Positions 1 through 64,000 of a DNA stretch of 64,000 nt are shown piece by piece; position 1 is the first letter of the stretch; every line of letters starts with the position of its first letter. The notes beneath the pieces were generated by a model. That model ran no database searches. It saw only the letters and a list, made by a program, of their open reading frames with translations, and had not been told where the DNA came from. Location: contig DAIUDD010000001.1 in assembly GCA_036845805.1 (NCBI GenBank), forward strand, positions 103,594 through 167,593. The letters run 5' to 3'. Both the position numbers and the translations under genes were made by a program. Origin of the DNA: Patescibacteria group bacterium. Its GTDB lineage: Bacteria; Patescibacteriota; Patescibacteriia; UBA2196.

Positions 1-802
1 TGGTTCTGTTTTTGATGCGCCGGGTACTAATTACAAATTGCGCAATTCGACCGTAACTACCATTGCTCCAACTGGCACTATCTCTATTATTGCTGGTTGT
101 TCTTCAGGCATTGAACCGCTGTTTGCTGTTTGTTATACCCGTAAAAATATTTTAGACGCTGGCGATGAATTAATTGAAGTTAATCCATTGTTTTTAGAAA
201 TAGCTAAACGGGAAGGTTTTTATAGTCAAGATTTAATGCGTCGGGTGGCCGAACATGGCAGTGTTAAGGGGGTAGCTGGCGTGCCAGAAAAGTGGCAAGA
301 AGTTTTTGTCACCTCTCATGAAATCGAGCCAGAAATTCATGTGCGCACACAAGCAGCTTTTCAAAAACACACTGATAATGCCGTTTCTAAAACAGTGAAT
401 TTCCCTAATTCTGCCACCATGCAAGATGTTAAAGATGTCTACTTGTTAGCATATAAATTGGGTTGCAAGGGTATTACAATTTATCGCGATGGGTCGCGCG
501 ATTTACAGGTTTTAAATTTGGGTAGCGCCAAAACCCCAGAAGGGGACAGCGAAGTTAAAAATGAGATTGTGATTGAAAAAGAAGCGCAAACCGTGCCAGT
601 TAAAGTGGTGCAAACTTCCTTAACAGATTTAATTGGTGAGCAAGAAAAAGAAAATAAAAAAGAAATGAAAAACATGGATGAGATTAAAACTTTAGAAAAA
701 GAAAAAATAGAAAAATGTCCCGAATGCGGTCAGCAAATGGAAATAAAAGAAGGTTGTATGACCTGCCCGGTCTGCGGCTGGGGCAAATGCAGCTTGGGAT
801 AA
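1..802 (+). CDS. nrdJ: Adenosylcobalamin-dependent ribonucleoside-diphosphate/triphosphate reductase (class II, NrdJ), C-terminal part; 5' end outside window
   Basis: Frame 2 is open from nt 2. The motif DAPGTNYKLRNSTVTTIAPTGTISIIAGCSSGIEPLF is the class II RNR signature. C-terminal Cys4 zinc ribbon (CPECG...CPVCGWGKC). Confidence 0.85.
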   Translation, partial: GSVFDAPGTNYKLRNSTVTTIAPTGTISIIAGCSSGIEPLFAVCYTRKNILDAGDELIEVNPLFLEIAKREGFYSQDLMRRVAEHGSVKGVAGVPEKWQEVFVTSHEIEPEIHVRTQAAFQKHTDNAVSKTVNFPNSATMQDVKDVYLLAYKLGCKGITIYRDGSRDLQVLNLGSAKTPEGDSEVKNEIVIEKEAQTVPVKVVQTSLTDLIGEQEKENKKEMKNMDEIKTLEKEKIEKCPECGQQMEIKEGCMTCPVCGWGKCSLG

Positions 803-817
803 TAATTATATTTTTTA

Positions 818-851
818 AAGGCGGCACATCAACGTGTCGCCTTCTTTTTTT
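818..851 (+). terminator. Rho-independent terminator after nrdJ
   Basis: 10-bp stem AAGGCGGCAC/GTGTCGCCTT (one G-U), 6-nt loop, followed by CTTCTTTTTTT. Confidence 0.6.
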
Positions 852-862
852 GATTTTGTAAC

Positions 863-886
863 TCCGGACTTTAGTCCGGATTTTTG
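863..886 (+). terminator. Second, tandem hairpin terminator
   Basis: TCCGGACT-TT-AGTCCGGA 8-bp stem followed by TTTTTG. Confidence 0.5.
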
Positions 887-931
887 TTCTCATCCTTAAA
901 AAATGTTAAAATAAAAAATATAAATACTTTT

Positions 932-1480
932 ATGTCAAGTCATCAAAAGCCCAACCTTATTCTCATTTATACCGGTCATGGCAAAGGCAAAACCACTGCT
1001 GCGCTTGGCTTGATTTTGCGCGCTTTAAGAGAAAAAATGTCTGTTTTAATGATCCAATTCATTAAAAGTCAAAAAGATTCCGGTGAGGCTAATTTAAGGT
1101 CAATTTTACCCGAACTTAGAGTAAGAGCTTTTGGCAATGGTCTTGTTTTAAAAAAACCAACCGTCTCTCAAACATTTATTTTTAAAAAACAATCTAAGCA
1201 AGCATTAGCCTATATTATAAAAACCATAAAATCTAAAAAAGTCAATATTTTGGTTTTAGACGAAATTTGGGTCGCCTTGAGCTTGAAATTAATTAAAAAT
1301 AATGATATATTAGATATAATTAAAACTTTTCGTCTGTCAGGACCAAATCATTATTTGATTTTAACCGGTCGAAATTGCCCGAAAAGTTTTTATCAATATG
1401 CGGATTTGGTGACCGAAATGAAAGAAATCAAGCATCCGTTTAAAAAAGGGATTGGTGCGGTAAAAGGTATAGATTATTAA
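932..1480 (+). CDS. cobO: Cob(I)yrinic acid a,c-diamide / corrinoid adenosyltransferase (CobO/BtuR family)
   Basis: LIYTGHGKGKTTAALGLILRA P-loop is typical of CobA/CobO/BtuR. Start taken at the internal ATG at 932, because the track ORF start at 884 overlaps the upstream terminators. Confidence 0.7.
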   Translation: MSSHQKPNLILIYTGHGKGKTTAALGLILRALREKMSVLMIQFIKSQKDSGEANLRSILPELRVRAFGNGLVLKKPTVSQTFIFKKQSKQALAYIIKTIKSKKVNILVLDEIWVALSLKLIKNNDILDIIKTFRLSGPNHYLILTGRNCPKSFYQYADLVTEMKEIKHPFKKGIGAVKGIDY

Positions 1481-1496
1481 ATTTAACTATTTTTTT

Positions 1497-1518
1497 CCCT
1501 CCCCTTACGAAGGGGAGG
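1497..1518. repeat. Palindromic hairpin (CCTCCCCTT-ACG-AAGGGGAGG) at the 5' flank of the DUF559 gene
   Basis: Perfect 9-bp stem with 3-nt loop, immediately before the SD AAGGAGG of the 1536 gene. Confidence 0.55.
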
Positions 1519-1535
1519 ACTAAGGAGGGGTTAAT

Positions 1536-1922
1536 ATGACTGAGTTGTTTAATTTAAAGCAACAAACATCATTAAGAAAAATATTACGAACTAATATGCC
1601 AAAAGGTGAAAAAATGCTTTGGCAAAAATTAAGACGTAATAATATGGGTTATAAATTTCGTCGGCAATTCGGTGTTGGTAAATATGTGGTTGATTTTTAC
1701 TGTCCTAAATTATCTTTAGTTATTGAAGTTGATGGCTTAACTCATGATTTTAAAGATAGAATATATTCTGATAAAATTAAACAAAAATACATTGAATCAA
1801 AAGGAATAAAAATTTTAAGATTTAATAGTAAAGAAATTTTTGAAAATATAAATAGTGTTTTGGACCAAATATATTTTGTTTGCGAGGGGTTAAAAACCTC
1901 TCCCCAACCCTCTCCTTCGTAA
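1536..1922 (+). CDS. DUF559 endonuclease-domain protein (Vsr/very-short-patch-repair-like fold)
   Basis: VDFYCPKLSLVIEVDGLTHDF...GIKILRF matches the DUF559 core. Strong SD GGAGG sits 7 nt upstream. Confidence 0.75.
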   Translation: MTELFNLKQQTSLRKILRTNMPKGEKMLWQKLRRNNMGYKFRRQFGVGKYVVDFYCPKLSLVIEVDGLTHDFKDRIYSDKIKQKYIESKGIKILRFNSKEIFENINSVLDQIYFVCEGLKTSPQPSPS

Positions 1923-1930
1923 GGAGAGGG
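1908..1930. repeat. Palindromic hairpin (CCCTCTCCTT-CGT-AAGGAGAGGG) at the 3' end of the DUF559 gene
   Basis: 10-bp perfect stem. The loop CGT is the reverse complement of the 5'-flank loop ACG. The stop codon of the gene lies inside the hairpin. Confidence 0.55.
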
Positions 1931-1942
1931 GGGTAATCTTTT

Positions 1943-2025
1943 CCGAGGATACCAAAGCGGTCAACTGGGGCAGACTGTAAATCTGCTGGCTTACGCCTTC
2001 GTTGGTTCGAATCCAACTCCTCGGA
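1943..2025 (+). tRNA. tRNA-Tyr (anticodon GTA), type II with long variable arm
   Basis: Acceptor CCGAGGA/TCCTCGG. Anticodon stem GCAGA/TCTGC with loop CTGTAAA. Variable hairpin GGC-TTAC-GCC. T-arm GTTGG-TTCGAAT-CCAAC. Discriminator A; no encoded CCA. Confidence 0.85.
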
Positions 2026-2043
2026 CTTTACTTCTATAAAAAT

Positions 2044-3180
2044 ATGATCACACAAGACAAATTGAAATTAATTACCCAAAATACCGAAGAAATTATTGGA
2101 CAAGACGAATTGGAAAAAATGTTGGCCAATAATGAAAAACTACATCACTACATCGGTTTTGAAATTTCTGGTCGAATACATTTAGGAACCGGCGTCATGT
2201 CAATGATGAAAGTGCGCGACTTGCAGCAAGCCGGTGTAGATTGTTCTGTTTTTTTAGCTGATTGGCACGCTTGGATTAATGATAAGCTTGGTGGTGATAG
2301 GGAAGTAATTAAAAAAGTTGGCATTGGTTATTTTAAGGAAGGTTTATCTGAGTGTCTTAAAATTGTCGGCGGTGATCCAAAAAAAGTTAATTTTATTTTA
2401 GGCTCCGAGTTGTATCATAATAATGATGAATATTGGCAAGCCTTTGTGGAAATCAGTAAAAGTTTAACTTTGTCACGCGTGATGAAATCAACCACCATTA
2501 TGGGCCGCAATCAAGGGGAAAGCATGCCCTTTGCTTGGTTGTTATACCCGCCCATGCAAGTCGCTGATATTTTTATTCAAGGTGTTAATCTGGCGCACGC
2601 TGGTCTTGATCAGCGCAAAGCTCACGTTATCGCACGGGAAGTGGCTCTAAAACTTAAACATTGTCCTTTAAAAAACAAAGCTGGTGAAATAATTAAACCA
2701 GTCGCTCTTCATCACCATTTGATTTTGGGTTTAACCAAGCCAGAACCCTGGCCGATTACTGATAAAGAAAATTTACAAGAAATTTGGTCACAGATGAAAA
2801 TGAGCAAATCCAAACCCGATTCCGCTGTTTTTATTGATGATAGCGAAGAAGAGATTAACCGTAAAATTAATAAAGCTTTTTGTCCTGAAAGTGAAGTAGA
2901 ATTTAATCCCGTTTTAGATTGGATGAAATATATTATTTTCCCCAATAGTCAAAATAGTGTTCTAATTAAACGCGAGGAAAAATATGGCGGTGATGTGGTT
3001 TATGAAAAATATGAAGATTTAGAAAAAGATTTTCAAAATAAAAATCTTTACCCCACTGATTTAAAAATATTTGTGGCCGATTGGTTAGTGAAATTTTTGC
3101 GTCCAATTCGGGAGCATTTTTCTTCTGGCGAAGCTAAAGAGATGAAAGAATATTTAGAGCAAATTCAAGCAAAAAAGTAA
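2044..3180 (+). CDS. tyrS: Tyrosine--tRNA ligase, archaeal/eukaryotic type
   Basis: HYIGFEISGRIHLGTG (HIGH region) and KMSKS are present. The overall pattern matches archaeal TyrRS (…LADWHAW…, …KAFCPESEVEFNP…). Start moved to ATG 2044, because the track start 2002 overlaps tRNA-Tyr. Confidence 0.85.
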   Translation: MITQDKLKLITQNTEEIIGQDELEKMLANNEKLHHYIGFEISGRIHLGTGVMSMMKVRDLQQAGVDCSVFLADWHAWINDKLGGDREVIKKVGIGYFKEGLSECLKIVGGDPKKVNFILGSELYHNNDEYWQAFVEISKSLTLSRVMKSTTIMGRNQGESMPFAWLLYPPMQVADIFIQGVNLAHAGLDQRKAHVIAREVALKLKHCPLKNKAGEIIKPVALHHHLILGLTKPEPWPITDKENLQEIWSQMKMSKSKPDSAVFIDDSEEEINRKINKAFCPESEVEFNPVLDWMKYIIFPNSQNSVLIKREEKYGGDVVYEKYEDLEKDFQNKNLYPTDLKIFVADWLVKFLRPIREHFSSGEAKEMKEYLEQIQAKK

Positions 3181-3227
3181 ATTAATATTTTTTTAAAATT
3201 TAAAATTTTAAATTAAAAATTGTAAAC

Positions 3228-3303
3228 GGGCCCTTAGCTCATTTGGTAGAGCGCATCCATGGCATGGATGAGGCGACCGGTTCGATCCCGGTAGGGTCCA
3301 CCA
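3228..3303 (+). tRNA. tRNA-Ala (anticodon GGC), CCA encoded
   Basis: 73-nt cloverleaf with acceptor GGGCCCT/AGGGTCC carrying the G3:U70 identity pair. Anticodon loop ATGGCAT. T-loop TTCGATC. Confidence 0.85.
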
Positions 3304-3344
3304 ATCTACGATAAACTATTTGTATCTATGATAAACTATATAAT

Positions 3345-3728
3345 ATGAAATCAGTTGTATTGTGCGGTAGCCGCCGTTTCAAACTAGAAATGAGAGAGTT
3401 TGGTAAAAAGCTCAAAGAACTTGGGGTTGTTGTCTTTGAACCATATTTACATTCAGGACAAGACGAATGGCAGAAATTATCCAATGACTATAAGAAATTC
3501 GTTGCTCTTGGATTAACACACGACCATTTTTACAAGATAAAAATGGCTGATGTGGTTTTCGTTTTCAATAAAGACGGGTACGTTGGTGTTAGCACGACGC
3601 TGGAACTTGGATATGCTGTAGGAGCCGGCAAGCCAATCTATGCGCTTTCCGCCGATGAGGAGCTATGCAGGCACGTTTTATTCAGGGAGATAATCCAATC
3701 ACCTGAAGAGTTGGTGAAAATGTTGTAG
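3345..3728 (+). CDS. Nucleoside 2-deoxyribosyltransferase-like family protein
   Basis: VVLCGSRRF...ADVVFVFNKDGYVGVSTTLELGYAVGAGKPIYAL topology resembles the NDT/PF05014-like fold. GC is noticeably higher than in neighbouring genes. Confidence 0.5.
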   Translation: MKSVVLCGSRRFKLEMREFGKKLKELGVVVFEPYLHSGQDEWQKLSNDYKKFVALGLTHDHFYKIKMADVVFVFNKDGYVGVSTTLELGYAVGAGKPIYALSADEELCRHVLFREIIQSPEELVKML

Positions 3729-3779
3729 GTTGGAACGATATAATCTGTTAAAAAATATAGAAAAAATAAATAATAACTT

Positions 3780-3855
3780 GCCATTTTAGCTCAATTGGTA
3801 GAGCAACGGTTTTGTAAACCGTAGGTTCCCGGTTCGAGCCCGGGAAATGGCTCCA
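3780..3855 (+). tRNA. tRNA-Thr (anticodon TGT), CCA encoded
   Basis: Acceptor GCCATTT/AAATGGC. Anticodon stem ACGGT/ACCGT with loop TTTGTAA. T-arm CCCGG-TTCGAGC-CCGGG. Confidence 0.85.
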
Positions 3856-3972
3856 TTATAAAAAATTAAATATCAGAGATCAAAAATATACAATTAACTC
3901 ATAAAAAATTTTATAAAATTTTTTATTCCAAAATTTTGAGTTTTGAATTTTGATTTTTGAGTTATTAAATAT

Positions 3973-4143
3973 ATGGCTACTAAATACAAAGAACGACTTA
4001 TTGGTTTAGAATGTTCCGAATGTAAAAGAATTACTTATTATTCTTCTAAGAACAAAAAAACCATCAAGGAAAAATTACAATTAAAAAAACATTGTAAATT
4101 TTGCCGTAAGCATACCTTACACAAAGAAACTAAAGTGAAATAA
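3973..4143 (+). CDS. rpmG: 50S ribosomal protein L33
   Basis: 56-aa ORF MATKYKERLIGLECSECKRITYYSSKNKKTIKEKLQLKKHCKFCRKHTLHKETKVK with the L33 zinc-ribbon pattern. Absent from the supplied ORF track. Confidence 0.8.
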   Translation: MATKYKERLIGLECSECKRITYYSSKNKKTIKEKLQLKKHCKFCRKHTLHKETKVK

Positions 4144-4509
4144 ATGGGCAAAGTAAATAATCAAAAACTGGCTGATTTAATTTTTATTTTGCATATTTTT
4201 TGGATGTTGTGGGCAATCATCAGTTTGCCATTAGTTTTGTTATTTGATTGGTATTTAGTAATTTGTCTTGTTTTTTTAATCATCACCATTTCTAGTTGGG
4301 TATTGCTTGATGAGTGTTTGTTTAATCGCTGGGAGCATCATTTTCGTCAATGGGATTATGATAATAAAAAAACCAGAGGAGAGTTTTTTGTCCGTGTATT
4401 GAAGTTTTTTTCCATTAATATTTCTGGTAAAACAGCTGCTAAAATTAATCAGGGTTATATTTTTTGCCTATTAATTATCACTCTGTTAAGAATATTTAAA
4501 GTTTATTAA
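4144..4509 (+). CDS. DUF2784-like small integral membrane protein
   Basis: Three TM segments plus a DECLFNRWEHHFRQ motif resembling the DUF2784 CPLTxWE core. Start ATG abuts the rpmG stop (TAAATG). Confidence 0.45.
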   Translation: MGKVNNQKLADLIFILHIFWMLWAIISLPLVLLFDWYLVICLVFLIITISSWVLLDECLFNRWEHHFRQWDYDNKKTRGEFFVRVLKFFSINISGKTAAKINQGYIFCLLIITLLRIFKVY

Positions 4510-4542
4510 ATCATGTAAATTTAAAAGAATAAAAATTACTAC

Positions 4543-4617
4543 GGGGGTATAGTATAATGGCTATTATGCTGGTCTCCAAAACCAGAGATCTGGGTTCAAT
4601 TCCTAGTGCCCCCGCCA
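4543..4617 (+). tRNA. tRNA-Trp (anticodon CCA), CCA encoded
   Basis: Acceptor GGGGGTA/TGCCCCC. Anticodon stem CTGGT/ACCAG with loop CTCCAAA. T-arm CTGGG-TTCAATT-CCTAG. D-stem is weak. Confidence 0.8.
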
Positions 4618-4687
4618 AAAAGCAGCCATTTATAGCTGTTTTTTGATTGCCAAAATTATATTTTTATGCCAAAATTAATTATAATCT

Positions 4688-5224
4688 ATGCCCAAAATCC
4701 TTTTGCATTCTTGTTGTGCTCCGTGTGGCGCGCACGTGATAGAAGAATTAAAAAATCGTGGCTTTAAAGTTACGGTCTTTTTTTATAATCCTAATATTTT
4801 TCCATTTGAAGAATATGAGACAAGAAAAAGAGAAATAGAAAAATTTTGTCAAAATTGTAGCGTTAATTTTATTGAAAGTGATTATGATCATAAAGAATGG
4901 TTAGATTTTATCAAAGGATTAGAAAGAGAAAAAGAAGGTAGAAATCGATGTTTTAAATGTTATGAATTTCGTTTATTAAAAACCGCCGAGTATGCGAAAG
5001 AAAATAATTTTGATTATTTTGCTTCCACACTTTCTATATCGCCGCATAAAAACGCAGCCAAAATTAATGAAATTGGTAGAGAAGTGGCGCAAAAACATCA
5101 GGAAAAATTTTATGAAGCTGATTGGAAAAAACAAGACGGATTTAAAAAATCTTGCCAACTTTCAAAAGAGCACAATTTCTATCGTCAAAATTACTGCGGC
5201 TGTGAATTTAGTCGCCAGCTCTAA
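4688..5224 (+). CDS. queH: Epoxyqueuosine reductase QueH (DUF208)
   Basis: LLHSCCAPCGAHV N-terminal Cys cluster and C-terminal NYCGCEFS are QueH hallmarks. Confidence 0.85.
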   Translation: MPKILLHSCCAPCGAHVIEELKNRGFKVTVFFYNPNIFPFEEYETRKREIEKFCQNCSVNFIESDYDHKEWLDFIKGLEREKEGRNRCFKCYEFRLLKTAEYAKENNFDYFASTLSISPHKNAAKINEIGREVAQKHQEKFYEADWKKQDGFKKSCQLSKEHNFYRQNYCGCEFSRQL

Positions 5225-5336
5225 TGTTTGCTCTTTAGAGCATAAAATGGTAAAATCTAATTAGTGGATATCTTAATAATTAAAGATTAAATTTCAATAG
5301 TTTTAACTTTTGAAATTTAAGTTTTGAGTTTTTATT

Positions 5337-5489
5337 ATGATTATTGGTGCCGGTCTCTTTATCATTGGCTTATCGTTTCTTTTAAAAAATCTTGGATTTT
5401 TAACTGATGTGACTTGGTCATTTATCTGGCCAGTTTTATTAATGATTGTTGGTTTATCAATGATTTTTAATCGTCGTAAACAATGGTAA
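5337..5489 (+). CDS. Small (50 aa) two-TM membrane protein, hypothetical
   Basis: ORF MIIGAGLFIIGLSFLLKNLGFLTDVTWSFIWPVLLMIVGLSMIFNRRKQW. Not in ORF track. Coding status uncertain. Confidence 0.3.
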   Translation: MIIGAGLFIIGLSFLLKNLGFLTDVTWSFIWPVLLMIVGLSMIFNRRKQW

Positions 5490-5568
5490 TATTTCAATTT
5501 TTAATATTATTAATTTAAAAAAGATCACGCATCTTAATTTTATTGTATTTATAAAATACTATCAAAAT

Positions 5569-7341
5569 ATGAATAACGAACCATTAGTGAATCTTGGTAA
5601 TAATAATCAACCATTATTACCAAATGAACCCAAAATTTATACTATGCCAACTGTTGGCGACCAAACACCAGCCTCGCCCCCGCCAACACCTCCGATTAGT
5701 CCGATTAGTTCGACTTCTTTAGATTCAGCTATTAATTCTAACCAACCGTTTAATTTAAAAAATCTAGGCAGTTTATTTAGCCAAACCATAAAAATGATTT
5801 GGCAAAAAAAATGGCGATTTTTATATTTAAACATCGTTCCTAAAATTATTGGATTTTTGTTGTTTTGTATCCCCCTGGCACTCATAATTGTAATATTTGT
5901 AATCATGGTTTTAAGTAAAGGCAGCCCCATGTCTAGTTTGAGCGCCGTTGGTCTAGGAGAAATTATATTCATAGTTTTGGGTGTTATTGCATTATTACTT
6001 ATGTTTTTTGGTTTTATCTATGGTGTACTTTGGTCTCAGGCTGCCTATATTCATTATTTACAAACCCAAGAAATTTCTAAAAGAGTAATTAATAAAGCTA
6101 GTCGTAAAAAAATTTGGGGTTTATTAGGAACCACGATTATTGCTGGTTTTATGGCTTTTGGTTGGTTTATTTTATTTATGTTAGTGGCCGTACTCTGGTC
6201 TATTTTTGTTGATCGTTCTAATGTTAGCATGATTATTATCGGTATTTTAAGTTTAGTCTTTATTGTTTATTCTATTATTAGATCAATCAGGTTTAGTTTA
6301 GCTGGCATTGTTAAATTGATGGAAGGTCTGCCGGCTGTAGCTTCGGTTAGACGTAGTAAATCTCTTGTTTTTGGCTATAGTTGGCCAATTTTTAAACGCC
6401 AGATCATGCTTGGTTATTTGCAGTTTATTATTCAAATAGCTTCTTTTGTTAGTATGGCTTTAATATTTTGGTTTGGTTCAGTTAATAAATTATTTTTAAT
6501 TATAGCTATAATTTTGGGTTTAGTTGTTTTTCTTTTCATGCTTTTGATTTCATCTTTATTAGAACCGTTTAATTATGCCTACTATTATGACATTTATCAA
6601 AACTTATCAGCCATTAAGAATAAAGATGTTGGTGCCAAAGAAAAACACAGCTTAGGATATAAATTGGGCATTTTGGGTCTTTTGGTTTTATTACCATTGT
6701 TATGGATTGGTATGTTTTTTTTAAATTTAATTCTGAATAGTGGTGTCGCCGATCTTTCTGCTGTAACAAAATTAACGCCTCTTTTATCTGGTCCTGGTTT
6801 AAATTTTAATTCTAGTACTAATTTAAATCTGGAAAATTTAGATAATACCAATATCACTGATCAATCTGCCGCCTTTGATTTTCTTAAAACCTTAAGTGAT
6901 GAGAATGTTCAAGAATTAAATAATTATAGTAATCAGCTTTTTAAAGAATTACCCGGCAACCCCAACAAAGAGGATTTGCCTATCTTTAATACCGAAGAAT
7001 TTCGTCAGTTATTAAACACTGCTGGTTTTGACGCCGATAAAATTATGGCTGAATTTTCTTTAGAAAAACAAAAGTTTATTTGGAATAGTTTTTATATTGG
7101 CATGAGTTCATCTGATCCAGAAAATCAAGCACTGGATCAGCCGGCAAACGGAAATACTAATAATTTAATGTTGGAATCAGATAGTGATATTGATAGTGAT
7201 AATGATAGCTTGACTGATATAGAAGAAGAAATTTTTGGCACTGATTTAAACAATCCCGATTCTGATGGCGATGGTTATTTAGATGGCGAAGAGGTTTTAA
7301 ATGGTTATAATCCCATGGGTCCTGGTAAATTAATTCCCTAA
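5569..7341 (+). CDS. Polytopic membrane protein with Pro-rich N-terminus and acidic TSP3-like Ca-binding C-terminal tail
   Basis: Multiple hydrophobic helices in the central region. C-terminus DSDIDSDNDS...NNPDSDGDGYLDGEEVLNGYNP resembles thrombospondin type-3 (DxDxDG) repeats. Confidence 0.55.
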   Translation: MNNEPLVNLGNNNQPLLPNEPKIYTMPTVGDQTPASPPPTPPISPISSTSLDSAINSNQPFNLKNLGSLFSQTIKMIWQKKWRFLYLNIVPKIIGFLLFCIPLALIIVIFVIMVLSKGSPMSSLSAVGLGEIIFIVLGVIALLLMFFGFIYGVLWSQAAYIHYLQTQEISKRVINKASRKKIWGLLGTTIIAGFMAFGWFILFMLVAVLWSIFVDRSNVSMIIIGILSLVFIVYSIIRSIRFSLAGIVKLMEGLPAVASVRRSKSLVFGYSWPIFKRQIMLGYLQFIIQIASFVSMALIFWFGSVNKLFLIIAIILGLVVFLFMLLISSLLEPFNYAYYYDIYQNLSAIKNKDVGAKEKHSLGYKLGILGLLVLLPLLWIGMFFLNLILNSGVADLSAVTKLTPLLSGPGLNFNSSTNLNLENLDNTNITDQSAAFDFLKTLSDENVQELNNYSNQLFKELPGNPNKEDLPIFNTEEFRQLLNTAGFDADKIMAEFSLEKQKFIWNSFYIGMSSSDPENQALDQPANGNTNNLMLESDSDIDSDNDSLTDIEEEIFGTDLNNPDSDGDGYLDGEEVLNGYNPMGPGKLIP

Positions 7342-7519
7342 AATGGCAGAAATAGCTGAAAAAATAATCTTGTTTTGCCCGATGATTTGCCTTCTTTGCG
7401 ACAGCGGTTAGTTTGGCTGCAAAATTTAGCTGATCGCGGGGACGATACGGTTGTTTTTGAATTAAATATTATTAAAGAAAAAATAAATTTATTAACCAAA
7501 AAAATAAAAAAACAAAAAT

Positions 7520-8023
7520 ATGTCTCAACCTAACAAGCACCAACATTTTAAAATGAGTGATGAAAATGTACAACATCTTTTAAAACACCCGGGCAAATTA
7601 GCTCTTTTTATTGGCGTTATCTTAACCGTTTTAATTTGTGCTTTAATAGTTGCTTGGGGGCAAACAAAATCTCAAAAAAGTGATTCACCGGCTAGCAGTA
7701 TCCCTCAAAAAATTCTTACTACCGAGGAGTTAAAAGCTGATTATCAGAAATCAGTTGCCAGTATTATAAGAGAATATTGGTCAAAAAGACCCGATTTAAT
7801 TGCTGAAGCTGATATTTGTTTGCAAACTATAAACCAAACCGCCAGCCAGTTGTTAAATTTAACCGTCACTAAAGATTTTAAGGAATTGCAGCTTAAATTA
7901 GTAATTCTTTTGGATGGAGATAAAAATAATTGTCAGACTGGTCAGGAAAAGTGGCCTTTGCACTCAACCGCTGCTTGGCAAGATTTATTAGATCGCTATC
8001 CCTGGTTGATTGAAATTGAATAA
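7520..8023 (+). CDS. Hypothetical single-pass membrane protein
   Basis: One TM (LALFIGVILTVLICALIVAW). No recognisable domain. Confidence 0.45.
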   Translation: MSQPNKHQHFKMSDENVQHLLKHPGKLALFIGVILTVLICALIVAWGQTKSQKSDSPASSIPQKILTTEELKADYQKSVASIIREYWSKRPDLIAEADICLQTINQTASQLLNLTVTKDFKELQLKLVILLDGDKNNCQTGQEKWPLHSTAAWQDLLDRYPWLIEIE

Positions 8024-8121
8024 GTTATATCAGAATTTTAATTTTGTTTAACAAGATTAATAGTCTTTCATAATTAAATCTTAATTGTCCATTTTAAGTA
8101 ATATGTGGATTATCTAAAATT

Positions 8122-8883
8122 ATGTTGCTTATTAGGCGAGCATTAGTATATTTTTTAAATTTATTAAACTTATTTTTATTTTATTTAATTTTTAAAAAAC
8201 CCGAGTTTATATATTATGGCTCGATTATTTTATTATTTAGCACCGTTTTAATTAACGAATTAGTTATTGGTCGGCAAGAAAAAATAAAAGAAAAATTTTG
8301 GTTTTACGGCTGGTTTTATGTTTTTTGGTTTAGTGGCATTTCCTTTTTGCTAATTTTAGAAAGTTTATATTTTAAATATTTATTATTTTTTTTATTAGCG
8401 GTGATTTCTTTCTTTTACTGCCAAGCCATTTGGTATTATTATCACCTTAAAGATCAATATCAGCCCCATACCTTAGTTTATGTTTTTAATTATAGCTCTT
8501 TAATAAGCCTTTTCTTTTTAACGGTTTCTGGTTTTGCCTTTGATGTTTTTTTGAGTAAAAATTTTTGGCTGGCGCCTTTAATTATTAGTTTTTTGGCCAT
8601 ATTTATTTTTGCTCAAAATATGTGGTTTAATAAACTAGATTATAAAGAAAAAAAGAGAGACCTGTTGATTGTTTGGTTATTATTTACCGAATTAATTTTA
8701 ATTTTTTCTTGGTGGCCAATCAGTTATTATGTTAAAGCCGGTTTGGTTGCAATTAGTTATTTTTTAATCACTAATTTTTTAATTTCTCGTTCAGTTAAAG
8801 ATTCGCGTTCCATTTCTTGGTATCATTTATTAATTATTTTTATTACTATTATTATACTTTTATTAACTGCCCGTTGGTATTAA
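8122..8883 (+). CDS. Hypothetical polytopic membrane protein
   Basis: About 8 hydrophobic segments rich in F/W/Y. No recognisable motif. Confidence 0.45.
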   Translation: MLLIRRALVYFLNLLNLFLFYLIFKKPEFIYYGSIILLFSTVLINELVIGRQEKIKEKFWFYGWFYVFWFSGISFLLILESLYFKYLLFFLLAVISFFYCQAIWYYYHLKDQYQPHTLVYVFNYSSLISLFFLTVSGFAFDVFLSKNFWLAPLIISFLAIFIFAQNMWFNKLDYKEKKRDLLIVWLLFTELILIFSWWPISYYVKAGLVAISYFLITNFLISRSVKDSRSISWYHLLIIFITIIILLLTARWY

Positions 8884-8884
8884 T

Positions 8885-10111
8885 ATGAGCAAAAAAATTT
8901 TTATTTCAAAAAAAATTAAAAGTCATGATTCAGTTGAAAGTAAATCAATTCCAGAAAACATTAACAATGATTCTTGGGAGGAGTATTATCGTTCTAATAA
9001 TCTAATTAAACCAGCACCAACTTCTACCAAGACCATGGTTATTAGTTTAGTAATCGCTGTTTTTTTCGGTTTTCTATCTGGTTTCTTATCAGTGTTGCTT
9101 TTTTTATCTGGTTCTTTTTCTCAATCCAAAATATTTTCTTGGTTGGACATTAATTCACTTTTACCCACCGCCAATGTACTTATTGAAAGACAAGAACAAA
9201 CCACGGTTATTGAAGACGAGCGAATAAAAGAAGTCGCTGAAGCGATTGCCCCGACCGTTGCCAGTATTTTAAATGTCAAAAAACAAAGTGGCAAACCAGA
9301 ACAAGATTTCTATCAACCAAGTGATTTTGTGGCTAATGCTTTTGTTTTAACAAGTGACGGTTGGTTAGTAACCGGAAACGAAGGAATTTCTTCAGTCGGC
9401 AAATATCTGGTGTTGATTAATAATAAAATTTTACCAGTAGAAAATATTAAATTAGATAGTGATTTGGGGCTTGTTTTTTTAAAAGTTAAAGCCGAAAATT
9501 TAATGGTTAGTTCTTTTGGTAAATTTTCTGAAGCACGTTTTGGCGAGAGAATTCTTCTCTGGTCTGGTATGGAAGGATACAATAAAAAACTTTTAGTTTC
9601 ACGTTTGGGTGCCAATCGATTAGTATTTGATAAAAAAAATATTTTTTCTAGCGAAAAGCCATATTTATTTTTTGCGCCATCTTTTGAGCTTAATCAAGAG
9701 CTTGCTAATCTGCCCGTTTTTAATTTAAACAAAGATTTTATTGGTTTATTTAATAATAGAAATATTCCTTATATTATTCCCGCCGAATATATTAAAAAGT
9801 CATTAACTCAAATTATTGCTTTGGGCGATGTTAAACCAACCTATTTGGGGATTGAGTTTATAGATTTATCTATTTCTAACGTTGCTGGCTATCAAAGCGG
9901 TGGCGCTTTAATTACTGCGCTAAAAAAGGATTCACCTCTTTTTTCACAAGCTACTCTGGGTGATGTGGTTGTCAAAATCGGTGAGGACCTAATTAATCAA
10001 AATAATAGTTTAACTAATATTTTGCAAATTTATCGTCCCGGGGATAAAGTAAAATTTACTCTTAGGACCAAAGAAGGTATAGAAAAAATTATCGACGTCG
10101 AATTAAAATAA
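8885..10111 (+). CDS. Membrane-anchored trypsin-like (HtrA-family) domain protein with C-terminal PDZ domain; catalytic triad apparently degenerate
   Basis: N-terminal TM. Central region aligns loosely to S1C protease but lacks the His and GNSGGP motifs. C-terminus GGALITALKKDSPLFSQATLGDVVVKIGED...PGDKVKFTLR is PDZ-like. Confidence 0.45.
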   Translation: MSKKIFISKKIKSHDSVESKSIPENINNDSWEEYYRSNNLIKPAPTSTKTMVISLVIAVFFGFLSGFLSVLLFLSGSFSQSKIFSWLDINSLLPTANVLIERQEQTTVIEDERIKEVAEAIAPTVASILNVKKQSGKPEQDFYQPSDFVANAFVLTSDGWLVTGNEGISSVGKYLVLINNKILPVENIKLDSDLGLVFLKVKAENLMVSSFGKFSEARFGERILLWSGMEGYNKKLLVSRLGANRLVFDKKNIFSSEKPYLFFAPSFELNQELANLPVFNLNKDFIGLFNNRNIPYIIPAEYIKKSLTQIIALGDVKPTYLGIEFIDLSISNVAGYQSGGALITALKKDSPLFSQATLGDVVVKIGEDLINQNNSLTNILQIYRPGDKVKFTLRTKEGIEKIIDVELK

Positions 10112-10115
10112 TTTT

Positions 10116-11024
10116 ATGAAAATAAAAATCAAAGATTTTTTTTGGCCGCATCCCGCTAATAATTATCGGCCACACGCTGTGCGACATAAAAATTTGTTTT
10201 ATTATTCTGTTTTCCTTATCGCGGTCAAGGCTATTATTTTTATTTTATTATTTTTTTCTTATCCCAATCCCGCGGAATTTTCTACCATTACTGCAAATCG
10301 AATTATCGAATTAACTAATAAAGAGCGGCAAAATAATAATCTATCCCTTTTAAAACACAATTCAACCCTAGATTTGGCTGCGCAAAAAAAAATTAACGAT
10401 ATGTTAAAAAATAATTATTTTGCGCACACTTCTCCCGCCGGAATTAAGCCCTGGCAATGGTTTAAGGAGGCAGATTATAATTATACTTTTGCTGGCGAAA
10501 ATCTTGCTATGAATTTTATTGAAGCCGAAGACGTGGTTACGGCGTGGATGGATTCACCCACTCATCGTGATAATATTGTTTCTCCTAATTATGAAGATAT
10601 TGGCATTGCCGTGGCGGTCGGTCAAATTAATGGACAAGAAACAACGCTTGTCGTTCAGCTTTTTGGTAAATCCTATGCCCAAGTGGCTGGTGAGTCTTTT
10701 GCTCCCACCTCTCCACCAATTGAATCAGAAAAAGTGACTGGTCCACTTAACATAATGGAAAGGGCCGCTGAGCAGGAGGTAAGGTTAGAGAAAAAGCACC
10801 ATTCTGGTTTAGTGGCTCAAATTGTTTATTATGGTGAAAAAATATTTTTAGTATTTTTAGGATTTATTATTTTAAATTTAATTTTAACCATTATGGTCCG
10901 TATCGAAGTACAGCACCGCCCAGTAATTTTGCATTGTCTTTTTGTAATTCTTCTCACCCTCTCTATGATTATGATCAAATTTCATTTTATCGAAAATCTA
11001 ACTCAAGCCATTAGTATTATTTAA
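10116..11024 (+). CDS. CAP (SCP/PR-1-like) domain protein, membrane anchored
   Basis: NYFAHTSP...GENLA...WMDSPTHRDNIVSPNYEDIGIAV is the CAP/YkwD signature. TM helices at both ends. Confidence 0.7.
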   Translation: MKIKIKDFFWPHPANNYRPHAVRHKNLFYYSVFLIAVKAIIFILLFFSYPNPAEFSTITANRIIELTNKERQNNNLSLLKHNSTLDLAAQKKINDMLKNNYFAHTSPAGIKPWQWFKEADYNYTFAGENLAMNFIEAEDVVTAWMDSPTHRDNIVSPNYEDIGIAVAVGQINGQETTLVVQLFGKSYAQVAGESFAPTSPPIESEKVTGPLNIMERAAEQEVRLEKKHHSGLVAQIVYYGEKIFLVFLGFIILNLILTIMVRIEVQHRPVILHCLFVILLTLSMIMIKFHFIENLTQAISII

Positions 11025-11036
11025 TTTTTTATTATT

Positions 11037-12365
11037 ATGATTAACAGAGAACAGGATTATGTTTTTCCCAAGGATTTTCTTTGGGGCACTGCCACTTCCG
11101 CTCATCAAGTAGAGGGTGATAATTTTAATAGTGATTGGTGGCAATGGGAAGAAAAAATGAAAGGAAGGGTTTTGCCAGTGGCAGAAAAAAAATATCAAAA
11201 TAAAAAATTTGTGCCTTCTGGTAAGGCCTGCGATCATTATTATCGTTATGAAGAAGATTTTGATTTGCTGGAAAAAATGGGCAACAATTCTTATCGGTTA
11301 TCTATTGAGTGGGCGCGCCTAGAACCAAAACCAGGTCTCTTTGACGAGCAGCAATTAAATCATTATCAGCAGGTTTTAAAAGACTTAAAAAGAAGAAATA
11401 TTAAGGTTATGTTAACCTTAAATCACTTTACTTTGCCAAATTGGTTAGCCCTGCATGGTGGTTGGACCAGTTTTAAAGCTCCATATTATTTTACCCGCTA
11501 TGTTACATATATTGCTAAAACCCTAGGTCAATTGGTAGATTTATGGATTACCATTAATGAACCAGAAATTTATATTGATATGTGTTATTTAAAGGGTTTT
11601 TGGCCGCCACAAAAAAAAGATATCAAGAAAGCCGTCTTGGCTTATTTAAACATGGCCCGTGCTCACAAAAAAACTTATAAATTGTTACATCAAACTTTAG
11701 ACCGGCCAGAAAAAAAAGTTCAAGTTGGTTTTGCTATGAATGTTATGTCTTTTGCTTCTTATAAAAAACATAATTTTTGGGAATTATTTTATGTTCACGC
11801 CGCTGATCGCATTATCAATCATTCTTTTTATGATTTGACCAAAAAAACACACGATTTTCTTGGTGTTAATTATTATTTTAGAGTCCGTCTTAAACAGGCA
11901 GAAAATAGTCTTTTACCTACTCAAGATGAGGTTAAAGAAGAAGAGAGCGAATTAACCGACATGGGTTGGGTTGTTTATCCACACGGAATTTTTGATGTTT
12001 TAATGGATTTTAAAGACTTTAATTTGCCAATTTATATCACCGAAAATGGCATTGCTACCGAACATGACGAGCAGCGTGTTAATTTTATTATTAATCATTT
12101 AGTAGAAATTCATCACGCCATCAGTGCCGGTGTTGATGTGCGCGGTTATTATCACTGGTCTTTGCTTGATAATTATGAATGGGACAAGGGCTTTGGTCCA
12201 AAATTTGGCTTAGTGGCGGTTGATCATCGTTCTCAAATCAGAACTCCCAAAATTAGTTATTACATCTATCAAAAGATATGCAAAAAAAATTGCATCTCAA
12301 AAGATTTAATGAAAAAAATTTGCCAAAATAATACAATTACCAAAGAATTAATTAAAAAATTATGA
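11037..12365 (+). CDS. Glycoside hydrolase family 1 beta-glucosidase
   Basis: FLWGTATSAHQVEG N-terminal signature, TINEP catalytic acid and ITENG nucleophile motifs. Carries an unusual Lys-rich repeated C-terminal tail. Confidence 0.85.
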   Translation: MINREQDYVFPKDFLWGTATSAHQVEGDNFNSDWWQWEEKMKGRVLPVAEKKYQNKKFVPSGKACDHYYRYEEDFDLLEKMGNNSYRLSIEWARLEPKPGLFDEQQLNHYQQVLKDLKRRNIKVMLTLNHFTLPNWLALHGGWTSFKAPYYFTRYVTYIAKTLGQLVDLWITINEPEIYIDMCYLKGFWPPQKKDIKKAVLAYLNMARAHKKTYKLLHQTLDRPEKKVQVGFAMNVMSFASYKKHNFWELFYVHAADRIINHSFYDLTKKTHDFLGVNYYFRVRLKQAENSLLPTQDEVKEEESELTDMGWVVYPHGIFDVLMDFKDFNLPIYITENGIATEHDEQRVNFIINHLVEIHHAISAGVDVRGYYHWSLLDNYEWDKGFGPKFGLVAVDHRSQIRTPKISYYIYQKICKKNCISKDLMKKICQNNTITKELIKKL

Positions 12366-13630
12366 GATATCTAATCCAAAAGGTATTATATTTTTTTAGT
12401 AAAGCAATCTTAAAAAAATATCACCCCGATGTTATTGGTGTCACTGGTTCTGTCGGTAAAACTTCAGCTAAAGAGGCTATCCACACCGTCTTAAAAAATA
12501 AATATAACACTAGAACTAATTTAAAAAATTATAATACTGAATTTGGCGTGCCACTGACTATTATCAATTCACCCTCTGGGCAACATAACCCCTTTAAGTG
12601 GCTGATTATTTTTTTAAAAGCCCTTTTTTTAATTTTATTTAAAACCAAAAAATATCCCGATGTTTTAGTGTTGGAAATGGCCGCCGATCACCCCGGTGAT
12701 ATTGCCTATTTGGCCAAATTAACTCAACCGCATTTGGGCGTAATTACCGCCATTGGTCCAAGCCATTTAGAATTTTTTAACACCATTGAAGAGGTGATTA
12801 AAGAAAAAGAAACTTTAATCCGTTTTTTAAAAACAGATGACTGGGCCATCTTAAATAATGATGATAGTTTGGTTATCGGTATGAAAAAAAATACTACTGC
12901 GAAAATTTTTACTTTTGGTTTAACTTCCGCCGCAAATATCCGCGCAGAAAAGGTGAATTTTGAAAAAGATGGCAGCGGCGTCATGGCTGAAATAATTTGT
13001 GCCGGCGAAAGCAATTTTGCCAGTTTTAAAAACGTTCTTTCTACCAGCCAACTAGATTCTTTTTTAATTGCTCTTTCGGTTGGTAAAATTTATGGCATTC
13101 CTTTAAGCGAGGCAGTTGATAGTTTGCGTGATTTTAGTTTTCCGCCCGGTCGCCTTAATTTAATAAAAGGTATCAAAAATACCACTCTTATTGATGATAC
13201 TTACAATTCTTCTCCCAAGGCCGTTAAAGTTGCTTTGAGTGTTTTATCGCGCCTTTCTTGTTCTAATCGGCGCTGGGCTGTTTTAGGTGACATGTTAGAA
13301 CTTGGCAGTCTAACTGAATCTGCCCACGAAGAAGTGGGGGAGTGGGTTAAACAATTTAAGGTTGATATATTGGTGACTGTGGGAGAAAAATCAAAAGATA
13401 CGGCCAAAATAGCCGAGATTAATGGTTTATCACGAGAAAAAGTTTTAAGCTTTAATAATAGCATAGAGGCGGGAAAATTTTTACAAAACGAAATCATGAC
13501 TGGCGATGTTATTTTAGTGAAAGGTTCACAAGGCATGCGCATGGAGAAAATTGTCAAAGAATTAATGGGGGAACCCCTGCGTGCTAAAGAATTACTGGTT
13601 CGACAAGAAGATTATTGGTTAAAAAAATAA
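12362..13630 (+). CDS. murF: UDP-N-acetylmuramoyl-tripeptide--D-alanyl-D-alanine ligase (MurF), N-terminal domain absent
   Basis: GVTGSVGKTS P-loop, NYNTEFGVPLT (MurF-specific), C-terminal GDMLELG. Protein starts directly at the ATP-binding domain. Confidence 0.75.
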   Translation: MRYLIQKVLYFFSKAILKKYHPDVIGVTGSVGKTSAKEAIHTVLKNKYNTRTNLKNYNTEFGVPLTIINSPSGQHNPFKWLIIFLKALFLILFKTKKYPDVLVLEMAADHPGDIAYLAKLTQPHLGVITAIGPSHLEFFNTIEEVIKEKETLIRFLKTDDWAILNNDDSLVIGMKKNTTAKIFTFGLTSAANIRAEKVNFEKDGSGVMAEIICAGESNFASFKNVLSTSQLDSFLIALSVGKIYGIPLSEAVDSLRDFSFPPGRLNLIKGIKNTTLIDDTYNSSPKAVKVALSVLSRLSCSNRRWAVLGDMLELGSLTESAHEEVGEWVKQFKVDILVTVGEKSKDTAKIAEINGLSREKVLSFNNSIEAGKFLQNEIMTGDVILVKGSQGMRMEKIVKELMGEPLRAKELLVRQEDYWLKK

Positions 13631-13640
13631 TTTTATTTTT

Positions 13641-15371
13641 GTGTCAGAATTAAGTTTTACTACCATAAATATCATTGTTTTAACAAAAGTAATTTTATTT
13701 ATTTTTGTTTTTTTGTTACTTTTCTTAATTTATAAAAAAAATAATAAACCATGGTGTTATTTATTATTAATTACCATTGTTATCTTTGTTTTTTATTTAG
13801 TTTTTAGTTACCCACTTAAAAAAATGCTCTGGGGTAATAGTGGCGATGAAACTTATATTTTTACATTTTTAAAGCAAGTTATGGCCGGTAATTATTTTTC
13901 TGATTTTTATTATGGCTGGCTTCCTCCGTTTTATCCACCCTTATATTTTTGGATCACAGGAACTATTGCTCATTTTTTTACTAATAATGGCATTGTAGCT
14001 GCAAAAATTGGAGTTCTAGGAACAGTAGTTATTTTTTTTATAGGTTCATATCTGTGGCAAAAATTTTTTTATCAAAAAATAAATCAAAATAATTACGAAT
14101 CAGAAGACAACTTGGATTCTTTTCATAAATCCCCATGGTTTTGGATGTTATTGCCATGCATTTTTTTTATATTATTAGATTTTGATATTTTTATTTTTAA
14201 ACCTTATGAAGTTGTTACCGCTTTATTTTCTGTAATTTTTGTTGGATTTTTATATTTAAATTTTTTTAGTAAAAAATGGCACCCCAAATTTTTTTTATTT
14301 TCTATTATAAGTGGAGGTATTTTGTTTTTAACTTACTACTTTTGGTGGTTTATTTTAATTCCAGTTATTTTATTTTTAATTTATTTATCCTCTGATAAAA
14401 TTAAAAATTTAAAAAGAATTATAATTACTGGTATTGGCATTTTTATTCTAAGTAGTATTTTTTTAATTCCTTTACTTTTATCTCTTTTAAGGGGTGGAAT
14501 AGAAAACGGGCAGGCTGGATTTTTTATTCCTCAAGATTTATCAACTTATGTTCCTTGGATTACAACGTCTTTTTGGGGGAGCTCATTTTTTATATTTGGT
14601 ATTTTTGGTTTAATAAAATTTTCTTCCCAAAAATTGGTTAAATCGAGTTTGTATATATTTATAATGTGTTATTTATACCAGTTTATTAATCTTATTTATT
14701 TTTTAATTTATCATAAAACTTTTTTGGCCGCTAAATCATTTCCCATACTATCTGCGGCTTGTTTGTCTATTGGCGCTGCTTATTTAATTAATTATTTATA
14801 TAACATAACCATAAAAAAATATCGGCAAATGGATAGAATGATATTAATTTTAGTGATAATTATTATTTCAATTTTACCCTTAGTAAAATTTATTGATGAC
14901 CCCATAGTTCGAGCTCAAATAGATAAAGATTTAATTCCTAATAGAAATTCTTACTTAGTTGAAATTATTAAAAATATTACTGACTATAATAAAAAAATTT
15001 GGCTTTCTGGCAGTGTTGGTGATTTATCAGCATTTTTATCCTTATCATATTATGTTTCTTATAGTCAACATTTTAGTCACCCGGCTGCTTTTTATTCAAA
15101 GAGAATAATATTTATTAAGCAGCTGGCTAATACGTCAAACGGAGATGAATTTTATCAGCTGATAGTTCAGCAATCTCAGCCATTGATAACTGGTTTAATA
15201 TTGTATAAAAATAATTCAGATTTAAATAACTATTACCTTTATTTTAATGTAGATAATTTTCCTAACGGAGTCAAAGAATTAATTATAAAATTTAATAAAG
15301 ATTTAGTTAGCGAAAAATATTGGCAAAAAGAATATGAAGATAGTCGAATAACTATTTTTACTTTAAAATAA
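13641..15371 (+). CDS. GT-C fold membrane glycosyltransferase (PMT/ArnT-like, GT39/GT83-type)
   Basis: About 12 TM helices. First loop has GDETY ... FYPPLYFW (DE...hPPL motif pair of polyprenyl-P-sugar-dependent GT-C enzymes). Confidence 0.55.
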   Translation: MSELSFTTINIIVLTKVILFIFVFLLLFLIYKKNNKPWCYLLLITIVIFVFYLVFSYPLKKMLWGNSGDETYIFTFLKQVMAGNYFSDFYYGWLPPFYPPLYFWITGTIAHFFTNNGIVAAKIGVLGTVVIFFIGSYLWQKFFYQKINQNNYESEDNLDSFHKSPWFWMLLPCIFFILLDFDIFIFKPYEVVTALFSVIFVGFLYLNFFSKKWHPKFFLFSIISGGILFLTYYFWWFILIPVILFLIYLSSDKIKNLKRIIITGIGIFILSSIFLIPLLLSLLRGGIENGQAGFFIPQDLSTYVPWITTSFWGSSFFIFGIFGLIKFSSQKLVKSSLYIFIMCYLYQFINLIYFLIYHKTFLAAKSFPILSAACLSIGAAYLINYLYNITIKKYRQMDRMILILVIIIISILPLVKFIDDPIVRAQIDKDLIPNRNSYLVEIIKNITDYNKKIWLSGSVGDLSAFLSLSYYVSYSQHFSHPAAFYSKRIIFIKQLANTSNGDEFYQLIVQQSQPLITGLILYKNNSDLNNYYLYFNVDNFPNGVKELIIKFNKDLVSEKYWQKEYEDSRITIFTLK

Positions 15372-15390
15372 AATTTATATTAGTTTATTT

Positions 15391-16284
15391 ATGATTAAAA
15401 TTAATAAATATAAAGTTGAATTTTTTTTATTTTTATTAACTTTAATTAGCCGTCTTCCTTTTGTTTCTAAAATTTTATATAGTTGGGATGCGGTTCAGTT
15501 GTCTTTAGCTCTTAAGCATTTTGATCTTGCCCAACACCAACCGCATCCGCCCGGTTATATTTTGTATGTCGCTTTGGGAAAAATTTTTAATTTTATATTT
15601 TTTAACGTTAATACCGCCTATGTTATTCTCAGTATTATTATTTCTGCGTTAGCTGTAATTATTTTTTATAATTTTTTAAAATTACTTTTGGATGATCAAA
15701 AATCATCTTTTTTTATTAGTTTGATATTAATTTTTAATCCCTATTTTTGGTTTTACGGCGAAGTTGCCTCCACATATATTTTTGACGCCTTATTCTCCAT
15801 AATATTTGCTTATTTAACTCTGTTAATTATTAAAGAAAATAAGCTTAAATATTTTTATCTTTTTACCTGTTTTTTAGCAGTTTCTGGTGGTTTTCGGCAA
15901 AGTTTATTATTTTTATTTTTTCCTTTGTGGATTTATGCTTTAATAATTTTATTAAAAAACAATAAAATAAGTTTAAAACAAATTTTTATAAATATTGGAT
16001 TAGGCATCTCTTTTGTTTTAATTTGGTTTTTACCGTTAATTTATCTATCCGATGGTTGGACCACTTATTGGCAAGTAACCAATTGGCAATTATCACACGC
16101 TTCACAAGAAACTTCCATATTTTATGGAGTCGCCTGGAAAAATATCTTTATTAATTTAAGGCACATCATAAAAATCACTTTTATTTCATTAAACGTTTGT
16201 CTGTTAGTGCCGCTGTTATTGTTTTGTTCAAAAATAAAAAATAATTTTAACAAAAATTTTAATTATCAGATTATTTATTTATAA
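15391..16284 (+). CDS. GT-C fold membrane glycosyltransferase, N-terminal portion (probable frameshifted gene together with 16347..16991)
   Basis: SWDAVQLSLALKHFDLAQHQPHPPGYILYV carries the D...HPP loop motif. The ORF ends where the 16347 ORF's frame opens (nt 16263). Confidence 0.5.
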   Translation: MIKINKYKVEFFLFLLTLISRLPFVSKILYSWDAVQLSLALKHFDLAQHQPHPPGYILYVALGKIFNFIFFNVNTAYVILSIIISALAVIIFYNFLKLLLDDQKSSFFISLILIFNPYFWFYGEVASTYIFDALFSIIFAYLTLLIIKENKLKYFYLFTCFLAVSGGFRQSLLFLFFPLWIYALIILLKNNKISLKQIFINIGLGISFVLIWFLPLIYLSDGWTTYWQVTNWQLSHASQETSIFYGVAWKNIFINLRHIIKITFISLNVCLLVPLLLFCSKIKNNFNKNFNYQIIYL

Positions 16285-16346
16285 TCTGGCTAATACCATC
16301 ATATTTTGTTTATATTTTTATTCATTTTGGAAATTCCGGTTATTTA

Positions 16347-16991
16347 ATGACCGTCTCCCTTGGCTTGCTTATTATGTTTTGCGCTCCTTTACATTTTGTT
16401 TTTAATAACAAAACATTTTTTAAAAAAATAGTTTATAGTTTAATAATTATAATCAGTGTCTCAAGCTTTTTATTCTTTGATTCAAATTTTATTATACCAA
16501 ACAAATATTTAAATTTTTTATCCCACGAATATAATTATCATTTTATTTTAAATTTTGATAAAAAAATTGAACTCCTAGTTAAAAAAATACGGGAATATGA
16601 TGCCCAAAAGACGATCCTGGTGGTCGAAAATGGTTTTAAATATCGCCCTGTAAATTTGAGTGGCGAGTGGCGAGCTAGTACATATAAATATTTTAGACAC
16701 ATCGAATACTATCTACCAGACTATAAGTTATATGAAATATTTTGGAATGAGCCATTAAGGTATTTTTATCTCAGCAACTATTCTCCTCTTAAAATCAATT
16801 ATTCAAACAAAATTAAAATTAATGCTGATGTCGATAAAATGATAATTATCTCCGATAATATCGATCAAGATTTTATAAAAGAAAGTTTAATTCAAGAGTT
16901 AAGTTTAGATGATAATATAAAGTTATTTATAATTGATTTTGCTAATAAAAAAGAAATAAGATATTATAAATACGAATTTATTAAAGAATAA
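16347..16991 (+). CDS. C-terminal portion of the same GT-C glycosyltransferase (frame opens at 16263, overlapping the stop of the 15391 ORF)
   Basis: Upstream extension of this frame (LSDYLFIIWLIPSYFVYIFIHFGNSGYL) is hydrophobic and continuous with TM topology. Homopolymer-rich junction. Confidence 0.45.
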   Translation: MTVSLGLLIMFCAPLHFVFNNKTFFKKIVYSLIIIISVSSFLFFDSNFIIPNKYLNFLSHEYNYHFILNFDKKIELLVKKIREYDAQKTILVVENGFKYRPVNLSGEWRASTYKYFRHIEYYLPDYKLYEIFWNEPLRYFYLSNYSPLKINYSNKIKINADVDKMIIISDNIDQDFIKESLIQELSLDDNIKLFIIDFANKKEIRYYKYEFIKE

Positions 16992-16994
16992 AAT

Positions 16995-17708
16995 ATGTCA
17001 ATCTACATAGTTATCCCCACTTACAATGAAAAAGAAAACTTGCCTAATTTAGTTGCGGTAATTGCCGAAAATTTAAAGAATTATCAATATCAGATTTTAA
17101 TTGTTGACGATAATTCACCCGACGGCACCGGCCAAATTGCCGAAAATTTAAAAGAAAAATATCCAGTGGAAGTTTTGCATCGCAGCGGCAAATTAGGCAT
17201 TGGTTCCGCCTATATTGCCGGCTTTAAACAAGCGCTCAAATCTGGTGCTGATTTAATTTTCGAAATGGATGCCGATTTTTCCCATCGCCCCGAAGATTTG
17301 CCTCGCATGATAGAAGCCGCCAAAGAATCAGATATGGTCATTGGTTCTAGAAAAATAAAAGGCGGGCGGGTTGTTGGTTGGAATTGGCGTCGCCATTTTT
17401 ATTCCAATGGCGCGATGTTTGTAGCGCGATTATTTTTAGGCCTTAAGACCCATGATGTTACTGCTGGTTTTCGGTGTTATAAAAAAGAAGTTTTACAAAA
17501 AATAAATTTAGATTCTATTCAATCCAACGGTTATGCTTTTCAGGAAGAAATGTTATATCGAGTGGAAAAAGCTGGTTTTATTGTAAAAGAAGTTCCAGTC
17601 GTTTTTCCTGATCGTCGTCTCGGTCAATCAAAATTAAATAAAAAAGATATTATTGAATTTTTTAAAACAATTTTTAGATTGAGATTTAATCTGCATGTCA
17701 AATATTAA
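16995..17708 (+). CDS. Polyprenol/dolichol-phosphate mannosyltransferase-like GT2 (Dpm1/Ppm1 family)
   Basis: IVIPTYNEKENL...ILIVDDNSPDGTGQIAENL...GSAYIAGFK...EMDADFSHRPEDL is the classic DPM-synthase GT2 pattern. Confidence 0.8.
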   Translation: MSIYIVIPTYNEKENLPNLVAVIAENLKNYQYQILIVDDNSPDGTGQIAENLKEKYPVEVLHRSGKLGIGSAYIAGFKQALKSGADLIFEMDADFSHRPEDLPRMIEAAKESDMVIGSRKIKGGRVVGWNWRRHFYSNGAMFVARLFLGLKTHDVTAGFRCYKKEVLQKINLDSIQSNGYAFQEEMLYRVEKAGFIVKEVPVVFPDRRLGQSKLNKKDIIEFFKTIFRLRFNLHVKY

Positions 17709-18663
17709 TTGTCTTATTTGTGGTAATCAAAAAAACAATAAATCATTTCTTGTGTCAGAAATGATGTTTGGTTTAGGAGAAAAATTCGAATATTTTGAAT
17801 GTGAAAAATGTGGTTGTTTGCAAATTAAAGAACCATTATCTGATCTTACCAAATATTACCCTATTAACTATTATTCATTTCACAACATAATTTCTAAGTA
17901 TGATTTTTTTATTTCTTTTTTAAGGCGTCAGATGGCCAATTATTATATTTTTAAAAAAAACAATATTTTCGGCATGTTTTTAGTTTATTTTTTTAGTTTG
18001 CCAGATTTTTTTCACTGGCTTAAAAAAATAAATTTAAATTCAAAAGCAAAAATATTAGATGTTGGCTGTGGTCAAGGACATTTATTAATTGGTTTAAGAA
18101 GAGCCGGCTATCAAAATCTTATTGGTATTGATGCCTATCTTGATCATGATTTATTTTATAAAAATAATGTAAAAATATACAAAAAAGAATTATCACAAAT
18201 ATCAGAAAAATTTGATTTTATTATTTTAAATCATAGTTTTGAACATATGTTAAATCCGCAAGCTGTGATTAAAAAAACATACAGCCTGTTAAATAATGGC
18301 GGGCATCTTTTAATCAGAGTTCCGGTGGCGTCTTCTTATGCTTGGCAACATTATGGAGTTAGTTGGGTGCAATTGGATGCTCCCAGACACATTTTCATTC
18401 CTTCAGTTAAAAGCATGGAAATTTTGTCAAAGACAGCTGGTTTTAATCGCGTTGAAGTCGAATTTGATTCTAACGATTTTCAGTTTTGGGGCAGCGAACA
18501 ATATCAAAAAAGTATTCCTCTACGCAGCCCATTATCTTATGCTGAAAATCCTAAAAAATCTATTTTTACTAAAAAGCAGATTCAAGATTTTAAAAACCAA
18601 GCCCAGAAATTAAATAAAAATAAAAAAGGCGATACAGCCAGTTTTTATTTTTTTAAAAAATAA
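17695..18663 (+). CDS. Class I SAM-dependent methyltransferase with N-terminal Cys4 zinc ribbon
   Basis: CLICGN...CEKCGC zinc ribbon. LDVGCGQGHL motif I. ILNHSFEHM. Confidence 0.7.
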   Translation: MSNINCLICGNQKNNKSFLVSEMMFGLGEKFEYFECEKCGCLQIKEPLSDLTKYYPINYYSFHNIISKYDFFISFLRRQMANYYIFKKNNIFGMFLVYFFSLPDFFHWLKKINLNSKAKILDVGCGQGHLLIGLRRAGYQNLIGIDAYLDHDLFYKNNVKIYKKELSQISEKFDFIILNHSFEHMLNPQAVIKKTYSLLNNGGHLLIRVPVASSYAWQHYGVSWVQLDAPRHIFIPSVKSMEILSKTAGFNRVEVEFDSNDFQFWGSEQYQKSIPLRSPLSYAENPKKSIFTKKQIQDFKNQAQKLNKNKKGDTASFYFFKK

Positions 18664-18665
18664 TT

Positions 18666-20246
18666 TTATTTTTCAATCGCGTATAAATTTATATCTTTAA
18701 ACAAAAAATAATTGTAATATTTTTTTGAATATATAATTTTATAATCTGGTAAGACCGAGAAAGAGATAATCTGCGCGTTAGTATTTTTAGGAAATAGCCA
18801 GCACAAATACCATGGCCTTGTGTTCTCCACAAATTTAGGAAAATTTTTCATTATTTTATATGTGTACCAGCCATTAAGTTCATAACCACCCTCAACGTGA
18901 TGCAAAAATTCCTTTTGAATAAGATTATGATACAGATCGTTTCTTGCCCTGTTCCAATCTAAATAATTGCGTTCCAGGGCAAGAGAAAAAAAAGCAAAGA
19001 TCATTAATAAAATAATAGATAAAGTATATTTGTTATCAATTGTCTCTGGCATTGCCATAATTAAGCACAAAGGCAACAGTAATAAAAAATAACGGTCAAA
19101 ACCAATAAAAATTAAAATAAAAATAAGTTGTAAAACAAAATTTAAAAAAACAAGGTTCAATAAATTATTATCTTTTAATAATTTTTTAATTTTTATTATC
19201 AATATTGTTATTAAAAGTGCGCCGCCCCAAGAAGCTACTAAACTTACGATTAATTTTAATTGCCAGTTAAAAATTAGAGGGGGAGTGCCTTGTAAAACTT
19301 CAATCATCGGGCCCAAACCATAATCATTAATTATGTTTTGGTTATAAGGAAAGCGTTGATTAAAAATAAAAGTTATGGCAACTAAAATTAAAAAAGAGGT
19401 AATAAAAATAATAACATTTTTTTTCTTATAATTTTCCCCTTTAAAAAGCCACAAACAAGTAATTGGTAATGTAAACAGACCCAAATATTGCACACCATAA
19501 AAAAACCACTCCGCCATATGTTTAATTAACCCCCCCTCCAATAAATGTGTTTGTGCCCCACTAATTTTAATATTATTTTGAAAAATTAAATAGCCGCCCC
19601 CACAAATCAGTAGGCTCAGAAATAATTTTAATAAAAAATTTTTAAAACATTCTTTGTCAATTTTTTTATTAAACCACAGCTGTAAATAAAAAATTACCAA
19701 CGCGCCAAAGAATAAAATTCCGTTTTGTCTAATAAAAAAAGAAGCTATTGCCGAAACCAGCCCTAAAATCAACCAGTTCCCATTTTTTTGTTCGATACTT
19801 TTATAAACACCGTAAATTGCCAACAAATAAAAAAATAAAAATGGCACATCAGTCATAAAAGTAAAAGATGTGTTTATAAAAATAGGATTTAATAAAACTG
19901 TTAAAAAAACCAACCAAGGCAAATTTTTATCAGTAGAATTTTTTTGGGTTAAAAAATAAATAATCCATAGTGATAAAAAAGAAAAAATTAAGGTTGTTAA
20001 ACGCAATATAGTAAAAGAAAAACCAGCTATTTTAGCAACTAAAAAGCCATAAAAAACCTGAAAGATTAAGATTGGTCCAGTCCAATAATAAAAATCAATT
20101 TTATGCTGAAAAAGCCATTCGTTTATTGGATGCGCATAAACCCAGTCGTCGTTTAGTGGAAAGTTTCCGATTGGGTTTAACAAAAAAACAATAGCAATAA
20201 AAAATATTGCCAAATAAAATATTATTTTTTTATCTTTTTTTTCCAT
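18666..20246 (-). CDS. Polytopic membrane protein, probable GT-C family glycosyltransferase
   Basis: About 13 TM helices. N-terminal loop NDDWVYAHP. Size and topology resemble ArnT/PMT-like enzymes. Confidence 0.45.
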   Translation of the reverse strand: MEKKDKKIIFYLAIFFIAIVFLLNPIGNFPLNDDWVYAHPINEWLFQHKIDFYYWTGPILIFQVFYGFLVAKIAGFSFTILRLTTLIFSFLSLWIIYFLTQKNSTDKNLPWLVFLTVLLNPIFINTSFTFMTDVPFLFFYLLAIYGVYKSIEQKNGNWLILGLVSAIASFFIRQNGILFFGALVIFYLQLWFNKKIDKECFKNFLLKLFLSLLICGGGYLIFQNNIKISGAQTHLLEGGLIKHMAEWFFYGVQYLGLFTLPITCLWLFKGENYKKKNVIIFITSFLILVAITFIFNQRFPYNQNIINDYGLGPMIEVLQGTPPLIFNWQLKLIVSLVASWGGALLITILIIKIKKLLKDNNLLNLVFLNFVLQLIFILIFIGFDRYFLLLLPLCLIMAMPETIDNKYTLSIILLMIFAFFSLALERNYLDWNRARNDLYHNLIQKEFLHHVEGGYELNGWYTYKIMKNFPKFVENTRPWYLCWLFPKNTNAQIISFSVLPDYKIIYSKKYYNYFLFKDINLYAIEK

Positions 20247-20296
20247 ATTTATATCATATCATTTTGTTGATAATTATACCATTTTTGAGTTTAGTT

Positions 20297-20325
20297 TTGA
20301 CAAAACTTTTATTTTTTGGTAGAAT
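20297..20325 (+). promoter_or_regulatory. Sigma70-type promoter for rnpB
   Basis: TTGACA, 17-bp spacer, TAGAAT. Ends about 6 nt before the predicted P1 stem of RNase P RNA. Confidence 0.5.
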
Positions 20326-20330
20326 ATTAT

Positions 20331-20720
20331 GGTCCAGGTAGATGAGTGATCGCTTCGGCTTAATGTCGGGGAGGAAAGTCCGGACATCTCAATGTTAAGA
20401 CATTGAATAAAGATAATCGCGAAACGCGACCGAGTATAAGAATTACAATAAGAAAAATAGATCACGATCGTTTTATTTTTCTTTTGGTCAAATTCAAAAC
20501 TCCGAGCCAGTGCCACAGAAAATAAACCGCCCTGCATCCTACGTGGTGCAAGGTAAGGGTGAAAACGTGGTGTAAGAGACCACGCACTTCTATGGCGACA
20601 TAGATTTGGGTAAACCTTATCTGGTGCAAGTAGTAAAATCTACGCTTAGATAGATGATCACACTCATTCGCAATAATTAGCGTTTGGGACAGAATCCGGC
20701 TTATGATTCTGCCTGGACAT
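20331..20720 (+). ncRNA. rnpB: RNase P RNA (bacterial type A)
   Basis: GGAGGAAAGTCCGGAC (P4 5' strand), AGGGTGAAA, GGTAAACC, ACAGAATCCGGCTTA (P4 3' strand). P1 pairing GTCCAGGTAGA/TCTGCCTGGAC. Confidence 0.8.
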
Positions 20721-20800
20721 AAAAAATCAAAATTTAAAATTATTAATTCTAAATTTTGCACTGTCATTTTACGTTTTGATTTTTACATTTTAATTTATTT

Positions 20801-22192
20801 ATGAAAAAATCAGATTTAACCTTTTCTGCGATTTTAGTGCCGCTCGACTATCTGATGATTGTTTTAGCAGCTACCTCTGCTTATTTTCTCCGTTACGTTG
20901 ATTGGATACAAAATATCCGCCCCGTAATTTTTAATTTATCTTTTCGTCAATATGTGAATTATGTCTGGCCCATTGCTTTGGGCTGGATTTTTATTTTTAT
21001 GTTAGCCGGTTTATATCAGATGTCACTTCGTCGGAAAATATTTTCTGAAATTAGTAAGGTTTTTTTGGCTTGTTCCACCGGCATGTTAGCGGTAATTGTT
21101 GGCGCTTTCTTTTCCCGTGAATTATTTAATTCGCGGTTTATTTTATTAATTGCTTGGCTTTTATCATTTCTTTATGTCATTATTGCTCGATTAATCATTA
21201 TTTTAATTCAAAGAATTTTATATACTAAAAATATTGGTGTGCACCGCGTGGTTTTGGTCGGGGCGGATAATTCCACCGAAGATATTGCTAAAGAAATTTA
21301 TAGCCGCAAAACATTGGGTTACCAAATTGTTGCTCGCCTTGATAATTATCAGAATGGCAACAGAGATAAATTATTAGAAATTTATCAAACCAAGGGCCTT
21401 GATGAAATTATCCAAGGTGATTCTAATTTAAATCGCCGTGAAAATTTAGCGCTGCTGGATTTTGCTGATGAGCATCATCTTGTTTTTAAATATGCGGCCG
21501 ATTTTTTTGCTGCCCAGAGTCCGCGTTTAGAAATAGACACCATCGCCGGCGTACCGATTATGGAAGTTAAGCGCACCGCCTTAGATGGTTGGGGCCGTGT
21601 TTGGAAACGAATTTTTGATGTTATTTTTTCTTTTTTGCTGCTCATTGTTTTTTCACCAATTTTTATTATTTTAGCCTTGCTTATTAAATTGGATTCTGCC
21701 GGGCCGATTTTTTATGGTTCAGCCCGCATTGGCGCCAAAGGCCAGCCGCTTAAAATTTGGAAATTTCGCTCCATGGTTAAAAATGCCGATAAAATGAAAA
21801 AAAAATTGTTAGCTCAAAACGAAAGGGAAGATGGCCCGCTTTTTAAAATGGAAAATGATCCGCGTGTTACTAGGGTAGGAAAATTTATCCGCGCTTGGAG
21901 TTTGGACGAATTGCCGCAATTTTATAATGTTTTAAAGGGTGATATTAGTTTAGTCGGACCGCGGCCTCATGAACCACACGAAGTTGATCAATACGAAAAG
22001 CATCATAAAAAATTATTAAATATTAAACCCGGCATTACTGGTTTAGCCCAAGTTTCTGGCCGTTCCGATTTGGAATGGGAAGAAGAAGTGCGTCTTGATA
22101 CTTTTTATGTAGAAAATTGGTCGCCCTGGCTAGATTTAACCATTTTACTTAAAACCCCTTTTGTGGTCATAACCCGTAAGGGCGCTAAATAA
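20801..22192 (+). CDS. Polyprenyl-phosphate hexose-1-phosphate transferase (bacterial sugar transferase, WbaP/CpsE family)
   Basis: Five N-terminal TMs. C-terminal KRIFDVIFSFLLLIVFSPIFII...GPIFY...KIWKFRSM...PQFYNVLKGDISLVGPRP is the PF02397 signature. Confidence 0.85.
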   Translation: MKKSDLTFSAILVPLDYLMIVLAATSAYFLRYVDWIQNIRPVIFNLSFRQYVNYVWPIALGWIFIFMLAGLYQMSLRRKIFSEISKVFLACSTGMLAVIVGAFFSRELFNSRFILLIAWLLSFLYVIIARLIIILIQRILYTKNIGVHRVVLVGADNSTEDIAKEIYSRKTLGYQIVARLDNYQNGNRDKLLEIYQTKGLDEIIQGDSNLNRRENLALLDFADEHHLVFKYAADFFAAQSPRLEIDTIAGVPIMEVKRTALDGWGRVWKRIFDVIFSFLLLIVFSPIFIILALLIKLDSAGPIFYGSARIGAKGQPLKIWKFRSMVKNADKMKKKLLAQNEREDGPLFKMENDPRVTRVGKFIRAWSLDELPQFYNVLKGDISLVGPRPHEPHEVDQYEKHHKKLLNIKPGITGLAQVSGRSDLEWEEEVRLDTFYVENWSPWLDLTILLKTPFVVITRKGAK

Positions 22193-22230
22193 TTTTTTAG
22201 TCACTTCATACCTAGGTGGAAAGAGGGATT

Positions 22231-22256
22231 GATCGCCATCATCGGGCGATTTTTTA
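22231..22256 (+). terminator. Rho-independent terminator
   Basis: ATCGCC-ATCATCG-GGCGAT hairpin followed by TTTTTTAT. Confidence 0.5.
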
Positions 22257-22400
22257 TTACCCTTAATTTCTAATTTCTATATTTCATTATTTCTTAATTT
22301 ACTTTTTGCCTTTCCCTTTGTCTCTTGCTAAGATAAACATAGATATCCCCAGGCTTATCTATTATCCTGGTTAATTGGTCAAGAAATTTTAGATATTTTT

Positions 22401-23486
22401 ATGAAAATTGCTTTGATTAATGACATGTTGGTTCAAGAGGGCGGCCAAGAGCGTGTGCTTCGCGCCTTGCAAGAGCTTTATCCCGAAGCCCCGACTTTTG
22501 TTTTGGTTTATGATAAGAAACAAAAAGAAAAATATTACGCCGATAAAAAAATAATACCAACTTTTTTACAAAAATTACCTTATGTTGAAAATAAATATCA
22601 ATGGTATTTACCACTAATGTCAACAGCTATTGAATCACTAGACTTGCGTTCTTTTGATTTGATTATTTCCTCCAGTTCTTCGTTGGCTAAAGGTGTTTTA
22701 GTTAAGCCCGGGGCCATACATCTGTGTTATTGTCATACTCCTACCAGGTATTTATGGTCTGAATGGCATGGCTATGTTGAAGATTTGCCATATAATAATT
22801 TTATTAAAAAAATATTGCCTTTTTATTTATCGCATTTGCGCAATTGGGATTATGCCGCTGCTCAGCGAGTTGATCATTTTATTGCTAATTCTAAAACCGT
22901 ACAAGCTAGAATTAAAAAATATTATCAGAAAGATTCACACATTATTTATCCGCCAGTCGATACAGAAAAATTTTTCATTTCTTCTCGCTTGAGTGATTAT
23001 TATTTAATTGGGGGTCGTTTAGTGGCTTACAAGCGTTATGATCTGGCCATCCAGGCTTTTAATAGACTTGGCTTGCCCTTAAAAATTTTTGGTAATGGCC
23101 CCGAATTTACTCGTCTCAAATCAATAGCCAAAAAAAATATTGAATTTTTGGGTGACATCTCTGAAACAGAAAAAACCCGCTTATTTAGCGAGTGTTTGGC
23201 TTTTATTAACCCCCAGGAAGAAGATTTTGGCATTACCACAATTGAAGCCATGGCTGCTGGCCGGCCAGTCATTGCCTATCATGCCGGCGGCGCTACTGAG
23301 ACTGTTTTAGAACATCAAACTGGACAATTTTTTAATGATCAAACTTGGGAAGATTTGGCTGATACTATTATTCATTTTCAACCAGAAAAATATGATCCAT
23401 ATTTAATTAAAGAACATGCGGAAAAATTTAATAAAAAGAGATTTATGACCGAAGTAAAAAATTTTATTGATAGTCGTCTTAAATAA
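22401..23486 (+). CDS. Glycosyltransferase family 4
   Basis: EDFGITTIEAMAAGRPVIAYHAGGATETV is the EX7E-type GT4 C-terminal motif. Confidence 0.8.
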   Translation: MKIALINDMLVQEGGQERVLRALQELYPEAPTFVLVYDKKQKEKYYADKKIIPTFLQKLPYVENKYQWYLPLMSTAIESLDLRSFDLIISSSSSLAKGVLVKPGAIHLCYCHTPTRYLWSEWHGYVEDLPYNNFIKKILPFYLSHLRNWDYAAAQRVDHFIANSKTVQARIKKYYQKDSHIIYPPVDTEKFFISSRLSDYYLIGGRLVAYKRYDLAIQAFNRLGLPLKIFGNGPEFTRLKSIAKKNIEFLGDISETEKTRLFSECLAFINPQEEDFGITTIEAMAAGRPVIAYHAGGATETVLEHQTGQFFNDQTWEDLADTIIHFQPEKYDPYLIKEHAEKFNKKRFMTEVKNFIDSRLK

Positions 23487-23493
23487 TATAAAA

Positions 23494-23520
23494 CCCCGAG
23501 CTAATAGCCCGGGGTAATTT
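23494..23520. terminator. Hairpin between convergent genes (bidirectional terminator candidate)
   Basis: CCCCG-AGCTAATAGCC-CGGGG stem-loop flanked by A/T runs. Confidence 0.35.
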
Positions 23521-23535
23521 TCACTCCAGATGTTT

Positions 23536-25008
23536 TTATTTTGTCAAAACAAGACGCTTGGTTTGGCTGAAGTTTCCGGCCTCCAAGCGATAGAAATAAA
23601 TACCGCTGGGCAAACCCATCGCATTCCAGATCACCCGGTGCACACCAGGACACTGCTGCTCGTTGACCAACAAGGTCACCAGCTGGCCCATGAGGTCATA
23701 GATTGCCAGCCGTACAAGTCCTTCCCGAGGCAGCGAATATTCGATGGCGGTTTCGGGATTGAATGGGTTAGGGTAGTTCTGCAATAAAGAAAATTCGACT
23801 GGCACAGTCATGGCGTTTTCCACGCCTGTCATGCGCCAATCCCCAGGTGGTGGCGGTGGTTGAAGATTTGAATCAATGGACAGCATCTCAGGATTTTCGC
23901 TAAGCAGCACGCCCTGGCTTATACCTTTTGCCAGATATTGTTGCTGCGGCATAAAAAACAAGACGCAACTTGACGTTGCATATGCCCAGAAGCCCTTACC
24001 AGCTTGTGTACTGCTCATTGGCATTAGCGGGTAGTATGATCTGCTCCCGCCGTCGTATCCAAACAAGTGTAATTTAAAGTTTGGATCGCTTGGCGGTGCC
24101 AACACTGACAAACAATTTGCCAGCGGCTCGTAATAATTCGGAAACGCCACCAATTGCCATTTCTCTTTCTCCAATGAAACCGAGTCGGTTTCATTATCGA
24201 AAAGAACAACGGAATAATCTCTCGGTTCTCCTTTCCAATAAGTTCCCCCGCCATAGCTCGGCAGCCAAAAAACATTATCCACCCGGCTGGCATTTTTATC
24301 CGAATTGGTCGGAATAAAACCCGACGGTCGATAGAGACCGGGTGCGTTGTAATCCAGAAAAAAAATCTTTTCACCCGGCACCTCGATGTCCAGCTGTGAA
24401 ACCGGGAAATCATATTCCAGATATACCGGCGTGCTGGCAATTTCCCAGCCCATATTGTAAAACACGCGAACGCCCTCTTTGATTCTAACTAAGCCAAGAT
24501 CCAAGACGCTTGGTTCGCACCAAGTTGGATCACTGTTTGGTTGGGTTAATGCCAAAATCCGTTGATTTTTTATTTGGAACTTGATCCAGTCGCCATCATG
24601 GAAGTGCTCATTCACATCCATAATGGCATAAAAATGCGATTCGCCCCAAGTTTGCACAATGGGCGGATCAAACGAAATTACGAATTCGTTGACCCATTCT
24701 GCCTTGGACAGTTCAATACCCGATTGATCCAATATCCTCATAGACATCAGATCCGTGGGTGTGGCGTCACTCTCTCCGTTGATCGAAAAATCTATGATCA
24801 GATTATATGAGACACACATATATTGAGTGGTGTCACCGGGAAACTCTGGGATAAACCGGGAAGAAAAAGAAAACATGTACTGGTTTGAAAAGCCAGGTTT
24901 CACAGTTACTTGATTGTTGTAACCGTTAAAAACCAGGACGGGGTTGCCAGCCACGGCCACAAAAGCCATAGTCAGAATTAAACTTACTACCAACAATTGC
25001 TTCTTCAT
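23536..25008 (-). CDS. Secreted protein with C-terminal T9SS (Por secretion) type-A sorting domain; GC-rich, probably foreign
   Basis: Signal peptide MKKQLLVVSLILTMAFVAVAG. C-terminus LLQNYPNPFNPETAIEYSLPREGLVRLAIYDLMGQLV...SGIYFYRLEAGNFSQTKRLVLTK matches the T9SS CTD consensus. ORF GC is about 50% versus about 30% in flanks. Confidence 0.7.
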   Translation of the reverse strand: MKKQLLVVSLILTMAFVAVAGNPVLVFNGYNNQVTVKPGFSNQYMFSFSSRFIPEFPGDTTQYMCVSYNLIIDFSINGESDATPTDLMSMRILDQSGIELSKAEWVNEFVISFDPPIVQTWGESHFYAIMDVNEHFHDGDWIKFQIKNQRILALTQPNSDPTWCEPSVLDLGLVRIKEGVRVFYNMGWEIASTPVYLEYDFPVSQLDIEVPGEKIFFLDYNAPGLYRPSGFIPTNSDKNASRVDNVFWLPSYGGGTYWKGEPRDYSVVLFDNETDSVSLEKEKWQLVAFPNYYEPLANCLSVLAPPSDPNFKLHLFGYDGGSRSYYPLMPMSSTQAGKGFWAYATSSCVLFFMPQQQYLAKGISQGVLLSENPEMLSIDSNLQPPPPPGDWRMTGVENAMTVPVEFSLLQNYPNPFNPETAIEYSLPREGLVRLAIYDLMGQLVTLLVNEQQCPGVHRVIWNAMGLPSGIYFYRLEAGNFSQTKRLVLTK

Positions 25009-25103
25009 TTCTACCTCCTGTGCTTATTCTTTTGTAACGTTAATTAAAAAACCCCATTTTTTGGGATTTTTAATTATAACAATTAATTTATTTTTTGTCA
25101 AGA

Positions 25104-25556
25104 TTATTTATTTTTTATCTTATCAATAAACAAAATTCCGTCTAAATGATCAATTTCGTGTTGTAAAACGCGCGCTAAAATATCCTTCGCGTTTAAAGTA
25201 TGTTTTTGTCCGGCCATATCCCAAAAACTAATTTTAACGCTAGTTGGCCTTTTTACATTAGCAAAAACGCCGGGTACTGATAGACAACCTTCTTCCATTA
25301 TTATTTTGCGCCAAGATTTTTTCTTTATTTCCGGATTAATAAAAGCCACTGGTCCGTCTTCAGTGTTAACCACAATTAATCTTTTTAAAATTCCAACTTG
25401 CGGCGCTGCCAAACCCACGCCGTCTTTTTTTATCATTGTTTCAGCCATGTCTGTGACTGTTTTTTTAAAATTTTTATCATCCAATTCGTTTTTGGTAATT
25501 GGTTGTGATTTTTTTCTTAATTCTGGGTTGGGATTAATTAAAATATTTAACAGCAT
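25104..25556 (-). CDS. def: Peptide deformylase
   Basis: GVGLAAPQVG, EGCLSVPG and QHEIDHLDG, the three PDF motifs. Confidence 0.9.
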   Translation of the reverse strand: MLLNILINPNPELRKKSQPITKNELDDKNFKKTVTDMAETMIKKDGVGLAAPQVGILKRLIVVNTEDGPVAFINPEIKKKSWRKIIMEEGCLSVPGVFANVKRPTSVKISFWDMAGQKHTLNAKDILARVLQHEIDHLDGILFIDKIKNK

Positions 25557-25611
25557 AAATTTTAATAAAAATTATTACCAATTATAATTTAATTATAAAA
25601 AATAGTCAAAC

Positions 25612-27426
25612 TTAATTAATTTTTTCCACATCGACGTCAATTATAACATCTGCGGGCATGAGTTTAAAAATTTGTGGCAGTTCAAAGTTTAGAGGCACCT
25701 TAATAATCACATTAACTATTGATTTTTTTATTTTTTCTTCCTCGGTTATCAATGGTCCGATAATTTCTATTTTTTTATTTTTTATTTTTTCATTCAAAAT
25801 ATTAATTATTTTTTCTGCTTTTAAAACCGCGGTTTTTTTATTTTTATCTTGGCAAATCAACTTAATTAAGCGGCCATACGGGGGATAAAAAAACAGTTGG
25901 CGGTTAGCTAGTTCTTCTTGATAAAATATTTCCGGTTTATTTTGTTGGTTACTTTTTATAATATAATTATCTGGCTCATGAGTTTGGATAATTATTTCAG
26001 CCAAGCTCGTCGCTCTTATCTGAGCCAGTAATTGATAGGCTTTTTCCCCAGCCCGAAAATCAGCTTGGTTTAAAAATTGTCCAAAATCAGTAAAGATTAT
26101 TAAAGCAAAATTTGTTAAATCTATTTTATTAATGATAAACTCTGTCGCTACTAATATTTCTGTTTCTGGCAAAATGTCAGCGCCCAAAATTTTATCACTC
26201 GCCATTATTTTTTTATTGATATATTTTTTTTGTAATTCTTTTTTTATTTTTTCCACCCCCGGTGTCTTAAATTTAATGTTTGGTCCGGCGCATTTTGGAC
26301 ACAGGGGCGGCATTTCTTCTTGATAGCCGCAGTGTCGGCATAAAATGTTTTTATTTTTTTCTAAATAAGCCATTGATTTAAAGCACTTGGGGCATTTAAA
26401 AACATAACCACAATCATTGCAAAACAAGTAATTAGCCAGAGCTTTGCGGTTGTGTAAAATCAAAATTTTTTGCTTTTGATTTATGGTTTGAGTTATTTTT
26501 CTTTCAGTTAATTCACCTAAAAAATTAAAATTTCCAGCCATTTTTTCTTTTTTTAAATCAACTGTTAAAAAATTTTTATAGTTTTTATCTCTCACGTCTT
26601 TTATGTTTTTTATATGTTGGTAATCTTCTGGGGTCGGAGCGGCGGTGATTAGGGTCAAATTGGCCGTTAAAAGATCTGCCAGCCAATTAGCGACTAATCT
26701 GGCATCAAATCGGGGGTTAATGTCAGATTGTTTATAATACCAAGATTCGGCTTGAATGATAAAAATTTCTGGCAGGTTAATAAAAGGCAAAAGGACCGCT
26801 TTTTGTGTCCCCACCACAATGATCGGTTTTCCGGCTAGCAATTTTAAATAATTTTCTGTAAAATATTTTTCTTTTGTTTTGCTGGAGCAAAAAAATACCT
26901 CATCAGTGTTTAGTTTTAATTTTCTTATTATTTCTTTTTGTTTCTCAATTTCGGGCACCAATATTAATATTTGTTTTTTGTTTTTTATATTCTTTATTTT
27001 ATCGGCCATCATTTCTAGTGCTTTTTTTTCATTATTATGCCACCATAGTTCTTTTCTATTTTTTTTATTTATTTTCCTATCACTGGGTATAAAAAATGAA
27101 TCAATTTTTATTTTTGTTTTTGGTATGATTGATTTAATTAGAGTTGTTTTGGCTACAGCCAAATTTTCAGCCATCCGGGTTATTAAAGATAATTGTTCAT
27201 TAGTAATAATTTTTTTATTAATTAATGAATCTATTTTTTTTAATGGAAATTGATGTTTATTTTTTTCTGTGATATCAATCACCAGACCAGAGATATTTTT
27301 TCCTCGAAAATTAATTTTAACCAGGCTGCCTATTTGTAGTTCTTTTTTTAATGGCAAAGGCACCACATAGCTAAAATATGGCAATTTTAAAGGTAAACGC
27401 AAAAGTGGTAAGATGTGTGCAATCAT
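25612..27426 (-). CDS. priA: Primosomal protein N' (PriA)-like protein with degenerate helicase motifs
   Basis: N-terminal 3'-DNA-binding-like region. LVPEI, SYKQ...PRFDAR and TAAPTPEDY blocks. Cys-rich CNDCGYVFKCPKCF...CRHCG...CPKCAG zinc-binding region. No GxGKT Walker A. DEEH box replaced by QAES. Confidence 0.65.
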   Translation of the reverse strand: MIAHILPLLRLPLKLPYFSYVVPLPLKKELQIGSLVKINFRGKNISGLVIDITEKNKHQFPLKKIDSLINKKIITNEQLSLITRMAENLAVAKTTLIKSIIPKTKIKIDSFFIPSDRKINKKNRKELWWHNNEKKALEMMADKIKNIKNKKQILILVPEIEKQKEIIRKLKLNTDEVFFCSSKTKEKYFTENYLKLLAGKPIIVVGTQKAVLLPFINLPEIFIIQAESWYYKQSDINPRFDARLVANWLADLLTANLTLITAAPTPEDYQHIKNIKDVRDKNYKNFLTVDLKKEKMAGNFNFLGELTERKITQTINQKQKILILHNRKALANYLFCNDCGYVFKCPKCFKSMAYLEKNKNILCRHCGYQEEMPPLCPKCAGPNIKFKTPGVEKIKKELQKKYINKKIMASDKILGADILPETEILVATEFIINKIDLTNFALIIFTDFGQFLNQADFRAGEKAYQLLAQIRATSLAEIIIQTHEPDNYIIKSNQQNKPEIFYQEELANRQLFFYPPYGRLIKLICQDKNKKTAVLKAEKIINILNEKIKNKKIEIIGPLITEEEKIKKSIVNVIIKVPLNFELPQIFKLMPADVIIDVDVEKIN

Positions 27427-27442
27427 GGCTTAATTTTAACAT

Positions 27443-27471
27443 TTTACACAGATCTTGCCCAATGGTATAAT
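27443..27471 (+). promoter_or_regulatory. Sigma70-type promoter upstream of gap
   Basis: TTTACA, 17 bp, TATAAT, about 40 nt upstream of the gap start codon. Confidence 0.4.
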
Positions 27472-27513
27472 AAAAACAATAATTAATGTTTTTAAGTCTA
27501 AAATTATAATCCT

Positions 27514-28527
27514 ATGTCTAAAAAACCCATCAAAATCGCTATCAATGGTTTTGGTCGTATTGGTCGCGCTGTTTTTAAAATTGCTCTAGAAGACCCAAAA
27601 ATTAAAATCGTTGCCATTAATGATCTTTCCGATAGCGCCACTTTAGCCCATCTTTTAAAATATGATTCTGTCTATGGCATCTATCACAAAGAAATAAAAA
27701 GTGATGATAAAAATGTTTATATTGATAATGTGGCTTATCCTTCGTATTCAATCAAAGAATTAGAAAATTTACCATGGAAAAAAATAGGTGTTGATGTTGT
27801 TTTGGAATGCACTGGTAAATTTGTTAAAGATGGTGCCGCTGACGGTCACCTAAAAGCTGGTGCCAAAAAAGTAATTATCTCTGCTCCAGCCAAAGGGGAA
27901 GACAATATTAATACTTATTTGATTGGTGTTAATGAAGATAAATATAAGGGTGAAAAAATTATTTCCAATGCTTCTTGTACCACCAACTGCATTGCCGCGG
28001 TTACCAAAGTTGTTAATGAAAATTTTGGTATCAAAAAGGCTTTTTTAAATACTATTCATTCATATACTGCAGAACAAAATTTAGTTGATGGGCCAAATAA
28101 AGATTTGCGTCGCGCCAGATCTGCCGCTCAAAACATTGTTCCCACCACCACCGGCGCCGCTATTGCCGTTACTGAAGTTTTGCCAGAATTAAAAAACAAA
28201 TTTGATGGCGTGGCCATTAGGGTACCGAGTGTTTGTGGTTCGCTTTCTGATATCACTTATGTTTTAAAAAAGAAAACTACTGTGGAAGAAGTTAATAAGA
28301 TTTTGAAAAAAGCCGCCAGTAGCGCCAAATTAAAAGATATTTTAACCGTTACTAACGACCCCATCGTTTCTAGTGATGTTATTGGTAATAGTGCATCTTC
28401 GATTGTAGATTTAAAATCAACCATGATGATTGGTGACGATTATTTAAAAATTTTGGCCTGGTATGATAACGAATGGGGCTATGCTTGTCGTTTGGTGGAG
28501 ATGGTAGCTGTGGTGATGAAGAAATAA
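27514..28527 (+). CDS. gap: Glyceraldehyde-3-phosphate dehydrogenase
   Basis: INGFGRIGR NAD-binding motif. ASCTTNC active-site Cys. WYDNEWGY. Confidence 0.9.
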   Translation: MSKKPIKIAINGFGRIGRAVFKIALEDPKIKIVAINDLSDSATLAHLLKYDSVYGIYHKEIKSDDKNVYIDNVAYPSYSIKELENLPWKKIGVDVVLECTGKFVKDGAADGHLKAGAKKVIISAPAKGEDNINTYLIGVNEDKYKGEKIISNASCTTNCIAAVTKVVNENFGIKKAFLNTIHSYTAEQNLVDGPNKDLRRARSAAQNIVPTTTGAAIAVTEVLPELKNKFDGVAIRVPSVCGSLSDITYVLKKKTTVEEVNKILKKAASSAKLKDILTVTNDPIVSSDVIGNSASSIVDLKSTMMIGDDYLKILAWYDNEWGYACRLVEMVAVVMKK

Positions 28528-28588
28528 TTTTTTATCTAGTTTATCTCAAAAGATAACTATAAATTTACGTATCTTTTTGTTTTATTTT

Positions 28589-28620
28589 AAAAGCCACACT
28601 GGTAAGTGGCTTTTGTTTTT
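28589..28620 (+). terminator. Rho-independent terminator after gap
   Basis: AAAAGCCAC-ACTGGTAA-GTGGCTTTTGTTTTT. Confidence 0.55.
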
Positions 28621-28664
28621 ATCTTGCTCTTTTTAAAATTTATTAATCCATTAATCAATGGTTT

Positions 28665-29825
28665 TTATTCCTCATAAACTTCCTCAGTCTTTTTAATCAT
28701 CTCTTCTAAACTGAATTTTTTAATTTCTTCTTGATTATTATGAGTAAAAATATTTTTTAGTGTTGGCTCTAAGATAAGTCTTTCTATCGCCATGGCTAAT
28801 TCTTTTGGTTTAGCTGGCGGAACCACTAAACCGTTTTTTTCATTTTCTATAATTTCGACAATTCCGCCCACATTAGTGGTAACGATCGGCACTTGTGCTG
28901 CCAATGCTTCTAAAATGACATATGGTAGGCCCTCCTTGACAGAAGGTAAACAAAAAACATCAAAAGCCTTTATATATTGAGACGCCTTTTCTCTGGCGCC
29001 CAATAGAATTATTTTGTTTTGTAAATTTAATTTTATAATTTCTTTTTTTAATTCTTCTCGCAAACCACCTTCGCCGATAATTATAAAATACATCTCGGAA
29101 TATTTTTCGATCAAAATTTTAGCCGCTCTAATTAAATAGATTAATCCTTTGGTGGCATAAAAATTGGCGATTGTTCCCACCCAAAAAGTGTTTGGTTTTA
29201 ATAGGTTGTTAATTTCTGCTAATTGCTCCTGCGCTTCTTTTTTTTCAAAAAAGGTTAATTCTTTTAGTTCAATTCCGTTATGGATGGTAATAAATTTTTG
29301 ATGATGGGCCACTTTGTTGTTTAATCCAACAATTTTATCCTTTTCCGAAACGCAAATAATTTTATCTTTAAGTCGGCCGCTCATTCGTTCCAATTGTAAA
29401 TAAAAAAATTTTCTCGGTATAGTTAATGGTTCGTTAAAGACGAAACCGTGCGCCGTATAAATAACTTTTAATTGTCTGCCTGTATTTTTTTTATAAAACC
29501 AAGCGGCAATTGTTCCGCCAAAACCGACTTTGCTGGAATTAAGGTGAACAATATCGGGTTTAAATTTTTTAATTAAAAAATAAATTTCAAAAATAGATAA
29601 AAAATCGCGCCAGAAATTTATTTCTCTGACCGTATATTTTAAGTGCCGAATCAGTATATTGTTTTGTGTTAATTTTTTTAACCATTTTTCTTCGGTCGGT
29701 CCACCAGCGGCAACCATAATTTGGTATTTATCTTTTGGCAAATGGGTGGCTAAATCAGCAATATATTTTTGGGCCCCGCCGAGTTCGCTTTGGGTTACCA
29801 AGTAGAGTATCTTTTTTATGTTCAT
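28665..29825 (-). CDS. Glycosyltransferase family 4
   Basis: EGLPYVILEALAAQVPIVTTNVGGIVEII motif. Two Rossmann halves. Confidence 0.8.
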   Translation of the reverse strand: MNIKKILYLVTQSELGGAQKYIADLATHLPKDKYQIMVAAGGPTEEKWLKKLTQNNILIRHLKYTVREINFWRDFLSIFEIYFLIKKFKPDIVHLNSSKVGFGGTIAAWFYKKNTGRQLKVIYTAHGFVFNEPLTIPRKFFYLQLERMSGRLKDKIICVSEKDKIVGLNNKVAHHQKFITIHNGIELKELTFFEKKEAQEQLAEINNLLKPNTFWVGTIANFYATKGLIYLIRAAKILIEKYSEMYFIIIGEGGLREELKKEIIKLNLQNKIILLGAREKASQYIKAFDVFCLPSVKEGLPYVILEALAAQVPIVTTNVGGIVEIIENEKNGLVVPPAKPKELAMAIERLILEPTLKNIFTHNNQEEIKKFSLEEMIKKTEEVYEE

Positions 29826-29844
29826 GTTTTAAGAATACAACGAA

Positions 29845-29873
29845 TTGCTAAAAAAGACAATTTAAGGTAAAAT
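29845..29873 (+). promoter_or_regulatory. Candidate promoter in divergent intergenic region
   Basis: TTGCTA, 17 bp, TAAAAT, 14 nt upstream of the 29888 start. Confidence 0.3.
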
Positions 29874-29887
29874 AAATATTAATAAAT

Positions 29888-31066
29888 ATGGCTGAAATAA
29901 GCAAAAATAAACCCAAAATACTAATTTTTTCCCTAGCATATGCCCCTTTTATTGGTGGCGCCGAGATTGCTGTTCAAAAAATCACCAAACGTCTCAGTGA
30001 TTATTTTGAATTTGATGTCATAACTTGTAATTTAAATGGAAAACAAAAAGAGGAAGAATGGAACGAGGGGGTAAAAATTTATCGTGTCGGTAATAGTTGG
30101 ATTGGTAAACAATTTTTTCATTATCTATCTTATAAAAAAGCGATCGAATTACACCAGGAAAATAATTATCTGGCTATTTGGTCAATTATGGCTAATAGAG
30201 CTGGGTTGGCGGCATTGAAATTTAAAGAAAAATTTTCAGAAGTAAAATATTTGTTAACTTTGCAAGAAGGCGATCCGCTGTCGCATATTTATTGGCGCAC
30301 TTGGTTTTGGTGGTGGCGTTATAAAAAAATTTATCAACAAGCTGATCATATTCAGGTGCTTAGTGCCTGGTTGGAAAAACGCGCCAGGAAATTTGGTTAT
30401 CAAAAGGAAATTAGCATCGTGCCCAATGGAGTAGATATTAACAAATTCAAAACTCAAAATTCAGATGTTAAAATTATGGAAGAATTAGATATACCGAAAG
30501 ATACTAAAATTATTTTTACCACCTCGCGTTTAGTTAAAAAGAATAATGTGATGAGTTTGATTAAAGCCACGAAGATGTTATTAACCGATTATAAAATTCC
30601 AGTAAATTTACTTATTGCTGGCGAAGGTGAATTAAAAAAACGATTAAAATTTCTTACTCACCAATTAGCCATAAAAAAAGAAGTTAATTTTTTAGGTTAC
30701 ATTTACTCAGAAGATTTACCTAAATATTATAATCTGGCAGATGTTTTTGTCCGCCCCTCCTTATCTGAAGGCTTTGGAATTTCCTTTGTCGAAGCTATGT
30801 CTGCCGGCGTACCTGTTGTTGCTACACCCGTTGGTGGTATTCTTGATTTTTTAATTGACGGCGAAACTGGTTGGTTTTGTGAGCCAAAAAACCCTGAAAG
30901 TATTGCCGAAAAAATTAATTATATTTTAGATAAAAAAAATCAAGCTGAAGTTGAGCGGGTGGTAGCGAATGCCAAAAAAATGGTAATGGAAAAATATACT
31001 TGGGATGTGGTGGCCACTCAAATGAAAGAAGTTTTTGATAATCTTATAAAAAATAAGTATGTTTAA
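29888..31066 (+). CDS. Glycosyltransferase family 4
   Basis: SEGFGISFVEAMSAGVPVVATPVGGILDFL. Confidence 0.8.
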   Translation: MAEISKNKPKILIFSLAYAPFIGGAEIAVQKITKRLSDYFEFDVITCNLNGKQKEEEWNEGVKIYRVGNSWIGKQFFHYLSYKKAIELHQENNYLAIWSIMANRAGLAALKFKEKFSEVKYLLTLQEGDPLSHIYWRTWFWWWRYKKIYQQADHIQVLSAWLEKRARKFGYQKEISIVPNGVDINKFKTQNSDVKIMEELDIPKDTKIIFTTSRLVKKNNVMSLIKATKMLLTDYKIPVNLLIAGEGELKKRLKFLTHQLAIKKEVNFLGYIYSEDLPKYYNLADVFVRPSLSEGFGISFVEAMSAGVPVVATPVGGILDFLIDGETGWFCEPKNPESIAEKINYILDKKNQAEVERVVANAKKMVMEKYTWDVVATQMKEVFDNLIKNKYV

Positions 31067-32819
31067 AAATTTATCAAAAATCGAAAGGAATATTTTAATT
31101 GGAATTTTAATCCTTTCTTTTGTTTTAATTTTTTTTCGTCTCACCAGGGCCGATCTTCAAGGCGATGATGCTCATTATTCATTTCGTGCCATTGGATATT
31201 TTGATTTTATGTCTTCCGATTATGGACAGACCACCCCGATTCAGTGGTTTAAAGGTTATGCGCCCTGGTGGACCAAGCTTTCATTTCATGATCATCCGCC
31301 ATTAGTTTTTATAATTCAACATCTGTTTTTTAAAATTTTTGGCGTGAATGATTTCAGTGCCAAATTGCCATTTGCCATAGCTGGGTGGTGCTTGATTTAC
31401 ATCGTTTTTTTAATTGGCAAAGAGCTTTTTAATAATAAAGCCGGACTCTTAGCGGCCCTTTTTTTGGCCCTTAATAGTAATCATATTTGGATTTCACGCG
31501 TTGGTTATTTAGAAAGTATCGTTATTTTTTTTATAGCTCTTTGTTTGTTATTTTTAATTAAGGGAAATAAACAAAGTAAATATTTAATTTGGATGGGTGT
31601 TTGTTTGGGTTTAGCCATGATTAGTAAATATACTGCATTTTTGTTAATTCCGATTATTTTTATTTATGCTTTAATTAATTATAAAAACATATTTAAAAAT
31701 AAAAATTTTTGGCTCGGTCTTATTCTAGCATTAATTATTTTTTCTCCAGTAATTTTTTATAATATCAAAGTTTATCAAACCCGCGGCCACGCCGATGTGC
31801 AATTTACCGCCCTTTTAAATTTACCTAAAACCGATTGGCCAATTTTAGCTCAAAGATCAGTTTTACAAAGAGAAGCATATCCAACCATCTTTTTTTATCT
31901 TTTTAAAAATTTAGGTTCTTATACATCTTGGCCTCTATTAGCATTATTTTTTATTTCTTTTTTTTATCTTTTGGTTAAATTAATTTTTGTTCCAGAATTT
32001 AATAAACAAAAAAGTTATTCTTTTCTTTTTCTTGTTTTTATTTTTCTTTCATTTTTTTTTATAATTACTGGTTTAAACAACTCCTTTTATATTACACCCC
32101 TTAATTTTGTCACGGCTCTTTTTATGGGGGCCGCTTTGATTGATGTTTATAATCAAATTAGACATAAAAAAATTTTAACTTATGTTGCTTTTTGTTGTTT
32201 AATTATTTTTTCTATCTATTTTTTATTATTTATTTATAACACTAATCATCGCTTTGATCTGCATGAATCGAAATTTTTATTCGGCGCCAATCGTTTAGAA
32301 AATCTTGGCTTTCAGTCTCTAACAAAATTTATTTCTGATAATTTAAAAGGCAAATATGCTGGTACCATATCGATGAATTTTACTCCTCTACAACGTTATA
32401 ATCCTAACCAAGAAACCACTGGACCGTGGCATGGTAAAGAAGAAAATAGGATGATTTATATTTATGATGATAGTACACAGTGGTTTGCTCGCCTTTGGTA
32501 TTTAGAACGTTGGCGTTTATATTATTTTTTTCCTTTTATTGGTACCAAAGAATTAAGCAAATTAACTCTTAATAAAGATGAGATAAAAAACCAAGACTTA
32601 GTTTTTAAAGACGGTTTTTATTATTTGAAAAGCACTCAAGATATTCAATTAGATAAAAGCAACTCTTCTAATAATTGTGCCGCCGCTCTGCAGGACACTT
32701 TAGATAATTACCCTAACACAGAAGTAATTGAATTAAATAACGAAACTGGGCAGGCCATGTTTAAAGTTTATAAATTTTATGATCTTAAACCCTTTTTAGC
32801 TTGCGAAATGTTTTTATAA
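31059..32819 (+). CDS. GT-C fold membrane glycosyltransferase (ArnT/PMT-like)
   Basis: About 12 TMs. First loop DLQGDDAHY ... HDHPPLVF (DD/hPPL motifs). Confidence 0.65.
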   Translation: MFKNLSKIERNILIGILILSFVLIFFRLTRADLQGDDAHYSFRAIGYFDFMSSDYGQTTPIQWFKGYAPWWTKLSFHDHPPLVFIIQHLFFKIFGVNDFSAKLPFAIAGWCLIYIVFLIGKELFNNKAGLLAALFLALNSNHIWISRVGYLESIVIFFIALCLLFLIKGNKQSKYLIWMGVCLGLAMISKYTAFLLIPIIFIYALINYKNIFKNKNFWLGLILALIIFSPVIFYNIKVYQTRGHADVQFTALLNLPKTDWPILAQRSVLQREAYPTIFFYLFKNLGSYTSWPLLALFFISFFYLLVKLIFVPEFNKQKSYSFLFLVFIFLSFFFIITGLNNSFYITPLNFVTALFMGAALIDVYNQIRHKKILTYVAFCCLIIFSIYFLLFIYNTNHRFDLHESKFLFGANRLENLGFQSLTKFISDNLKGKYAGTISMNFTPLQRYNPNQETTGPWHGKEENRMIYIYDDSTQWFARLWYLERWRLYYFFPFIGTKELSKLTLNKDEIKNQDLVFKDGFYYLKSTQDIQLDKSNSSNNCAAALQDTLDNYPNTEVIELNNETGQAMFKVYKFYDLKPFLACEMFL

Positions 32820-32828
32820 ATTTAATTT

Positions 32829-33263
32829 ATGTTAACACAAATAATTAATTTAATTTGGCATCATTTTTTTTTAAAATTTAAACAATTTTTTAAATTTTGT
32901 GTTGTTGGAACTACTGGCGCGATCATTGATATTGGTGGCCTGTGGCTATTGGTTGAATTCGTTGGCTTATATTATTTGGTTGGCGCCACCATTTCTTTTG
33001 TGGCCGCTGTTATTAATAATTATTTTTTAAATAAATATTGGACTTTTAAAGATCAAAGCAAAATTAGTCTCGCACAATTTTTTTCATTTTCTATAATTAG
33101 TGTCATCGGTTTGGGTATTAATTTATTAACTATGTATATTTTTGTCGAATGTGTTAATTTAAATTATTTAATTAGCAAAGCCATTGCCTCCCTGATTGTG
33201 TTATCGTGGAATTTTTTAATGAATAAATACATCACCTTTAAAAAATCTTATGGCCCAGTCTAA
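32829..33263 (+). CDS. GtrA-family membrane protein
   Basis: FFKFCVVGTTGAIIDIGGLWLLVEFVGLYYLVGATISF...NYFLNKYWTFK is the PF04138 pattern. Four TM. Confidence 0.75.
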   Translation: MLTQIINLIWHHFFLKFKQFFKFCVVGTTGAIIDIGGLWLLVEFVGLYYLVGATISFVAAVINNYFLNKYWTFKDQSKISLAQFFSFSIISVIGLGINLLTMYIFVECVNLNYLISKAIASLIVLSWNFLMNKYITFKKSYGPV

Positions 33264-34413
33264 AAAAATTTTTATTGCTGCGGAAATTTTTCCGCCCGCT
33301 ATTGGTGGTCCGGCCACCTATGCCTTAGAGTTATCCAATGCCTTGCAACAACACAATTTTAAAGTTCGAATTTTGTGTTATGGTCGTCCCGACAAAACAG
33401 TTCTCAACCCAGGCATAAAAATAAACTGGGTTTCCAACAATTGGCCTTTATTTATTAAATATTTTTTATATTTTAAAAAATTGTTTTGCTTTTCCTTAAG
33501 ATATCGAACTATTTACGCCATGGGTCCAGTCGCTTCAGGTTTGCCAGCTTTTTTAGTTAAAAAAATTACTGGCAAAAAATTAATTGTTAAAGTTGTGGGC
33601 GACTATGCTTGGGAGCGAGCTTTTAATTCTGGTCAAACAAAATTTTTGCTTGACGATTTTTTAAACCAGGACAAACAAAGTAGTAAAATTAGTTATTTGC
33701 AAAAAATTGAACGCCTTGTTTGTTACTCCGCTGATTTAGTGATCACCCCGAGCGAATATTTAAAAGAGGTCGTCAAAAAATGGGGGATTACGGCAGAAAA
33801 AATAAAAGTTATCTATAACGCTTTTTTTATTCGTCCTGCCAACCCCAATCTAACACCCGGTCAAAAAACTGAAAAGAAAAAAGGATTAATTGTCTCTATT
33901 GGTCGGTTGGTTCCTTGGAAAGGTTTTAATGTTTTAATTAAAATTATGCCAGATTTATTAAAAAGAGAACCAAATTTTAATTTAAAAATTTTTGGCGATG
34001 GGCCAGAAAAAGAAAAACTGTATCAACTTATCAAAGAATTAAATTTAAATGAAAAAGTTACCATAGAAAAACTTGATCATGACGAATTAATGCGGCAGCT
34101 AATAGTTGCTGACATGTTTGTTTTAAATACTGGTTATGAGGGTTTATCACACAGCATTTTAGAAGCCTTTGCTGCCAATCTGCCAGTTATTACTACTTCC
34201 GTTGGTGGCAATTTGGAATTAATTAAAAATAATGAAAATGGTCTAATAATTGAATATAATAATAAAGAAGAGCTAAAAGAGTCAATTTTTACTCTTTACC
34301 AAAAACCAGATTTGTGTCAAAAATTTATAAACAACAGTAAAAATATATTAATAAAATTTGATCCTGAAAAAATAATCAAAGAAACAATAGAAGTTTTATC
34401 ATTATATGCATAA
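33250..34413 (+). CDS. Glycosyltransferase family 4
   Basis: YEGLSHSILEAFAANLPVITTSVGGNLELI. Confidence 0.8.
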   Translation: MAQSKKIFIAAEIFPPAIGGPATYALELSNALQQHNFKVRILCYGRPDKTVLNPGIKINWVSNNWPLFIKYFLYFKKLFCFSLRYRTIYAMGPVASGLPAFLVKKITGKKLIVKVVGDYAWERAFNSGQTKFLLDDFLNQDKQSSKISYLQKIERLVCYSADLVITPSEYLKEVVKKWGITAEKIKVIYNAFFIRPANPNLTPGQKTEKKKGLIVSIGRLVPWKGFNVLIKIMPDLLKREPNFNLKIFGDGPEKEKLYQLIKELNLNEKVTIEKLDHDELMRQLIVADMFVLNTGYEGLSHSILEAFAANLPVITTSVGGNLELIKNNENGLIIEYNNKEELKESIFTLYQKPDLCQKFINNSKNILIKFDPEKIIKETIEVLSLYA

Positions 34414-35875
34414 AGTAATTTTAGTGCAGCCGAAAAATAATGCTCTGGAAACAACCTATGCTCCTTTGGGTCTTTTAAGTTTGGCTGCCTATATTCGTTC
34501 TGAATTTGAGGTTAAAATTATTGATTTGCGTTTTACCACGACCAACGAACTTTATCAATTAATTAAAGACTGGCAACCACTCGCCGTTGGCTTTAGCATG
34601 TTAACTGGCAGCGCCATTACACAAATTATTGAAGTTTCACAATTTATTAAAGAAAATTATCCAGAAATTAAAACTATTGTTGGCGGCATTCACCCCACTT
34701 TTTTCCCCCAACAAACATTAGCTAATCAATACCTTGATTTTGTGGTAATCAATGAGGGTGAAAAAGTTATGCTTGATCTGCTCAAATCTTTGGTTGGCGA
34801 TCAAAATTTTTCCAATATTAATAATTTGTGTTGGAAAGATAAAAACCACGAAATACACTGTAACCAACTCAATGATAATTTTTTAAATCTTAATGATTTA
34901 CCCATGCCGGCCTGGGATTTAATTGATGTTACTCGTTATGTTAAAAATTTATCTACCAACCCGGGCGAGTATGTTATTGATTTTTATACCAGCAAGGGTT
35001 GCCCATTCCCGTGTAGTTTTTGTTATAATTTAAATTTTAATAAACGACAATGGCGCGCCAGAAGCGCTGAACGGGCAGTGGCAGAATTAGAATATTTATT
35101 TAATCAATATCATATTAATTATTTTATTATTCACGATGATAATTTTGTGGTTGATCGAGAACGCGCCCTAAAATTTGCCGAACTTATTCTTGCTAAAGGA
35201 TTAAAAGTCAAATATTCCGTTGATGCCAGAGTTGATTTTTTTGATTACAATTTTTTGCAAACTCTTAAAGAAAGTGGCTTGTGTGAACTTCGGGTTGGTT
35301 GTGAAAGTGGATCTAACCGATTGTTAAAAGAGATAATTGATAAACAAATTACCGTGGAACAAATTATTCGGGCGGTCGAGATAGCTAAAAGTTTGGATTT
35401 AAAAGTTCTCTTATCATTTGTTATCGCTTGGCCCACCGAAACAATTAAGGAAAGACAGGCGACAATTAATTTGATTCTTAAATTATTATCTCTTCATCCG
35501 GGCGCTTGGATTTATCCGCTCTGGATTTATATCCCTTATCCTGGTACCACCTTATTTAATAAAGCAACAGAATTGGGATTTCAAGCGCCTGAAAATTTAG
35601 AATCTTGGGGTAATTATTTCTGGAGCAAGGCCCATCTCCCTTGGCTTAACAAACCAAAAGAATATGAACTAATTCACGATTTAAGTCCGTTTGCTTGGTA
35701 TCAGCGTCCCTGGTCAGGTCTAAAAAATAAGTCTATAAAAAGTACTTTAAAGTTTGTTTTTATTAAATTTTTTCGTCAGTTTGTCTTGTTTCGTTTTAAA
35801 CACAATTTTTGGCTTTTTCCATATGAAGTTAAATTGGCAATCAATTTAAAAAAATTTTTTGCAAAAATCTATTAA
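34406..35875 (+). CDS. B12-binding domain radical SAM protein (class B radical SAM)
   Basis: N-terminal B12-binding Rossmann-like region (VILVQPKN...LGLLSLAAYI..., DxxG-type). CxxxCxxC cluster SKGCPFPCSFCYN. Confidence 0.8.
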   Translation: MHKVILVQPKNNALETTYAPLGLLSLAAYIRSEFEVKIIDLRFTTTNELYQLIKDWQPLAVGFSMLTGSAITQIIEVSQFIKENYPEIKTIVGGIHPTFFPQQTLANQYLDFVVINEGEKVMLDLLKSLVGDQNFSNINNLCWKDKNHEIHCNQLNDNFLNLNDLPMPAWDLIDVTRYVKNLSTNPGEYVIDFYTSKGCPFPCSFCYNLNFNKRQWRARSAERAVAELEYLFNQYHINYFIIHDDNFVVDRERALKFAELILAKGLKVKYSVDARVDFFDYNFLQTLKESGLCELRVGCESGSNRLLKEIIDKQITVEQIIRAVEIAKSLDLKVLLSFVIAWPTETIKERQATINLILKLLSLHPGAWIYPLWIYIPYPGTTLFNKATELGFQAPENLESWGNYFWSKAHLPWLNKPKEYELIHDLSPFAWYQRPWSGLKNKSIKSTLKFVFIKFFRQFVLFRFKHNFWLFPYEVKLAINLKKFFAKIY

Positions 35876-35892
35876 ATAAACTACTAAATTTT

Positions 35893-37050
35893 ATGAATAT
35901 TTTAATGCTTAGCTCGGACAAAACAGTTCTTAATGGCACAAGAATTGGCGACACAATTAACCGTCTGGAACTATATGGAAAAAATTTAACTTGGCTTGAT
36001 GTTGTTGTTTATGCTAATAAAAAAGAAAATTTTGATACTGTCAAAATTTCATCCAATGTCACCGGGATACCTTCAAATTCTTGGTCCAAATTATTTTTTT
36101 GTTTTGATGTTATAAAAATTTTTCACCGTCTTAATCTTAAACACAAAATAGATCTGATTATTGCTCAGGATCCTTTTATTTTTGCTTTGGCTGGTTGGTG
36201 GCTTAAGAAAAAATACAAAATCAAATTATTAATTCATTTTCATGGTGATTTTTGGCAAAATCCACAATGGCTCCAAGAAAAATGGTATAACATATTTCTA
36301 TTATTTTTAAGTTATTATACCGTTAAAAAAGCTGACGCCATTCGAGTTGTTTCGGCGGGTATTAAACAAAAATTAATTAGACGGGGGATTGGTGCCCAAA
36401 AAATAACAGTTATTTCGACTCCCGTAAATCTTAGATTATTTTTAATGGCAGACACCAAACAAAATCAATTAATAAAACAAAAATTTGGCCTCGTGTCAGA
36501 AGATAAGATAATTTTATTTGTTGGTCGTCTTGAACCGGAAAAAAATTTGTTGTGGTTTTTAGATGTTTTTAACGAGGTTATTAAACATGAACAATATGCC
36601 AAATTTTTAATTATTGGTACCGGCGGTGAAAGAAACAAAATAATTAAAAAAATAAAATTTTTAAATTTAACTAATAAAATAATTTTAATTGGAGGCATTA
36701 GTCATGCCGAACTACCTATTTATTATCATCTAGCTAATGTATTAGTTTTGCCTTCCACCTCTGAAAGTTTTGGCAAGGTTTTGGTCGAAGCCGGCGCTGC
36801 CGCCATACCGTGTGTGGCTTCGGCCACTACTGGTGCCAAAGAAATAATTAAAGATAATAAAACCGGATTTCTGGTACCCATTAATAATTTAGAAGAAATG
36901 AAAAATAAAATCCTGACCGTTTTAGCTGATAAAGAGTTGCAAAAAAAAATGGGCCAAACAGCCCAAAATTTTGTGAAAGAAAATTTTTCTCGCGAAATAT
37001 TAATTAAAAAAATAATTTATTTGTGGTCAAAAACAATCAACCAACTGTAA
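35893..37050 (+). CDS. Glycosyltransferase family 4
   Basis: SESFGKVLVEAGAAAIPCVASATTGAKEII. Confidence 0.8.
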   Translation: MNILMLSSDKTVLNGTRIGDTINRLELYGKNLTWLDVVVYANKKENFDTVKISSNVTGIPSNSWSKLFFCFDVIKIFHRLNLKHKIDLIIAQDPFIFALAGWWLKKKYKIKLLIHFHGDFWQNPQWLQEKWYNIFLLFLSYYTVKKADAIRVVSAGIKQKLIRRGIGAQKITVISTPVNLRLFLMADTKQNQLIKQKFGLVSEDKIILFVGRLEPEKNLLWFLDVFNEVIKHEQYAKFLIIGTGGERNKIIKKIKFLNLTNKIILIGGISHAELPIYYHLANVLVLPSTSESFGKVLVEAGAAAIPCVASATTGAKEIIKDNKTGFLVPINNLEEMKNKILTVLADKELQKKMGQTAQNFVKENFSREILIKKIIYLWSKTINQL

Positions 37051-37101
37051 TTTCAACATAATCTAAACACCCATTTTTTATGTTTTTGTCAAATAAAAAT
37101 T

Positions 37102-37130
37102 TTGACACATTAGAATAATTTTGCTATAAT
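37102..37130 (+). promoter_or_regulatory. Sigma70-type promoter
   Basis: TTGACA, 17 bp, TATAAT. About 100-nt leader to the 37232 ORF. Confidence 0.45.
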
Positions 37131-37231
37131 ATAGTCACATAAAACTCACGGTTCAAAAACGGGGGTTTTTGTGTCTTAAAGGTCGTTTTTAACAAATTAA
37201 CCAATAGTGGCCAATCGCTACTTATAAAAAT

Positions 37232-37495
37232 ATGACTTTATTTTTTATTGGTATTTTAGAAATGTTTATTGCCACTGCTTGGACCAAGGTAGTTACCAAA
37301 TCGCAAATTTTTTCTAGCGGACTAATCACTTTTATTAATATTATTATTTGGTATTATGTTTTGGAAAAAATCGTCAGTGATATTAATAATTGGAAGATAG
37401 TTATCTTATATTCTCTTGGCTGTGCCCTGGGCACAATTTTAACCACTTATTATTTTAAACACAAAGAGAATAAACAGAACGCCATAGAGACATAA
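37232..37495 (+). CDS. Small 3-TM membrane protein, hypothetical
   Basis: 87 aa, hydrophobic. Confidence 0.4.
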   Translation: MTLFFIGILEMFIATAWTKVVTKSQIFSSGLITFINIIIWYYVLEKIVSDINNWKIVILYSLGCALGTILTTYYFKHKENKQNAIET

Positions 37496-37538
37496 AATTA
37501 TGAACACCACAGACGTTCCAAGTATGTAAAACACCCTG

Positions 37539-38309
37539 TTAAATCTTTAAAGCGGGGTGTTTTAAATTATTTTTTAATTCTAATTTTATCTTATTTTCCA
37601 ATTCTTGTGGATGATGGCGACAATAAGATTCTAAATATCTGGCGGAAACATGGGCGGCTTGGGCGCCCTTTTTTATTTTATCTTTGTGGCGAATGTTAAA
37701 AAGCGTATTAATGTCATAACCCCAACCATTAGCCATTAAATTTCTTTCCCTTAATTCATGAATCAGCGTTAACTTTTTTTCTTTTTCATTTAAAACATTA
37801 TCAATCCAAATTTCATTTTTAGGAATAAAATTATAAACAAAACCATGGCCACCGGCGGTGAAATAAGTTAATAAAAAATCACGCACTAATCGACCGTCAA
37901 CTATCCAAATTTTAATCTGGTCATCGCTATATTTTGTCCATAATTTTTGATGAATCAGTTTCATTAATTCTCGCTTTTTATGTTTATTTTTTAATTTTTT
38001 TTTAATCCCTAACGACTGCAGACGTTCCAAATGTTCCATTTTATCAGCTTGGTTAAAAGCCCAATCATATTTTTTACCTTCAGCCATAAGCTTATGTTCC
38101 AAAAGTAAATGATTAATAAAAAATTTTTCTTCGCCCAAAACTTCAGTTTTATCTAACCAAAATTCATTGGTTGGAATAAAGCGGTAATGATAATGCTGTC
38201 CAAAATTAGAAAATTCAATATTAAAATGCTGGCGAATATAACTACCATCAACTATCCAAACTGTGATTTTGCCGATAGTTTTTATTTTTTTAAGACGCGG
38301 TTTTTTCAT
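37539..38309 (-). CDS. Hypothetical protein built from two tandem copies of an about 100-aa domain
   Basis: Residues about 16-110 and about 135-230 align: WIVDGxxxRxxFxxxFxxxGHxxxYxFIPxNExWxDxx...HELxExxLMAxGxxYDxAxN. Confidence 0.5.
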   Translation of the reverse strand: MKKPRLKKIKTIGKITVWIVDGSYIRQHFNIEFSNFGQHYHYRFIPTNEFWLDKTEVLGEEKFFINHLLLEHKLMAEGKKYDWAFNQADKMEHLERLQSLGIKKKLKNKHKKRELMKLIHQKLWTKYSDDQIKIWIVDGRLVRDFLLTYFTAGGHGFVYNFIPKNEIWIDNVLNEKEKKLTLIHELRERNLMANGWGYDINTLFNIRHKDKIKKGAQAAHVSARYLESYCRHHPQELENKIKLELKNNLKHPALKI

Positions 38310-38958
38310 GGTTTATTTTTTGTAATATTTTTATTTTTAAATATTTAATTATTTCTATAATAAATGGTAATAAGGAAACAAAGATAATTACTAAAACCAA
38401 AATTCCAAAATTGTCTTGCACCCAAGCAATATTGCCAAAAAAATAACCGCCAAAAACAAATAATGTGCACCACAAAAAAGCGCCTAATACATTATAAAAT
38501 AAAAAAATTGTATAAGACATTTTGCCAACGCCAGCTACAAACGGCGCAAAAGTCCTAATAATCGGAACGAAGCGGGCTAGAACAATAGTTTTTTTACCGT
38601 GTTTTTCATAAAATCTTTGGGCTTGCCACAGATGTTTTTTATTAAAAAAAAATGATCCTTCGCGTTTAAAAACTTTTGGCCCAATAAATTTTCCCAAGTG
38701 ATAATTAACAGTATCACCAATTATGGATGCTGTGAGGAAAATTAAAAAAGTTAATTCAATATTTAGCATATCTAAAGCTGCTAAAGCTCCAGCCGCAAAC
38801 AACAGACTGTCACCCGGTAAAAAGGGTGTTACAACCAGGCCGGTTTCAAAAAATACAACAAAAAATAAAAAAATATATGTTGTGGTTGAATAAACACTGA
38901 TTAGTTCTTGCAAATATCTATCAAGATGTAAGATTATATCAGCCAGTTTAAAAATCAT
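38290..38958 (-). CDS. DedA/VTT-family membrane protein
   Basis: GLVVTPFLPGDSLLFAAGALAA is the DedA core motif. Confidence 0.75.
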   Translation of the reverse strand: MIFKLADIILHLDRYLQELISVYSTTTYIFLFFVVFFETGLVVTPFLPGDSLLFAAGALAALDMLNIELTFLIFLTASIIGDTVNYHLGKFIGPKVFKREGSFFFNKKHLWQAQRFYEKHGKKTIVLARFVPIIRTFAPFVAGVGKMSYTIFLFYNVLGAFLWCTLFVFGGYFFGNIAWVQDNFGILVLVIIFVSLLPFIIEIIKYLKIKILQKINHEKTAS

Positions 38959-39985
38959 ATTTTTTTGTTAATTTATCTGAGATGAATTCATTAATTCCTT
39001 GGGAAAAATTACAGCCGACAATTCGGCAATATTTTTTACATTTTTTAAGTACTTTTCTTTCTCGGCTAGCATTTTTAAGAATTTTTTTTAATTCCTGCTG
39101 CACAACATTGCCAATCGGTCTCATCTTAAAACAAAAAGATGTGTCACCGTTGGGATAAATAACTAAATTACGTTGTCCGGCAAAACAACGAAATTTTAAA
39201 ACGCTTGATGGTTTTAAATAATATTCTTGCAGGGCTTTTATATTAACTAACGAATTTTTAATATTTTTTCTATTAGTCATTAGCCATGAAAAAAAATTAT
39301 TTACTTCTTTTTCATTTGGCCAGAGATCCGTCGGCAATTTATTATCAGCCATAAATTTTGACTCTTCCGATTCAATTTTTTCATCCAGTGGTTGCAATAT
39401 GATTTTTGTTTTTGGCAATGTTTGTAAAAATTTAATCAACGCTGGCGCTTCATTGATATTTTGAGCAGTAATAAGTAAGCCGATCTCCAATTCCACCTGT
39501 TTTTGATTAATAATTTCAATCGCTTTCTTAGCTTGTTCGTATGCCAATGAATATCCGCGCAAATAGTTATGTGTTTCTGGACTTAAGCTATAAAAAGATA
39601 ATTTAATATTATCTATGCCAGCATTTTTAAGTTTTTCTACCATTTCCTCATTAATTAATAAACCGTTGGTGTTAAGTGTTACTGTTTCAAAATGTTTTTT
39701 TAACTCTCTAATTATTTTTAACACCAAATTTTTTCTTATTAATGGTTCTCCCCCATTAATTTCTACAAAAGTTTTTGCTGGTAGTTCGTGATTTAATTTA
39801 TTTATTATATTTAACCAATCTTTTTCTTCTAATTCCGCGTTTGCTTCTTTTTGCCAAATAGTGCACGATTGACAACGAAAATTACATTTCATAGTAATAA
39901 TTAAACTTAAAAATGTGGGCTGGATAAAATGTTGACCAGTTTGATAACTTAATTCTTGAAAAAATTTACTAATTATTTTATTCAT
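38948..39985 (-). CDS. Radical SAM protein with C-terminal SPASM/twitch-like Cys-rich domain
   Basis: CNFRCQSC (CxxxCxxC). C-terminal FRCFAGQRN...CF...CKKYCRIVGCN cysteine cluster. Confidence 0.75.
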   Translation of the reverse strand: MNKIISKFFQELSYQTGQHFIQPTFLSLIITMKCNFRCQSCTIWQKEANAELEEKDWLNIINKLNHELPAKTFVEINGGEPLIRKNLVLKIIRELKKHFETVTLNTNGLLINEEMVEKLKNAGIDNIKLSFYSLSPETHNYLRGYSLAYEQAKKAIEIINQKQVELEIGLLITAQNINEAPALIKFLQTLPKTKIILQPLDEKIESEESKFMADNKLPTDLWPNEKEVNNFFSWLMTNRKNIKNSLVNIKALQEYYLKPSSVLKFRCFAGQRNLVIYPNGDTSFCFKMRPIGNVVQQELKKILKNASRERKVLKKCKKYCRIVGCNFSQGINEFISDKLTKKYDF

Positions 39986-40102
39986 TGTTAAACATTATTT
40001 TTTGACTTTTTCTATAAAATTAGGTAAAATTATAACGCTTTATCTTGACATTATTATATCATTGTTATCTTAAAAAGGGCAAACAAAAAATTCATAAAAT
40101 TT

Positions 40103-41164
40103 ATGAATCTCCTTGTTTTTACTAGAAAAGTTGATCAACACGATGAGCGCGCCGGCTTTATGTCTGAATGGCTTACTTTTTTGGCTGCTCACTTAAATAA
40201 ATTAATTGTCATTTGCCAAGAAGTTGGTGATATTTCCGGTTTACCAAACAATGTCACGGTTTATTCATTGGGTAAGGAAAGTGGTAAAAGTAAGCTTTAT
40301 CAATTAGTCAAATGTCAAATGTTAATTGTCAAATGTTTGCCAAAAGTTGATGGTGTGTTTGTACATATGATTCCACACTATAGCCTTTTAGTTGGCCCTT
40401 GGTGTAAAATTTTTCATAAAAAATTAATTCAATGGTATGCGCATGGCACGGTTGACCGTTGGTTAAAATTGGCGCACTTTTGGATTGATGAATTTGTTAC
40501 TTCTTCTAAAGACGGTTTTCGTTTGATAACTAAGAAACCAGTTCATATTATCGGGCAGGGGATTAATATAGATAAATTTAAAAATCAAAAACCAAAAATT
40601 AAAATTAATGACAAATTTATTATCTTAACCGTTGGTCGGATTAGTCCGGTTAAAAATTTAGATATTTTAATTAAAGTAATTGAAAATATTCAACACACTG
40701 ATTCTGTTTTGCGCGATAAAATATTGTTACAAGTTATTGGTGGTCCTGGTTTACCGACTCAGGCGACATATCTTAAAGAATTAGAACAAGCAGTAACTGC
40801 TAAAAATTTAAATAATGTAATCGATTTTTTAGGTCCTCTGCCACCAAAAGAAATTTTACCATATTATCAAAACGCTGATTTGTTTATTAATTTATCAGAT
40901 ACCGGCTCACTAGATAAGGCGGTATTAGAAGCCATGGCTGCCGGCCTTTTAATCTTAACTGCAAATCCCGCCTATCAACACATTATTCCACAAGAATTAT
41001 TTTTACCTACTAAAGAAGTTAATTATATTACCCAAAAAATTACTGAGCTTTATCTCCTTCCGAGCGATAAAAAAAATATTTTACAAAACCAATTAACCAC
41101 TGAAGTTGAGCAAAATCATAATCTAAATAATTTTATTAAAAAAATCATTGCTTTATATGAATAA
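40103..41164 (+). CDS. Glycosyltransferase family 4
   Basis: SLDKAVLEAMAAGLLILTANPA. Confidence 0.7.
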   Translation: MNLLVFTRKVDQHDERAGFMSEWLTFLAAHLNKLIVICQEVGDISGLPNNVTVYSLGKESGKSKLYQLVKCQMLIVKCLPKVDGVFVHMIPHYSLLVGPWCKIFHKKLIQWYAHGTVDRWLKLAHFWIDEFVTSSKDGFRLITKKPVHIIGQGINIDKFKNQKPKIKINDKFIILTVGRISPVKNLDILIKVIENIQHTDSVLRDKILLQVIGGPGLPTQATYLKELEQAVTAKNLNNVIDFLGPLPPKEILPYYQNADLFINLSDTGSLDKAVLEAMAAGLLILTANPAYQHIIPQELFLPTKEVNYITQKITELYLLPSDKKNILQNQLTTEVEQNHNLNNFIKKIIALYE

Positions 41165-41813
41165 CGGATTATTAAATTTTGAAAATAATCGCTGGCAAAC
41201 AAAAGATCAAACCATGGAATTTCGCCATCGAGCAGCCTTGGGTTTGGTTACTGAAGGGCCAGTTTTAGATCTTGGTTGTGGCGATGGTTTGTTTTTAAAA
41301 TTATTACAAAATAAGGGGTTTATAGCCGAGGGAATAGATATTTCCTCAAAAGCCATTGAAAAATGTCAAAAACAAGGCTTAAAAGCCCAAATTTTAGACT
41401 TTACTAGCCAGGCCTTACTATATTCTGATCAAAACTTTAAAACTGTGGTTTTGCTTGATGTTTTAGAACACACCTATCAGCCAGAATTAATTTTACAAGA
41501 AGCCGCCCGAGTGTCATCAAAAAATATTGTTTTTAGCATACCAAATTTTAATTCTTTACCTGCTCGGCTGCAAGTTTTGATAGGCCGCGTGCCAGAAAAT
41601 AACCGCCCCAAAAAAGCTCATGTTTATTGGTTTAATTATGCGGTTATTAAAAAAATTTTAAAACAAAATAATCTAAAAATAATAACCATAAAAACTCACA
41701 CCTTTTGGCAGAATAAATTTTTAATAAAATATTTAATGAAGTTTTTGTTAAAAATCTGGCCAAGTTTATTCGCCTTAAGTTTTGTCATTAAAGCTCAAAA
41801 ATATGAACCGTAA
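41148..41813 (+). CDS. Class I SAM-dependent methyltransferase
   Basis: VLDLGCGDGLFLKLL motif I. IAEGIDIS motif II. Confidence 0.7.
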   Translation: MLYMNNGLLNFENNRWQTKDQTMEFRHRAALGLVTEGPVLDLGCGDGLFLKLLQNKGFIAEGIDISSKAIEKCQKQGLKAQILDFTSQALLYSDQNFKTVVLLDVLEHTYQPELILQEAARVSSKNIVFSIPNFNSLPARLQVLIGRVPENNRPKKAHVYWFNYAVIKKILKQNNLKIITIKTHTFWQNKFLIKYLMKFLLKIWPSLFALSFVIKAQKYEP

Positions 41814-42699
41814 GGGGCTAAAATGGGAATTATCACACCTTAAAAAAGCGTTTCTTGCTTATCATCAGGGTTGGCGTTATATTTTTAATAAATTTTTTAT
41901 TGCTAAAAAAATTATCCGAGAAAAATTTTCTTATGCCAGTAATGCAGAGTCAAACCTATCAATCCACGTTTTAGTGTGCCAGCGCGATTTTATTATGTTG
42001 CTCTGGTCATTAAAAAGTTTTTTTTCTTTTTTTAATTATCCATTTCAACTTTATCTTCATAATGATGGCACTCTCTCTTTAAAGCAAATTAATATTTTAA
42101 AAAAATATTTTCCCAAAGCAATTTGTGTTGAGCCAACTGAAATATTAAACAATAAAAATTTAACCGCTTATCCCGTTATCAAAAATTTTTTACTAACACA
42201 CCCCAATTATTATTTAATGAAAAAGATAGTTGATTCATATTTTATTTCTGAGAAAAATAATATCTTGGTCATTGATAGTGACTTGTTGTGGTTTAAAGCG
42301 CCCGAGGAGTTGTTAAACAATCTAAATAATAATTGCGACAAATCTTTGATGATGTGGAGTCCACTACCCGGACCAGTTTATTTTAAAGATGGCACCGTAT
42401 TAGATGAAAATTTAAGTCACTATAATTCTGGCATTGTGCTCTATCAGCGCGCTAATTTTAATCTGGTAAAACTTTCCGAATACTTAGAAAAAATTGATAC
42501 TGATAATCCAACTAACTTTCAATTCATTGAAGAAGCCGGCTTTACCCAATGTTTAAAAAATCTACAACTTTTACCCAAAGAAAAATATATTATTAAAGGC
42601 AAGGTTGATGAACAAATAGTAGCCCGTCATTATACCTCTCCTCGTCGCCCGGGCTTTTATCTGGAAGGTCTTAGTATATTAATTAAAAATAAACCATAA
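41782..42699 (+). CDS. Hypothetical protein, possible GT-A-like nucleotide-sugar transferase
   Basis: Candidate DxD (VIDSDLL) in an alpha/beta context. No secure family assignment. True start may be an internal Met. Confidence 0.4.
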   Translation: MSLKLKNMNRKGLKWELSHLKKAFLAYHQGWRYIFNKFFIAKKIIREKFSYASNAESNLSIHVLVCQRDFIMLLWSLKSFFSFFNYPFQLYLHNDGTLSLKQINILKKYFPKAICVEPTEILNNKNLTAYPVIKNFLLTHPNYYLMKKIVDSYFISEKNNILVIDSDLLWFKAPEELLNNLNNNCDKSLMMWSPLPGPVYFKDGTVLDENLSHYNSGIVLYQRANFNLVKLSEYLEKIDTDNPTNFQFIEEAGFTQCLKNLQLLPKEKYIIKGKVDEQIVARHYTSPRRPGFYLEGLSILIKNKP

Positions 42700-42736
42700 T
42701 TTTAAATTTTGATTTTTAAATTTTAAATTAAATAAA

Positions 42737-44563
42737 ATGTGTGGTATCAACGGCTTTAATTGGCCAGATTCAGAATTAATCAAAAAAATGAACCAAGCTA
42801 TCAGCCACCGTGGTCCAGATGATAGCGGGATTTTAGTTGATGAAAAATTTTCACTTGGGCATCAACGTCTTTCGATTATCGATTTGTCCGTCCAAGGACA
42901 CCAACCAATGGTTCATCAAAATTTAGCCATTGTCTTTAATGGTGAAATTTATAATTTTCAAGAATTAAAAAAAGAATTAGAAAAACTTAACTACCGTTTT
43001 GATTCGCTGAGCGACACCGAAGTATTGCTCAAAGGTTATCATGCCTGGGGTAAAAATTTATTAAATAAATTAAACGGCATTTTTGCTTTTGCTATTTGGG
43101 ATAATCAAAAACAGGAATTGTTTTTAGCGCGTGATCATCTCGGCATTAAACCTCTTTTTTATTATCATAAAAATGATAAATTTATTTTTTCTTCTGAGTT
43201 GGGCGGCATGCTGGAACACAAAAACATTGATAAAACCATTGTGCCAGAAAGAATTTCTTTTGTGATTGATATGAATTGTTTGCCCGGCAATCTGACTATG
43301 TGCCAATATATTTATCAGCTGCCAGCCGCACATTATGCCATCCTACAAAAAAATAAATTAACCATTAACCGTTATTGGCACGTTAATGATTTTGAAGACA
43401 TAGAAGACAGAGAAATCATCAAACACCAAATAAAAGAATTATTAATTGATGCAGTCAAAAAACAAATGATTAGTGATGTACCTCTTGGCGTGTTTCTATC
43501 GGGTGGCATTGATTCGAGCATTATCACTATGTTGGCCCAAAAAAACAGCTCCGTGCCCATTAAAACTTTTTCTGTCGGCTTTGACGTGGCTTATGGTCAT
43601 GAAAAATACAATGCTGATTTTGATTTGGCTCGCCAAACTGCTAAATATTTTAAAACCAATCACCATGAATTATTTCTCAAAAAAAGCCAAGCCTTAGAAT
43701 ATATGGAAGATTTAGTTAAAAATATTGACCAACCCAATGGCATGACTACCGCCATTCCGAGTTATTGGCTTGCCAAGTATGCTAAAAACGAAGTCAGTGT
43801 GGTTTTGGGTGGCGATGGCGGAGACGAACTTTTTGGCGGTTATCCTAGGTATCAATTAAGTCTTTGGGTTAGTTATTGGCAGAAATTACCTTCCGTAATT
43901 AAAAAAATACTCGGACCGTTTATTAATCAAGAAAAGTTAAGGCGTCTTAATCTTGACTCATATTTAAATCGATATCTGGATTTAAAATGTCATCACGAGG
44001 TTGGTGTTGATAAAATTTTTTATAATCATTATCAACCGCGATTAATTAATGATTATCTACAAAAAAATTATTTTAATCAGCCATTACCCACTAATGATTT
44101 TGAAAAATATTTTATGTGGGTGGATACGCAAACTTGGCTTGTCGATCATTCATTAATTCGGACTGATAAAACCACCATGAGTTTTGCCTTGGAGGAGCGT
44201 GTTCCAATTTTAGATCATCGCCTAGTTGAATTATCTTTAAAAATACCTACTCGCTACAAAGTTGATTTAAAAAATACTAAAAAAATCTTTAAAGAAACAT
44301 TTAAATCAGATTTACCCGCATATCTCTTTAAACAACCCAAGCGCGGTTGGCTTTCGCCCGCTGCCCAGTGGCTCCGCGGCGAATTAAAAAATTTTGCCTA
44401 TGATGTTTTGGCAGATAATTTTGCTCCGACTTCCAATAATATCATTGATTTAAAAGCCGCTCGCCAAATGCTTGATGATCACATTAGTGGTAAAAAATAT
44501 AATTTGCATTTATTATGGATTATCATAACCTATCAACTTTGGTCTCGCCGCCTCAATTCTTAA
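42737..44563 (+). CDS. asnB: Asparagine synthase (glutamine-hydrolysing) family amidotransferase
   Basis: N-terminal MCGI nucleophile. SGGIDSS PP-loop. Confidence 0.85.
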   Translation: MCGINGFNWPDSELIKKMNQAISHRGPDDSGILVDEKFSLGHQRLSIIDLSVQGHQPMVHQNLAIVFNGEIYNFQELKKELEKLNYRFDSLSDTEVLLKGYHAWGKNLLNKLNGIFAFAIWDNQKQELFLARDHLGIKPLFYYHKNDKFIFSSELGGMLEHKNIDKTIVPERISFVIDMNCLPGNLTMCQYIYQLPAAHYAILQKNKLTINRYWHVNDFEDIEDREIIKHQIKELLIDAVKKQMISDVPLGVFLSGGIDSSIITMLAQKNSSVPIKTFSVGFDVAYGHEKYNADFDLARQTAKYFKTNHHELFLKKSQALEYMEDLVKNIDQPNGMTTAIPSYWLAKYAKNEVSVVLGGDGGDELFGGYPRYQLSLWVSYWQKLPSVIKKILGPFINQEKLRRLNLDSYLNRYLDLKCHHEVGVDKIFYNHYQPRLINDYLQKNYFNQPLPTNDFEKYFMWVDTQTWLVDHSLIRTDKTTMSFALEERVPILDHRLVELSLKIPTRYKVDLKNTKKIFKETFKSDLPAYLFKQPKRGWLSPAAQWLRGELKNFAYDVLADNFAPTSNNIIDLKAARQMLDDHISGKKYNLHLLWIIITYQLWSRRLNS

Positions 44564-44567
44564 ATAT

Positions 44568-45698
44568 ATGAAATTAGTCTATTTAACTAACGCCCGTATT
44601 CCCACCGAAAAAGCCCACGGTTATCAAATTATTAAAACTTGTGAAGCCTTGGCTGATTTGGGTATGGATGTGGAATTAGTGGCGCCTACCAGAAAAAATT
44701 TTATTACGGAAAGTATTTTCTCTTTTTATCAAGTTAAAGATAATTTTAGAATCACCTATCTTAAAAGTTTTGATTTTTTTGCCTGGCATAAAATCCTTGG
44801 ACATTTAAGTTTTTTTTTAAACAGCCTTACCTTTCTTTTAAAACTGCGCCAAATTAAAATTGCTAAAGACTCGCTTATCTATACTCGTCAGGCAGAAATC
44901 GCTTGGCTCATGGCTAAACGCGGTTATCAAACTTTTTTTGAAGCTCATCGCTGGCCGTTAAGTAAAAATTTCTTTTTTAAATCTTTTCTCAAAAATATCA
45001 CTGGTGTTATTGGAAATTCACAAGGCACCATTAATGAGTTTACCAAACGTGGCTGGACTAATGTTTTAGTCGCTCCCAATGGAGTTGATTTAGATGAATT
45101 TAATTTAAAAGAAAATAAAATTGAATTACGCCAATCATTAAAATTACCGCTTGATAAAAAAATAATTCTCTATGTTGGACATCTATATTATTGGAAAGGA
45201 ATTGAAGTCATCTTGGCGCTGGCAGAAAAATTTAAATCAAACTCTGAGATTGTTTTTGTTATTGCCGGAGGTACTAAAACCGATCTAGAAACATATCAAA
45301 AAATTATTACGGACAAAAAAATAACGAACCTTTTACTTTTAGGTTTACAGCCACATGATAGAATTCCGGCTCTTTTAAAATGCGCCGATCTGTTATTATT
45401 ACCAAACACTTCTGTGACCGAAGAATCAAAATCTCAAACCTCGCCTATCAAAATGTTTGAATATATGGCTTCGGGCGTGCCAATTTTGGCTTCCGATTTG
45501 CCCAGTATTAAAGAAGTGCTTAATTTCCATAACGCTTTTTTAGCTCCGGCTGGTAATGTCCAGGCTTGGCAGGAACAAATTATAGCTATTTTACAAAATC
45601 CAGCTTTGTCTGTTAAAATTGCTACCGAAGCCTTAAACGACGTCCAGCAGTATAGTTGGCATAAACGAGCAGAAAAAATTATAAATTTTATTAAATAA
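44568..45698 (+). CDS. Glycosyltransferase family 4
   Basis: EYMASGVPILASDLPSIKEVL. Confidence 0.75.
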   Translation: MKLVYLTNARIPTEKAHGYQIIKTCEALADLGMDVELVAPTRKNFITESIFSFYQVKDNFRITYLKSFDFFAWHKILGHLSFFLNSLTFLLKLRQIKIAKDSLIYTRQAEIAWLMAKRGYQTFFEAHRWPLSKNFFFKSFLKNITGVIGNSQGTINEFTKRGWTNVLVAPNGVDLDEFNLKENKIELRQSLKLPLDKKIILYVGHLYYWKGIEVILALAEKFKSNSEIVFVIAGGTKTDLETYQKIITDKKITNLLLLGLQPHDRIPALLKCADLLLLPNTSVTEESKSQTSPIKMFEYMASGVPILASDLPSIKEVLNFHNAFLAPAGNVQAWQEQIIAILQNPALSVKIATEALNDVQQYSWHKRAEKIINFIK

Positions 45699-45700
45699 AT

Positions 45701-46774
45701 ATGACTATTTGTTATTTTGGCGATTATCATCCTAATTATCCCAGGCACAAAATTTTAATTAATGGCTTAAGATTAAACGGCGTTGAAGTAATCGAAAAAA
45801 GAACAGAAAAAAGGGGCTTAGCTAAATACGTAGACTTAATTAAGATGATTCTTGCTATTAATTATGATAAAAATATAGCTCTTGTCTTGGTCGCCTATTC
45901 TGACAGCCGGTTTGTTTGGTTATTAAAAATTTTTGCCAAAAAGCCTTTGATTTGGAATGCTTTTTATTCTATTTATGACAATTGGATTTACGACCGAAAA
46001 TTAGCTTCCCCCCTAAGTCTAAAGGCTCTTTATTTTTGGCTTTCTGATTGGATTTGCTGTCAAGCGGCTGATTTAATTATTTTAGAAACAAACAACGATA
46101 TAGAATATTTTGTTAAAACTTTTCATATTAAAAAAAAGAAATTTATCAGAGTTTTTGTTGGATACGATGAAGAAGTAATGTATCCTCGCCCCAGCGAAAA
46201 AAAGGGAGACGAATTTATCGTTGAATTTCATGGCAAGTATATTCCGGTCCAAGGTATTGAATATATTGTCAAAGCCGCTAAATTATTAGAAAATGAAAAT
46301 ATTAAATTTATCATTATTGGTGAGGGTCAGGAATATAACCGTATTATGCAACTAAAGGAAGAGTTAAAACCTAATAATATTAATTTTATGCGCACTTTAC
46401 CCTTTATAGATTTACCACCATATATGGCCGCTGCTGATGTTTGTTTAGGACTTTTGGGTGATCGTTCGCGCATCGATCAGGCGATTCCCAATAAAATTTA
46501 TGAAGCTGCGGGTATGAAAAAAGCTTGTATCAATGCCGATACCAAAGCTATCCACGAACTTTTCACTAATCGGGAAAACATTTTACTTTGTCATCGTGCT
46601 GATCCAAAAGATTTAGCAGCCAAAATTTTAGAATTAAAAAATAATCCGGCGCTTAAAGAAAGAATTGCTCAACAGGCCCATGCTTTAGTGCGTGAAAAGG
46701 TTTCTTTTGCCGCTCTAGGCAAAACTTTAAAAGACGAATTAGAAAAACACTTTGGTTCATATGTACACCCATAA
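45701..46774 (+). CDS. Glycosyltransferase family 1/4-like
   Basis: Two-Rossmann GT-B layout. EAAGMKKACINADTKAIHEL. Confidence 0.55.
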   Translation: MTICYFGDYHPNYPRHKILINGLRLNGVEVIEKRTEKRGLAKYVDLIKMILAINYDKNIALVLVAYSDSRFVWLLKIFAKKPLIWNAFYSIYDNWIYDRKLASPLSLKALYFWLSDWICCQAADLIILETNNDIEYFVKTFHIKKKKFIRVFVGYDEEVMYPRPSEKKGDEFIVEFHGKYIPVQGIEYIVKAAKLLENENIKFIIIGEGQEYNRIMQLKEELKPNNINFMRTLPFIDLPPYMAAADVCLGLLGDRSRIDQAIPNKIYEAAGMKKACINADTKAIHELFTNRENILLCHRADPKDLAAKILELKNNPALKERIAQQAHALVREKVSFAALGKTLKDELEKHFGSYVHP

Positions 46775-47990
46775 ATTAAATTGTCGTATTTGCCAATCAA
46801 AAAATTTAACCGAATTTTTAGATTTAGGTGAACAACCACTGGCTAATAATTTTTTAAAAAGTAGCGCTGATTTTGTTTCAGAAAAATTTTATCCTCTAAA
46901 AGTTTATTTTTGTCATGATTGCAATCTGATGCAATTACTTGATGTGGTAGATAAAGAAATTTTATTTAAAAATTATATTTATTTTTCTTCGGGCATGCCC
47001 AAACTTTCTGATCATTTTAAAAATTATGCCGAAAATCTTATGGTTCGTTTTTTAAAGAAGGATGATTTAGTGGTAGAGTTGGCCAGTAATGATGGTATTT
47101 TATTAAATTTTTTTAAAGACTCCGGTTATCGTATTTTGGGTGTTGATCCGGCCGAAAACATCGCTGCCCTAGCTAATACTCGTGGAGTTCCAACTTTACC
47201 AAAATTTTTTAGTCAAAATTTGGCCAAAGAAATCGTTAAAAATTATAGTTTTGCCCAAGTTATTATTGCTAATAATGTCGTTGCCCATATTGATGATCAT
47301 CATGATTTAGCTTTGGGCGTTAAAACCTTATTAGCTCCAGATGGTGTTTTTGTTTTTGAAGCGCCATATTTGATTGATATGTTTGAAAATCTTACTTTTG
47401 ATACTATTTATCATGAGCATTTGTCATATTTAGCTATTAGGCCCCTAAAAAAACTTTTTGAAAAATATAATTTAGAGATTTTTAAAGTAGAAATACATCC
47501 GGTTCAAGGAAAATCCATAAGGGTTTTTGTTGGCCATGCCAATAAACACCCCATTGATCAAAGTGTGGCCTATTTAATTATGAAAGAATTGGCCATGGAA
47601 TTGCCTCAAGTTAAAAGTTATCAAAAATTAGCCGTCAGAATAAGCAATTTTAAAAAAGATCTTATTGATTTATTAAAAAAAATAAAAATATCTGGAAAAT
47701 CCATCGCTGCTTATGGCGCTCCAGCCAAAGGTAATACTTTATTAAATTATTGTGGAATTAGCACTAATTTTTTAGATTTTGCCCTGGAAGATCTGCCGGC
47801 CAAACAGGGATTGTATACCCCTGGTCAACACATCCCAGTGGTTACCAGAACATATGTGGAAACACATCAGCCCGATTTTTATTTATTATTAGCTTGGAAT
47901 TATGCTCCAGTTATTTTGGCCAAAGAGAAACAATTTCAAGCCAATGGCGGTAAATTTATTATGCCAGTTGAAGGCATAAAAATTATTTAA
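46752..47990 (+). CDS. Sugar C-methyltransferase-like SAM-dependent methyltransferase (Zn-ribbon + MT + C-methyltransferase C-terminal domain)
   Basis: N-terminal CRICQS...CHDC zinc-binding domain. LASNDGILL motif I. Architecture of TylC3/NovU-like NDP-hexose C-methyltransferases. Confidence 0.65.
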   Translation: MVHMYTHKLNCRICQSKNLTEFLDLGEQPLANNFLKSSADFVSEKFYPLKVYFCHDCNLMQLLDVVDKEILFKNYIYFSSGMPKLSDHFKNYAENLMVRFLKKDDLVVELASNDGILLNFFKDSGYRILGVDPAENIAALANTRGVPTLPKFFSQNLAKEIVKNYSFAQVIIANNVVAHIDDHHDLALGVKTLLAPDGVFVFEAPYLIDMFENLTFDTIYHEHLSYLAIRPLKKLFEKYNLEIFKVEIHPVQGKSIRVFVGHANKHPIDQSVAYLIMKELAMELPQVKSYQKLAVRISNFKKDLIDLLKKIKISGKSIAAYGAPAKGNTLLNYCGISTNFLDFALEDLPAKQGLYTPGQHIPVVTRTYVETHQPDFYLLLAWNYAPVILAKEKQFQANGGKFIMPVEGIKII

Positions 47991-47997
47991 AAAATTT

Positions 47998-50280
47998 ATG
48001 AATAAAAAAATTCTAGTTACTGGTGGCGCTGGTTATGTTGGTAGCAGCTTAGTGCCCGCATTATTATCGCATGGTTATGAGGTCCGGGTTTTGGACAAGC
48101 TTGTCTATGGCGACTTTGCCCTTGAATCCGTTAAAAATCGCATTGAATTAGTTGTTGGCGATATTCTCAATCCCCCCGAAAATATTATGGACGGGATTTT
48201 TGGCGTGATTCACCTGGCTGGTCTTTCTACTGAGCCAACCGCTAATATTAATCCTCGGCTTACTGATCAAATTAATCATATTGGGGTTGAAAAAATCGCT
48301 CGTCTGGCCAAGGAACACGGTGTGGAAAGATTTATTTTTGCCTCATCGTGTTCCGTCTACTTTACCTATGATACGCCTTTAATACCACCGCCGTATAAAG
48401 AAGACGAATCCGTTAATAGTATTTCCGCATATTCTATTAGTAAAAAGGCAGCAGAAGAAGCACTTAAAGAATTAACCGATGATAATTTTAAACCCATAAT
48501 TTTTAGAAAAGGCACTCTTTTTGGTTTCTCACCCAAAATGCGTTACGATTTAGTTTTAAATTCTTTTACTAAAGATGCATTTAAACAAAATAAAATCATT
48601 GTTCATGCGGGCGGGGAAATTTATCGACCCATGCTTGATATTAAACACGCTGTAGCCGCATATATCTCAGCCTTAGAATTACCCCTTTCACGAATTGGTG
48701 ACAAAATATTTAATATTGTTGATGATAATATTAAAGTTACTAATCTAGCTCAAGACTTCATTAAAATAATCAAAGACTATAATGATATTAATATTGTTCT
48801 TGATATTCAAGAGGTTGGTATCGCGCGCAACTATCTAGCCGATAACACTCGGTATAAAGAATTTTTTATTCCTAAAAAAGAAAGGCAAGTTTCTGATGCC
48901 ATTATTGAAATGTGGCAAAAACTTACTCAAGGTCATGATTATAACGATGACCGATTTTATACTGACAAATGGCATAAAAAAATTAATGAAGAAAAAATTA
49001 AAAAAACAAAAATATTAATTGTTGGTGCAGCTGGACAATTGGGGCAAGCGCTTAATAAAATTTTCAATCATAATTATGAATTATATAATCTTTCGCACCA
49101 AGATGTTGATATTACTGATTTTAATAAACTTCAAGAAAAAATTACTGAAATCAAACCAAACATTATTATTAATCCAGTTGCCTTTCATCAAGTGGAAGAA
49201 TGTGAACAAAATGTTGCTAAAAGTTATTTAGTAAATTCTTTAGGTGCATTTAATATCTCTAAATTGGCCCACACTGTCAATGCCACCATAATTTATTTAA
49301 GCACCGATTATGTATTTGATGGAATTAAAACCACTGGTTATGAGGAACACGACAGTCCCAATCCAATCAATGTTTACGGCGCTTCCAAGTTAGCCGGTGA
49401 ACAATTAACTGCCCTTGCTAATTACAATCACTATATCATCAGAACCAGTGCTCTTTTTTCCGAATTTAAAAGTGGTAAGGGGCATAACTTTATTGATTTA
49501 ATGTTAAATTTAGCGCAAAAAGAAGAAAAAATTGAGGTGGTTAATGATCAATACACTTGCCCCACCTATGTGTCTGACCTGGTTTTTAAAATCAAGGAAA
49601 TGATTGAGAAAAAAATACCTTACGGTGTTTATCATGTTACCAATCAAGGTTTTTGCAGCTGGTATGAATTAGCCAAAACGATTTTTGAAATTAAAGGTTT
49701 AAATATTAATCTCACCGCTATCAATACTGATTCTGATTCTGCTAAGGCCCAAAGGCCCAAATTTAGTGTTTTGCTTAACAATAAGCTTACCTCAATGGGT
49801 TTAGAGTTACTCCCGCCTTGGTCAGAAAGTTTAAAAAAATTTTTATCATTAAATCAAAATCACATGGAAAATTCAATGCCTCAAGAAAAAATTGCTAGAT
49901 TTCACGAACAACGTTTTCATGAAGATGCTCGTCGCCGCGGGTTTTATGATCTTGTGCCCGGGTTACCCGGTGACATGAATTTTACTCATATGCAAGCCAA
50001 TATTATTTCTGGCATGCACATGCATAAAAATCAAACTGATTATTTTACTGTGGCTAAGGGCAGTGTGCTTTTTCGCTTAGTTGCTGAAGACGGACGCGAA
50101 GAAAGAGTAGTTTTGAGCGAGCATAGTCGCAAAACCTTGATTATTTCGCCTGGTGTTTGGCATGGTTATCGTTCTCTTGAACCATCAATTTTAGTTTTTT
50201 ACATTGATCAAAAATTTAATTTAAATGATGAAAACCGTCGGCCAACTTCAGCCGCTGATTGGCAAATTGAAATTAAATAA
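47998..50280 (+). CDS. Tri-domain fusion: NAD-dependent sugar epimerase/dehydratase + dTDP-4-dehydrorhamnose reductase (RmlD-like) + dTDP-4-dehydrorhamnose 3,5-epimerase-like cupin (RmlC-like)
   Basis: Domain 1: VTGGAGYVGSSL, YSISK. Domain 2: IVGAAGQLGQAL, LSTDYVFDG, YGASKLAGE. Domain 3: GMHMHKNQTDYFTVAKGSV...WHGYRSL. Confidence 0.75.
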   Translation: MNKKILVTGGAGYVGSSLVPALLSHGYEVRVLDKLVYGDFALESVKNRIELVVGDILNPPENIMDGIFGVIHLAGLSTEPTANINPRLTDQINHIGVEKIARLAKEHGVERFIFASSCSVYFTYDTPLIPPPYKEDESVNSISAYSISKKAAEEALKELTDDNFKPIIFRKGTLFGFSPKMRYDLVLNSFTKDAFKQNKIIVHAGGEIYRPMLDIKHAVAAYISALELPLSRIGDKIFNIVDDNIKVTNLAQDFIKIIKDYNDINIVLDIQEVGIARNYLADNTRYKEFFIPKKERQVSDAIIEMWQKLTQGHDYNDDRFYTDKWHKKINEEKIKKTKILIVGAAGQLGQALNKIFNHNYELYNLSHQDVDITDFNKLQEKITEIKPNIIINPVAFHQVEECEQNVAKSYLVNSLGAFNISKLAHTVNATIIYLSTDYVFDGIKTTGYEEHDSPNPINVYGASKLAGEQLTALANYNHYIIRTSALFSEFKSGKGHNFIDLMLNLAQKEEKIEVVNDQYTCPTYVSDLVFKIKEMIEKKIPYGVYHVTNQGFCSWYELAKTIFEIKGLNINLTAINTDSDSAKAQRPKFSVLLNNKLTSMGLELLPPWSESLKKFLSLNQNHMENSMPQEKIARFHEQRFHEDARRRGFYDLVPGLPGDMNFTHMQANIISGMHMHKNQTDYFTVAKGSVLFRLVAEDGREERVVLSEHSRKTLIISPGVWHGYRSLEPSILVFYIDQKFNLNDENRRPTSAADWQIEIK

Positions 50281-50284
50281 AATT

Positions 50285-51319
50285 ATGAAAATAACATTTT
50301 TATTACCTCATCTTAAAATTTCTGGCGGGGTTAGATTATCATTAACCTATGCCCATTTATTAGCCGAGAAAGGTCATCAGGTTACAGTGGTAATAAAAAA
50401 TAAAATTTTTTGGCGTCGTTTTTTGGCCAATTTAATTAATCGTAAACCACTTTGGTTCAAAAATAATCAAGCCAAATTTTTACGTATTGAAGACTTCCAA
50501 ATTCAAAATATTCCAGACGCGGACATTATCATTGCTTGTTATTGGCAAATTGTCGCTTTCATGTCCACCTTGCCATCCCAAAAAGGTATTCAATACAATT
50601 TTATTCAACACGATGAACGACTTTATCATGGCCAAAGAGACGAAGTAACCAGGGCCTATCAAAAAATTAATAAAAAAATAGTTTTATCTAACTGGCTTAA
50701 AGAAATTATTAAAAATGATTTTAATCAAGATTCAGAAGTTTTAATTACGCCGGTTGATTTTAATCTCTTTCATCCCGTACCAGATGCTAGAATTGATTCT
50801 AAAGTAATAAAAATTTTGTTACTTCACCACAGCTATAAATGGAAGGGCACTGCAAGCGGTTTAGAAATTGTTAAAAAAATAAAAAAAACTTATCCCGAAG
50901 TCAAATTAGTTTTTTATGGAGTTAGAAGCGAAAAAATTGATCTTAAAGACGTTGATGAATATTATTTTAATTTACCACAAGAAAAATTAGCCTGGCTTTA
51001 TTCTTCATGTGACATTTTCTTGTGTCCGTCAGAATGGGAAGGTTTGGGTATGCCCGGCATGGAAGCGATGGCCTCGGGCTCATGTTTAGTTACTAATGAT
51101 ACCGGCGGTTCTCGCGATTATGCTTTTGATGGTCAAACAGCCTTTGTGGCCAAACACAATGATTGGGAAGATTTATATCAAAAATTATTATTAGCTGTCG
51201 AAAATAAAGAATTGCGAGAAAAAATTGCCAAACAAGGTTATGAGTTTATTACTCAAAAAATAGATAATTGGGAACAAAGTGCGGCTAAGATGGAAAAAAT
51301 GTTTGAAAGCGCCTTATAA
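50285..51319 (+). CDS. Glycosyltransferase family 4
   Basis: SEWEGLGMPGMEAMASGSCLVTNDTGG. Start placed at ATG 50285, after the stop of the upstream gene. Confidence 0.75.
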   Translation: MKITFLLPHLKISGGVRLSLTYAHLLAEKGHQVTVVIKNKIFWRRFLANLINRKPLWFKNNQAKFLRIEDFQIQNIPDADIIIACYWQIVAFMSTLPSQKGIQYNFIQHDERLYHGQRDEVTRAYQKINKKIVLSNWLKEIIKNDFNQDSEVLITPVDFNLFHPVPDARIDSKVIKILLLHHSYKWKGTASGLEIVKKIKKTYPEVKLVFYGVRSEKIDLKDVDEYYFNLPQEKLAWLYSSCDIFLCPSEWEGLGMPGMEAMASGSCLVTNDTGGSRDYAFDGQTAFVAKHNDWEDLYQKLLLAVENKELREKIAKQGYEFITQKIDNWEQSAAKMEKMFESAL

Positions 51320-51363
51320 TAATAATTTAAATTAAAGTTATAAAAATAAAAAATTTTTAAATT

Positions 51364-52047
51364 ATGCTCAAACTTTCCATTATTATTCCAACATATAACG
51401 AAGAAAAAACCGTTTTAAAAATTATTAATCGGGTTGAGCGCGTTAAATTAGAAAATATTAATAAAGAAATAATTATCGTTGATGATGGTTCAACCGATCA
51501 AACAAAAGAAATTTTAAAACCATTGGAAGAAAAATATAAAATTATCTATCAGCCTAAAAATTTAGGTAAAGGCGCCGCAGTCAGAACCGCTCTTAACCAG
51601 ATAACCGGTGACATAGTTTTAATTCAAGACGCTGATTTAGAATATAATCCAGAAGAATATTCCAAACTATTAGATCCCATTATTAATCATGACCTTAACG
51701 TGGTATATGGTTCGAGAATGCTTGGTGCACACACCGCCACAAATTTTTATTATTATTTAGGTAATAAATTAATTACTTTTATTGCCAATCTCCTCTACAA
51801 CGCATCTTTAACTGACATAGAAACCGGGTATAAGGTTTTTCGTAAAGATGTTATAATTAATTTAAATTTAACCGCTAATGGTTTCGATATCGAGCCAGAA
51901 ATTACTGCTCAAATTTTAAAGAAATATAATATTCACGAAGTGCCTATCTCTTATTTTGGCCGGGATTTTTCGGAAGGTAAAAAAATTTCTTGGCGTGATG
52001 GTTTGCAAGCCATTCTTGTTCTTTTAAAATATAAATTTATTAACTAA
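51364..52047 (+). CDS. Glycosyltransferase family 2 (polyprenyl-phosphate sugar synthase-like)
   Basis: LSIIIPTYNEEKTV...IIVDDGSTDQT...IQDADLEY. Confidence 0.8.
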   Translation: MLKLSIIIPTYNEEKTVLKIINRVERVKLENINKEIIIVDDGSTDQTKEILKPLEEKYKIIYQPKNLGKGAAVRTALNQITGDIVLIQDADLEYNPEEYSKLLDPIINHDLNVVYGSRMLGAHTATNFYYYLGNKLITFIANLLYNASLTDIETGYKVFRKDVIINLNLTANGFDIEPEITAQILKKYNIHEVPISYFGRDFSEGKKISWRDGLQAILVLLKYKFIN

Positions 52048-52064
52048 ATTAAAATTAATTTGAT

Positions 52065-52262
52065 ATGATCATTAATCAAGATTTATCAATTTATCATAAA
52101 GTTGCTCGCTTAGCTGGTTTTGTATCAGCCTACTTTTTATTTGCCACCATTTTATATTTTATTTTATTATTGACTCATCACCAGCTTAGTTATTCGATAA
52201 TTATGATTTTAGTAGCTTGTTTAAATTTATTTGGTTGGTTATTAAAAAAAATTTTAAAATAA
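52065..52262 (+). CDS. Small 2-TM membrane protein
   Basis: 65 aa hydrophobic ORF, tightly spaced after the GT2. Confidence 0.35.
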   Translation: MIINQDLSIYHKVARLAGFVSAYFLFATILYFILLLTHHQLSYSIIMILVACLNLFGWLLKKILK

Positions 52263-52263
52263 T

Positions 52264-52518
52264 ATGACACTTAATTTTAAATTTTTATGGCCAGAGTTTT
52301 TATCGGGTTTTAAGCAATTTAGTGGTCACATCACCATATTAATTAATACTGTTTTATTGTTTTTTGCCTATATAATTGGCGTCGGTTTTTCTTCAATATT
52401 TGCCAAAATCGCTGGCAAAAATTTTTTAACTTTAAATATTGACTCTAATAAAAAAACACATTGGTCAAAATTAAATCTAACCAAAAAAGAATTTAATGAA
52501 TATTTAAAACAATTTTAA
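52264..52518 (+). CDS. Small membrane protein
   Basis: 84 aa, one or two TM. Start 2 nt after the previous stop. Confidence 0.35.
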   Translation: MTLNFKFLWPEFLSGFKQFSGHITILINTVLLFFAYIIGVGFSSIFAKIAGKNFLTLNIDSNKKTHWSKLNLTKKEFNEYLKQF

Positions 52519-52521
52519 TTT

Positions 52522-54282
52522 ATGTATATTTTAGGTATTAGTTGTTATTATCATGATGCTTCCGCTGCATTGCTTAAAGATGGAGTAGTGGTAGCGGCGG
52601 CCGAAGAAGAAAGATTTACTCGTAAAAAACACGATTCTTCTTTTCCACTTAATGCTATTAATTTTTGTTTATCACAAGAAGGTATTAAAATAGACGAAAT
52701 TTCATATGTTGGTTTTTATGAAAAACCATTTTTAAAATTTGAACGAGCCCTTTCACAACACCTAACTATGTTTCCTTGGTCATTAAAAACCTTTCTTAGT
52801 TCTCTACCAGGTTGGTTAAATGAAAAATTAAGATTGCCTCGCATTATAAAAAAGAAAATTGGTTGGCACCGGGGTGTACTTTTTATTGATCATCACTTGG
52901 CCCACGCGGCTAGTAGTTTTTTAGCTAGTCCCTATCAACAAGCAGCCATTGTCACGGTTGATGGCGTTGGTGAGTGGACTACTACCACTTATGGTTTTGG
53001 TATTAATAACGACATCACTCTGGCCAAGGAAATAAAATTTCCCAGTTCTGTTGGTTTATTATATTCAACCATTACAGCTTATTTGGGTTTTAGTGTTAAT
53101 AATTCCGAGTATAAGGTTATGGGCTTAAGTGCTTATGGCACCATGGATCGTGCTAAAAATATTTATTATCAAAAAATGCAAAAAATTATCGATATTAAAG
53201 CAGATGGTAGTTTTTGTTTTGATATGAGTTATTTTAAATTTCATTACGCCGACCGTATGCCCAATAAAAAATTATGTGATCTGTTAGACGGTCCGGTTCG
53301 CCAACCAGCAGAACCAGTTACTACTCGTCATCAAGACATTGCCGCTGCCGTTCAACTTTTAACAGAAGATATTTTAACTAAAATTTTAAACCATGTTTTT
53401 TATCAATATTCATGTGAAAATTTGGTGCTTGCTGGCGGTGTTGCTTTAAATAGCGTTTATAACGGTAAAATATTAAAAAATACCCCTTTTAAATCACTTT
53501 GGATTCAACCCAACGCCTCGGATGGTGGCACTGGCGTTGGCGTGGCCTTATATATTTATTACACTCTTTTAAATCACGAGAGAATAAAAAGAATGGATAA
53601 TGTTTATCTTGGCCCAGAATTTTCCGAACAAGAAATAAAATTGTTTTTAGATGATAATAAAATTAAATACTCTATTTTTATTAATAAAGAAGAATTAATT
53701 AATCGGGCCGCCAATCTAATTAAAGATAATTTTGTTGTTGGTTGGTTCCAAAAAGGTATGGAGTGGGGACCGCGAGCTTTGGGTGCACGTAGTATTTTGG
53801 CTAATCCACTTAATCCTAAAGCCAAAGAATTGCTTAATACTAAAGTTAAACATCGGGAAAAATTCCGCCCATTTGCACCAGTCGTTTGTGCAGATGACGC
53901 GCCGACATATTTCGATTGCGATCTGCCACTGCCAGAACCAACTGATTATATGCTTATGGTTTACCCAATTAAAAAAGAATGGCAAGAAAAAATACCATCT
54001 GTTACCCACGTTGATGGTTCTGGTCGCCTGCAAACCGTCAACCGCAAACAAAACGAACTTTATTATGATTTAATTAAAAAATTTGGTAGTTTAACTGGCA
54101 TACCAATTTTAATTAATACTTCTTTTAATATTCGTGGCGAGCCAATTGTTTGTACGCCAAAAGACGCCTATCGTTGCATGATGGGCACTGGCATTGATTA
54201 TTTAGTGATTGGTAATTTTTTAATTAAACGGGAAGATAATCCAGCCGATATTTGGGATAGTGAAAAATATGCTGTTGATTAA
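52522..54282 (+). CDS. Carbamoyltransferase (NodU/CmcH/TobZ family)
   Basis: MYILGISCYYHDASAALLKDGVVVAAAEEERFTRKKHD N-terminal signature and C-terminal domain. Confidence 0.85.
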   Translation: MYILGISCYYHDASAALLKDGVVVAAAEEERFTRKKHDSSFPLNAINFCLSQEGIKIDEISYVGFYEKPFLKFERALSQHLTMFPWSLKTFLSSLPGWLNEKLRLPRIIKKKIGWHRGVLFIDHHLAHAASSFLASPYQQAAIVTVDGVGEWTTTTYGFGINNDITLAKEIKFPSSVGLLYSTITAYLGFSVNNSEYKVMGLSAYGTMDRAKNIYYQKMQKIIDIKADGSFCFDMSYFKFHYADRMPNKKLCDLLDGPVRQPAEPVTTRHQDIAAAVQLLTEDILTKILNHVFYQYSCENLVLAGGVALNSVYNGKILKNTPFKSLWIQPNASDGGTGVGVALYIYYTLLNHERIKRMDNVYLGPEFSEQEIKLFLDDNKIKYSIFINKEELINRAANLIKDNFVVGWFQKGMEWGPRALGARSILANPLNPKAKELLNTKVKHREKFRPFAPVVCADDAPTYFDCDLPLPEPTDYMLMVYPIKKEWQEKIPSVTHVDGSGRLQTVNRKQNELYYDLIKKFGSLTGIPILINTSFNIRGEPIVCTPKDAYRCMMGTGIDYLVIGNFLIKREDNPADIWDSEKYAVD

Positions 54283-54303
54283 TTAAATTAATTTAATAAA
54301 AAT

Positions 54304-54501
54304 ATGTCTGATGAAAATAAAAAAATCGACACTGACGAAAAAATAAAAAATAATTCACTTCTAGGCGAAGTCTGGAATTTTTTAAAAATTAGGAAGGCTT
54401 GGTGGTTAACGCCAATCATTATTGTTTTATTATTAGTTGGCATTCTTATTGTTATGAGTCAAAGTAGCGTCATTTCACCTTTTATTTACGCCTTTTTTTA
54501 A
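54304..54501 (+). CDS. Small membrane protein (DUF5989-like, commonly adjacent to carbamoyltransferases)
   Basis: LLGEVWNFLKIRKAWWLTPIIIVLLLVGILIV pattern. Confidence 0.45.
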   Translation: MSDENKKIDTDEKIKNNSLLGEVWNFLKIRKAWWLTPIIIVLLLVGILIVMSQSSVISPFIYAFF

Positions 54502-54511
54502 TTTTAATTAT

Positions 54512-55738
54512 ATGTCCGAATTTAAAAAACAAAACATTTTGATTAATTTATTACTTTTTTTTGTTATTCTTATTATTGGTCTTTTTGGCGCTGAATTTTT
54601 AATGCACAAGCTCCAACCCAAACACGAAGAATATCTTTTAGATCCGAAATTAAAAGTTATTGGTAACCCCGCGGCTGGTCGTGATAAAAATGGTTATCGT
54701 AATGAAACCGTACCTTTGAGCGCCGACATAGTAGCAATTGGTGATTCCCAAACCGACGGCCTGCTCAATGCAAAAAATATTGCTGATAGTTGGCCACATG
54801 CCCTTGGTAAAATGTTGGAAAAGAATGTTTATCAAGTAGCTCTTGCCGGTTATGGTCCGGTACAATATAATTATCTTCTTGACCAGGCGTTAACTTTTAA
54901 TCCGAATACAATTATTATTGGCTTTTATTTGGGTAATGATCTTTTTGATGTTTTTGATATGGTTTATCAAAATGATAATTGGCCAGAGTTAAAAGATAAA
55001 AATTTTACTTTTAATGAACCTATAAATATTGATATTACCAAAGAAAATTTTATCAGTTTAAAATATGCTTATAAAAAAGGCAGCTGGCAATACAAATTAA
55101 TGACCTTAAGACAATGGCTTAGACAAAATAGCTATCTGTATGGTTTTTTAAGTGATACCACCGCTGGTTTAAGAAATAAGCTTGGTTTGCTTGATGATCA
55201 AGAAAACAGAGAACAAAGATTAAATAATTTTGCTGATAATAATCAAGATCTGCTATTTTTTTATAATGAAAATCCCAAAACCACTCTCAGTCCTTTTTAC
55301 CGTGCAACGGTGATTAATTTAAATGATCAACGAATTCAAGAAGCCTTTCGCATAACGCAACAGTTGTTTTTAGAAATGCACAAAAAATTGACTACGCAAA
55401 ATAAACAGTTTATTATTTTAATTATTCCCACCAAAGAGATGGTTTATGGACAATTCATGGCAGAAAAAAAAATTATATTTCCTGAACAACTGCAAACATA
55501 CTTAGACAAAGAAAAAGAAGTGATTATTAATATTGAAAAATTTTGCCAAACAAATCATCTTAAATGTGTTAACGCCACCAACAAGCTGGTCTTTGGCGTT
55601 GCCGAAAAAAAAGAAATTTACCCCGCTGATATTGATGGTCACCCCACAGCCATCGGTTATCAATTAATTGCAGAGAGTGTTTTTGAGTATTTACAAAATA
55701 ATCTATCCACCAATTCTTTAGATATGATTAAACAATAA
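54512..55738 (+). CDS. SGNH/GDSL-type hydrolase family protein, membrane anchored
   Basis: N-terminal TM. IVAIGDSQTDG block I. Confidence 0.55.
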   Translation: MSEFKKQNILINLLLFFVILIIGLFGAEFLMHKLQPKHEEYLLDPKLKVIGNPAAGRDKNGYRNETVPLSADIVAIGDSQTDGLLNAKNIADSWPHALGKMLEKNVYQVALAGYGPVQYNYLLDQALTFNPNTIIIGFYLGNDLFDVFDMVYQNDNWPELKDKNFTFNEPINIDITKENFISLKYAYKKGSWQYKLMTLRQWLRQNSYLYGFLSDTTAGLRNKLGLLDDQENREQRLNNFADNNQDLLFFYNENPKTTLSPFYRATVINLNDQRIQEAFRITQQLFLEMHKKLTTQNKQFIILIIPTKEMVYGQFMAEKKIIFPEQLQTYLDKEKEVIINIEKFCQTNHLKCVNATNKLVFGVAEKKEIYPADIDGHPTAIGYQLIAESVFEYLQNNLSTNSLDMIKQ

Positions 55739-55739
55739 T

Positions 55740-56597
55740 ATGCCCCAAATTTCTATTATTATTCCAACCCACAATCGTCCTGATACACTAAAAAAAGCAG
55801 CGCTTTCAGTTTTAAGCCAATCTTATCAAGATTGGGAACTGATTATTGTTGATGATGGATTAAAGATTAGGGCCGAAAGTGTTGCTAAAGAATTAAATGA
55901 TTCGCGTATTAAATATGTTCCTCATGAACAAGAACAAGGTGGCGGCGCCGCTCGCAATACTGGTATTAAAGCCGCCCAAAGTAATTTTATTGCTTTTTTA
56001 GATGACGATGATGAGTGGCTGCCAGAAAAATTATCTATTCAGATGGCGCAATTTGAAAATACTGCCCCAAATATTGGTTTTTGTTTTTGTGCTGTCAAAA
56101 ACATAACCGATCACGGTCAAGAAAAAACTTCCGTTCCCGAAGGCACGGCTAATTATTTTGAATTATCTTTAAGCACTTTTAAAAAATTTCTGACTGTCAC
56201 ATTGATTATTAAAAAACATGTCTTTAATGAAGTTGGTTTGTTTGATGAAACTTTACCTAGCCACCAAGAAGCAGAATTAATGATCAGGATCACCAAAAAA
56301 TTTAAAGGATTGGGCATTAATCAGCCATTAGTTAATGTAGATATGGTGGCTGGTCATGAACACGTTGGTAACAATTTAATCAAAAGGATTCGGGGCAGGG
56401 AATTAGTTTTAAAAAAACACGAAGCAGAATTTAAAAAACGACCAACTGTTTTTGCTGGTCATTTATTTACTTTAGGAATTTTATATCGTCAAAACAAAAA
56501 TTATCAACAAGCACAAAAAAATTTTAAAAAAGCCTGGCGAACAAATTTTAAGTGGCGATATTTTTGTCATTATTTATTAATGTTAATTAAACATTAA
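55740..56597 (+). CDS. Glycosyltransferase family 2
   Basis: ISIIIPTHNRPDTLKKAALSVLSQSYQDWELIIVDDG...FLDDDDEW. Confidence 0.75.
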   Translation: MPQISIIIPTHNRPDTLKKAALSVLSQSYQDWELIIVDDGLKIRAESVAKELNDSRIKYVPHEQEQGGGAARNTGIKAAQSNFIAFLDDDDEWLPEKLSIQMAQFENTAPNIGFCFCAVKNITDHGQEKTSVPEGTANYFELSLSTFKKFLTVTLIIKKHVFNEVGLFDETLPSHQEAELMIRITKKFKGLGINQPLVNVDMVAGHEHVGNNLIKRIRGRELVLKKHEAEFKKRPTVFAGHLFTLGILYRQNKNYQQAQKNFKKAWRTNFKWRYFCHYLLMLIKH

Positions 56598-57627
56598 TAT
56601 TTTCTTTGTTGGTCGCCAAGTAACGTCCTTCCGAACAAATATTGCACATAGCAATATTTTTTCTTTCTTTAAAAATTTCTTTTCTAAAATTTTTATATTT
56701 TTTCCCGTGCCAAATATTTTTAATTTTTTCTTGGCAAACATTGCCCATAATGTAATTCGAATATAAATCATAACAACACGGTACAACATTGCCATCGCAA
56801 TTTATTACCATTGAACTAAGAACTTGGGAACAAAAATTTGGTATTTCTCCTTTTAGTTTAAAAGTGCCATCGGCCATTTTTTCGTAACGCGTCAATGAGG
56901 CGTCAGACGGTAATAACTCTGCGGCCATTTTTTGAAAATCAGAATCATTAATATCAATCCCAGCTGTTTTTTCCGCATAAACATCAACCATAAGTTCGGC
57001 GGCTATTTGTTTCATTTTTTCCCTTTGATGTTCATTATGCTTCATTAAAATAAATTGTAATTCAATAATTGGAGTAGGGGAGCGTAATTGTTTTTTTAAA
57101 TTAATAATAGTTTGAAAACTTTTAATAATATGCTCAAAATTAGTATTAACTCTAAATTTTTTTAATGTCTCGTCATCGGCACCGTCTAAACAAATAATTA
57201 AATAATCTAAACCACTCATTATTAAATCTTGACAAAATTTTTCATCTTTAAAAAATTCCCCGTTCGTGCTGGTTTTAATATACAGCCCAGCCTCCTTAGC
57301 ATATTTTATCATCTCAATTATTTCCGGATGCATAAAAGGCTCGCCGTAGTTAAATAATACCAGTTTTTTAGTGTAACCGCGCAATTGATCAATTGTGTTT
57401 TTGTAATTTTCCAAACTCATCATGCCTTTAGGTCGGTTTAATTTTCCCGACCCAGTTGGGCATGTCGGACACTTCATGGTGCAGACATTAGTTGGTTCTA
57501 AAATTAAAGTTTCCGGTAACGGTGCCAGGTTTTTTTTAATCTTTAATTTATTTTTTATTTTATACCACAGCAAATCAATCTGACCCAATTGGATTAAATT
57601 AATTATTGGTTTTATTTTTTTAAACAT
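56587..57627 (-). CDS. Radical SAM/SPASM domain protein
   Basis: CTMKCPTC (CxxxCxxC). C-terminal CSQV...INCDGNVVPCCYDLY...CNICSEG SPASM-like cluster. Confidence 0.75.
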   Translation of the reverse strand: MFKKIKPIINLIQLGQIDLLWYKIKNKLKIKKNLAPLPETLILEPTNVCTMKCPTCPTGSGKLNRPKGMMSLENYKNTIDQLRGYTKKLVLFNYGEPFMHPEIIEMIKYAKEAGLYIKTSTNGEFFKDEKFCQDLIMSGLDYLIICLDGADDETLKKFRVNTNFEHIIKSFQTIINLKKQLRSPTPIIELQFILMKHNEHQREKMKQIAAELMVDVYAEKTAGIDINDSDFQKMAAELLPSDASLTRYEKMADGTFKLKGEIPNFCSQVLSSMVINCDGNVVPCCYDLYSNYIMGNVCQEKIKNIWHGKKYKNFRKEIFKERKNIAMCNICSEGRYLATNKENINV

Positions 57628-57631
57628 AATT

Positions 57632-58465
57632 TTACCATTGGTTTTCCTTACTTATTAATTTTTCTTGAGCTAAAATTTGTAGTTTTTTATCAGTCAACTT
57701 TAATCTATCCATTACTGGTTTATAACCTTCTTGCCATAAAGATTTCCAAACGGTATACACAAAACCAAAATAAGTTTTTTCTTGAGAAATGGCGTGTTTG
57801 ATTTTTTCTTGATCATGAAATTTAATCTGTCCAAAAGAGGGGTAATAATACACTTGCGTTCCATGAATTAAATTAGCCACCAAAGAAAAACCCATGTCAT
57901 CAGATTTTTTAAATTCTGGTGTCATATCTAGTATTCTTGGATGCATAACGATTGATTTACTAAACATGGAGATGCCCGGTCCAGCAGTGTCACAGATCAT
58001 TAAATCATTAATAATTTGCTGTCTAAAATTTACGTCTATTTTTAAAAAAGAATTTTCTTGGTATTTAGCCCACAAAGTGCACCAACACGACAAGATACTC
58101 TTGGTGGGTAAAGTTTGAAAAGTTTTCCACATTTTAAAAACAAAATTTTTATCTAACAATACAATGTCATCATCTAAAAAAAGCACGGTCTTATATTTTG
58201 CCATGGTCGCTAATTGATAACGGATTTGACAACGATAATTATAACTAGAATTAATAATCTTTATGTCAGAAAATTTTCTTATTCGTCGACCGATTTTAGT
58301 AAACAATGACGCACCAATAATTTTTTTGTTAAAATTATTACACAAGATGTATTCCACTTTTAAGTCATTTAAATTCTGGGCCAACAAACCATCTATTAAT
58401 GCGGTTAGGCCCTTTTTTCGATCATAAGTTAAAGTAATAATTGTTAAACCATTTTCTTGATTCAT
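57632..58465 (-). CDS. Glycosyltransferase family 2-like
   Basis: TIITLTYDRKKGLTALIDGL ... VLFLDDDIVL (DxD). Confidence 0.55.
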   Translation of the reverse strand: MNQENGLTIITLTYDRKKGLTALIDGLLAQNLNDLKVEYILCNNFNKKIIGASLFTKIGRRIRKFSDIKIINSSYNYRCQIRYQLATMAKYKTVLFLDDDIVLLDKNFVFKMWKTFQTLPTKSILSCWCTLWAKYQENSFLKIDVNFRQQIINDLMICDTAGPGISMFSKSIVMHPRILDMTPEFKKSDDMGFSLVANLIHGTQVYYYPSFGQIKFHDQEKIKHAISQEKTYFGFVYTVWKSLWQEGYKPVMDRLKLTDKKLQILAQEKLISKENQW

Positions 58466-59712
58466 ATTTTTTTAAAGTAATAATAATCAATAAAAATAAA
58501 AACAATCTGATGAGCAACGGTAGCTAAAATTGCTCCGGTGATTCCATAAATTGGTAATAAAATAAATAACCAAATTGCTTTTAAAAGTGGGTTAAGAATA
58601 TTGGTTAAATAAACCAATTTTTTCTCAGCATGAAGTAAGGTACCGATGCTTAAAAACCTTTCTGGAAAAAGAATTAAAACTAGGGTTAGATATTGAGCAT
58701 ATCGGACAGACTCTAAATATTGAGGAAAAAATATTTTATAAATATATGGCATTAATATAACAAAAATTACAATGGGAATAATTAAGATTAAGATAGCTTT
58801 AATAATCTTTAAAGGTAGTGTCTTTTTAATTATTTCTTTATTTTGTTCGGAAATCTTTGGCATCGAAATTGTTACTACCGATTTAAATAAAGACCTTAAT
58901 TGATTAACTGGGGCCAAAGCCATGGCATAAATAGCCAAAGCGGTTGCATCAAGATAGTGCCACATTAATAAACCGTCTAATTGAGTTACCAAATTTGCTA
59001 AAACACTAATTATCGTTAAGTGTTTGCCATAGTTAATAGCGGTCACATCAATTACGTTATTACCAACATATTTTTTAAAAGTAACTAATAAAAAAAATAC
59101 TCTGCCAAAAGTATAAAAGAATAAATAATTTAATAAAATTAAAAAAATATTATGCGTAAAAAATAAAGATATTAACATTGCCAAAGTTGCTAAAATTTTT
59201 ATCACCGCATTATATTTTGTTGTTTTGTCAAATCTTTTTTTGCCTTGCAAATAAGCATCAAAAACAGTTACGGAATCCATAAATGGTAAAAATAATCCCG
59301 CAATTAAAAAAACGAACATCAAAACATTGTTGTTTTGCCAGTAATAATAACCGGCTACTATTAAACATCCCAAAGCGCTTAAAATTCCCCAGGAAATCCT
59401 AGTTTTTAATGCTAATTTTAAAGTGCCATCTTCGTTTCTTGCCGCCGCTCTTAAAACAGCCGTATTAATACCGGCTAATGTCGGAATGGTCAGAATTGAT
59501 AAAACCGACAGAATATATTTATAAGTTCCGTATGTTTCTTTGGGTAATAAATTAGCAAAAGCAATTGCTAAAATAAACCCAGATGCCGCTGATATTATTT
59601 GCGCCACTGTCAGCCAAAAGCCACCCTGGGCCAAATAAACCATATCAGTCTTGGTACATTTTTCTGTACCACGCAATATTTTAATTACAATTAATTTAAT
59701 TTTTTTCCACAT
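58462..59712 (-). CDS. Oligosaccharide flippase (Wzx/MOP superfamily)
   Basis: About 12 TM helices. Size and hydropathy typical of polysaccharide biosynthesis flippases. Sits inside the glycan locus. Confidence 0.6.
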   Translation of the reverse strand: MWKKIKLIVIKILRGTEKCTKTDMVYLAQGGFWLTVAQIISAASGFILAIAFANLLPKETYGTYKYILSVLSILTIPTLAGINTAVLRAAARNEDGTLKLALKTRISWGILSALGCLIVAGYYYWQNNNVLMFVFLIAGLFLPFMDSVTVFDAYLQGKKRFDKTTKYNAVIKILATLAMLISLFFTHNIFLILLNYLFFYTFGRVFFLLVTFKKYVGNNVIDVTAINYGKHLTIISVLANLVTQLDGLLMWHYLDATALAIYAMALAPVNQLRSLFKSVVTISMPKISEQNKEIIKKTLPLKIIKAILILIIPIVIFVILMPYIYKIFFPQYLESVRYAQYLTLVLILFPERFLSIGTLLHAEKKLVYLTNILNPLLKAIWLFILLPIYGITGAILATVAHQIVFIFIDYYYFKKI

Positions 59713-60658
59713 ATTTTAATTCTACATTTAAAATAAAATCTAATGAATCTGTTAAAGAAAGTTTTGGTTGCCAATTTAACATTTTTTTTGCTTTTTTACA
59801 AGAACCATAAATTTTTGTTATTTTGCTTGAGTCGAACTCGTTTTTAAATTCAATTTGCCAACCATTTTTTTTTGCTCGTTTTTTTAATTTCTGACAGAAT
59901 TCACATATACTAACGGCGTGTCCGGAACACAAATTAAACACTTCGCCCGTGATCACTGACTTTTTATTCAATAAATAATAAAATTTAACTGCCTCGCGAA
60001 TATCTAAAAAATCACGAACATTATCTGGATTAAAAATTTTTACTATTGGATTTTTGCTTTTTTGTGTTTTAATCTGTTCCAAAATATTACCAATTAATAA
60101 TTTTTTCGGTGTACTCGGCCCAATTAAATTAAATGGCCTCACCAAATTAACCGCCGATCGATCTTTTACCGTTAAAAAAAAGTCACTTTGTTTTTTTTTG
60201 CTTAATCCATAATCATTATTTGGCTCAAGCAAACTTTTTTCTGTTATTGGATTTTTATTATTTACTCCATATTCAGCTGCGCTACCAATTAATAAAATCC
60301 TTGGTTGCTGGGGATAATTTTTGGCCGCTTTAAATAAATTTATTGTTGATTTATAATTTACATCAAGATATTTTTTAAATGAACTAGCTATAATCAAACC
60401 AGCTAAGTGATAAACGTAGTCTGGCTGATGTTTTTTAAAAACATTTTTCCAAACTTCAAATTTTGTCAAATCACCTTGATAATAAAAAATCCTCTCTCGT
60501 TCCAACCAATTTTTTTTTGTTTCTAAACCATAATCAAGATCTACCCCAACAACATACGCATCTTTTTCTTTATTCAAAATGTAATTAGCTAAAAAATTAC
60601 CAGATAATCCATTAATTCCGGTAATTAAATGACATTCTGTTTTTAATTTTTTAACCAT
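59696..60658 (-). CDS. NAD-dependent epimerase/dehydratase (GDP-mannose 4,6-dehydratase/Rmd-like)
   Basis: LITGINGLSGNFLANYIL resembles the GMD ITGITGQDGSYL motif. YGLSKK catalytic YxxxK. Confidence 0.65.
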   Translation of the reverse strand: MVKKLKTECHLITGINGLSGNFLANYILNKEKDAYVVGVDLDYGLETKKNWLERERIFYYQGDLTKFEVWKNVFKKHQPDYVYHLAGLIIASSFKKYLDVNYKSTINLFKAAKNYPQQPRILLIGSAAEYGVNNKNPITEKSLLEPNNDYGLSKKKQSDFFLTVKDRSAVNLVRPFNLIGPSTPKKLLIGNILEQIKTQKSKNPIVKIFNPDNVRDFLDIREAVKFYYLLNKKSVITGEVFNLCSGHAVSICEFCQKLKKRAKKNGWQIEFKNEFDSSKITKIYGSCKKAKKMLNWQPKLSLTDSLDFILNVELKYVEKN

Positions 60659-61555
60659 TTATTTATTTTTAAACCAATTAACGTAGCTAGTTAAATCACG
60701 TTCAAAATCAGTTTGTGGTTTAAAACCATTTTTTTGTGCCTTTTCTATGCCAGCACACAATCTTTTTATCTCACCCGGTCTGGCTGCCGTATGAATAATA
60801 TTTGATTTCGAGCCAGTAATTTTAATAACCATTTCCGCCAATTGGTTAATACTTATTGTTGCACCCGTGCCAAAATTTAATTCTTCGCCCCAAAGTTCAT
60901 TCTTTAATGAAAATTCATATGCCGCTAATGCGTCCTGAATATACATAAAATCTCTTTCTTGATTTCCATCACCAAAAATTTCTAAAGGCTCATTTTTTAA
61001 GGCTCGATTAATAAATTTGGGGATTACTGCCCCATAAATATCGCTATTTTGATACTCACCAAAAACATTAAAATTACGCTGAATAATTACTTTAGTGCCA
61101 TAAGTTGTAAAATACGATTTACATAATCTATCTGCGCCAGCTTTAGAAGCACCATAAGGTGAATGTGGATTTAATGCATGATCTTCATTCATTACTTCGC
61201 TTAATGATGAACCATAAATCTCCGAGGAAGAAGCATAAATCATTTTTTTATTTAATTTTGTGACTGCATCTAAAATATTAACCGTACCTTCAACATTAAC
61301 TGCCACTGTTTCTTGGGCTTGATCAATGGATTTATCAACATTAATTTGAGCAGCTAAATGAAAAACAACATCAGCCCATTCTACAAATTTATAAACGCTT
61401 GGATAATAACGCACATCAGCATATGCCGATTCAACAATTTGACCACACGGGTGACTAACATTATCAATTCCTTTAACCTCATAACCATTATTTAACATTT
61501 TTTTATGCAAATGCGAACCAATAAAACCCAAATTTCCGGTAATAAGAATTTTCAT
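60659..61555 (-). CDS. NAD-dependent sugar epimerase/dehydratase (extended SDR)
   Basis: ILITGNLGFIGSHL. YGASKAGAD. Confidence 0.75.
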   Translation of the reverse strand: MKILITGNLGFIGSHLHKKMLNNGYEVKGIDNVSHPCGQIVESAYADVRYYPSVYKFVEWADVVFHLAAQINVDKSIDQAQETVAVNVEGTVNILDAVTKLNKKMIYASSSEIYGSSLSEVMNEDHALNPHSPYGASKAGADRLCKSYFTTYGTKVIIQRNFNVFGEYQNSDIYGAVIPKFINRALKNEPLEIFGDGNQERDFMYIQDALAAYEFSLKNELWGEELNFGTGATISINQLAEMVIKITGSKSNIIHTAARPGEIKRLCAGIEKAQKNGFKPQTDFERDLTSYVNWFKNK

Positions 61556-61576
61556 AAAAAATAAATTAATTTATAA

Positions 61577-61643
61577 TTTTATAGTATCATAAACACCGCT
61601 TTTTGTCTATCTTTACTAATTTCTATTTTATGATACTATAAAT
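61577..61643. promoter_or_regulatory. Perfect 16-bp inverted repeat pair (TTTATAGTATCATAAA ... TTTATGATACTATAAA) in divergent promoter region
   Basis: Arms about 34 bp apart, centred between the divergently transcribed SDR genes 60659..61555 (-) and 61667..62635 (+). Confidence 0.35.
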
Positions 61644-61666
61644 TATAATAAAATAACAACTAATTT

Positions 61667-62635
61667 ATGATTAATTTTCCTTATCACCGCGCTCTGGTTA
61701 CTGGTGGCGCTGGTTTTATTGGCAGTCATATCGCGGAAGAACTTTTAAGCCTAGGGCTGGAAGTTATTAGTATTGATAATTATCTTTCTGGTAAAAGAGA
61801 AAATCTTAAAGATTTTTTAAGTAATTCGAAATTCAAAGAAGTTAATTGCGATGTGGTTAATTATGATGAATTAAAAAGATATTTTGATGGAGTAGATATT
61901 GTTTTTCACGAAGCTGCCTCTAAAAAAACCGTCTGTTTAAACGATCCTCGTCGTGATCTTGAAATTAATGCTAAGGGTACTTTTAACATTTTGGAATTAG
62001 CCCGTGATTTTGGCGTGAAAAAAGTTGTGCACGCTTCCACCGGGTCTGTTTATGGCGAAGCCATTTCCTATCCCCAAAATGAACATCACCCAGTTCATCC
62101 GACTTCTTATTATGGCGTTAGTAAATTGGCCGGTGAAAAATATGCCATGGCCTTTGCAAAATTATACAATCTAGATGTTACTGTTTTACGATATTTCCAT
62201 GTTTATGGACCACGCCAAGAGTATGCTGATGCTGGCGGAGTAGTTCCAATTTTTATTCGTCGAATTTTACAAAATCAGCCAATTTTAATTTTTGGCGATG
62301 GCACTCAACAACGTTCTTTCACTTATGTTAAAGACGTGGTTGCTGCTAACATCTTAGTCGCCACCTTACCGGAAACCAAAAACCAAGTTTATAATTGTGC
62401 TTCTGGTATTAAGGTTACTATTCAAGAACTGGCTGACAAAATTAAACAATCACTTGGTCGACGCGAACTGCCAATCGAATATAAAGATTGGGTTTTGGGT
62501 GATATTAAACTTTTTGATATTGATAATTCAAAATTAAAACAGCTTGGTTTTGAATTCAAAACTAACTTTGACAGTGGTTTATCTGAAACCATCTATTGGT
62601 TAAAAAAGAAATTTGAAAATGATTCATATGTATAA
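61667..62635 (+). CDS. NAD-dependent epimerase/dehydratase (UDP-sugar 4-epimerase / UDP-glucuronate decarboxylase-like)
   Basis: ALVTGGAGFIGSHIAEELL. YGVSKLAGE. Confidence 0.8.
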   Translation: MINFPYHRALVTGGAGFIGSHIAEELLSLGLEVISIDNYLSGKRENLKDFLSNSKFKEVNCDVVNYDELKRYFDGVDIVFHEAASKKTVCLNDPRRDLEINAKGTFNILELARDFGVKKVVHASTGSVYGEAISYPQNEHHPVHPTSYYGVSKLAGEKYAMAFAKLYNLDVTVLRYFHVYGPRQEYADAGGVVPIFIRRILQNQPILIFGDGTQQRSFTYVKDVVAANILVATLPETKNQVYNCASGIKVTIQELADKIKQSLGRRELPIEYKDWVLGDIKLFDIDNSKLKQLGFEFKTNFDSGLSETIYWLKKKFENDSYV

Positions 62636-63578
62636 AAATAAAACTATTGGTGTTAATGTGCCCGCATATAATGAGGAAAAATTAATTGGTAAAGTAATTA
62701 CTACTATGCCAGATTTTGTTGATAAAATAATAATTGTCAATGATTGTAGTACTGACAACACAAAAAATATTATAGAAAATTTTGCTGCTAGCGATCAACG
62801 AGTAGTTTTAATTAATCATCAAACCAACCAAGGTCTTGGCAAATCGTTAATTGATGGCTATTTAAAAAGTTTATCCTTAAACATGGATATCACCGTTGTT
62901 ATGGCGGGTGATGCACAAATGGATCCATTAGATTTGCCGGCCATTATTGAACCAATAGTAAACCAGGAGGCTGATTATACTAAGGGCAATCGTTTATTAG
63001 CACCCAACATTTCGCGCATCATGCCTACTTATCGTTTTATTGGTAATTCCTTTTTAACTTTATTAACTAAATTTGCCACCGGTTATTGGCACATTATTGA
63101 TCCGCAATCTGGTTATACTGCTATCAGTAAAACAGCATTAAATAAAATTAATATCTCTGCCATGACTCCTGGCTATGGTTACAATGCCGACCTTTTAACT
63201 ATGTTAAATATTGCCAATTTTAAAGTTAAAGATGTTGAGATTAAACCAATCTATGGCTCTGAAAAAAGCAAAATTAAAGTTGGTAAATATATTGTAAAAA
63301 TTTCCAAACTTTTAACCAAATTATTTTTTAAAAGAATGTGGCAAAAATATTTTGTGCGTGAATTTCATCCGCTTGTCTTTTTTTATTTTTTAAGTTTCAT
63401 TAATTTAATTCTCATTGCTTTGCCATTTTTTATTCGTTTTCTTTATCTCTACTTTAAACTGGGTATTGCTCCACAAACCACTTTAATTATCTTTGTCTTT
63501 ACCGCTACCATGGGTGTTTTCTCATTATTTTTTGGTATGTGGTTAGATATGGAAGACAATCGCCGTCTTAAATCATAA
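62613..63578 (+). CDS. Glycosyltransferase family 2 with C-terminal TM helices
   Basis: IGVNVPAYNEEKLI...IIIVNDCSTDNT...MAGDAQMD. Confidence 0.75.
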   Translation: MKMIHMYKNKTIGVNVPAYNEEKLIGKVITTMPDFVDKIIIVNDCSTDNTKNIIENFAASDQRVVLINHQTNQGLGKSLIDGYLKSLSLNMDITVVMAGDAQMDPLDLPAIIEPIVNQEADYTKGNRLLAPNISRIMPTYRFIGNSFLTLLTKFATGYWHIIDPQSGYTAISKTALNKINISAMTPGYGYNADLLTMLNIANFKVKDVEIKPIYGSEKSKIKVGKYIVKISKLLTKLFFKRMWQKYFVREFHPLVFFYFLSFINLILIALPFFIRFLYLYFKLGIAPQTTLIIFVFTATMGVFSLFFGMWLDMEDNRRLKS

Positions 63579-63589
63579 AATAAAAATTT

Positions 63590-64000
63590 ATGAATGCTAA
63601 TCCTAAAGATTATTTTCGTCACGGCATTTTTTTTAATCTCTATGGTTTATTTAAATATTTACCATCACCTTTGGGTGATGTTTTGCGTTATTTAATTATT
63701 AAAATTTTTATCAAAGAAATTGGTCGCGTGCGTATTTATGAAGGGGTTACCTTTTGGTACCCAGAGAGAATAAAAATAGGGGATAAGGTTACATTAAATG
63801 AATGGGTTTATTTAAATGGTTATGGTGGTTTAACAATTGAAGACGGAGTTAGAATTGGAGAACGCACTTCCATTATTACTTCTGATCACACTTTCGAAAA
63901 AAAAGATATTCCTATCTATCAACAAGCAATTATTGGCAGTCAAGTTATTATTGAAAAAAATGTCTGGATCGGTTGTCACGTTGTTATTCTAAAAGGTATT
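63590..64000 (+). CDS. Hexapeptide-repeat (left-handed beta-helix) acetyltransferase, 3' end outside window
   Basis: IKIGDKVTLNEWVYLNGYGGLTIEDGVRIGERTSI...IIGSQVIIEKNVWIGCHVVILKGI hexapeptide repeats. Open to the window end. Confidence 0.6.
   Translation, partial: MNANPKDYFRHGIFFNLYGLFKYLPSPLGDVLRYLIIKIFIKEIGRVRIYEGVTFWYPERIKIGDKVTLNEWVYLNGYGGLTIEDGVRIGERTSIITSDHTFEKKDIPIYQQAIIGSQVIIEKNVWIGCHVVILKGI

Follow-up and report, generated by a model that had tools for sequence, protein, structure and literature searches.

Repeats of the BoxC/PIT/TMECO type were already known some 30 years ago, in the 1990s, and Hoyne and Maher (2000) reportedly dealt with the intrastrand triplex repeats of the BoxC/PIT type. 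These repeats have been described as class II purine-motif intrastrand triplex repeats (Holder et al. 2015, PMC4666352). In single-stranded form, the E. coli motifs adopt a stable hairpin-plus-third-strand triplex in vitro, as ascertained by CD and NMR; double-stranded DNA showed no triplex, nor did DMS footprinting reveal one in vivo (PMC4666352). The class is widespread and associated with local genome instability, and in the published work it stands as an orphan repeat, with no partner protein or mobility gene (PMC4666352).

The window, i.e. the whole 64-kb stretch of DNA analysed here (32% GC), carries a 433-bp unit (1498-1930, plus strand) made of a left triplex motif, a DUF559 open reading frame and an inverted right triplex motif. 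This unit lies between cobO, which ends at 1480, and the tRNA-Tyr gene (1943-2026), with tyrS also nearby. The left palindrome (1498-1518, plus strand) comprises a pyrimidine arm CCTCCCCTT (1498-1506), the loop ACG (1507-1509) and a purine arm AAGGGGAGG (1510-1518), which form a perfect 9-bp stem closed by a 3-nt loop. It is followed, after the 5-nt linker ACTAA, by a third segment GGAGGGGTT (1524-1532, plus strand), all 9 positions of which mirror the left purine arm, corresponding to six G.G:C, two T.A:T and one A.A:T triads. The left third segment doubles as a Shine-Dalgarno sequence, with GGAGG at 1524-1528, 7 nt 5' of the ATG; the Shine-Dalgarno region, as read from the sequence, is AAGGAGGGG (1522-1530, plus strand). 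The gene itself (1536-1922, plus strand; TAA stop at 1920-1922) encodes a 128-amino-acid protein of the DUF559 family of Vsr-fold, PD-(D/E)XK-like endonucleases. Within its last codons lies the right third segment (1895-1904, minus strand), which reads AACCTCTCCC on the top strand and GGGAGAGGTT on the bottom strand, the latter being a 10/10 mirror of the right purine arm. A 3-nt linker (1905-1907) separates it from the right palindrome CCCTCTCCTT-CGT-AAGGAGAGGG (1908-1930, minus strand), a perfect 10-bp stem that spans the TAA stop codon and encodes the terminal residues PQPSPS. An earlier note on this DNA had reported a 9-bp hairpin just 5' of the gene, a 10-bp hairpin overlapping its stop codon and two loops that are reverse complements of each other (ACG and CGT), and our coordinates confirm the three observations. 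It had overlooked the third segment, with which each end becomes a three-segment motif of the published triplex class BoxC/PIT/TMECO.

The same three-part layout occurs twice, with 9/9 and 10/10 allowed triads and linkers of 5 and 3 nt. Each third segment is the mirror image of its purine arm, with A mostly turned into T, and is placed on the gene-proximal side of its hairpin; the left end of the unit is roughly reverse-complementary to the right end, i.e. the unit has terminal inverted repeats. A full mirror match to either arm occurred in none of 200,000 random 35-nt stretches of the window, and shuffled windows yielded zero matches to either palindrome. The two GC-rich hairpins are the only perfect pyrimidine-arm/purine-arm hairpins with a stem of at least 8 bp in the window, where neither the palindromes nor the three-segment motif recur. 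The 64 kb hold a single cassette copy and zero miniature copies, so that activity in the host genome is only putative. No direct repeat of the kind that a target-site duplication would leave occurs between the left flank ATTTAACTATTTTTTTC (1481-1497, from the cobO stop to the cassette) and the right flank GGGTAATCTTTT (1931-1942, from the cassette to tRNA-Tyr). A search of 1490-1935 against Rfam gave no match, the only RNA genes detected being tRNAs.

By their layout, the window motifs belong to the BoxC/PIT/TMECO class, and triplex formation is predicted for them. Similarly to the published repeats, they consist of a C-rich arm, a loop (3-6 nt in that class), the complementary G-rich arm, a linker of about 3 nt and a G-rich mirror arm; TTA is the commonest linker of the related motifs, as in TMECO type A, and both groups lie between genes, are frequently arranged as inverted doublets and are patchily distributed among strains and species. 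They differ in their arms, CCTCCCCTT and CCCTCTCCTT here as opposed to the CCCTCNCCC consensus; the E. coli consensus CCCTCNCCC N3-6 GGGNGAGGG N3 GGGNGAGGG is not matched in the window, which places these motifs in the same class with another sequence. They also differ in that the two motifs here bracket a DUF559 gene as inverted ends. It is this association between DUF559 and the repeats that appears to be new, the repeat class itself being already published. We found no paper linking the two in a literature coverage that was incomplete, and an earlier description is possible.

DUF559 is a very large nuclease family with no assigned function, whose E. coli member is ycjD. The window protein matches the Pfam family DUF559 (PF04480) with E = 7e-29 and 100.3 bits for a cut-off of 20.6, residues 9-116 being aligned to profile positions 2-108 of 109. 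D53, E64, D66, G67 and H70, which appear to be catalytic-type residues and include the acidic and histidine positions of a Vsr-type active site, are invariant across 32 sequences including the window protein. Searched against the PDB, the family profile retrieved the DUF559 structure 3HRL, that of N. gonorrhoeae NGO0050 (E = 4e-29), and, as a remote homolog, I-Bth0305I (3R3P, E = 6e-6); a PADLOC homing-endonuclease model (E = 1.4e-4) and the NCBIfam YcjD model (E = 7e-18, under the model's cut-off) were also matched. Defence-system models gave weak nuclease-domain matches only, and there was no match to the Vsr Pfam family, Pfam returning DUF559, MTES_1575 and DUF2726. The gene stands on its own, outside any intron or intein, and its neighbours are cobO, tRNA-Tyr and tyrS, with no cytosine-5 methyltransferase next to it. 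Paralogs that share one genome have dN/dS values of 0.08-0.18, which indicates purifying selection on the protein.

The association recurs well beyond the window. We picked 80 related loci by similarity to the window protein, which represent a subset of DUF559 and not the whole family, and scanned genomes for relatives with a profile built from a 9-sequence alignment. At least one complete three-segment motif with a perfect stem was present within 300 nt of the gene in 67 of the 80 loci, which belong to many phyla, and 74 had at least one pyrimidine/purine-arm hairpin within 250 nt. The density of such hairpins was 3.8-4.3 per kb within 250 nt of the gene as compared to about 0.1 per kb elsewhere, and the motif totals were 208 in 700 kb of DUF559 loci versus a single weak one in 387 kb of unrelated tyrS loci. 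Canonical left/right pairs of motifs were found in 33 related loci, where they span 423-668 bp (median 448), and the two loops are reverse-complementary in 8 of these 33 elements, as in the window. All the pairs that face each other at a distance of 362-474 bp enclose DUF559 (31 primary genes and three second copies); the other 18 pairs are gene-less, 16 of them being spaced by 39-116 bp. No cargo gene other than DUF559 was seen between the motif pairs. Phage carriage was limited to two weak matches among 50,697 phage records. In E. coli, about 170 nt separate ycjD from TMECO no. 9, and a degenerate motif overlaps the ycjD stop codon. The ycjD locus is present in 3,377 of 5,426 complete E. coli genomes. 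A clean E. coli empty site at ycjD was considered and rejected, the examined strain having a different gene island after sapF.

Read along the strand leading into the gene, each end presents, from 5' to 3', a pyrimidine arm, a 3-4 nt loop, a purine arm, a linker of about 3 nt and a G/T-rich mirror arm. Mirror matches at k-1 or more of the k arm positions in one flank were found for 144 of 161 hairpins, as opposed to 48 for the direct-repeat control. Since the motif detector itself partly imposes the triad counts, the non-circular evidence is provided by a permutation test: the mean mirror score, expressed as the fraction of arm positions that match, was 0.945 with the hairpin's own arm and 0.786 with the arms of other loci, and the own arm outscored the others in 153 of 161 cases (p = 2e-26). 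The third arm points toward the gene both upstream (49:16) and downstream (55:18). Among 117 distinct motifs, 76 have a 3-nt linker (TTA, TTG, CTA or CTG), and 13 have a small hairpin inserted in place of the linker, consistent with a fold-back structure. The left and right arms differ from each other in 30 of the 33 elements, and are self-consistent at each end. That arms vary and yet match within each end suggests that selection acts on the fold and not on the sequence.

Three other readings of the motifs were rejected. A G-quadruplex or i-motif reading of the G-runs fails to predict the mirrored A/T interruptions, and a mirror repeat offers no rotational symmetry to a dimer, as a protein half-site would require. 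Integron attC sites, brought to mind by linkers resembling GTTAG/CTAAC, were dropped, the palindromes being short and perfect and the arrays having no cassette ORFs, with no integrase seen.

Several lines of evidence bear on mobility. First, four relatives (L083, L084/L085 and L086), with TyrRS identities of 74-83%, keep the cobO-tRNA-Tyr-tyrS order with neither the gene nor the two hairpins, whereas the loci L081 and L082 share the insertion. Second, between paralogs of one genome the similarity begins and ends at the outer feet of the hairpins. Third, in Sphingomonas a single copy, between pntAA and pntAB, carries the gene, and four gene-less copies of 124-126 bp with identical termini lie in other intergenic regions. 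Fourth, arrays of the motif occur in Photobacterium, Neisseria, Pseudanabaena and the locus L030. Both presence/absence polymorphism and dispersed copies with unrelated flanks are thus observed. The outer flanks of the elements are palindromic, with either TTT on the left and AAA on the right or AT on both sides; in none of the 33 related elements did a direct repeat mark a target-site duplication there, and intermediates of excision or insertion were not observed either. The earlier note had viewed the hairpins as terminal inverted repeats around the gene, a view that gains support from DUF559 genes of many phyla sharing this architecture, and its idea of a minimal mobile or REP-like cassette is strengthened by the empty sites, the paralog borders and the gene-less miniatures and arrays. 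It had also raised the prospect of additional copies with the same flanks: the window holds none, and homologous genes elsewhere are similarly flanked, so that the palindromic arrangement is not restricted to this locus. The comparison of orthologous loci, which it had put forward as a check, yielded the syntenic relatives described above. As for the adjacency to a tRNA gene, it is real here and not general: of 81 loci, just four (those of the window, L008/L013 and L022) have a genuine tRNA gene within 400 nt, and we rejected such adjacency as a targeting rule. Two aragorn tRNA calls that overlap motifs look spurious.

On balance we favour, with a modest degree of confidence, the view that 1498-1930 represents an autonomous copy of a selfish cassette that is widespread and has apparently escaped notice, and whose ends are triplex-motif terminal inverted repeats. 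The genome comparisons establish the link between DUF559 and the repeats, from which we infer a mechanism where the nuclease probably acts on the cassette ends. A cassette end that becomes single-stranded, through replication, repair or supercoiling, would fold, and the DUF559 nuclease would recognise this structure instead of a set sequence and cleave at the outer hairpin foot or close to it. The break or the excised strand might then allow the unit to be copied into new AT-rich intergenic sites with no target-site duplication, and the gene-less miniature doublets (BoxC) might be mobilised in trans. We know of no precedent for a Vsr-fold nuclease acting as the sole transposition enzyme. It is conceivable, and we advance it tentatively, that DUF559 cassettes make up a new class of prokaryotic mobile elements in which a Vsr-fold nuclease is the only protein, the ends are recognised as folded triplexes, and BoxC/PIT/TMECO repeats are the non-autonomous derivatives.

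An alternative, which we regard as unlikely, is that the repeats spread by other means (replication slippage, recombination or a host factor) and that DUF559 is a repair-type nuclease that is simply linked to the repeats or travels as their cargo and does not mobilise them, its role being Vsr-like mismatch nicking or the processing of triplex or hairpin obstacles. Holder et al. indeed explained the motif-associated variability by replication stalling and repair (PMC4666352). In Caulobacter, the DUF559 protein VsrA is functionally linked to a cytosine methyltransferase, causes SOS induction and has been associated with DNA damage that depends on cytosine methylation (PMC12907096), and DUF559 members may therefore have repair-like roles. 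Furthermore, E. coli possesses 23 motifs as compared to a single DUF559 gene, which has a decayed motif only. However, such a passive spread leaves unexplained the pairs that enclose DUF559 alone, the third arm facing the gene, and the gain of the gene and both motifs as one sharp-bordered unit; moreover, the gene has no adjoining methyltransferase here and its product does not match the Vsr Pfam family.

Homing rather than transposition could also account for part of the data, and we consider it rather improbable. In this case, DUF559 would be a free-standing homing endonuclease that cuts gene-less doublets or a cognate empty site, and recombinational repair of the cut would copy the gene from the occupied allele. 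The motifs would then act as recognition site or homology arms and not as transposon ends. The matches of the profile to the EDxHD enzyme I-Bth0305I and to the PADLOC homing model are consistent with it, as are the absence of target-site duplication and the frequency of gene-less left/right doublets, which are potential targets. New copies also often adjoin existing motifs, with right-end/left-end junctions 9-149 bp apart. However, the empty sites in the relatives of the window hold no motif whatever, which implies that the cassette arrived with both of its ends and not into a pre-existing doublet. Likewise, the Sphingomonas miniatures, with their identical termini in unrelated regions, call for an end-specific mobilisation, and arms of 30-35 bp are short for homologous repair.

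The reading of the hairpins as RNA-level control elements of the DUF559 gene (5' and 3' mRNA stabilisers, a terminator or a translational switch) is very hard to sustain: both hairpins are predicted to be strong in RNA (-27.3 and -30.5 kcal/mol; z = -3.6 and -3.4) and the left third arm coincides with the Shine-Dalgarno sequence, but the three-segment motif of the 3' end is on the antisense strand, the gene-less copies and arrays retain the full motif, and the covariation of the mirror arm has no Watson-Crick or wobble explanation. A weak T-run follows the right hairpin, as a terminator might have. The imperfect stems show more T.G than C.A mismatches on the sense strand (20 versus 7), an asymmetry on which we do not rely because over-extended stems make it noisy. 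The loci of Bacteroidota, which rely little on Shine-Dalgarno sequences, retain the motif too. These data speak against the mRNA-stability role suggested in the earlier note. Its proposal that the 5' hairpin sequesters the Shine-Dalgarno sequence fares no better, the working one being the separate third segment, which is unpaired in the centroid RNA fold as well as in the DNA fold. The left palindrome is predicted to form its hairpin as DNA as well as RNA; ViennaRNA, which has no triplex model, leaves the third arm unpaired. In addition, work cited in PMC4666352 reports that purine-motif triplexes do not form in RNA and that PIT elements showed neither promoter nor terminator activity.

If the cassette interpretation is true, two orphans explain each other, namely DUF559 (ycjD, 3HRL) and the BoxC/PIT/TMECO triplex repeats, of which the DUF559 family may be the missing partner. 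It would also be the first natural protein-triplex DNA transaction that drives mobility. The link between DUF559 and the repeats offers a testable model in tractable organisms, such as E. coli and Neisseria, and a natural system for the recognition of an intramolecular DNA triplex by a protein. It would further explain the presence of DUF559 among predicted "programmed inversion" targets, and the odd proline/serine/glycine-rich tails of many DUF559 proteins would arise because the motifs are translated.

The proposed cassette can be compared with four groups of known systems. Similarly to REP/REPIN sequences and their RAYT genes, it involves short structured intergenic repeats, present as inverted doublets or arrays, which flank a small and putatively mobilising nuclease gene. 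The enzyme, however, is a Vsr-fold DUF559 protein whereas that of REP is an HUH Y1 transposase, which is absent between the repeats studied here, where DUF559 is the sole gene. The repeat is a hairpin with a mirror third arm whereas REP is a simple imperfect palindrome, and the DUF559 gene can be multi-copy and horizontally scattered. With IS200/IS605 elements, the cassette shares a very small size, hairpin ends, the lack of target-site duplication and a plausible role of single-stranded DNA. In IS200/IS605, both hairpins are on one strand, there are no terminal inverted repeats and the enzyme is the HUH protein TnpA, whereas the ends of the cassette are inverted and it contains no TnpA or TnpB ORF. 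I-Bth0305I (EDxHD, 3R3P) and Vsr belong to the same nuclease fold or superfamily, and I-Bth0305I is an enzyme encoded by a selfish element, as is proposed here for the window protein. However, I-Bth0305I lies in a group I intron and has an extra DNA-binding domain, neither of which holds for the cassette protein, and Vsr is paired with a cytosine methyltransferase, whereas the window protein is free-standing with its 128 amino acids. Finally, MITEs, such as the Correia elements of Neisseria, resemble the gene-less derivatives of 85-160 bp in their inverted ends and intergenic dispersal; the DUF559 elements differ from them in having neither target-site duplication nor a DDE transposase partner, and in ends that carry the triplex signature.

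The ORF at positions 1536-1922 of the window (128 amino acids) encodes a full-length DUF559 domain (PF04480, E = 7e-29) and lies between cobO (932-1480) and tRNA-Tyr (1943-2026), with a ribonucleotide reductase C-terminus and tyrS as further neighbours. Its ATG (1536) is preceded by a left hairpin, CCTCCCCTT-ACG-AAGGGGAGG (1498-1518), and by the Shine-Dalgarno (SD)-like AAGGAGGGG (1522-1530), and a right hairpin, CCCTCTCCTT-CGT-AAGGAGAGGG (1908-1930), overlaps the TAA stop and codes for the tail ...PQPSPS; direct reading of the sequence bore out the hairpins, SD, ORF and stop overlap of the earlier note. These are the only perfect pyrimidine-arm/purine-arm hairpins with stems of at least 8 bp in the window (32% GC); neither palindrome recurs in its 64 kb, and shuffled sequence gave no match to either. 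The 17-nt left flank (1481-1497) holds no convincing promoter for the cassette, and the gene is probably read through from cobO. A small extra hairpin, GAGGGGTT-AAA-AACCTCTC (1884-1902, one G.T pair), lies within the final ORF codons and overlaps the right third segment described below; its conservation in other loci is not obvious, and two adjacent hairpins, this one and the right palindrome, could form at the 3' end of the RNA. Past the ribonucleotide reductase gene, positions 820-880 hold two hairpins, the terminator-like ggcggcacatcaacgtgtcgcc followed by a T-run, and TCCGGAC-TTTA-GTCCGGA (863-880).

For comparison, we used 80 loci coding for relatives that are 35-55% identical to the window protein and span Patescibacteria, Gamma-, Alpha- and Deltaproteobacteria-type lineages, Ignavibacteria, Bacteroidota, Nitrospira, Dehalococcoidales and others. 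A gene-adjacent palindrome of the same kind occurs in nearly all of them (at least one such hairpin in 74 of the 80), and the hairpin density is 3.8-4.3 per kb up to 250 nt from the gene versus about 0.1 per kb farther off. In 700 kb of DUF559 loci, 208 motifs were found, whereas 387 kb of unrelated tyrS loci yielded one weak motif. Translated hairpin arms appear as peptides such as TSPSPS, PPPPPS, NPLLTKERAG or SPPYEGGE at the N or C terminus of many homologues. The hairpins characterise the DUF559 gene family rather than the window locus. Judged by its closest homologues, the source organism probably belongs to the Patescibacteria. ARAGORN called a minus-strand tRNA-Arg (L015 5354-5428; L-handles denote loci fetched from other genomes) and a tRNA-Asn (L042 5315-5404) over the DUF559 3' end and motifs, probably as false positives due to the hairpins.

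On the gene side of each palindrome, the printed flanks reveal a purine-rich third segment. Since it stands 3' of the upstream hairpin on the top strand, and its complement stands 5' of the downstream hairpin, the two ends form a pair of inverted repeats, each about 33 bp long. This segment is the purine arm reversed, not reverse-complemented, with A mostly changed to T, as in AAGGAGGGG with GGGGTGGTT, AAGGGGGAG with GAGGGGGTT and AAGAGAGGGG with GGGGAGAGT. In the window, the left pair is AAGGGGAGG with GGAGGGGTT (third arm 1524-1532, whose GGAGG, 7 nt ahead of the start codon, also serves for ribosome binding), and the right pair, on the bottom strand, is AAGGAGAGGG with GGGAGAGGTT (third arm at top-strand 1895-1904). 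First, a mirror match at k-1 or more of k positions in one flank was found for 144 of 161 hairpins tested, versus 48 for a direct-repeat control. Second, mirror matching, scored as the share of arm positions that agree, averaged 0.945 for these 161 hairpins with their own arm versus 0.786 with arms from other loci, and the own arm scored higher in 153 of them (Wilcoxon p = 2e-26). Third, among 117 distinct motifs, purine G stands opposite third-arm G at 709 of 717 positions, and purine A stands opposite T 221 times, A 133 times and another base 14 times. Fourth, a full mirror match to either window arm occurred in none of 200,000 random 35-nt window stretches. The linker is 3 nt long (TTA, TTG, CTA, CTG) in 76 of the 117 motifs and gives way in 13 to an insert of 12-26 nt that is often a small hairpin. 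Third arms are turned towards the gene in a ratio of 49:16 for upstream motifs and 55:18 for downstream ones. Neither duplication nor inversion can produce a mirror repeat. A purine-motif intramolecular triplex requires an antiparallel G.G:C, T.A:T, A.A:T correspondence, and such a correspondence is seen between the purine arms and the third arms. The arms differ between left and right in 30 of 33 elements with a motif at both ends, each end keeping its own matching three-arm set, and what is conserved at the ends appears to be the fold rather than the sequence.

The motif itself is already known; its partner is not. The layout has been described three times, as BoxC (E. coli, 1990s), PIT (potential intrastrand triplex elements, Maher's group, 2000) and TMECO, a class II purine-motif intrastrand triplex, CCCTCNCCC N3-6 GGGNGAGGG N3 GGGNGAGGG, with TTA or CCG as second loop (Holder et al. 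2015, PMC4666352). According to the latter study, CD and NMR reveal very stable triplex formation by the single strand, and the triplex was detected neither in duplex DNA nor by in vivo DMS footprinting. The motif was counted 3,610 times across 262 proteobacterial genomes, and Enterobacter, Microcystis and Neisseria have many copies; copy number differs strongly from strain to strain, with raised local variability, and the authors never found transposase or integrase remnants or a mobility function near the motifs (PMC4666352). The words "endonuclease" and "ycjD" are absent from its text; yet the distance from TMECO no. 9 (1,351,204-1,351,239) to the E. coli DUF559 gene ycjD is about 170 nt. 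A decayed motif overlaps the ycjD stop codon, and after it comes a duplicated piece of the 3' end of the gene. In 4 of the 5 E. coli inverted doublets tabulated there, the third arms face inward, as in the miniature elements. We found no paper linking DUF559 to triplex repeats in the searchable literature and, as far as that literature shows, the link is new; a prior description elsewhere is possible. The annotations over-represented in predicted programmed-inversion targets include DUF559 (Milman et al. 2023), probably on account of the inverted motifs. Of 5,426 complete E. coli genomes, only 3,377 carry the ycjD region at 80% coverage or more, and in one strain the region holds an IS1 insertion together with two DUF559 annotations. 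Just upstream of ycjD, K-12 (L163, 1346000-1353000) carries a 16-bp-stem palindrome, cacctcattctgacaa...ttgtcagaatgaggtg, which is unrelated to the triplex motif.

Empty sites were sought by scanning with the neighbouring TyrRS, which is 74-83% identical in the relatives. Relatives L083, L084/L085 and L086 keep cobO-tRNA-Tyr-tyrS-tRNA-Ala-tRNA-Thr, with only a 3-125 bp AT-rich spacer, devoid of DUF559 and hairpins, between cobO and tRNA-Tyr; two near-identical strains (L081, L082) share the insertion. The closest cassette-less relative, L083, has four short GC-rich hairpins (ccggctttagccgg, ggcgctttagcgcc, gtcctgataaatcaggac and cttcggctaaagccgag; 620-735) in the approximately 115 nt between tRNA-Tyr and tyrS; they are absent from the window, where tyrS begins 18 nt past tRNA-Tyr. 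Copies from the same MAG (L063/L066, L045/L056, L004/L005) share 79-94% identity over precisely the stretch that the outer hairpin feet delimit, and are unrelated outside it. Facing motif pairs enclose the primary DUF559 gene of the locus in 31 cases (381-474 bp apart) and second DUF559 copies in 3 (362-411 bp); 16 of the 18 other, gene-less pairs are spaced by 39-116 bp, and no cargo gene other than DUF559 was found among facing pairs. The outer flanks read TTT|...|AAA or AT|...|AT, and no target-site duplication was found there in the 33 elements or the window copy. Same-genome paralogs have a dN/dS of 0.08-0.18, which shows purifying selection on the protein, and residues D53, E64, D66, G67 and H70 are invariant in the family alignment. 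Judging from these sequence comparisons, the unit appears to be a discrete cassette that is gained, lost and multiplying.

In Sphingomonas parapaucimobilis (NZ_CP155755.1, filed as a plasmid yet carrying dnaN, recF and gyrB), a DUF559 cassette interrupts the transhydrogenase operon, where it separates pntAA from pntAB (L168 19940-20385), and four gene-less copies of 124-126 bp occupy other intergenic regions within 40 kb, sharing its termini, AT|CCTCCCCG...CGGGGAGG|AT. In Photobacterium sp. GJ3, one DUF559 gene leads into an array whose gene-less units measure 148 bp, with a second array (about 85% identity) 18 kb off. Neisseria gonorrhoeae, the source of DUF559 structure 3HRL, and a Pseudanabaena plasmid combine gene-associated motifs with arrays. 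The gonococcal arrays of alternating triplex motifs (L166 10788-13043 and 20481-21175, period about 280 bp) lie next to the 3HRL-homologous DUF559 gene and at 7-9 kb from it; their replicon, NZ_CP119142.1, is a chromosome of 2.17 Mb that is catalogued as a plasmid. In an Ignavibacteria locus (L030 3694-4474 and 8701-9145), long alternating-motif arrays with about 82-bp spacing flank the DUF559 gene on both sides and look like tandem amplification of gene-less units. Whole-cassette tandem duplications occur in one Ignavibacteria genome (L024 4055-5522 and L025 4920-6159; 98% and 94% identity). On the Synechocystis sp. B12 plasmid CP101716.1 (L165 17519-20207), rich in toxin-antitoxin genes, a BREX PglX methyltransferase gene is immediately preceded by a DUF559 gene that has one motif, at the 5' end.

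The mobile or REP-like reading of the earlier note is upheld and extended by the recurrence, empty sites, boundaries and gene-less copies, and we regard it as highly probable that 1498-1930 is a selfish cassette with triplex-motif ends. Against known structures, the DUF559 family matches 3HRL (E = 4e-29) and, remotely, the homing endonuclease I-Bth0305I (E = 6e-6). Single-stranded motifs of this class are reported to adopt a hairpin-plus-third-strand triplex (PMC4666352). We propose that the DUF559 nuclease (Vsr fold) would recognise the folded cassette end and cut at or near the outer foot of the hairpin, that the break or released strand would allow the unit to be copied into new intergenic sites, and that gene-less BoxC doublets would be mobilised in trans. 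That DUF559 is the enzyme acting on these ends seems to us an evenly balanced proposition. Homing, as opposed to transposition, is a serious variant, and the motif-free empty sites of the window's relatives and the dispersed Sphingomonas miniatures favour end-specific mobilisation instead. DUF559 may play a passive or host-repair role, since Caulobacter VsrA is a DUF559 protein tied to cytosine methylation (PMC12907096), but this would leave unexplained the exclusive cargo relationship, the motif orientation and the unit-wise gain. RNA-level control, including the translation control suggested in the earlier note, is unlikely: the hairpins are predicted by RNA folding to form in the mRNA too, and may incidentally stabilise it, but the 3' motif is antisense, the three arms persist in gene-less copies, base pairing cannot account for the mirror covariation, and PMC4666352 cites reports that PIT elements were inactive as promoters or terminators and that RNA does not form purine-motif triplexes.

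The cassette belongs neither to RAYT, IS200/IS605 or Vsr proper, nor to classical transposons of the kind that generates target-site duplications. Its protein is a member of the DUF559 family, and its flanks fall into the BoxC/PIT/TMECO motif class, but do not match the E. coli consensus sequence. We tentatively suggest, at somewhat less than even confidence, that the cassette belongs to a so far unrecognised class of mobile elements, whose proposed working logic would resemble that of REP/RAYT and of IS with their MITEs, although it shares neither enzyme nor repeat structure with either.

Follow-up and report, generated by a model that had tools for sequence, protein, structure and literature searches.

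The window, by which we mean the whole 64,000-nucleotide stretch of DNA analysed, comes from a tiny, uncultured, monoderm-like Patescibacteria (CPR) bacterium. Within it, a small GT2 gene and several genes for GT-C membrane glycosyltransferases lie between two conserved genes. On the left is murF (12362–13630, plus strand), which encodes UDP-MurNAc-tripeptide--D-Ala-D-Ala ligase (NCBIfam TIGR01143, 299.7 bits, cutoff 288.6; Pfam domains Mur_ligase_M and Mur_ligase_C). On the right is the gene for a polyprenyl glycosylphosphotransferase (PGT) of the WcaJ/WbaP type (20801–22192, plus strand; NCBIfam TIGR03025, 413 bits, cutoff 295.6). Beyond the GT2 and GT-C genes, the window is a large, fast-evolving surface-glycan locus, where annotation places the PGT alongside Wzx, sugar-nucleotide enzymes and numerous GT4 and GT2 genes.

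Little space separates the plus-strand genes: the gaps measure 10, 19 and 3 nt, and one pair overlaps by 14 nt; the 10 nt separate the murF stop codon from the start of the first GT-C gene. GC content is 0.25–0.28 in the variable genes versus 0.34–0.38 in the backbone genes. In a topology scan, each full-length GT-C gave about 11 hydrophobic peaks and the two fragments of a split gene 7 and 2, with none in the GT2 or in a neighbouring methyltransferase. All GT-C proteins keep an acidic first-loop motif. Every ORF listed in the initial annotation was found in its place, and its flanking "PMT/ArnT-like" proteins have true GT-C folds, rather than being non-glycosyltransferase membrane proteins. 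The set is not uniform, however, since the first member belongs to the AftA family.

An AftA relative and a split GT-C

The gene following murF (13641–15371, plus strand) starts with GTG and encodes an AftA-like (GT85-type) GT-C glycosyltransferase of 576 aa (Pfam AftA_N 32.9, cutoff 26.7), with about 11–13 TM helices and a C-terminal alpha/beta domain. When its family profile was searched against the PDB, the sole match was Mtb AftA (Rv3792, GT85; 8if8, E 1e-25), with both the TMD and the CTD covered. The AF2 model (pLDDT 92) was likewise matched by Foldseek to 8if8 (TM 0.75/0.70, E 3e-17), PglB coming second (5e-5). The two proteins thus share their fold over the whole length, in the TM GT-C core as well as in the alpha/beta domain at the C terminus, and the gene product is a full-length, distant homologue of mycobacterial AftA. 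The motifs G-D69-E70 and L94-PPFYPPLYFW show little or no variation across 37 homologues, and LPPFYPP is common to Mtb AftA. D69 aligns with the catalytic D128 of the Mtb enzyme, and K365 with R415, which preserves a basic residue at the polyprenyl-phosphate contact; D69/E70 is the predicted catalytic loop and K365 the putative lipid-phosphate contact.

Several discrepancies set the protein apart from its mycobacterial relative. First, identity is about 16% to Mtb AftA and 16–21% to actinobacterial AftA. Second, the Arg132 that Mtb AftA requires is not conserved. Third, neither a galactan nor a DPA pathway is evident in the window, and any genomic partner is a GT2 hexose-phosphate-lipid synthase, not the PRPP-based DPA pathway.

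The second GT-C of the operon, as first listed, is an N-terminal half alone, and the C-terminal half had gone unremarked. The N-terminal ORF (15391–16284, plus strand; 297 aa) holds the catalytic loop of a PMT_2/TMEM260-like GT-C (Pfam PMT_2 1.5e-7, TMEM260-like 2.5e-7), with W32-D33 and an HQPHPPGY motif. The next ORF (16347–16991, plus strand; 214 aa), which has two TM helices and an extracytoplasmic domain, gave no family match in the Pfam scan; it matches the C-terminal parts of full-length ORFs that also match the 297-aa piece (E 4.5e-9, 1.3e-8 and 9e-6). Such homologues, of ~515–530 aa (L011, L019, L023, L035 and L049), span both ORFs. Three-frame translation and alignment to them identified a connecting segment on the plus strand (16263–16346), uninterrupted by stops in the downstream ORF's frame yet without a start codon, which encodes the family-conserved motif HFG(E/N)xGY, absent from both split ORFs. 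The two ORFs are therefore the halves of one frameshifted GT-C of ~520 aa. The frameshift lies at about 16275–16285 in a T/A-rich run, and the sequence of this region is identical in ENA and in two Logan assemblies. The gene may be dead: besides the frameshift, the conserved Glu of HFGExGY is Asn here. Nevertheless, dN/dS of the 214-aa half against a 60%-identical orthologue (L007) is 0.21, indicating purifying selection on this fragment.

The DPMS-type GT2 and its neighbours

The GT2 (16995–17708, plus strand; 237 aa; Pfam Glycos_transf_2 5.5e-33) consists of a catalytic domain only. Its closest solved structure, and the only strong one, is the dolichyl-phosphate-mannose synthase of P. furiosus (PfDPMS; 5mlz, E 1.4e-45, residues 1–229); ArnC (5.9e-14) and GtrB (9e-8) are weaker relatives. 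PMC5526996 names 14 functional residues in PfDPMS, and twelve of them are identical or conservative here. Those with a match are E12, D39, D92-A-D94, H97, R119, R133, S137, R207 and K213. In common with PfDPMS, eukaryotic DPM1 and actinobacterial Ppm1, the protein thus has a GT-A catalytic domain with the DAD metal motif, the guanine-binding Asp39 equivalent, the acceptor-phosphate triad R119/R133/S137, and R207 and K213 of the A-loop. PfDPMS Q93 and K178 are replaced by S96 and A181, and eukaryotic DPM1 presumably carries the same Ser and Ala. The Dpm1/Ppm1 signature in the initial annotation is hence borne out, catalytic residues included, and we assign the GT2 as probably a polyprenyl-phosphate hexose synthase, the sugar probably being mannose. 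It lacks the C-terminal TM domain of PfDPMS, a type III enzyme, and hence does not belong to that type. The topology scan detected no TM segment in it, and a DPM3/Ppm2-like membrane-anchor partner was not identified.

Between the GT2 gene and the next GT-C lies a gene that the initial annotation did not mention. It encodes a class I SAM-dependent methyltransferase of 322 aa (17695–18663, plus strand; Pfam Methyltransf_23 1e-24) with a Cys4 zinc-ribbon-like motif at its N terminus, and its start overlaps the GT2 end by 14 nt. The minus-strand GT-C that follows (18666–20246; 526 aa) is convergent with the plus-strand genes, the stop codons being two bases apart. This protein is confidently a GT-C fold of the PMT_2 type (Pfam 2.2e-10), with an invariant N32-D33-D34-W35 loop. 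The remaining GT-C (31059–32819, plus strand; 586 aa; PMT_2 1e-30) carries the motif GDDAHY...HDHPPL and is followed by a small membrane protein of the GtrA family (32829–33263, plus strand; GtrA_DPMS_TM 1.2e-29), a candidate flippase for polyprenyl-phosphate sugar. Both of these GT-Cs, generic members of the PMT_2 family, were recognised at the outset. The GtrA gene adjoins the 586-aa GT-C and is 15 kb from the GT2 gene.

Turnover of GT-C genes in close relatives

In five close relatives (L008, L087, L167, L168 and L169), the order murF, GT2, (rnpB) and PGT is kept, where rnpB is the RNase P RNA gene. murF is syntenic in L008, L087 and L169, and the PGT gene in L087, L167 and L168; together, murF on the left and rnpB/PGT on the right bound a variable slot. 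The GT2 is present in all five, its orthologues in L008, L087 and L169 being 73–76% identical, and the GT-C complement varies (AftA-like, PMT_2, GT22-like, Wzy_C or none). Thus, L008 has an AftA-like gene, L167 and L168 each a PMT_2 gene, and L087 a Wzy_C gene only. L169 combines a PMT_2 gene with a GT22-like GT-C (PF03901, above cutoff), a family whose characterised members, to our knowledge, all use Dol-P-Man; its slot also holds a methyltransferase orthologue (71% identical). In L167, a methyltransferase adjoins the PMT_2 gene, and the position of the 526-aa GT-C and the methyltransferase is conserved in three relatives.

The fixed module envisaged initially is therefore not what the comparison reveals: the operon is not conserved, and relatives retain the GT2 while gaining and losing GT-Cs. 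The locus has its conserved core in the GT2, and the GT-C genes are interchangeable accessories, a turnover as expected of surface-glycan diversification.

A proposed pathway and its alternatives

On sequence grounds, we consider it reasonably likely that a polyprenyl-phosphate-hexose donor, probably of mannose, supplies a variable set of extracytoplasmic GT-Cs, which decorate surface glycans. Homology and conserved residues suggest that the soluble GT2 would place the hexose, most probably mannose from GDP-mannose, on polyprenyl phosphate at the cytoplasmic membrane face. The lipid-linked sugar would be flipped outward, possibly by GtrA. Outside, the AftA-like protein, the two PMT_2 GT-Cs and, if active, the split enzyme would spend the donor by adding single sugars to acceptors. 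The acceptor would most likely be a glycan, namely a polysaccharide attached to the wall or to a lipid, which the neighbouring PGT would start and the downstream GT4, GT2 and Wzx genes would build. The translationally coupled methyltransferase might O-methylate a sugar on the cytoplasmic side. The general logic first proposed, a cytoplasmic Dpm1-type GT2 charging a lipid that GT-Cs use outside, thereby survives. The system would be an ordinary kind of lipid-linked sugar transfer, with the exception of a distant AftA relative among its enzymes.

It is possible, if unlikely, that the adjacency is coincidental, the AftA-like protein using a polyprenyl-phospho-pentofuranose (Araf/Ribf) made elsewhere and the GT2 serving only the other GT-Cs. 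The homology to AftA is true over the whole length, pentofuranose systems of the three-component kind occur widely beyond Actinobacteria (PMC11127046), and L087 and L169 carry the GT2 with no AftA-like gene nearby. Furthermore, most AftA-like genes at 72 Patescibacterial loci are solitary among housekeeping genes, with no GT2 or GT-C within 10 kb, so the enzyme could use a different donor; this also speaks against counting the gene as part of a module. However, seven of the 13 small GT2 genes flanking AftA-like genes at these loci directly abut them on the same strand, far above chance (binomial p 3e-7), and their best family matches are the polyprenyl-phosphate-sugar synthases PgfS, ArnC and PpgS, all below cutoff. 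The annotated genes from 5.5 kb onward, a range that begins past the nine ORFs of the initial 5.3 kb, include no UbiA-type PRPP transferase, no phosphatase and no DprE1/E2-like gene, and the non-conservation of Arg132 and the low identity also disfavour a pentofuranose donor.

Somewhat less likely still is protein O-mannosylation of the actinobacterial Ppm1/Pmt type, where the PMT_2 GT-Cs would mannosylate Ser/Thr of secreted or surface proteins. The GT2 is indeed DPMS/Ppm1-like, the TMEM260-like family matched by the split GT-C consists of protein O-mannosyltransferases, and both PMT_2 proteins have PF02366 (PMT) matches (6.1e-6 and, for the 586-aa protein, 8.6e-10). These are weaker, PF02366 always scoring below PF13231 in the GT-Cs; the Pfam scan found neither PMT_4TMC nor MIR in any of them, and the family profile search of the PDB returned no PMT. 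The Pmt (GT39) identity suggested initially was therefore rejected. Nor was there support for its S-layer or protein acceptors: the first 44.5 kb of the window have no Ser/Thr-rich protein (highest S+T fraction 0.30 in any stretch of 40 aa), and the neighbouring genes are polysaccharide genes. Protein acceptors may nonetheless be encoded elsewhere.

A decaying island of recently acquired low-GC GT-Cs, some at least non-functional and forming no coherent pathway, is very improbable: the frameshift with its motif lost from both ORFs, the Glu-to-Asn change, the deviating composition and slot contents that differ in all relatives compared fit it, but the AftA-like gene and the 526-aa gene are both unbroken and keep every family-invariant residue, the split gene's C-terminal fragment is under purifying selection, and the 526-aa GT-C and methyltransferase hold their position.

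Among known systems, the ArnC/ArnT (GT83) identity, also raised initially, was rejected: at the sequence level none of the GT-Cs matches ArnT, the GT2 matches DPMS by a margin of about 30 orders of magnitude over ArnC, and the Ara4N genes (arnA/B/D) are absent. Lipid A synthesis is not known from Patescibacteria. The decorating pathway that we favour resembles the three-component extracytoplasmic systems GtrA/GtrB/GtrC, CsbB/GtcA/YfhO and GacI/GacL (reviewed in PMC8035078 and PMC11127046). All three classes, GT2 lipid-sugar synthase, GtrA-family protein and GT-C transferase, are in the window, adjoining a Wzx/PGT-type polysaccharide locus. Unlike those systems, they form no single compact cassette, the GT2 has no counterpart of the C-terminal pair of TM helices found in GtrB, and there are three to four GT-Cs of at least three families and possibly two synthases. 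The possible second synthase, a candidate source of another lipid-linked donor, is another GT2 (51364–52047, plus strand; 227 aa), small and soluble, of the polyprenyl-phosphate-hexose-synthase type and 26% identical to the first; its matches to the NCBIfam models AglJ (5.5e-40) and dolichyl-phosphate hexose transferase (1.8e-24) fall below cutoff.

The DPMS-type synthase

All of the open reading frames named in the initial annotation exist, and the one at its centre (16995–17708, + strand; here GT2) encodes a 237-aa protein whose catalytic domain is of the GT-A type (PF00535, 5.5e-33). The closest solved structure is the P. furiosus dolichyl-phosphate-mannose synthase (PfDPMS; E 1.4e-45, residues 1–229), followed by ArnC (5.9e-14) and GtrB (9e-8). 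The residues of GT2 were judged by alignment to PfDPMS, with roles taken from the PfDPMS structures (PMC5526996). The DXD metal-binding motif, D92-A-D94, aligns with 89-DAD-91, and the conserved donor/acceptor residues of PfDPMS, namely E12, D39, H94, R117, R131, S135, R202 and K208 (PMC5526996), have equivalents in GT2 (E12, D39, H97, R119, R133, S137, R207 and K213). Two changes are conservative (L69 to I69, F177 to Y180), and two positions are substituted (Q93 to S96, K178 to A181). The Dpm1 signature proposed for this protein is thus borne out: since GT2 keeps nearly all the functional residues of PfDPMS, no loss of Dpm1 catalytic residues is seen.

GT2 is closer to DPMS than to Glc, Ara4FN or GalNAc synthases. 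Mannose is our best guess for its donor sugar, based on the DPMS similarity and on a GT22-like GT-C found at the corresponding position in a related locus. No hydrophobic or TM segment was found in the protein, which ends just past the interface-helix region; GT2 is thus a catalytic-domain-only, soluble form. No partner subunit of the DPM3/Ppm2 type is recognisable within the window. Neither mode of membrane attachment used to define a DPMS, its own TM (types I and III) or a DPM3/Ppm2 partner, is therefore recognisable there.

An AftA-like GT-C and its Patescibacterial clade

The 576-aa protein encoded at 13641–15371 (+) had been labelled PMT/ArnT-like. This label fails, as Pfam, a family profile and model superposition all identify an AftA homologue. 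As a single sequence, the protein scores above the Pfam gathering cutoff for AftA_N (32.9 vs 26.7) and below that for AftA_C (17.3 vs 25). A profile built from 37 family members matches one PDB sequence only, M. tuberculosis AftA (8if8, E 1e-25), and the match spans the membrane and C-terminal domains alike. The AlphaFold model (pLDDT 92, pTM 0.91) superposes on 8if8 in Foldseek with TM 0.75/0.70 and E 3e-17, the next matches being PglB (5e-5) and ArnT (3e-4). The protein is accordingly predicted to possess both AftA domains and a whole-length AftA fold.

The catalytic residue of AftA is Asp128 (PMC10265970). It aligns with D69 of the 576-aa protein, which lies on the first long extracytoplasmic loop and is invariant in the 37 sequences. 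K365, also family-invariant, aligns with AftA R415, a contact residue for the polyprenyl phosphate. Arg132, on the other hand, stabilises the catalytic Asp in AftA, and its R132A mutant is inactive in the Mtb enzyme (PMC10265970). This residue is not kept; I73 occupies its place in the alignment, where the family consensus is non-basic. The modelled structure and the aligned residues support membership of the AftA (GT85) fold family, with one essential residue different. None of the DPA-pathway or galactan genes was seen among the window genes scanned from 5.5 kb onward, and the partner of the 576-aa protein is likely to be a hexose-type, not a pentofuranose-type, donor synthase.

A public MAG encodes an identical 576-aa protein, which is also present on an ENA contig and in two Logan assemblies. 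Homologues of the 576-aa protein are nearly all in Patescibacteria (CPR) MAGs. The AftA-like family is small, with 599 representatives at 50% identity detectable among 1.84 billion, about 70 of them of the strong, ~565-aa CPR type; this clade covers at least 70 species-level Patescibacteria genomes, in ~70 clusters at 50% identity. An outlier of the family, WP_088555030.1 (P0228; 591 aa, profile E 1.4e-71, annotated 'arabinofuranosyltransferase'), comes from the cultured thermophilic Bacillota Calderihabitans maritimus and might offer an experimental handle on AftA-like proteins outside Actinobacteria.

In 72 Patescibacterial loci, AftA-like genes are mostly solitary amid housekeeping genes. 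Even so, the adjacency to small GT2 genes is real: of the 13 such genes in the 1.05 Mb of flanking DNA, seven directly adjoin the AftA-like gene on the same strand (binomial p 3e-7 vs uniform placement), and four more strong DPMS-like genes lie 1.8–3.5 kb from it. The best matches of the abutting GT2s are the polyprenyl-phosphate-sugar synthases PgfS, ArnC and PpgS, all below the curated cutoffs. Two variant architectures were noted among DPMS-like proteins encoded near AftA-like genes in other Patescibacteria. One, a 353-aa protein (locus L056, 13475–14554, −), is fused to a GtrA/DPMS TM domain and is type-III-like; the other, of 662 aa (locus L063, 13537–15543, −), carries a C-terminal multi-TM domain of 430 aa. 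The latter domain was considered as kin of the window GT-Cs, and hence as fusion evidence, and was rejected because it has no similarity to them and no Pfam match.

AftA-type enzymes have so far been studied only as the mycobacterial cell-wall priming arabinosyltransferase, and our literature search on Patescibacteria/CPR arabinofuranosyltransferases, GT-Cs or polyprenols returned nothing on these genes. We tentatively raise the possibility, while holding it to be rather less probable than its negation, that the distinct and widespread ~565-aa clade is a new GT85-fold branch which takes a polyprenyl-phosphate hexose from an adjacent DPM1/ALG5-like GT2, not decaprenyl-phospho-arabinose, and adds a residue to an undescribed CPR wall-associated glycan.

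A conserved synthase among variable GT-C partners

The initial annotation had placed GT2 in an operon, or module, with its flanking GT-Cs. Comparison with five close relatives does not bear out such fixity. The relatives share a backbone of CAP-GH1-murF ... GT2 ... (RNase P RNA)-PGT-...-PriA-GAPDH, in which PGT is a polyprenyl glycosylphosphotransferase and NCBIfam identifies the Mur ligase as murF; GT2 is 73–76% identical in each of them, while the GT-C complement varies. In the window, the segment between murF (12362–13630) and the RNase P RNA and PGT (20801–22192) holds the AftA-like gene, a split PMT_2 gene, GT2, a methyltransferase (MTase) and a convergent PMT_2 gene. The same segment in L008 runs from an AftA-like gene of 58% identity, through genes for an Ig/CARDB-like and a weak MTase-like protein, to GT2; L168, which comes from the L008 sample, goes on with Wzy_C, a weak PMT_2-like protein and a convergent PMT_2. 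In L169 the order is murF, GT2, MTase, a 458-aa unknown, an MTase 71% identical to that of the window, the aforementioned GT22 (Alg9-like) GT-C, which scores above the Pfam cutoff, and a convergent PMT_2. L167 shows an MTase, a convergent PMT_2 and a CARDB protein, then PGT, and L087 shows murF, GT2, a Wzy_C protein, RNase P RNA and PGT, with no GT-C in the slot. We also considered the L008 genes between the AftA-like gene and GT2 as homologues of the split GT-C; they were rejected, being the Ig/CARDB-like and weak MTase-like proteins.

Composition follows the same division: in the window, GC is 0.25–0.28 and GC3 0.18–0.26 for the variable genes, against a GC of 0.34–0.38 for the backbone genes, GT2 among them. 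Thus, given the GT-C turnover, the mostly solitary AftA-like genes and the real GT2 adjacency, gene content indicates that the unit is a conserved lipid-sugar synthase with interchangeable GT-C partners, not a fixed operon. On the backbone itself, the GH1 beta-glycosidase gene overlaps the murF start by 4 nt (together 11037–13630, +). The CAP-GH1-murF order is kept in at least two relatives, L008 and L087, and GH1-murF also in L169. It is odd to find a glycoside hydrolase paired with a peptidoglycan precursor ligase, but the arrangement is stable.

The initial annotation overlooked the MTase gene (17695–18663, +), whose first 14 nt overlap the end of GT2, stop codon included. Its product is a class I SAM methyltransferase of 322 aa that has a Cys4 motif at the N-terminus. 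This soluble enzyme would be limited to the cytoplasmic side.

The split gene consists of a 297-aa ORF (15391–16284, +; PMT_2 and TMEM260-like) and a 214-aa ORF (16347–16991, +; no Pfam family), which, judged by their homologues, are halves of one gene. Both pieces match full-length 512–532-aa homologues in five other genomes, colinear across the junction, and such a homologue lies next to or near the AftA-like gene in six loci. The downstream frame is open from 16263, yet there is no start codon before 16347, and the conserved HFG(E)xGY motif of this family sits in the untranslated stretch 16263–16346. The 214-aa piece is an intact ORF with a dN/dS of 0.21 between the window and L007 lineages, so either the disruption is recent or the two-piece form is tolerated. 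As an alternative to tolerance, T-runs may be prone to error or slippage. The frameshift site appears to differ between the window, which shows a ~4-nt difference, and the 60%-identical L007, which within its positions 1–110 has an extra T in a T-run ~40 nt downstream; L007 is one short 1.3-kb contig, and its frameshift could be a homopolymer sequencing error. For the window, an assembly artefact was rejected because the ENA contig and two Logan assemblies are identical, although all may trace to one sampled population.

The full-length GT-C ORFs show ~11 hydrophobic peaks each. In every GT-C the first extracytoplasmic loop bears an acidic motif, and in three of these proteins a Pro-rich motif comes after it. 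The sequences read GDE...LPPFYPPLYFW (576 aa), WD...HQPHPPGY (297 aa), GDDAHY...HDHPPL (586 aa) and NDDW (526 aa). By homology, the products of the locus include a GT2 of the DPMS type and three intact GT-Cs that keep their catalytic acidic residues.

The 526-aa protein (18666–20246, −), product of the convergent gene, belongs to a PMT_2 family that is very large and occurs in Patescibacteria, Bacteroidota and other groups; annotation pipelines label its members "GT39 family" or "ArnT family". Its model (pLDDT 92) has a clear GT-C fold with no close solved relative (Foldseek TM 0.43–0.48; family profile without a PDB match), and PDB searches with the PMT_2 sequences gave nothing useful. The 586-aa protein (31059–32819, +) is a strong PMT_2 match (1e-30), and a GtrA-family gene lies directly 3' of it. 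HMM classification gave PMT_2 for these two proteins, placed the 576-aa protein with AftA and put none in GT39. Membership in GT39/Pmt, the family of protein-O-mannosylation and one of the two systems initially suggested, does not hold: PF16192 (PMT_4TMC) and MIR domains are absent from all GT-Cs in a Pfam scan, the PF02366 matches are weak (6.1e-6 and 8.6e-10) and always below PF13231, and no PMT was found in the PDB by family profile. The other, ArnC/ArnT, fails on GT83 sequence membership together with an ArnC-type partner and Ara4N genes, and GT2, as noted, is closer to DPMS than to ArnC.

Proposed pathway and surrounding glycan genes

The locus appears to work like the polyprenyl-phosphate-mannose-dependent GT-C pathways of Actinobacteria and like three-component extracytoplasmic glycosylation systems of the Gtr type (PMC8035078, PMC11127046, PMC5882110). 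GT2 would charge polyprenyl phosphate with a hexose at the cytoplasmic face; the product would be flipped outward, the GtrA protein (32829–33263) being the sole candidate flippase in the window; and the GT-Cs would pass the sugar to extracytoplasmic acceptors. A second small GT2 (51364–52047), which resembles AglJ/Dol-P-hexose-transferase, could supply a second lipid-linked donor. All three classes of a Gtr-type system, namely GT2 lipid-sugar synthase, GtrA-family protein and GT-C, occur in the window. Such a system encodes its parts together; here GtrA is 15 kb from GT2 and adjoins another GT-C, and the GT2/GT-C linkage is plastic among relatives.

The likeliest acceptors would be glycans, in view of the PGT, GT4, GT2 and Wzx genes nearby and of a location immediately behind murF. 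The suggested search for Ser/Thr-rich secreted proteins as acceptors was negative, none being encoded in window positions 1–44.5 kb. Surface-glycan genes dominate the window from ~13.6 kb to its end, with a WcaJ/WbaP-type phosphoglycosyltransferase, about ten GT4, several GT2, a Wzx flippase, radical-SAM enzymes, methyltransferases, a carbamoyltransferase, an AsnB-like amidotransferase and dTDP-/NDP-sugar enzymes.

Patescibacteria/CPR envelopes are almost uncharacterised, and their host-attached life makes surface glycans likely to be important. Our analysis suggests that the standard route of glycosylation by lipid-linked monosaccharides exists in CPR bacteria, and the quick GT-C turnover around a conserved synthase in close relatives looks like surface-antigen diversification. 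No current ideas are overturned. We regard the CPR clade of AftA-type GT-Cs, the fast-reshuffled GT-C slot on a conserved DPMS-type synthase and the frameshift-split GT-C as modestly interesting, and the locus gives concrete candidates for enzymology, including the homologue in a cultured organism.

Several side features accompany these genes. The window (G+C ~32%) contains four tRNA genes and a bacterial class A RNase P RNA (20334–20720, +; 158.8 bits), which sits between the convergent GT-C and PGT. A near-consensus promoter with a TG extension, TTGACA-17-TAGAAT (20297–20325), precedes it; elsewhere between 7.3 and 21 kb the promoter/terminator scan was uninformative in the AT-rich DNA. The ORF at 20462–20767 (−) is a spurious overlap with this RNA. 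The N-terminus of a 490-aa protein (23536–25008, −) resembles a signal peptide, and the protein contains a Por_Secre_tail domain (T9SS C-terminal sorting; 4.8e-8); its gene is strongly atypical in composition (GC 0.466, GC3 0.517 vs 0.32 for the window), which suggests that this Patescibacteria genome harbours a foreign gene of Bacteroidota-like character. At 47998–50280 (+), a 760-aa dTDP-sugar enzyme has an unusual build of three fused domains, namely an NAD-dependent epimerase/dehydratase, an RmlD-type reductase and a C-terminal RmlC/FdtA-like cupin. Finally, radical SAM genes lie amid the GT4/GT2 genes at 34406–35875 (+), 38948–39985 (−) and 56587–57627 (−), one B12-binding and two with SPASM domains, and hint that sugars are modified in unusual ways, for example by C-methylation or epimerisation.

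What the first reader, a model, noticed from the sequence alone, without database searches (positions are those of the whole stretch)
23494..25103. ORF-sized GC-rich island encoding a type IX secretion (T9SS) cargo protein in a genome that otherwise looks like a reduced, outer-membrane-less bacterium
The 490-aa minus-strand ORF has a signal peptide and a textbook T9SS C-terminal sorting domain (…LLQNYPNPFNPETAIEYSLP…IYFYRLEAGNFSQTKRLVL). That domain is characteristic of Bacteroidota/FCB-group and related diderm phyla. Its GC is about 50% (sampled stretches 50-53%) against about 30% for every flanking gene and intergenic spacer. The GC shift starts and stops almost exactly at the ORF boundaries. 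No T9SS machinery genes (porK/L/M/N, sov, porU/V) are visible in the window. Candidate explanations are a recent horizontal acquisition, a chimeric metagenomic contig, or co-option of the CTD as a surface-anchoring module. The central domain has no recognisable catalytic motif.
Basis: partly seen in the sequence, partly recalled or inferred. Interest (0 to 1): 0.8.

Follow-up and report, generated by a model that had tools for sequence, protein, structure and literature searches.

The report
Borrowed secretion-tagged gene in ultra-small bacterium
One gene for an exported protein carrying the C-terminal "address tag" of the type IX secretion system, a machine of Bacteroidetes-like double-membraned bacteria, has been horizontally inserted into the genome of an ultra-small Patescibacteria (CPR) bacterium. 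The insertion is real rather than an assembly error, but what the protein does there is unknown.

Summary
ORF 23536-25008 (-), 490 aa, has 46.6% GC against 31.8% for the rest of the window. Its GC3 is 0.52 against 0.26±0.04 (z 6.1), and its tetranucleotide distance has z 10.4. The maximum-likelihood GC segment, 23553-24968, lies inside the ORF. The C-terminus passes the curated type A T9SS sorting-domain models (TIGR04183 42 bits, cut-off 23; PF18962 33.6, cut-off 27).

It is not a chimera. Contigs from nine samples and several assemblers cross the junctions at 99.96-100% identity, and three assemblies share a synonymous SNP. The host is Patescibacteria-like, judged by its nearest named PriA relatives. 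Two relatives keep the same gene order (…GAPDH-PriA-Def-[slot]-GT4-sugar transferase) but lack the gene, so it is a lineage-specific single-gene insertion. The gene has a 12/12 σ70 promoter, an AGGAGG ribosome-binding site and a terminator.

The first 395 residues (signal peptide plus N-terminal region) are an orphan, with one real homologue among 1.84 billion representative proteins, so the donor is unsampled. The most likely reading is a horizontally acquired T9SS-type cargo gene, now exported by Sec alone, with an orphaned or co-opted tag. NCBI already annotates it as a T9SS sorting-domain protein. Moderately interesting.

The parts
25073..25101 (-). σ70-type promoter TTGACA-17 nt-TATAAT with a TG extension, starting 3 nt after the def stop codon
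   Evidence: 12 of 12 consensus matches, the only perfect site in 22300-25700. It lies in an AT-rich spacer. Function is inferred, not shown.
25041..25076 (-). Small A-tract/GC-stem/T-tract hairpin overlapping the -10 box and the predicted transcript start. It may be the def terminator, which transcripts from the downstream promoter would bypass.
   Evidence: Inverted repeat I16: 14-nt arms, 93% complementary, 8-nt loop. The role is inferred.
25014..25019 (-). Shine-Dalgarno sequence AGGAGG, 5 nt before the ATG at 25008
   Evidence: Read from the sequence. It supports the 490-aa start over the 477-aa start of the NCBI record (P0001).
24946..25008 (-). Sec-type signal peptide, residues 1-21: MKKQLLVVSLILTMAFVAVA|G. 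No lipobox cysteine.
   Evidence: Read from the translation; no predictor was available. P0002 has an equivalent N-terminus, and AF2 models it as a helix.
23797..24945 (-). Orphan, predicted all-β region (residues 22-404), ending in a Pro-rich linker (PPPPPG, residues 384-389)
   Evidence: No Pfam or PDB sequence match. The only real homologue in 1.84 billion representative proteins is P0002 (E 1.9e-44). AF2 pLDDT is below 50 over most of the region and never reaches 70. Motifs conserved with P0002 include NASRVDNVFW and DSVSLEK.
23539..23796 (-). Type A T9SS C-terminal sorting domain (residues about 405-490), ending …GIYFYRLEAGNFSQTKRLVLTK
   Evidence: TIGR04183 42 bits (cut-off 23) and PF18962 33.6 bits (cut-off 27). 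132 bits against a home-made CTD HMM. It matches 47 of 55 consensus columns of 119 related CTDs. AF2 block-mean pLDDT is 68-84 over residues 421-490, and Foldseek matches the RemA CTD 8gl6_D with probability 1.0. GC3 is 0.70-0.75 here, against about 0.5 upstream.
23536..25008 (-). The complete coding sequence (490 codons plus stop); this is the compositional island
23493..23515 (-). Intrinsic terminator hairpin ACCCCGGGC-TATTA-GCTCGGGGT followed by TTTAT, lying between the convergent ORF and the GT4 gene
   Evidence: 10-pair stem with 7 G-C pairs.
25104..25556 (-). Native upstream neighbour: peptide deformylase (def). It forms one side of the insertion slot.
   Evidence: PF01327. PriA-Def synteny is kept in relatives L014 and L015.
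22401..23486 (+). Native downstream neighbour: GT4 glycosyltransferase. It forms the other side of the slot.
   Evidence: PF00534 and PF13439. The orthologous GT4 followed by a Bac_transf gene is kept in L014 and L015.

Best explanation
This is a single-gene horizontal acquisition. A gene for a canonical type IX secretion cargo protein (Sec signal peptide, about 380 aa of all-β passenger, Pro-rich linker, type A CTD) came from an unsampled mid-GC donor, most plausibly an FCB-group bacterium. It was inserted into the variable slot between def and a GT4 glycosyltransferase gene, inside a conserved surface-glycan cluster of a Patescibacteria (CPR) bacterium with about 32% GC.

Shown:
- The gene is real.
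- It is compositionally foreign from its first codon to its last.
- It is absent from the same slot in two syntenic relatives.
- It is present in every sampled contig of this population.

Inferred:
- It is transcribed from its own consensus σ70 promoter and translated from a strong ribosome-binding site.
- It is exported across the single cytoplasmic membrane by Sec and signal peptidase I. With no outer membrane or T9SS to cross, that step alone would place it outside the cell.
- The CTD cannot act as a sorting signal there. It is either a vestigial Ig-like β-sandwich or is reused as a binding module. The passenger most likely acts as an extracellular or surface binding protein.
For: Composition: (GC3 z 6.1, tetranucleotide z 10.4, segment boundaries inside the ORF, GC3 about 0.5 already in the signal-peptide codons).

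CTD membership.

Not an artefact:
- The exact protein is on 16 contigs and def on 17. Every contig long enough shows def-ORF-GT4.
- The contigs come from ENA, NCBI, JGI and Logan assemblies of nine samples and are 99.96-100% identical to the window over their overlaps, across one or both junctions.
- A synonymous SNP at 24961 is shared by three independent assemblies.

Insertion: relatives L014 and L015 (PriA 42-43% identical) keep radical SAM-GT4-GtrA-…-GAPDH-PriA-Def-[slot]-GT4-Bac_transf. Their slots hold unrelated 115-aa and 61-aa ORFs, and tblastn finds no trace of the gene.

Host: the closest PriA relatives that carry names are 'Patescibacteria group bacterium', and the longest contig carrying these genes is 722 kb.

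Expression signals.

T9SS distribution: T9SS is described as confined to the FCB superphylum, and the type A CTD is TIGR04183 (PMC11205867).

Donor type: the best CTD matches (50-64% identity) that carry names are Zixibacteria, Ignavibacteria, Calditrichaeota, Marinimicrobia and Bacteroidota. One such locus has 44.6% GC, close to the ORF.
Against: - No donor was identified. The passenger domain has only one homologue (P0002, 32-36% identity). That homologue sits with native codon usage (GC3 0.35 vs 0.31±0.05) in another low-GC genome of undetermined phylum, so an FCB origin for the whole gene is an inference from the CTD alone.
- There are no mobility genes or convincing flanking repeats. The 15-nt repeat has a third copy nearby and is probably chance.
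- Only about 64 kb of a genome of at least 722 kb was screened for T9SS or outer-membrane genes.
- Host taxonomy rests on one marker.
- Expression, export and any function are unshown.
- One synonymous SNP is too little to demonstrate purifying selection.
Confidence: 0.72

Rival explanations
1. Neutral passenger. The gene was acquired recently, does nothing useful in the CPR cell, and has simply not yet decayed. The promoter match is fortuitous in AT-rich DNA.
For: Composition is unameliorated. The population is almost clonal, with 0-2 SNPs in up to 21 kb, so there has been little time for decay. The CTD has no cognate machinery in this phylum (PMC11205867). The slot also holds unrelated small ORFs in relatives.
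Against: The 490-codon ORF is intact in all contigs from nine samples. It has a perfect 12/12 promoter with TG extension, an AGGAGG site at ideal spacing and a terminator. The only SNP in the ORF is synonymous. CPR genomes are streamlined and tend to lose useless DNA (general knowledge).
Confidence: 0.17
2. Co-opted tag. The CTD is retained because it works outside the cell. It might dock the CPR cell or its protein onto surface-exposed T9SS components (PorV, or the PorU/PorZ attachment complex) of an FCB-group host or neighbour. Alternatively it might anchor the protein to the CPR's own glycan coat.
For: The CTD matches the consensus at 47 of 55 columns, including the terminal motifs. It is far better conserved between the two family members than the passenger is (about 55% vs 32% identity). 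The gene lies in a 50-kb surface-glycan cluster. CPR bacteria are commonly episymbionts (general knowledge).
Against: There is no direct evidence. CTD conservation is equally explained by its history in T9SS-bearing donors. The glycan cluster exists without the gene in relatives, so the location may be incidental. No literature links T9SS CTDs with CPR.
Confidence: 0.06
3. Assembly or binning chimera: a fragment of an FCB-group genome was spliced into a CPR contig.
For: The composition switches sharply at the ORF ends.
Against: SPAdes, MEGAHIT, Logan, JGI and NCBI MAG assemblies from nine samples give the same junction sequences. The junction DNA is unique: the only repeats are short chance-level ones. 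The gene sits in host-like AT-rich spacers with a correctly placed promoter, ribosome-binding site and terminator. A SNP allele is shared across assemblies.
Confidence: 0.01
4. Native gene or diderm host. Either the organism does possess a T9SS and outer membrane, or the gene is an old resident whose GC is kept high by selection.
For: Only about 64 kb of the genome was inspected. The one homologue (P0002) is compositionally native in another small low-GC genome.
Against: The nearest named PriA relatives are Patescibacteria. Two syntenic relatives lack the gene. The GC difference is largest at synonymous third positions, which selection on the protein would not produce. The window has no T9SS or outer-membrane families.
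Confidence: 0.04

Closest known systems
Type A CTD cargo proteins of the type IX secretion system (TIGR04183 / PF18962; e.g. F. johnsoniae RemA, P. gingivalis gingipains)
   Same: The architecture is the same: Sec signal peptide, passenger, linker, then a roughly 80-aa Ig-like CTD at the extreme C-terminus. The CTD scores above both curated cut-offs, keeps the terminal GxYxYxL and KxxxLxK-type motifs, and superposes on the RemA CTD.
   Different: It is encoded in a Patescibacteria-like genome with no T9SS genes in view, as a compositionally foreign single-gene insert. The passenger belongs to no known enzyme, adhesin or other family.
P0002, a 491-aa protein on 145-171 kb contigs (JGI 3300005915; GTDB representative contig CAZNIO010000001.1)
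   Same: It is the only full-length homologue: 34-36% identity, the same length and domain order, and shared motifs NASRVDNVFW and DSVSLEK plus the CTD.
   Different: Its composition is native to its genome (GC3 0.35 vs 0.31±0.05). It has a different neighbourhood (CNNM, infA-S13-S11-S4-rpoA). The host is undetermined: the record is titled Gammaproteobacteria, but its S4 and AlaS are no closer to E. coli than to Thermus or Aquifex.
Single-gene horizontally acquired islets in CPR/Patescibacteria genomes (general phenomenon)
   Same: Atypical GC and codon usage, absence from syntenic relatives, and insertion in a variable intergenic slot.
   Different: The cargo is the substrate of a secretion system that the recipient phylum is not known to have, so the acquired protein carries a tag with no cognate reader.
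FlgD Ig-like domain (PF13860) and CHU_C type B CTD (PF13585)
   Same: Both are related small β-sandwich C-terminal modules, and both give weak sub-threshold hits over the same residues.
   Different: The scores are far below the gathering cut-offs: 13.9-18.4 bits for CHU_C and 15.1 bits for FlgD_ig (P0002 only), against a cut-off of 27. The type A model is clearly the best fit.

Membership tests
T9SS type A CTD cargo protein (TIGR04183 / PF18962) | C-terminal domain matching the curated type A sorting-domain models above their cut-offs, located at the extreme C-terminus | tested here: met
   TIGR04183 42.0 bits (cut-off 23) and PF18962 33.6 bits (cut-off 27), residues 412-487 of 490. PDB profile hit to the Por CTD chain 8glj_D, E 0.006.
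T9SS type A CTD cargo protein (TIGR04183 / PF18962) | Ig-like β-sandwich fold of the CTD | tested here: met
   AF2 gives seven strands, with block-mean pLDDT of 68-84 over residues 421-490. Foldseek matches the RemA CTD 8gl6_D with probability 1.00 and TM 0.61 normalised on the target.
T9SS type A CTD cargo protein (TIGR04183 / PF18962) | N-terminal Sec signal peptide for export to the periplasm | tested here: met
   MKK, a 15-residue hydrophobic core and AVA|G, read from the translation. No dedicated predictor was available, so this is sequence inspection only.
T9SS type A CTD cargo protein (TIGR04183 / PF18962) | Encoded in a genome that has the T9SS core (GldK/L/M/N, SprA/Sov, PorV, PorU, etc.) and an outer membrane | tested here: not met
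   None found among the genes of the 64-kb window. The host's nearest named relatives are Patescibacteria. The rest of the genome (at least 722 kb) could not be screened, so 'not met' applies to the window only.
T9SS type A CTD cargo protein (TIGR04183 / PF18962) | CTD-dependent translocation, then cleavage by PorU and attachment to A-LPS | not testable with these tools
   This needs experiments, such as CTD-reporter secretion in F. johnsoniae or proteomics of the mature protein.
Horizontally acquired gene (genomic islet) | Composition and codon usage deviating from the host genome | tested here: met
   GC3 z 6.1, tetranucleotide z 10.4, GC segment 23553-24968.
Horizontally acquired gene (genomic islet) | Absent from the orthologous site in related genomes | tested here: met
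   L014 and L015 keep the flanking synteny but lack the gene.
Horizontally acquired gene (genomic islet) | Identifiable donor lineage, or phylogeny nested within a donor clade | tested here: inconclusive
   CTD-only matches point to FCB-group phyla. The passenger has a single homologue in a host of undetermined phylum, so no tree is possible.
Horizontally acquired gene (genomic islet) | Mobility signatures (integrase, transposase, tRNA target, flanking repeats, phage origin) | tested here: not met
   No such genes next to the ORF. The only flanking repeat is a 15-nt AT-rich one with a third copy nearby. No match in viral contigs.

The most novel reading that the evidence does not exclude
The CPR bacterium keeps an intact T9SS sorting tag because the tag works from the outside. 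After Sec export, the CTD is recognised by surface-exposed T9SS components (PorV, or the PorU/PorZ attachment complex) of an FCB-group host cell. The symbiont's protein, or the symbiont itself, is thereby tethered to the host surface, or even covalently grafted onto it. This would be a case of a parasite hijacking its host's secretion-attachment machinery. A weaker variant is that the two-member family is a CPR-resident surface-protein family that reuses the CTD fold as an anchor.
Probability: 0.06. Interest if true: 0.85.

Novelty: new member of a known kind. Interest (0 to 1): 0.45.

Why it matters
T9SS and its CTD-tagged cargo are regarded as a hallmark of the FCB superphylum. An intact, apparently expressible cargo gene fixed in a Patescibacteria population is therefore a clean, well-documented example of cross-phylum transfer into a streamlined, presumably single-membraned episymbiont-type genome.

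It matters in three ways:
- It is a concrete lead to the ecological partner or neighbour of an uncultured CPR lineage, because the donor type is inferred from the tag.
- It is a natural experiment on what happens to a secretion tag when its machinery is missing.
- It warns that a 'T9SS sorting domain' annotation does not imply a T9SS.

The passenger domain is also a near-unique orphan, with two members among about 15 billion proteins, and its function is open.

Tried and rejected
- **Structure of the passenger.** Two AF2 runs, one on the window protein and one on P0002, each had only a 2-sequence alignment. Mean pLDDT was 41 and 39, with the passenger mostly below 50. Apart from the CTD hit, the Foldseek PDB list is therefore meaningless.
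- **More family members.**
  - A word-index search with the first 395 residues found only the window's own protein.
  - The exhaustive HMMER search found P0002 plus a spurious repeat protein, P0256.
  - The viral-contig scan found nothing.
  - The metagenome scan found only P0002's contig and CTD-only hits.
- **Pfam and PDB at permissive thresholds.** Nothing for the passenger.
- **Host taxonomy from GTDB species representatives, using PriA.** No locus was found. The third protein search was used instead.
- **Phylum of P0002's host.**
  - The record title ('Gammaproteobacteria') is contradicted by S4 and AlaS comparisons.
  - Rfam and tRNA scans of the locus were empty.
  - Cluster names were absent.
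  - The Bin Chicken supplement says only that coassembly co181 targeted taxon JAHJDO01.
  - The Ace Lake paper was no help.
  - tblastn found nothing shared with the window lineage.
- **Extending beyond the window ends.** Two look-ups failed because the mechanical TTG starts were wrong, and two returned only short contigs.
- **The 15-nt direct repeat flanking the ORF as a target-site duplication.** Rejected as probable chance, because it is AT-rich and has a third copy 25 nt away.
- **Antisense ORFs inside the gene** (23530-23787 +, 24081-24317 +, 24562-24810 +). Treated as mechanical, because the minus-strand ORF has the homologue and the domain hits.
Full report
**1. Observation**

The region contains one long ORF, 23536-25008 on the minus strand, encoding 490 aa.
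- Its GC content is 46.6%, against 31.8% for the rest of the 64-kb window. No other window of the same length exceeds 37.6% (z 5.8).
- At 200-bp resolution GC rises from 0.27-0.33 to 0.50-0.53 at the ORF's 3' end and falls back to 0.27-0.34 past its 5' end.
- A two-state maximum-likelihood segmentation of 21-28 kb places the island at 23553-24968, inside the ORF. The ORF's tetranucleotide distance from the window is 10.4 SD above that of 199 control windows.
- The shift is strongest at synonymous positions. GC3 is 0.517, against 0.263±0.042 in 55 other ORFs (z 6.1), and codon preferences differ (CTG 0.34 vs 0.06, AAG 0.41 vs 0.10, TTA 0.11 vs 0.52).
- GC3 is already about 0.5 in the signal-peptide codons and reaches 0.70-0.75 in the last 70 codons.

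**2. The sorting domain**

- Residues 412-487 match TIGR04183 (42.0 bits, cut-off 23) and Pfam PF18962 (33.6 bits, cut-off 27). The type B model CHU_C is far below threshold.
- An HMM built from the C-termini of 119 database hits scores the ORF at 132 bits and finds no second CTD-bearing ORF in six frames of the window.
- The CTD agrees with the consensus of those hits at 47 of 55 well-conserved columns, including QNYPNPFNP…SGIYFYRL…TK..L.K.
- AF2 models this part with block-mean pLDDT of 68-84 over residues 421-490. Foldseek aligns it to the RemA CTD in the T9SS translocon complex (8gl6_D, probability 1.0).
- A PDB sequence-profile search returns only a Por CTD chain (8glj_D).
- The N-terminus (MKKQLLVVSLILTMAFVAVA|G) reads as a Sec/SPase I signal peptide without a lipobox (sequence inspection).

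The protein therefore has the canonical architecture of a type A T9SS cargo. NCBI already annotates the 477-aa version as 'T9SS type A sorting domain-containing protein [bacterium]'.

**3. Not an artefact**

- The exact 490-aa protein is recorded on 16 contigs and the neighbouring def on 17. Every contig long enough shows PriA-Def-ORF-GT4.
- The contigs come from ENA (ERZ795056, ERZ761564, ERZ27257431), NCBI (GCA_964469195.1), Logan (SRR5007219, SRR5007225, SRR4244858) and JGI (3300009782, 3300025855). They were built with different assemblers.
- They are 99.96-100% identical to the window over their overlaps, across one or both junctions.
- Three independent assemblies share a synonymous T/C variant at 24961.
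- No contig of this population lacks the gene. The chimera hypothesis is effectively excluded.

**4. Host and neighbourhood**

- The window encodes RNR, TyrS/TrpS, L33, QueH, a Mur ligase, RNase P RNA (20334-20720), GAPDH, PriA and Def.
- From about 13.6 kb to the window end it is dominated by a surface-glycan cluster, interrupted by a few housekeeping genes (RNase P RNA, GAPDH, PriA, def). The cluster includes many GT4 and GT2 enzymes, PMT_2-type transferases, GtrA, Bac_transf, radical-SAM enzymes, methyltransferases, epimerases, a flippase and a carbamoyltransferase.
- No T9SS or outer-membrane biogenesis family appears, including among the unannotated ORFs.
- PriA's closest relatives (38-43% identity, full length) form a distinct group, and its named members are 'Patescibacteria group bacterium'. 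The next hits are Firmicutes at 24-32% identity.
- The longest contig carrying these genes is 722 kb.
- I therefore take the host to be a CPR/Patescibacteria bacterium. That this phylum lacks an outer membrane and a T9SS is general knowledge, not tested here. T9SS is described as confined to the FCB superphylum (PMC11205867).
- Full-text searches found no paper linking T9SS CTDs to CPR.

**5. Evidence for insertion**

- Two relatives keep the order radical SAM-GT4-GtrA-…-GT4-GAPDH-PriA-Def-[slot]-GT4-Bac_transf. They are L014 (GCA_040961635.1, 389-kb contig, 37% GC) and L015 (JGI 3300009105, 206-kb contig, 30% GC).
- In both, the slot holds only a short unrelated ORF: a 115-aa Cys-rich protein in L014 and a 61-aa ORF in L015. 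tblastn with the window protein finds nothing there.
- The def-GT4 slot is therefore a variable site, and the T9SS-type gene is a lineage-specific single-gene insertion.
- No integrase, transposase or tRNA gene is adjacent, and there is no convincing repeat. A 15-nt AT-rich repeat at 23533-23547 and 25087-25101 has a third copy 25 nt away and is probably chance.
- Viral contigs contain no relative.

**6. Expression signals**

- Three nucleotides after the def stop lies a perfect TTGACA-17-TATAAT promoter with a TG extension (25101-25073). It is followed by AGGAGG 5 nt before the ATG.
- A 10-bp-stem terminator (23515-23493) follows the stop codon.
- These elements lie in AT-rich, host-like spacers. 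Function is inferred from consensus only.

**7. The passenger and the donor**

- The first 395 residues have no Pfam or PDB match.
- An exhaustive HMMER search of 1.84 billion cluster representatives found one real homologue, P0002 (E 1.9e-44, 32% identity over this region), and one spurious repeat protein. Scans of metagenome contigs added nothing.
- P0002 (491 aa) has the same architecture. It lies, with native composition (GC3 0.35 vs 0.31±0.05), in a 36%-GC genome next to CNNM and infA-S13-S11-S4-rpoA-L17-L13-S9.
- Its GTDB-representative record is titled 'uncultured Gammaproteobacteria bacterium'. However, its S4 and AlaS score no better against E. coli than against Thermus or Aquifex. 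I regard that host as undetermined.
- All other hits cover the CTD only, at 50-64% identity. The named ones come from Zixibacteria, Ignavibacteria, Calditrichaeota, Marinimicrobia and Bacteroidota. One such locus has 44.6% GC.
- The donor is therefore unsampled. An FCB-group, mid-GC donor is the most economical inference, but it rests on the tag.
- Both AF2 attempts failed for the passenger. They suggest only an all-β region.

**8. Mechanism (inferred)**

The gene is probably transcribed on its own, and the protein is exported by Sec and released from the membrane by signal peptidase I. In a cell with a single membrane this already places it outside. The CTD then has no translocon, PorV shuttle or PorU sortase to engage, so it persists as an Ig-like module, either vestigial or reused for binding.

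My weights for the readings:
- Horizontally acquired, real and probably expressed extracellular protein with an orphaned tag: about 0.7.
- Silent neutral passenger: about 0.17.
- Active co-option of the tag, for example docking onto surface-exposed T9SS components of an FCB-group partner: about 0.06.
- Native gene or diderm host: about 0.04.
- Chimera: about 0.01.

**9. Novelty and verdict**

- The protein is a new, compositionally foreign member of a very large known class, and it is already auto-annotated as such.
- What is unusual is the recipient, the clean empty-site evidence and the orphan passenger.
- It is worth a note and a few cheap follow-ups: a whole-genome T9SS screen, meta-omics for expression, and a CTD-reporter assay. 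It is not a new kind of system on present evidence.
- Interest 0.45.

Noticed in passing
window 3345-3728 (+): A 127-aa ORF with a weak nucleoside 2-deoxyribosyltransferase-like Pfam hit is the second compositional outlier in the window (GC 41.7%, GC3 0.44 against a mean of 0.26). It may be another foreign gene.
   Followed up: no
window 20334-20720 (+): Bacterial class A RNase P RNA (158.8 bits). The mechanical minus-strand ORFs 20274-20537 and 20462-20767 overlap it and are spurious.
   Followed up: partly
window 23539-23750 (-), last ~70 codons of the ORF: GC3 in the CTD-coding part is 0.70-0.75, against about 0.5 in the rest of the gene. This hints that the tag and the passenger may have different histories, for example domain shuffling in the donor. 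The sample is small, at 40-codon windows.
   Followed up: partly
window 23533-23547, 25087-25101 and 25112-25126: A 15-nt direct repeat (TTGACAAAA[A/T]AAA on the minus strand) brackets the ORF: one copy spans the stop codon and the other the -35 box. A third copy lies 25 nt away, so it is probably chance in AT-rich DNA, but it could mark the recombination site.
   Followed up: partly
window 24961: A synonymous T/C polymorphism inside the ORF is shared by three independent assemblies (ERZ761564, ERZ27257431, JGI 3300009782). Otherwise the population is nearly clonal across samples.
   Followed up: yes
window ~13.6-64 kb: An unusually long cell-surface glycan biosynthesis region of about 50 kb, interrupted by RNase P RNA, GAPDH, PriA and def. 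It has more than 12 glycosyltransferases, several PMT_2/TMEM260-like transferases, GtrA, three or more radical-SAM enzymes (two B12-binding), Asn synthase, a carbamoyltransferase, a flippase and epimerases. Its core is syntenic in distant relatives.
   Followed up: partly
window 25612-27426 (-); P0121: The PriA of this lineage gives only the 3'-DNA-binding-domain Pfam hit (PF17764). Its closest relatives also hit the Zn-ribbon and C-terminal domains, and more distant PriA proteins hit the helicase domains. This PriA is divergent and possibly degenerate.
   Followed up: no
L014 10409-10756 (-) and L015 10451-10636 (-): The def-GT4 slot in the two relatives carries different small ORFs: a 115-aa protein with four CxxC-like pairs (zinc-ribbon-like) in L014 and a 61-aa ORF in L015. 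The slot seems to be a hotspot for lineage-specific genes.
   Followed up: partly
L008 / L017 (contig CAZNIO010000001.1): The GTDB-representative record carrying P0002 is titled 'uncultured Gammaproteobacteria bacterium'. However, the contig's S4 scores 188 bits against Thermus and 158 against E. coli, and its AlaS (only 587 aa) is closest to Aquifex. The contig is probably mislabelled or mis-binned.
   Followed up: partly
window 8885-10111 (+): A 408-aa protein with no Pfam hit has a C-terminal region resembling part of HtrA/DegP-family proteases (TIGR02037, E 6e-13, far below the family cut-off). It lies in a run of four unannotated ORFs (5569-10111) followed by a CAP-domain protein, possibly a block of secreted or surface proteins.
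   Followed up: no
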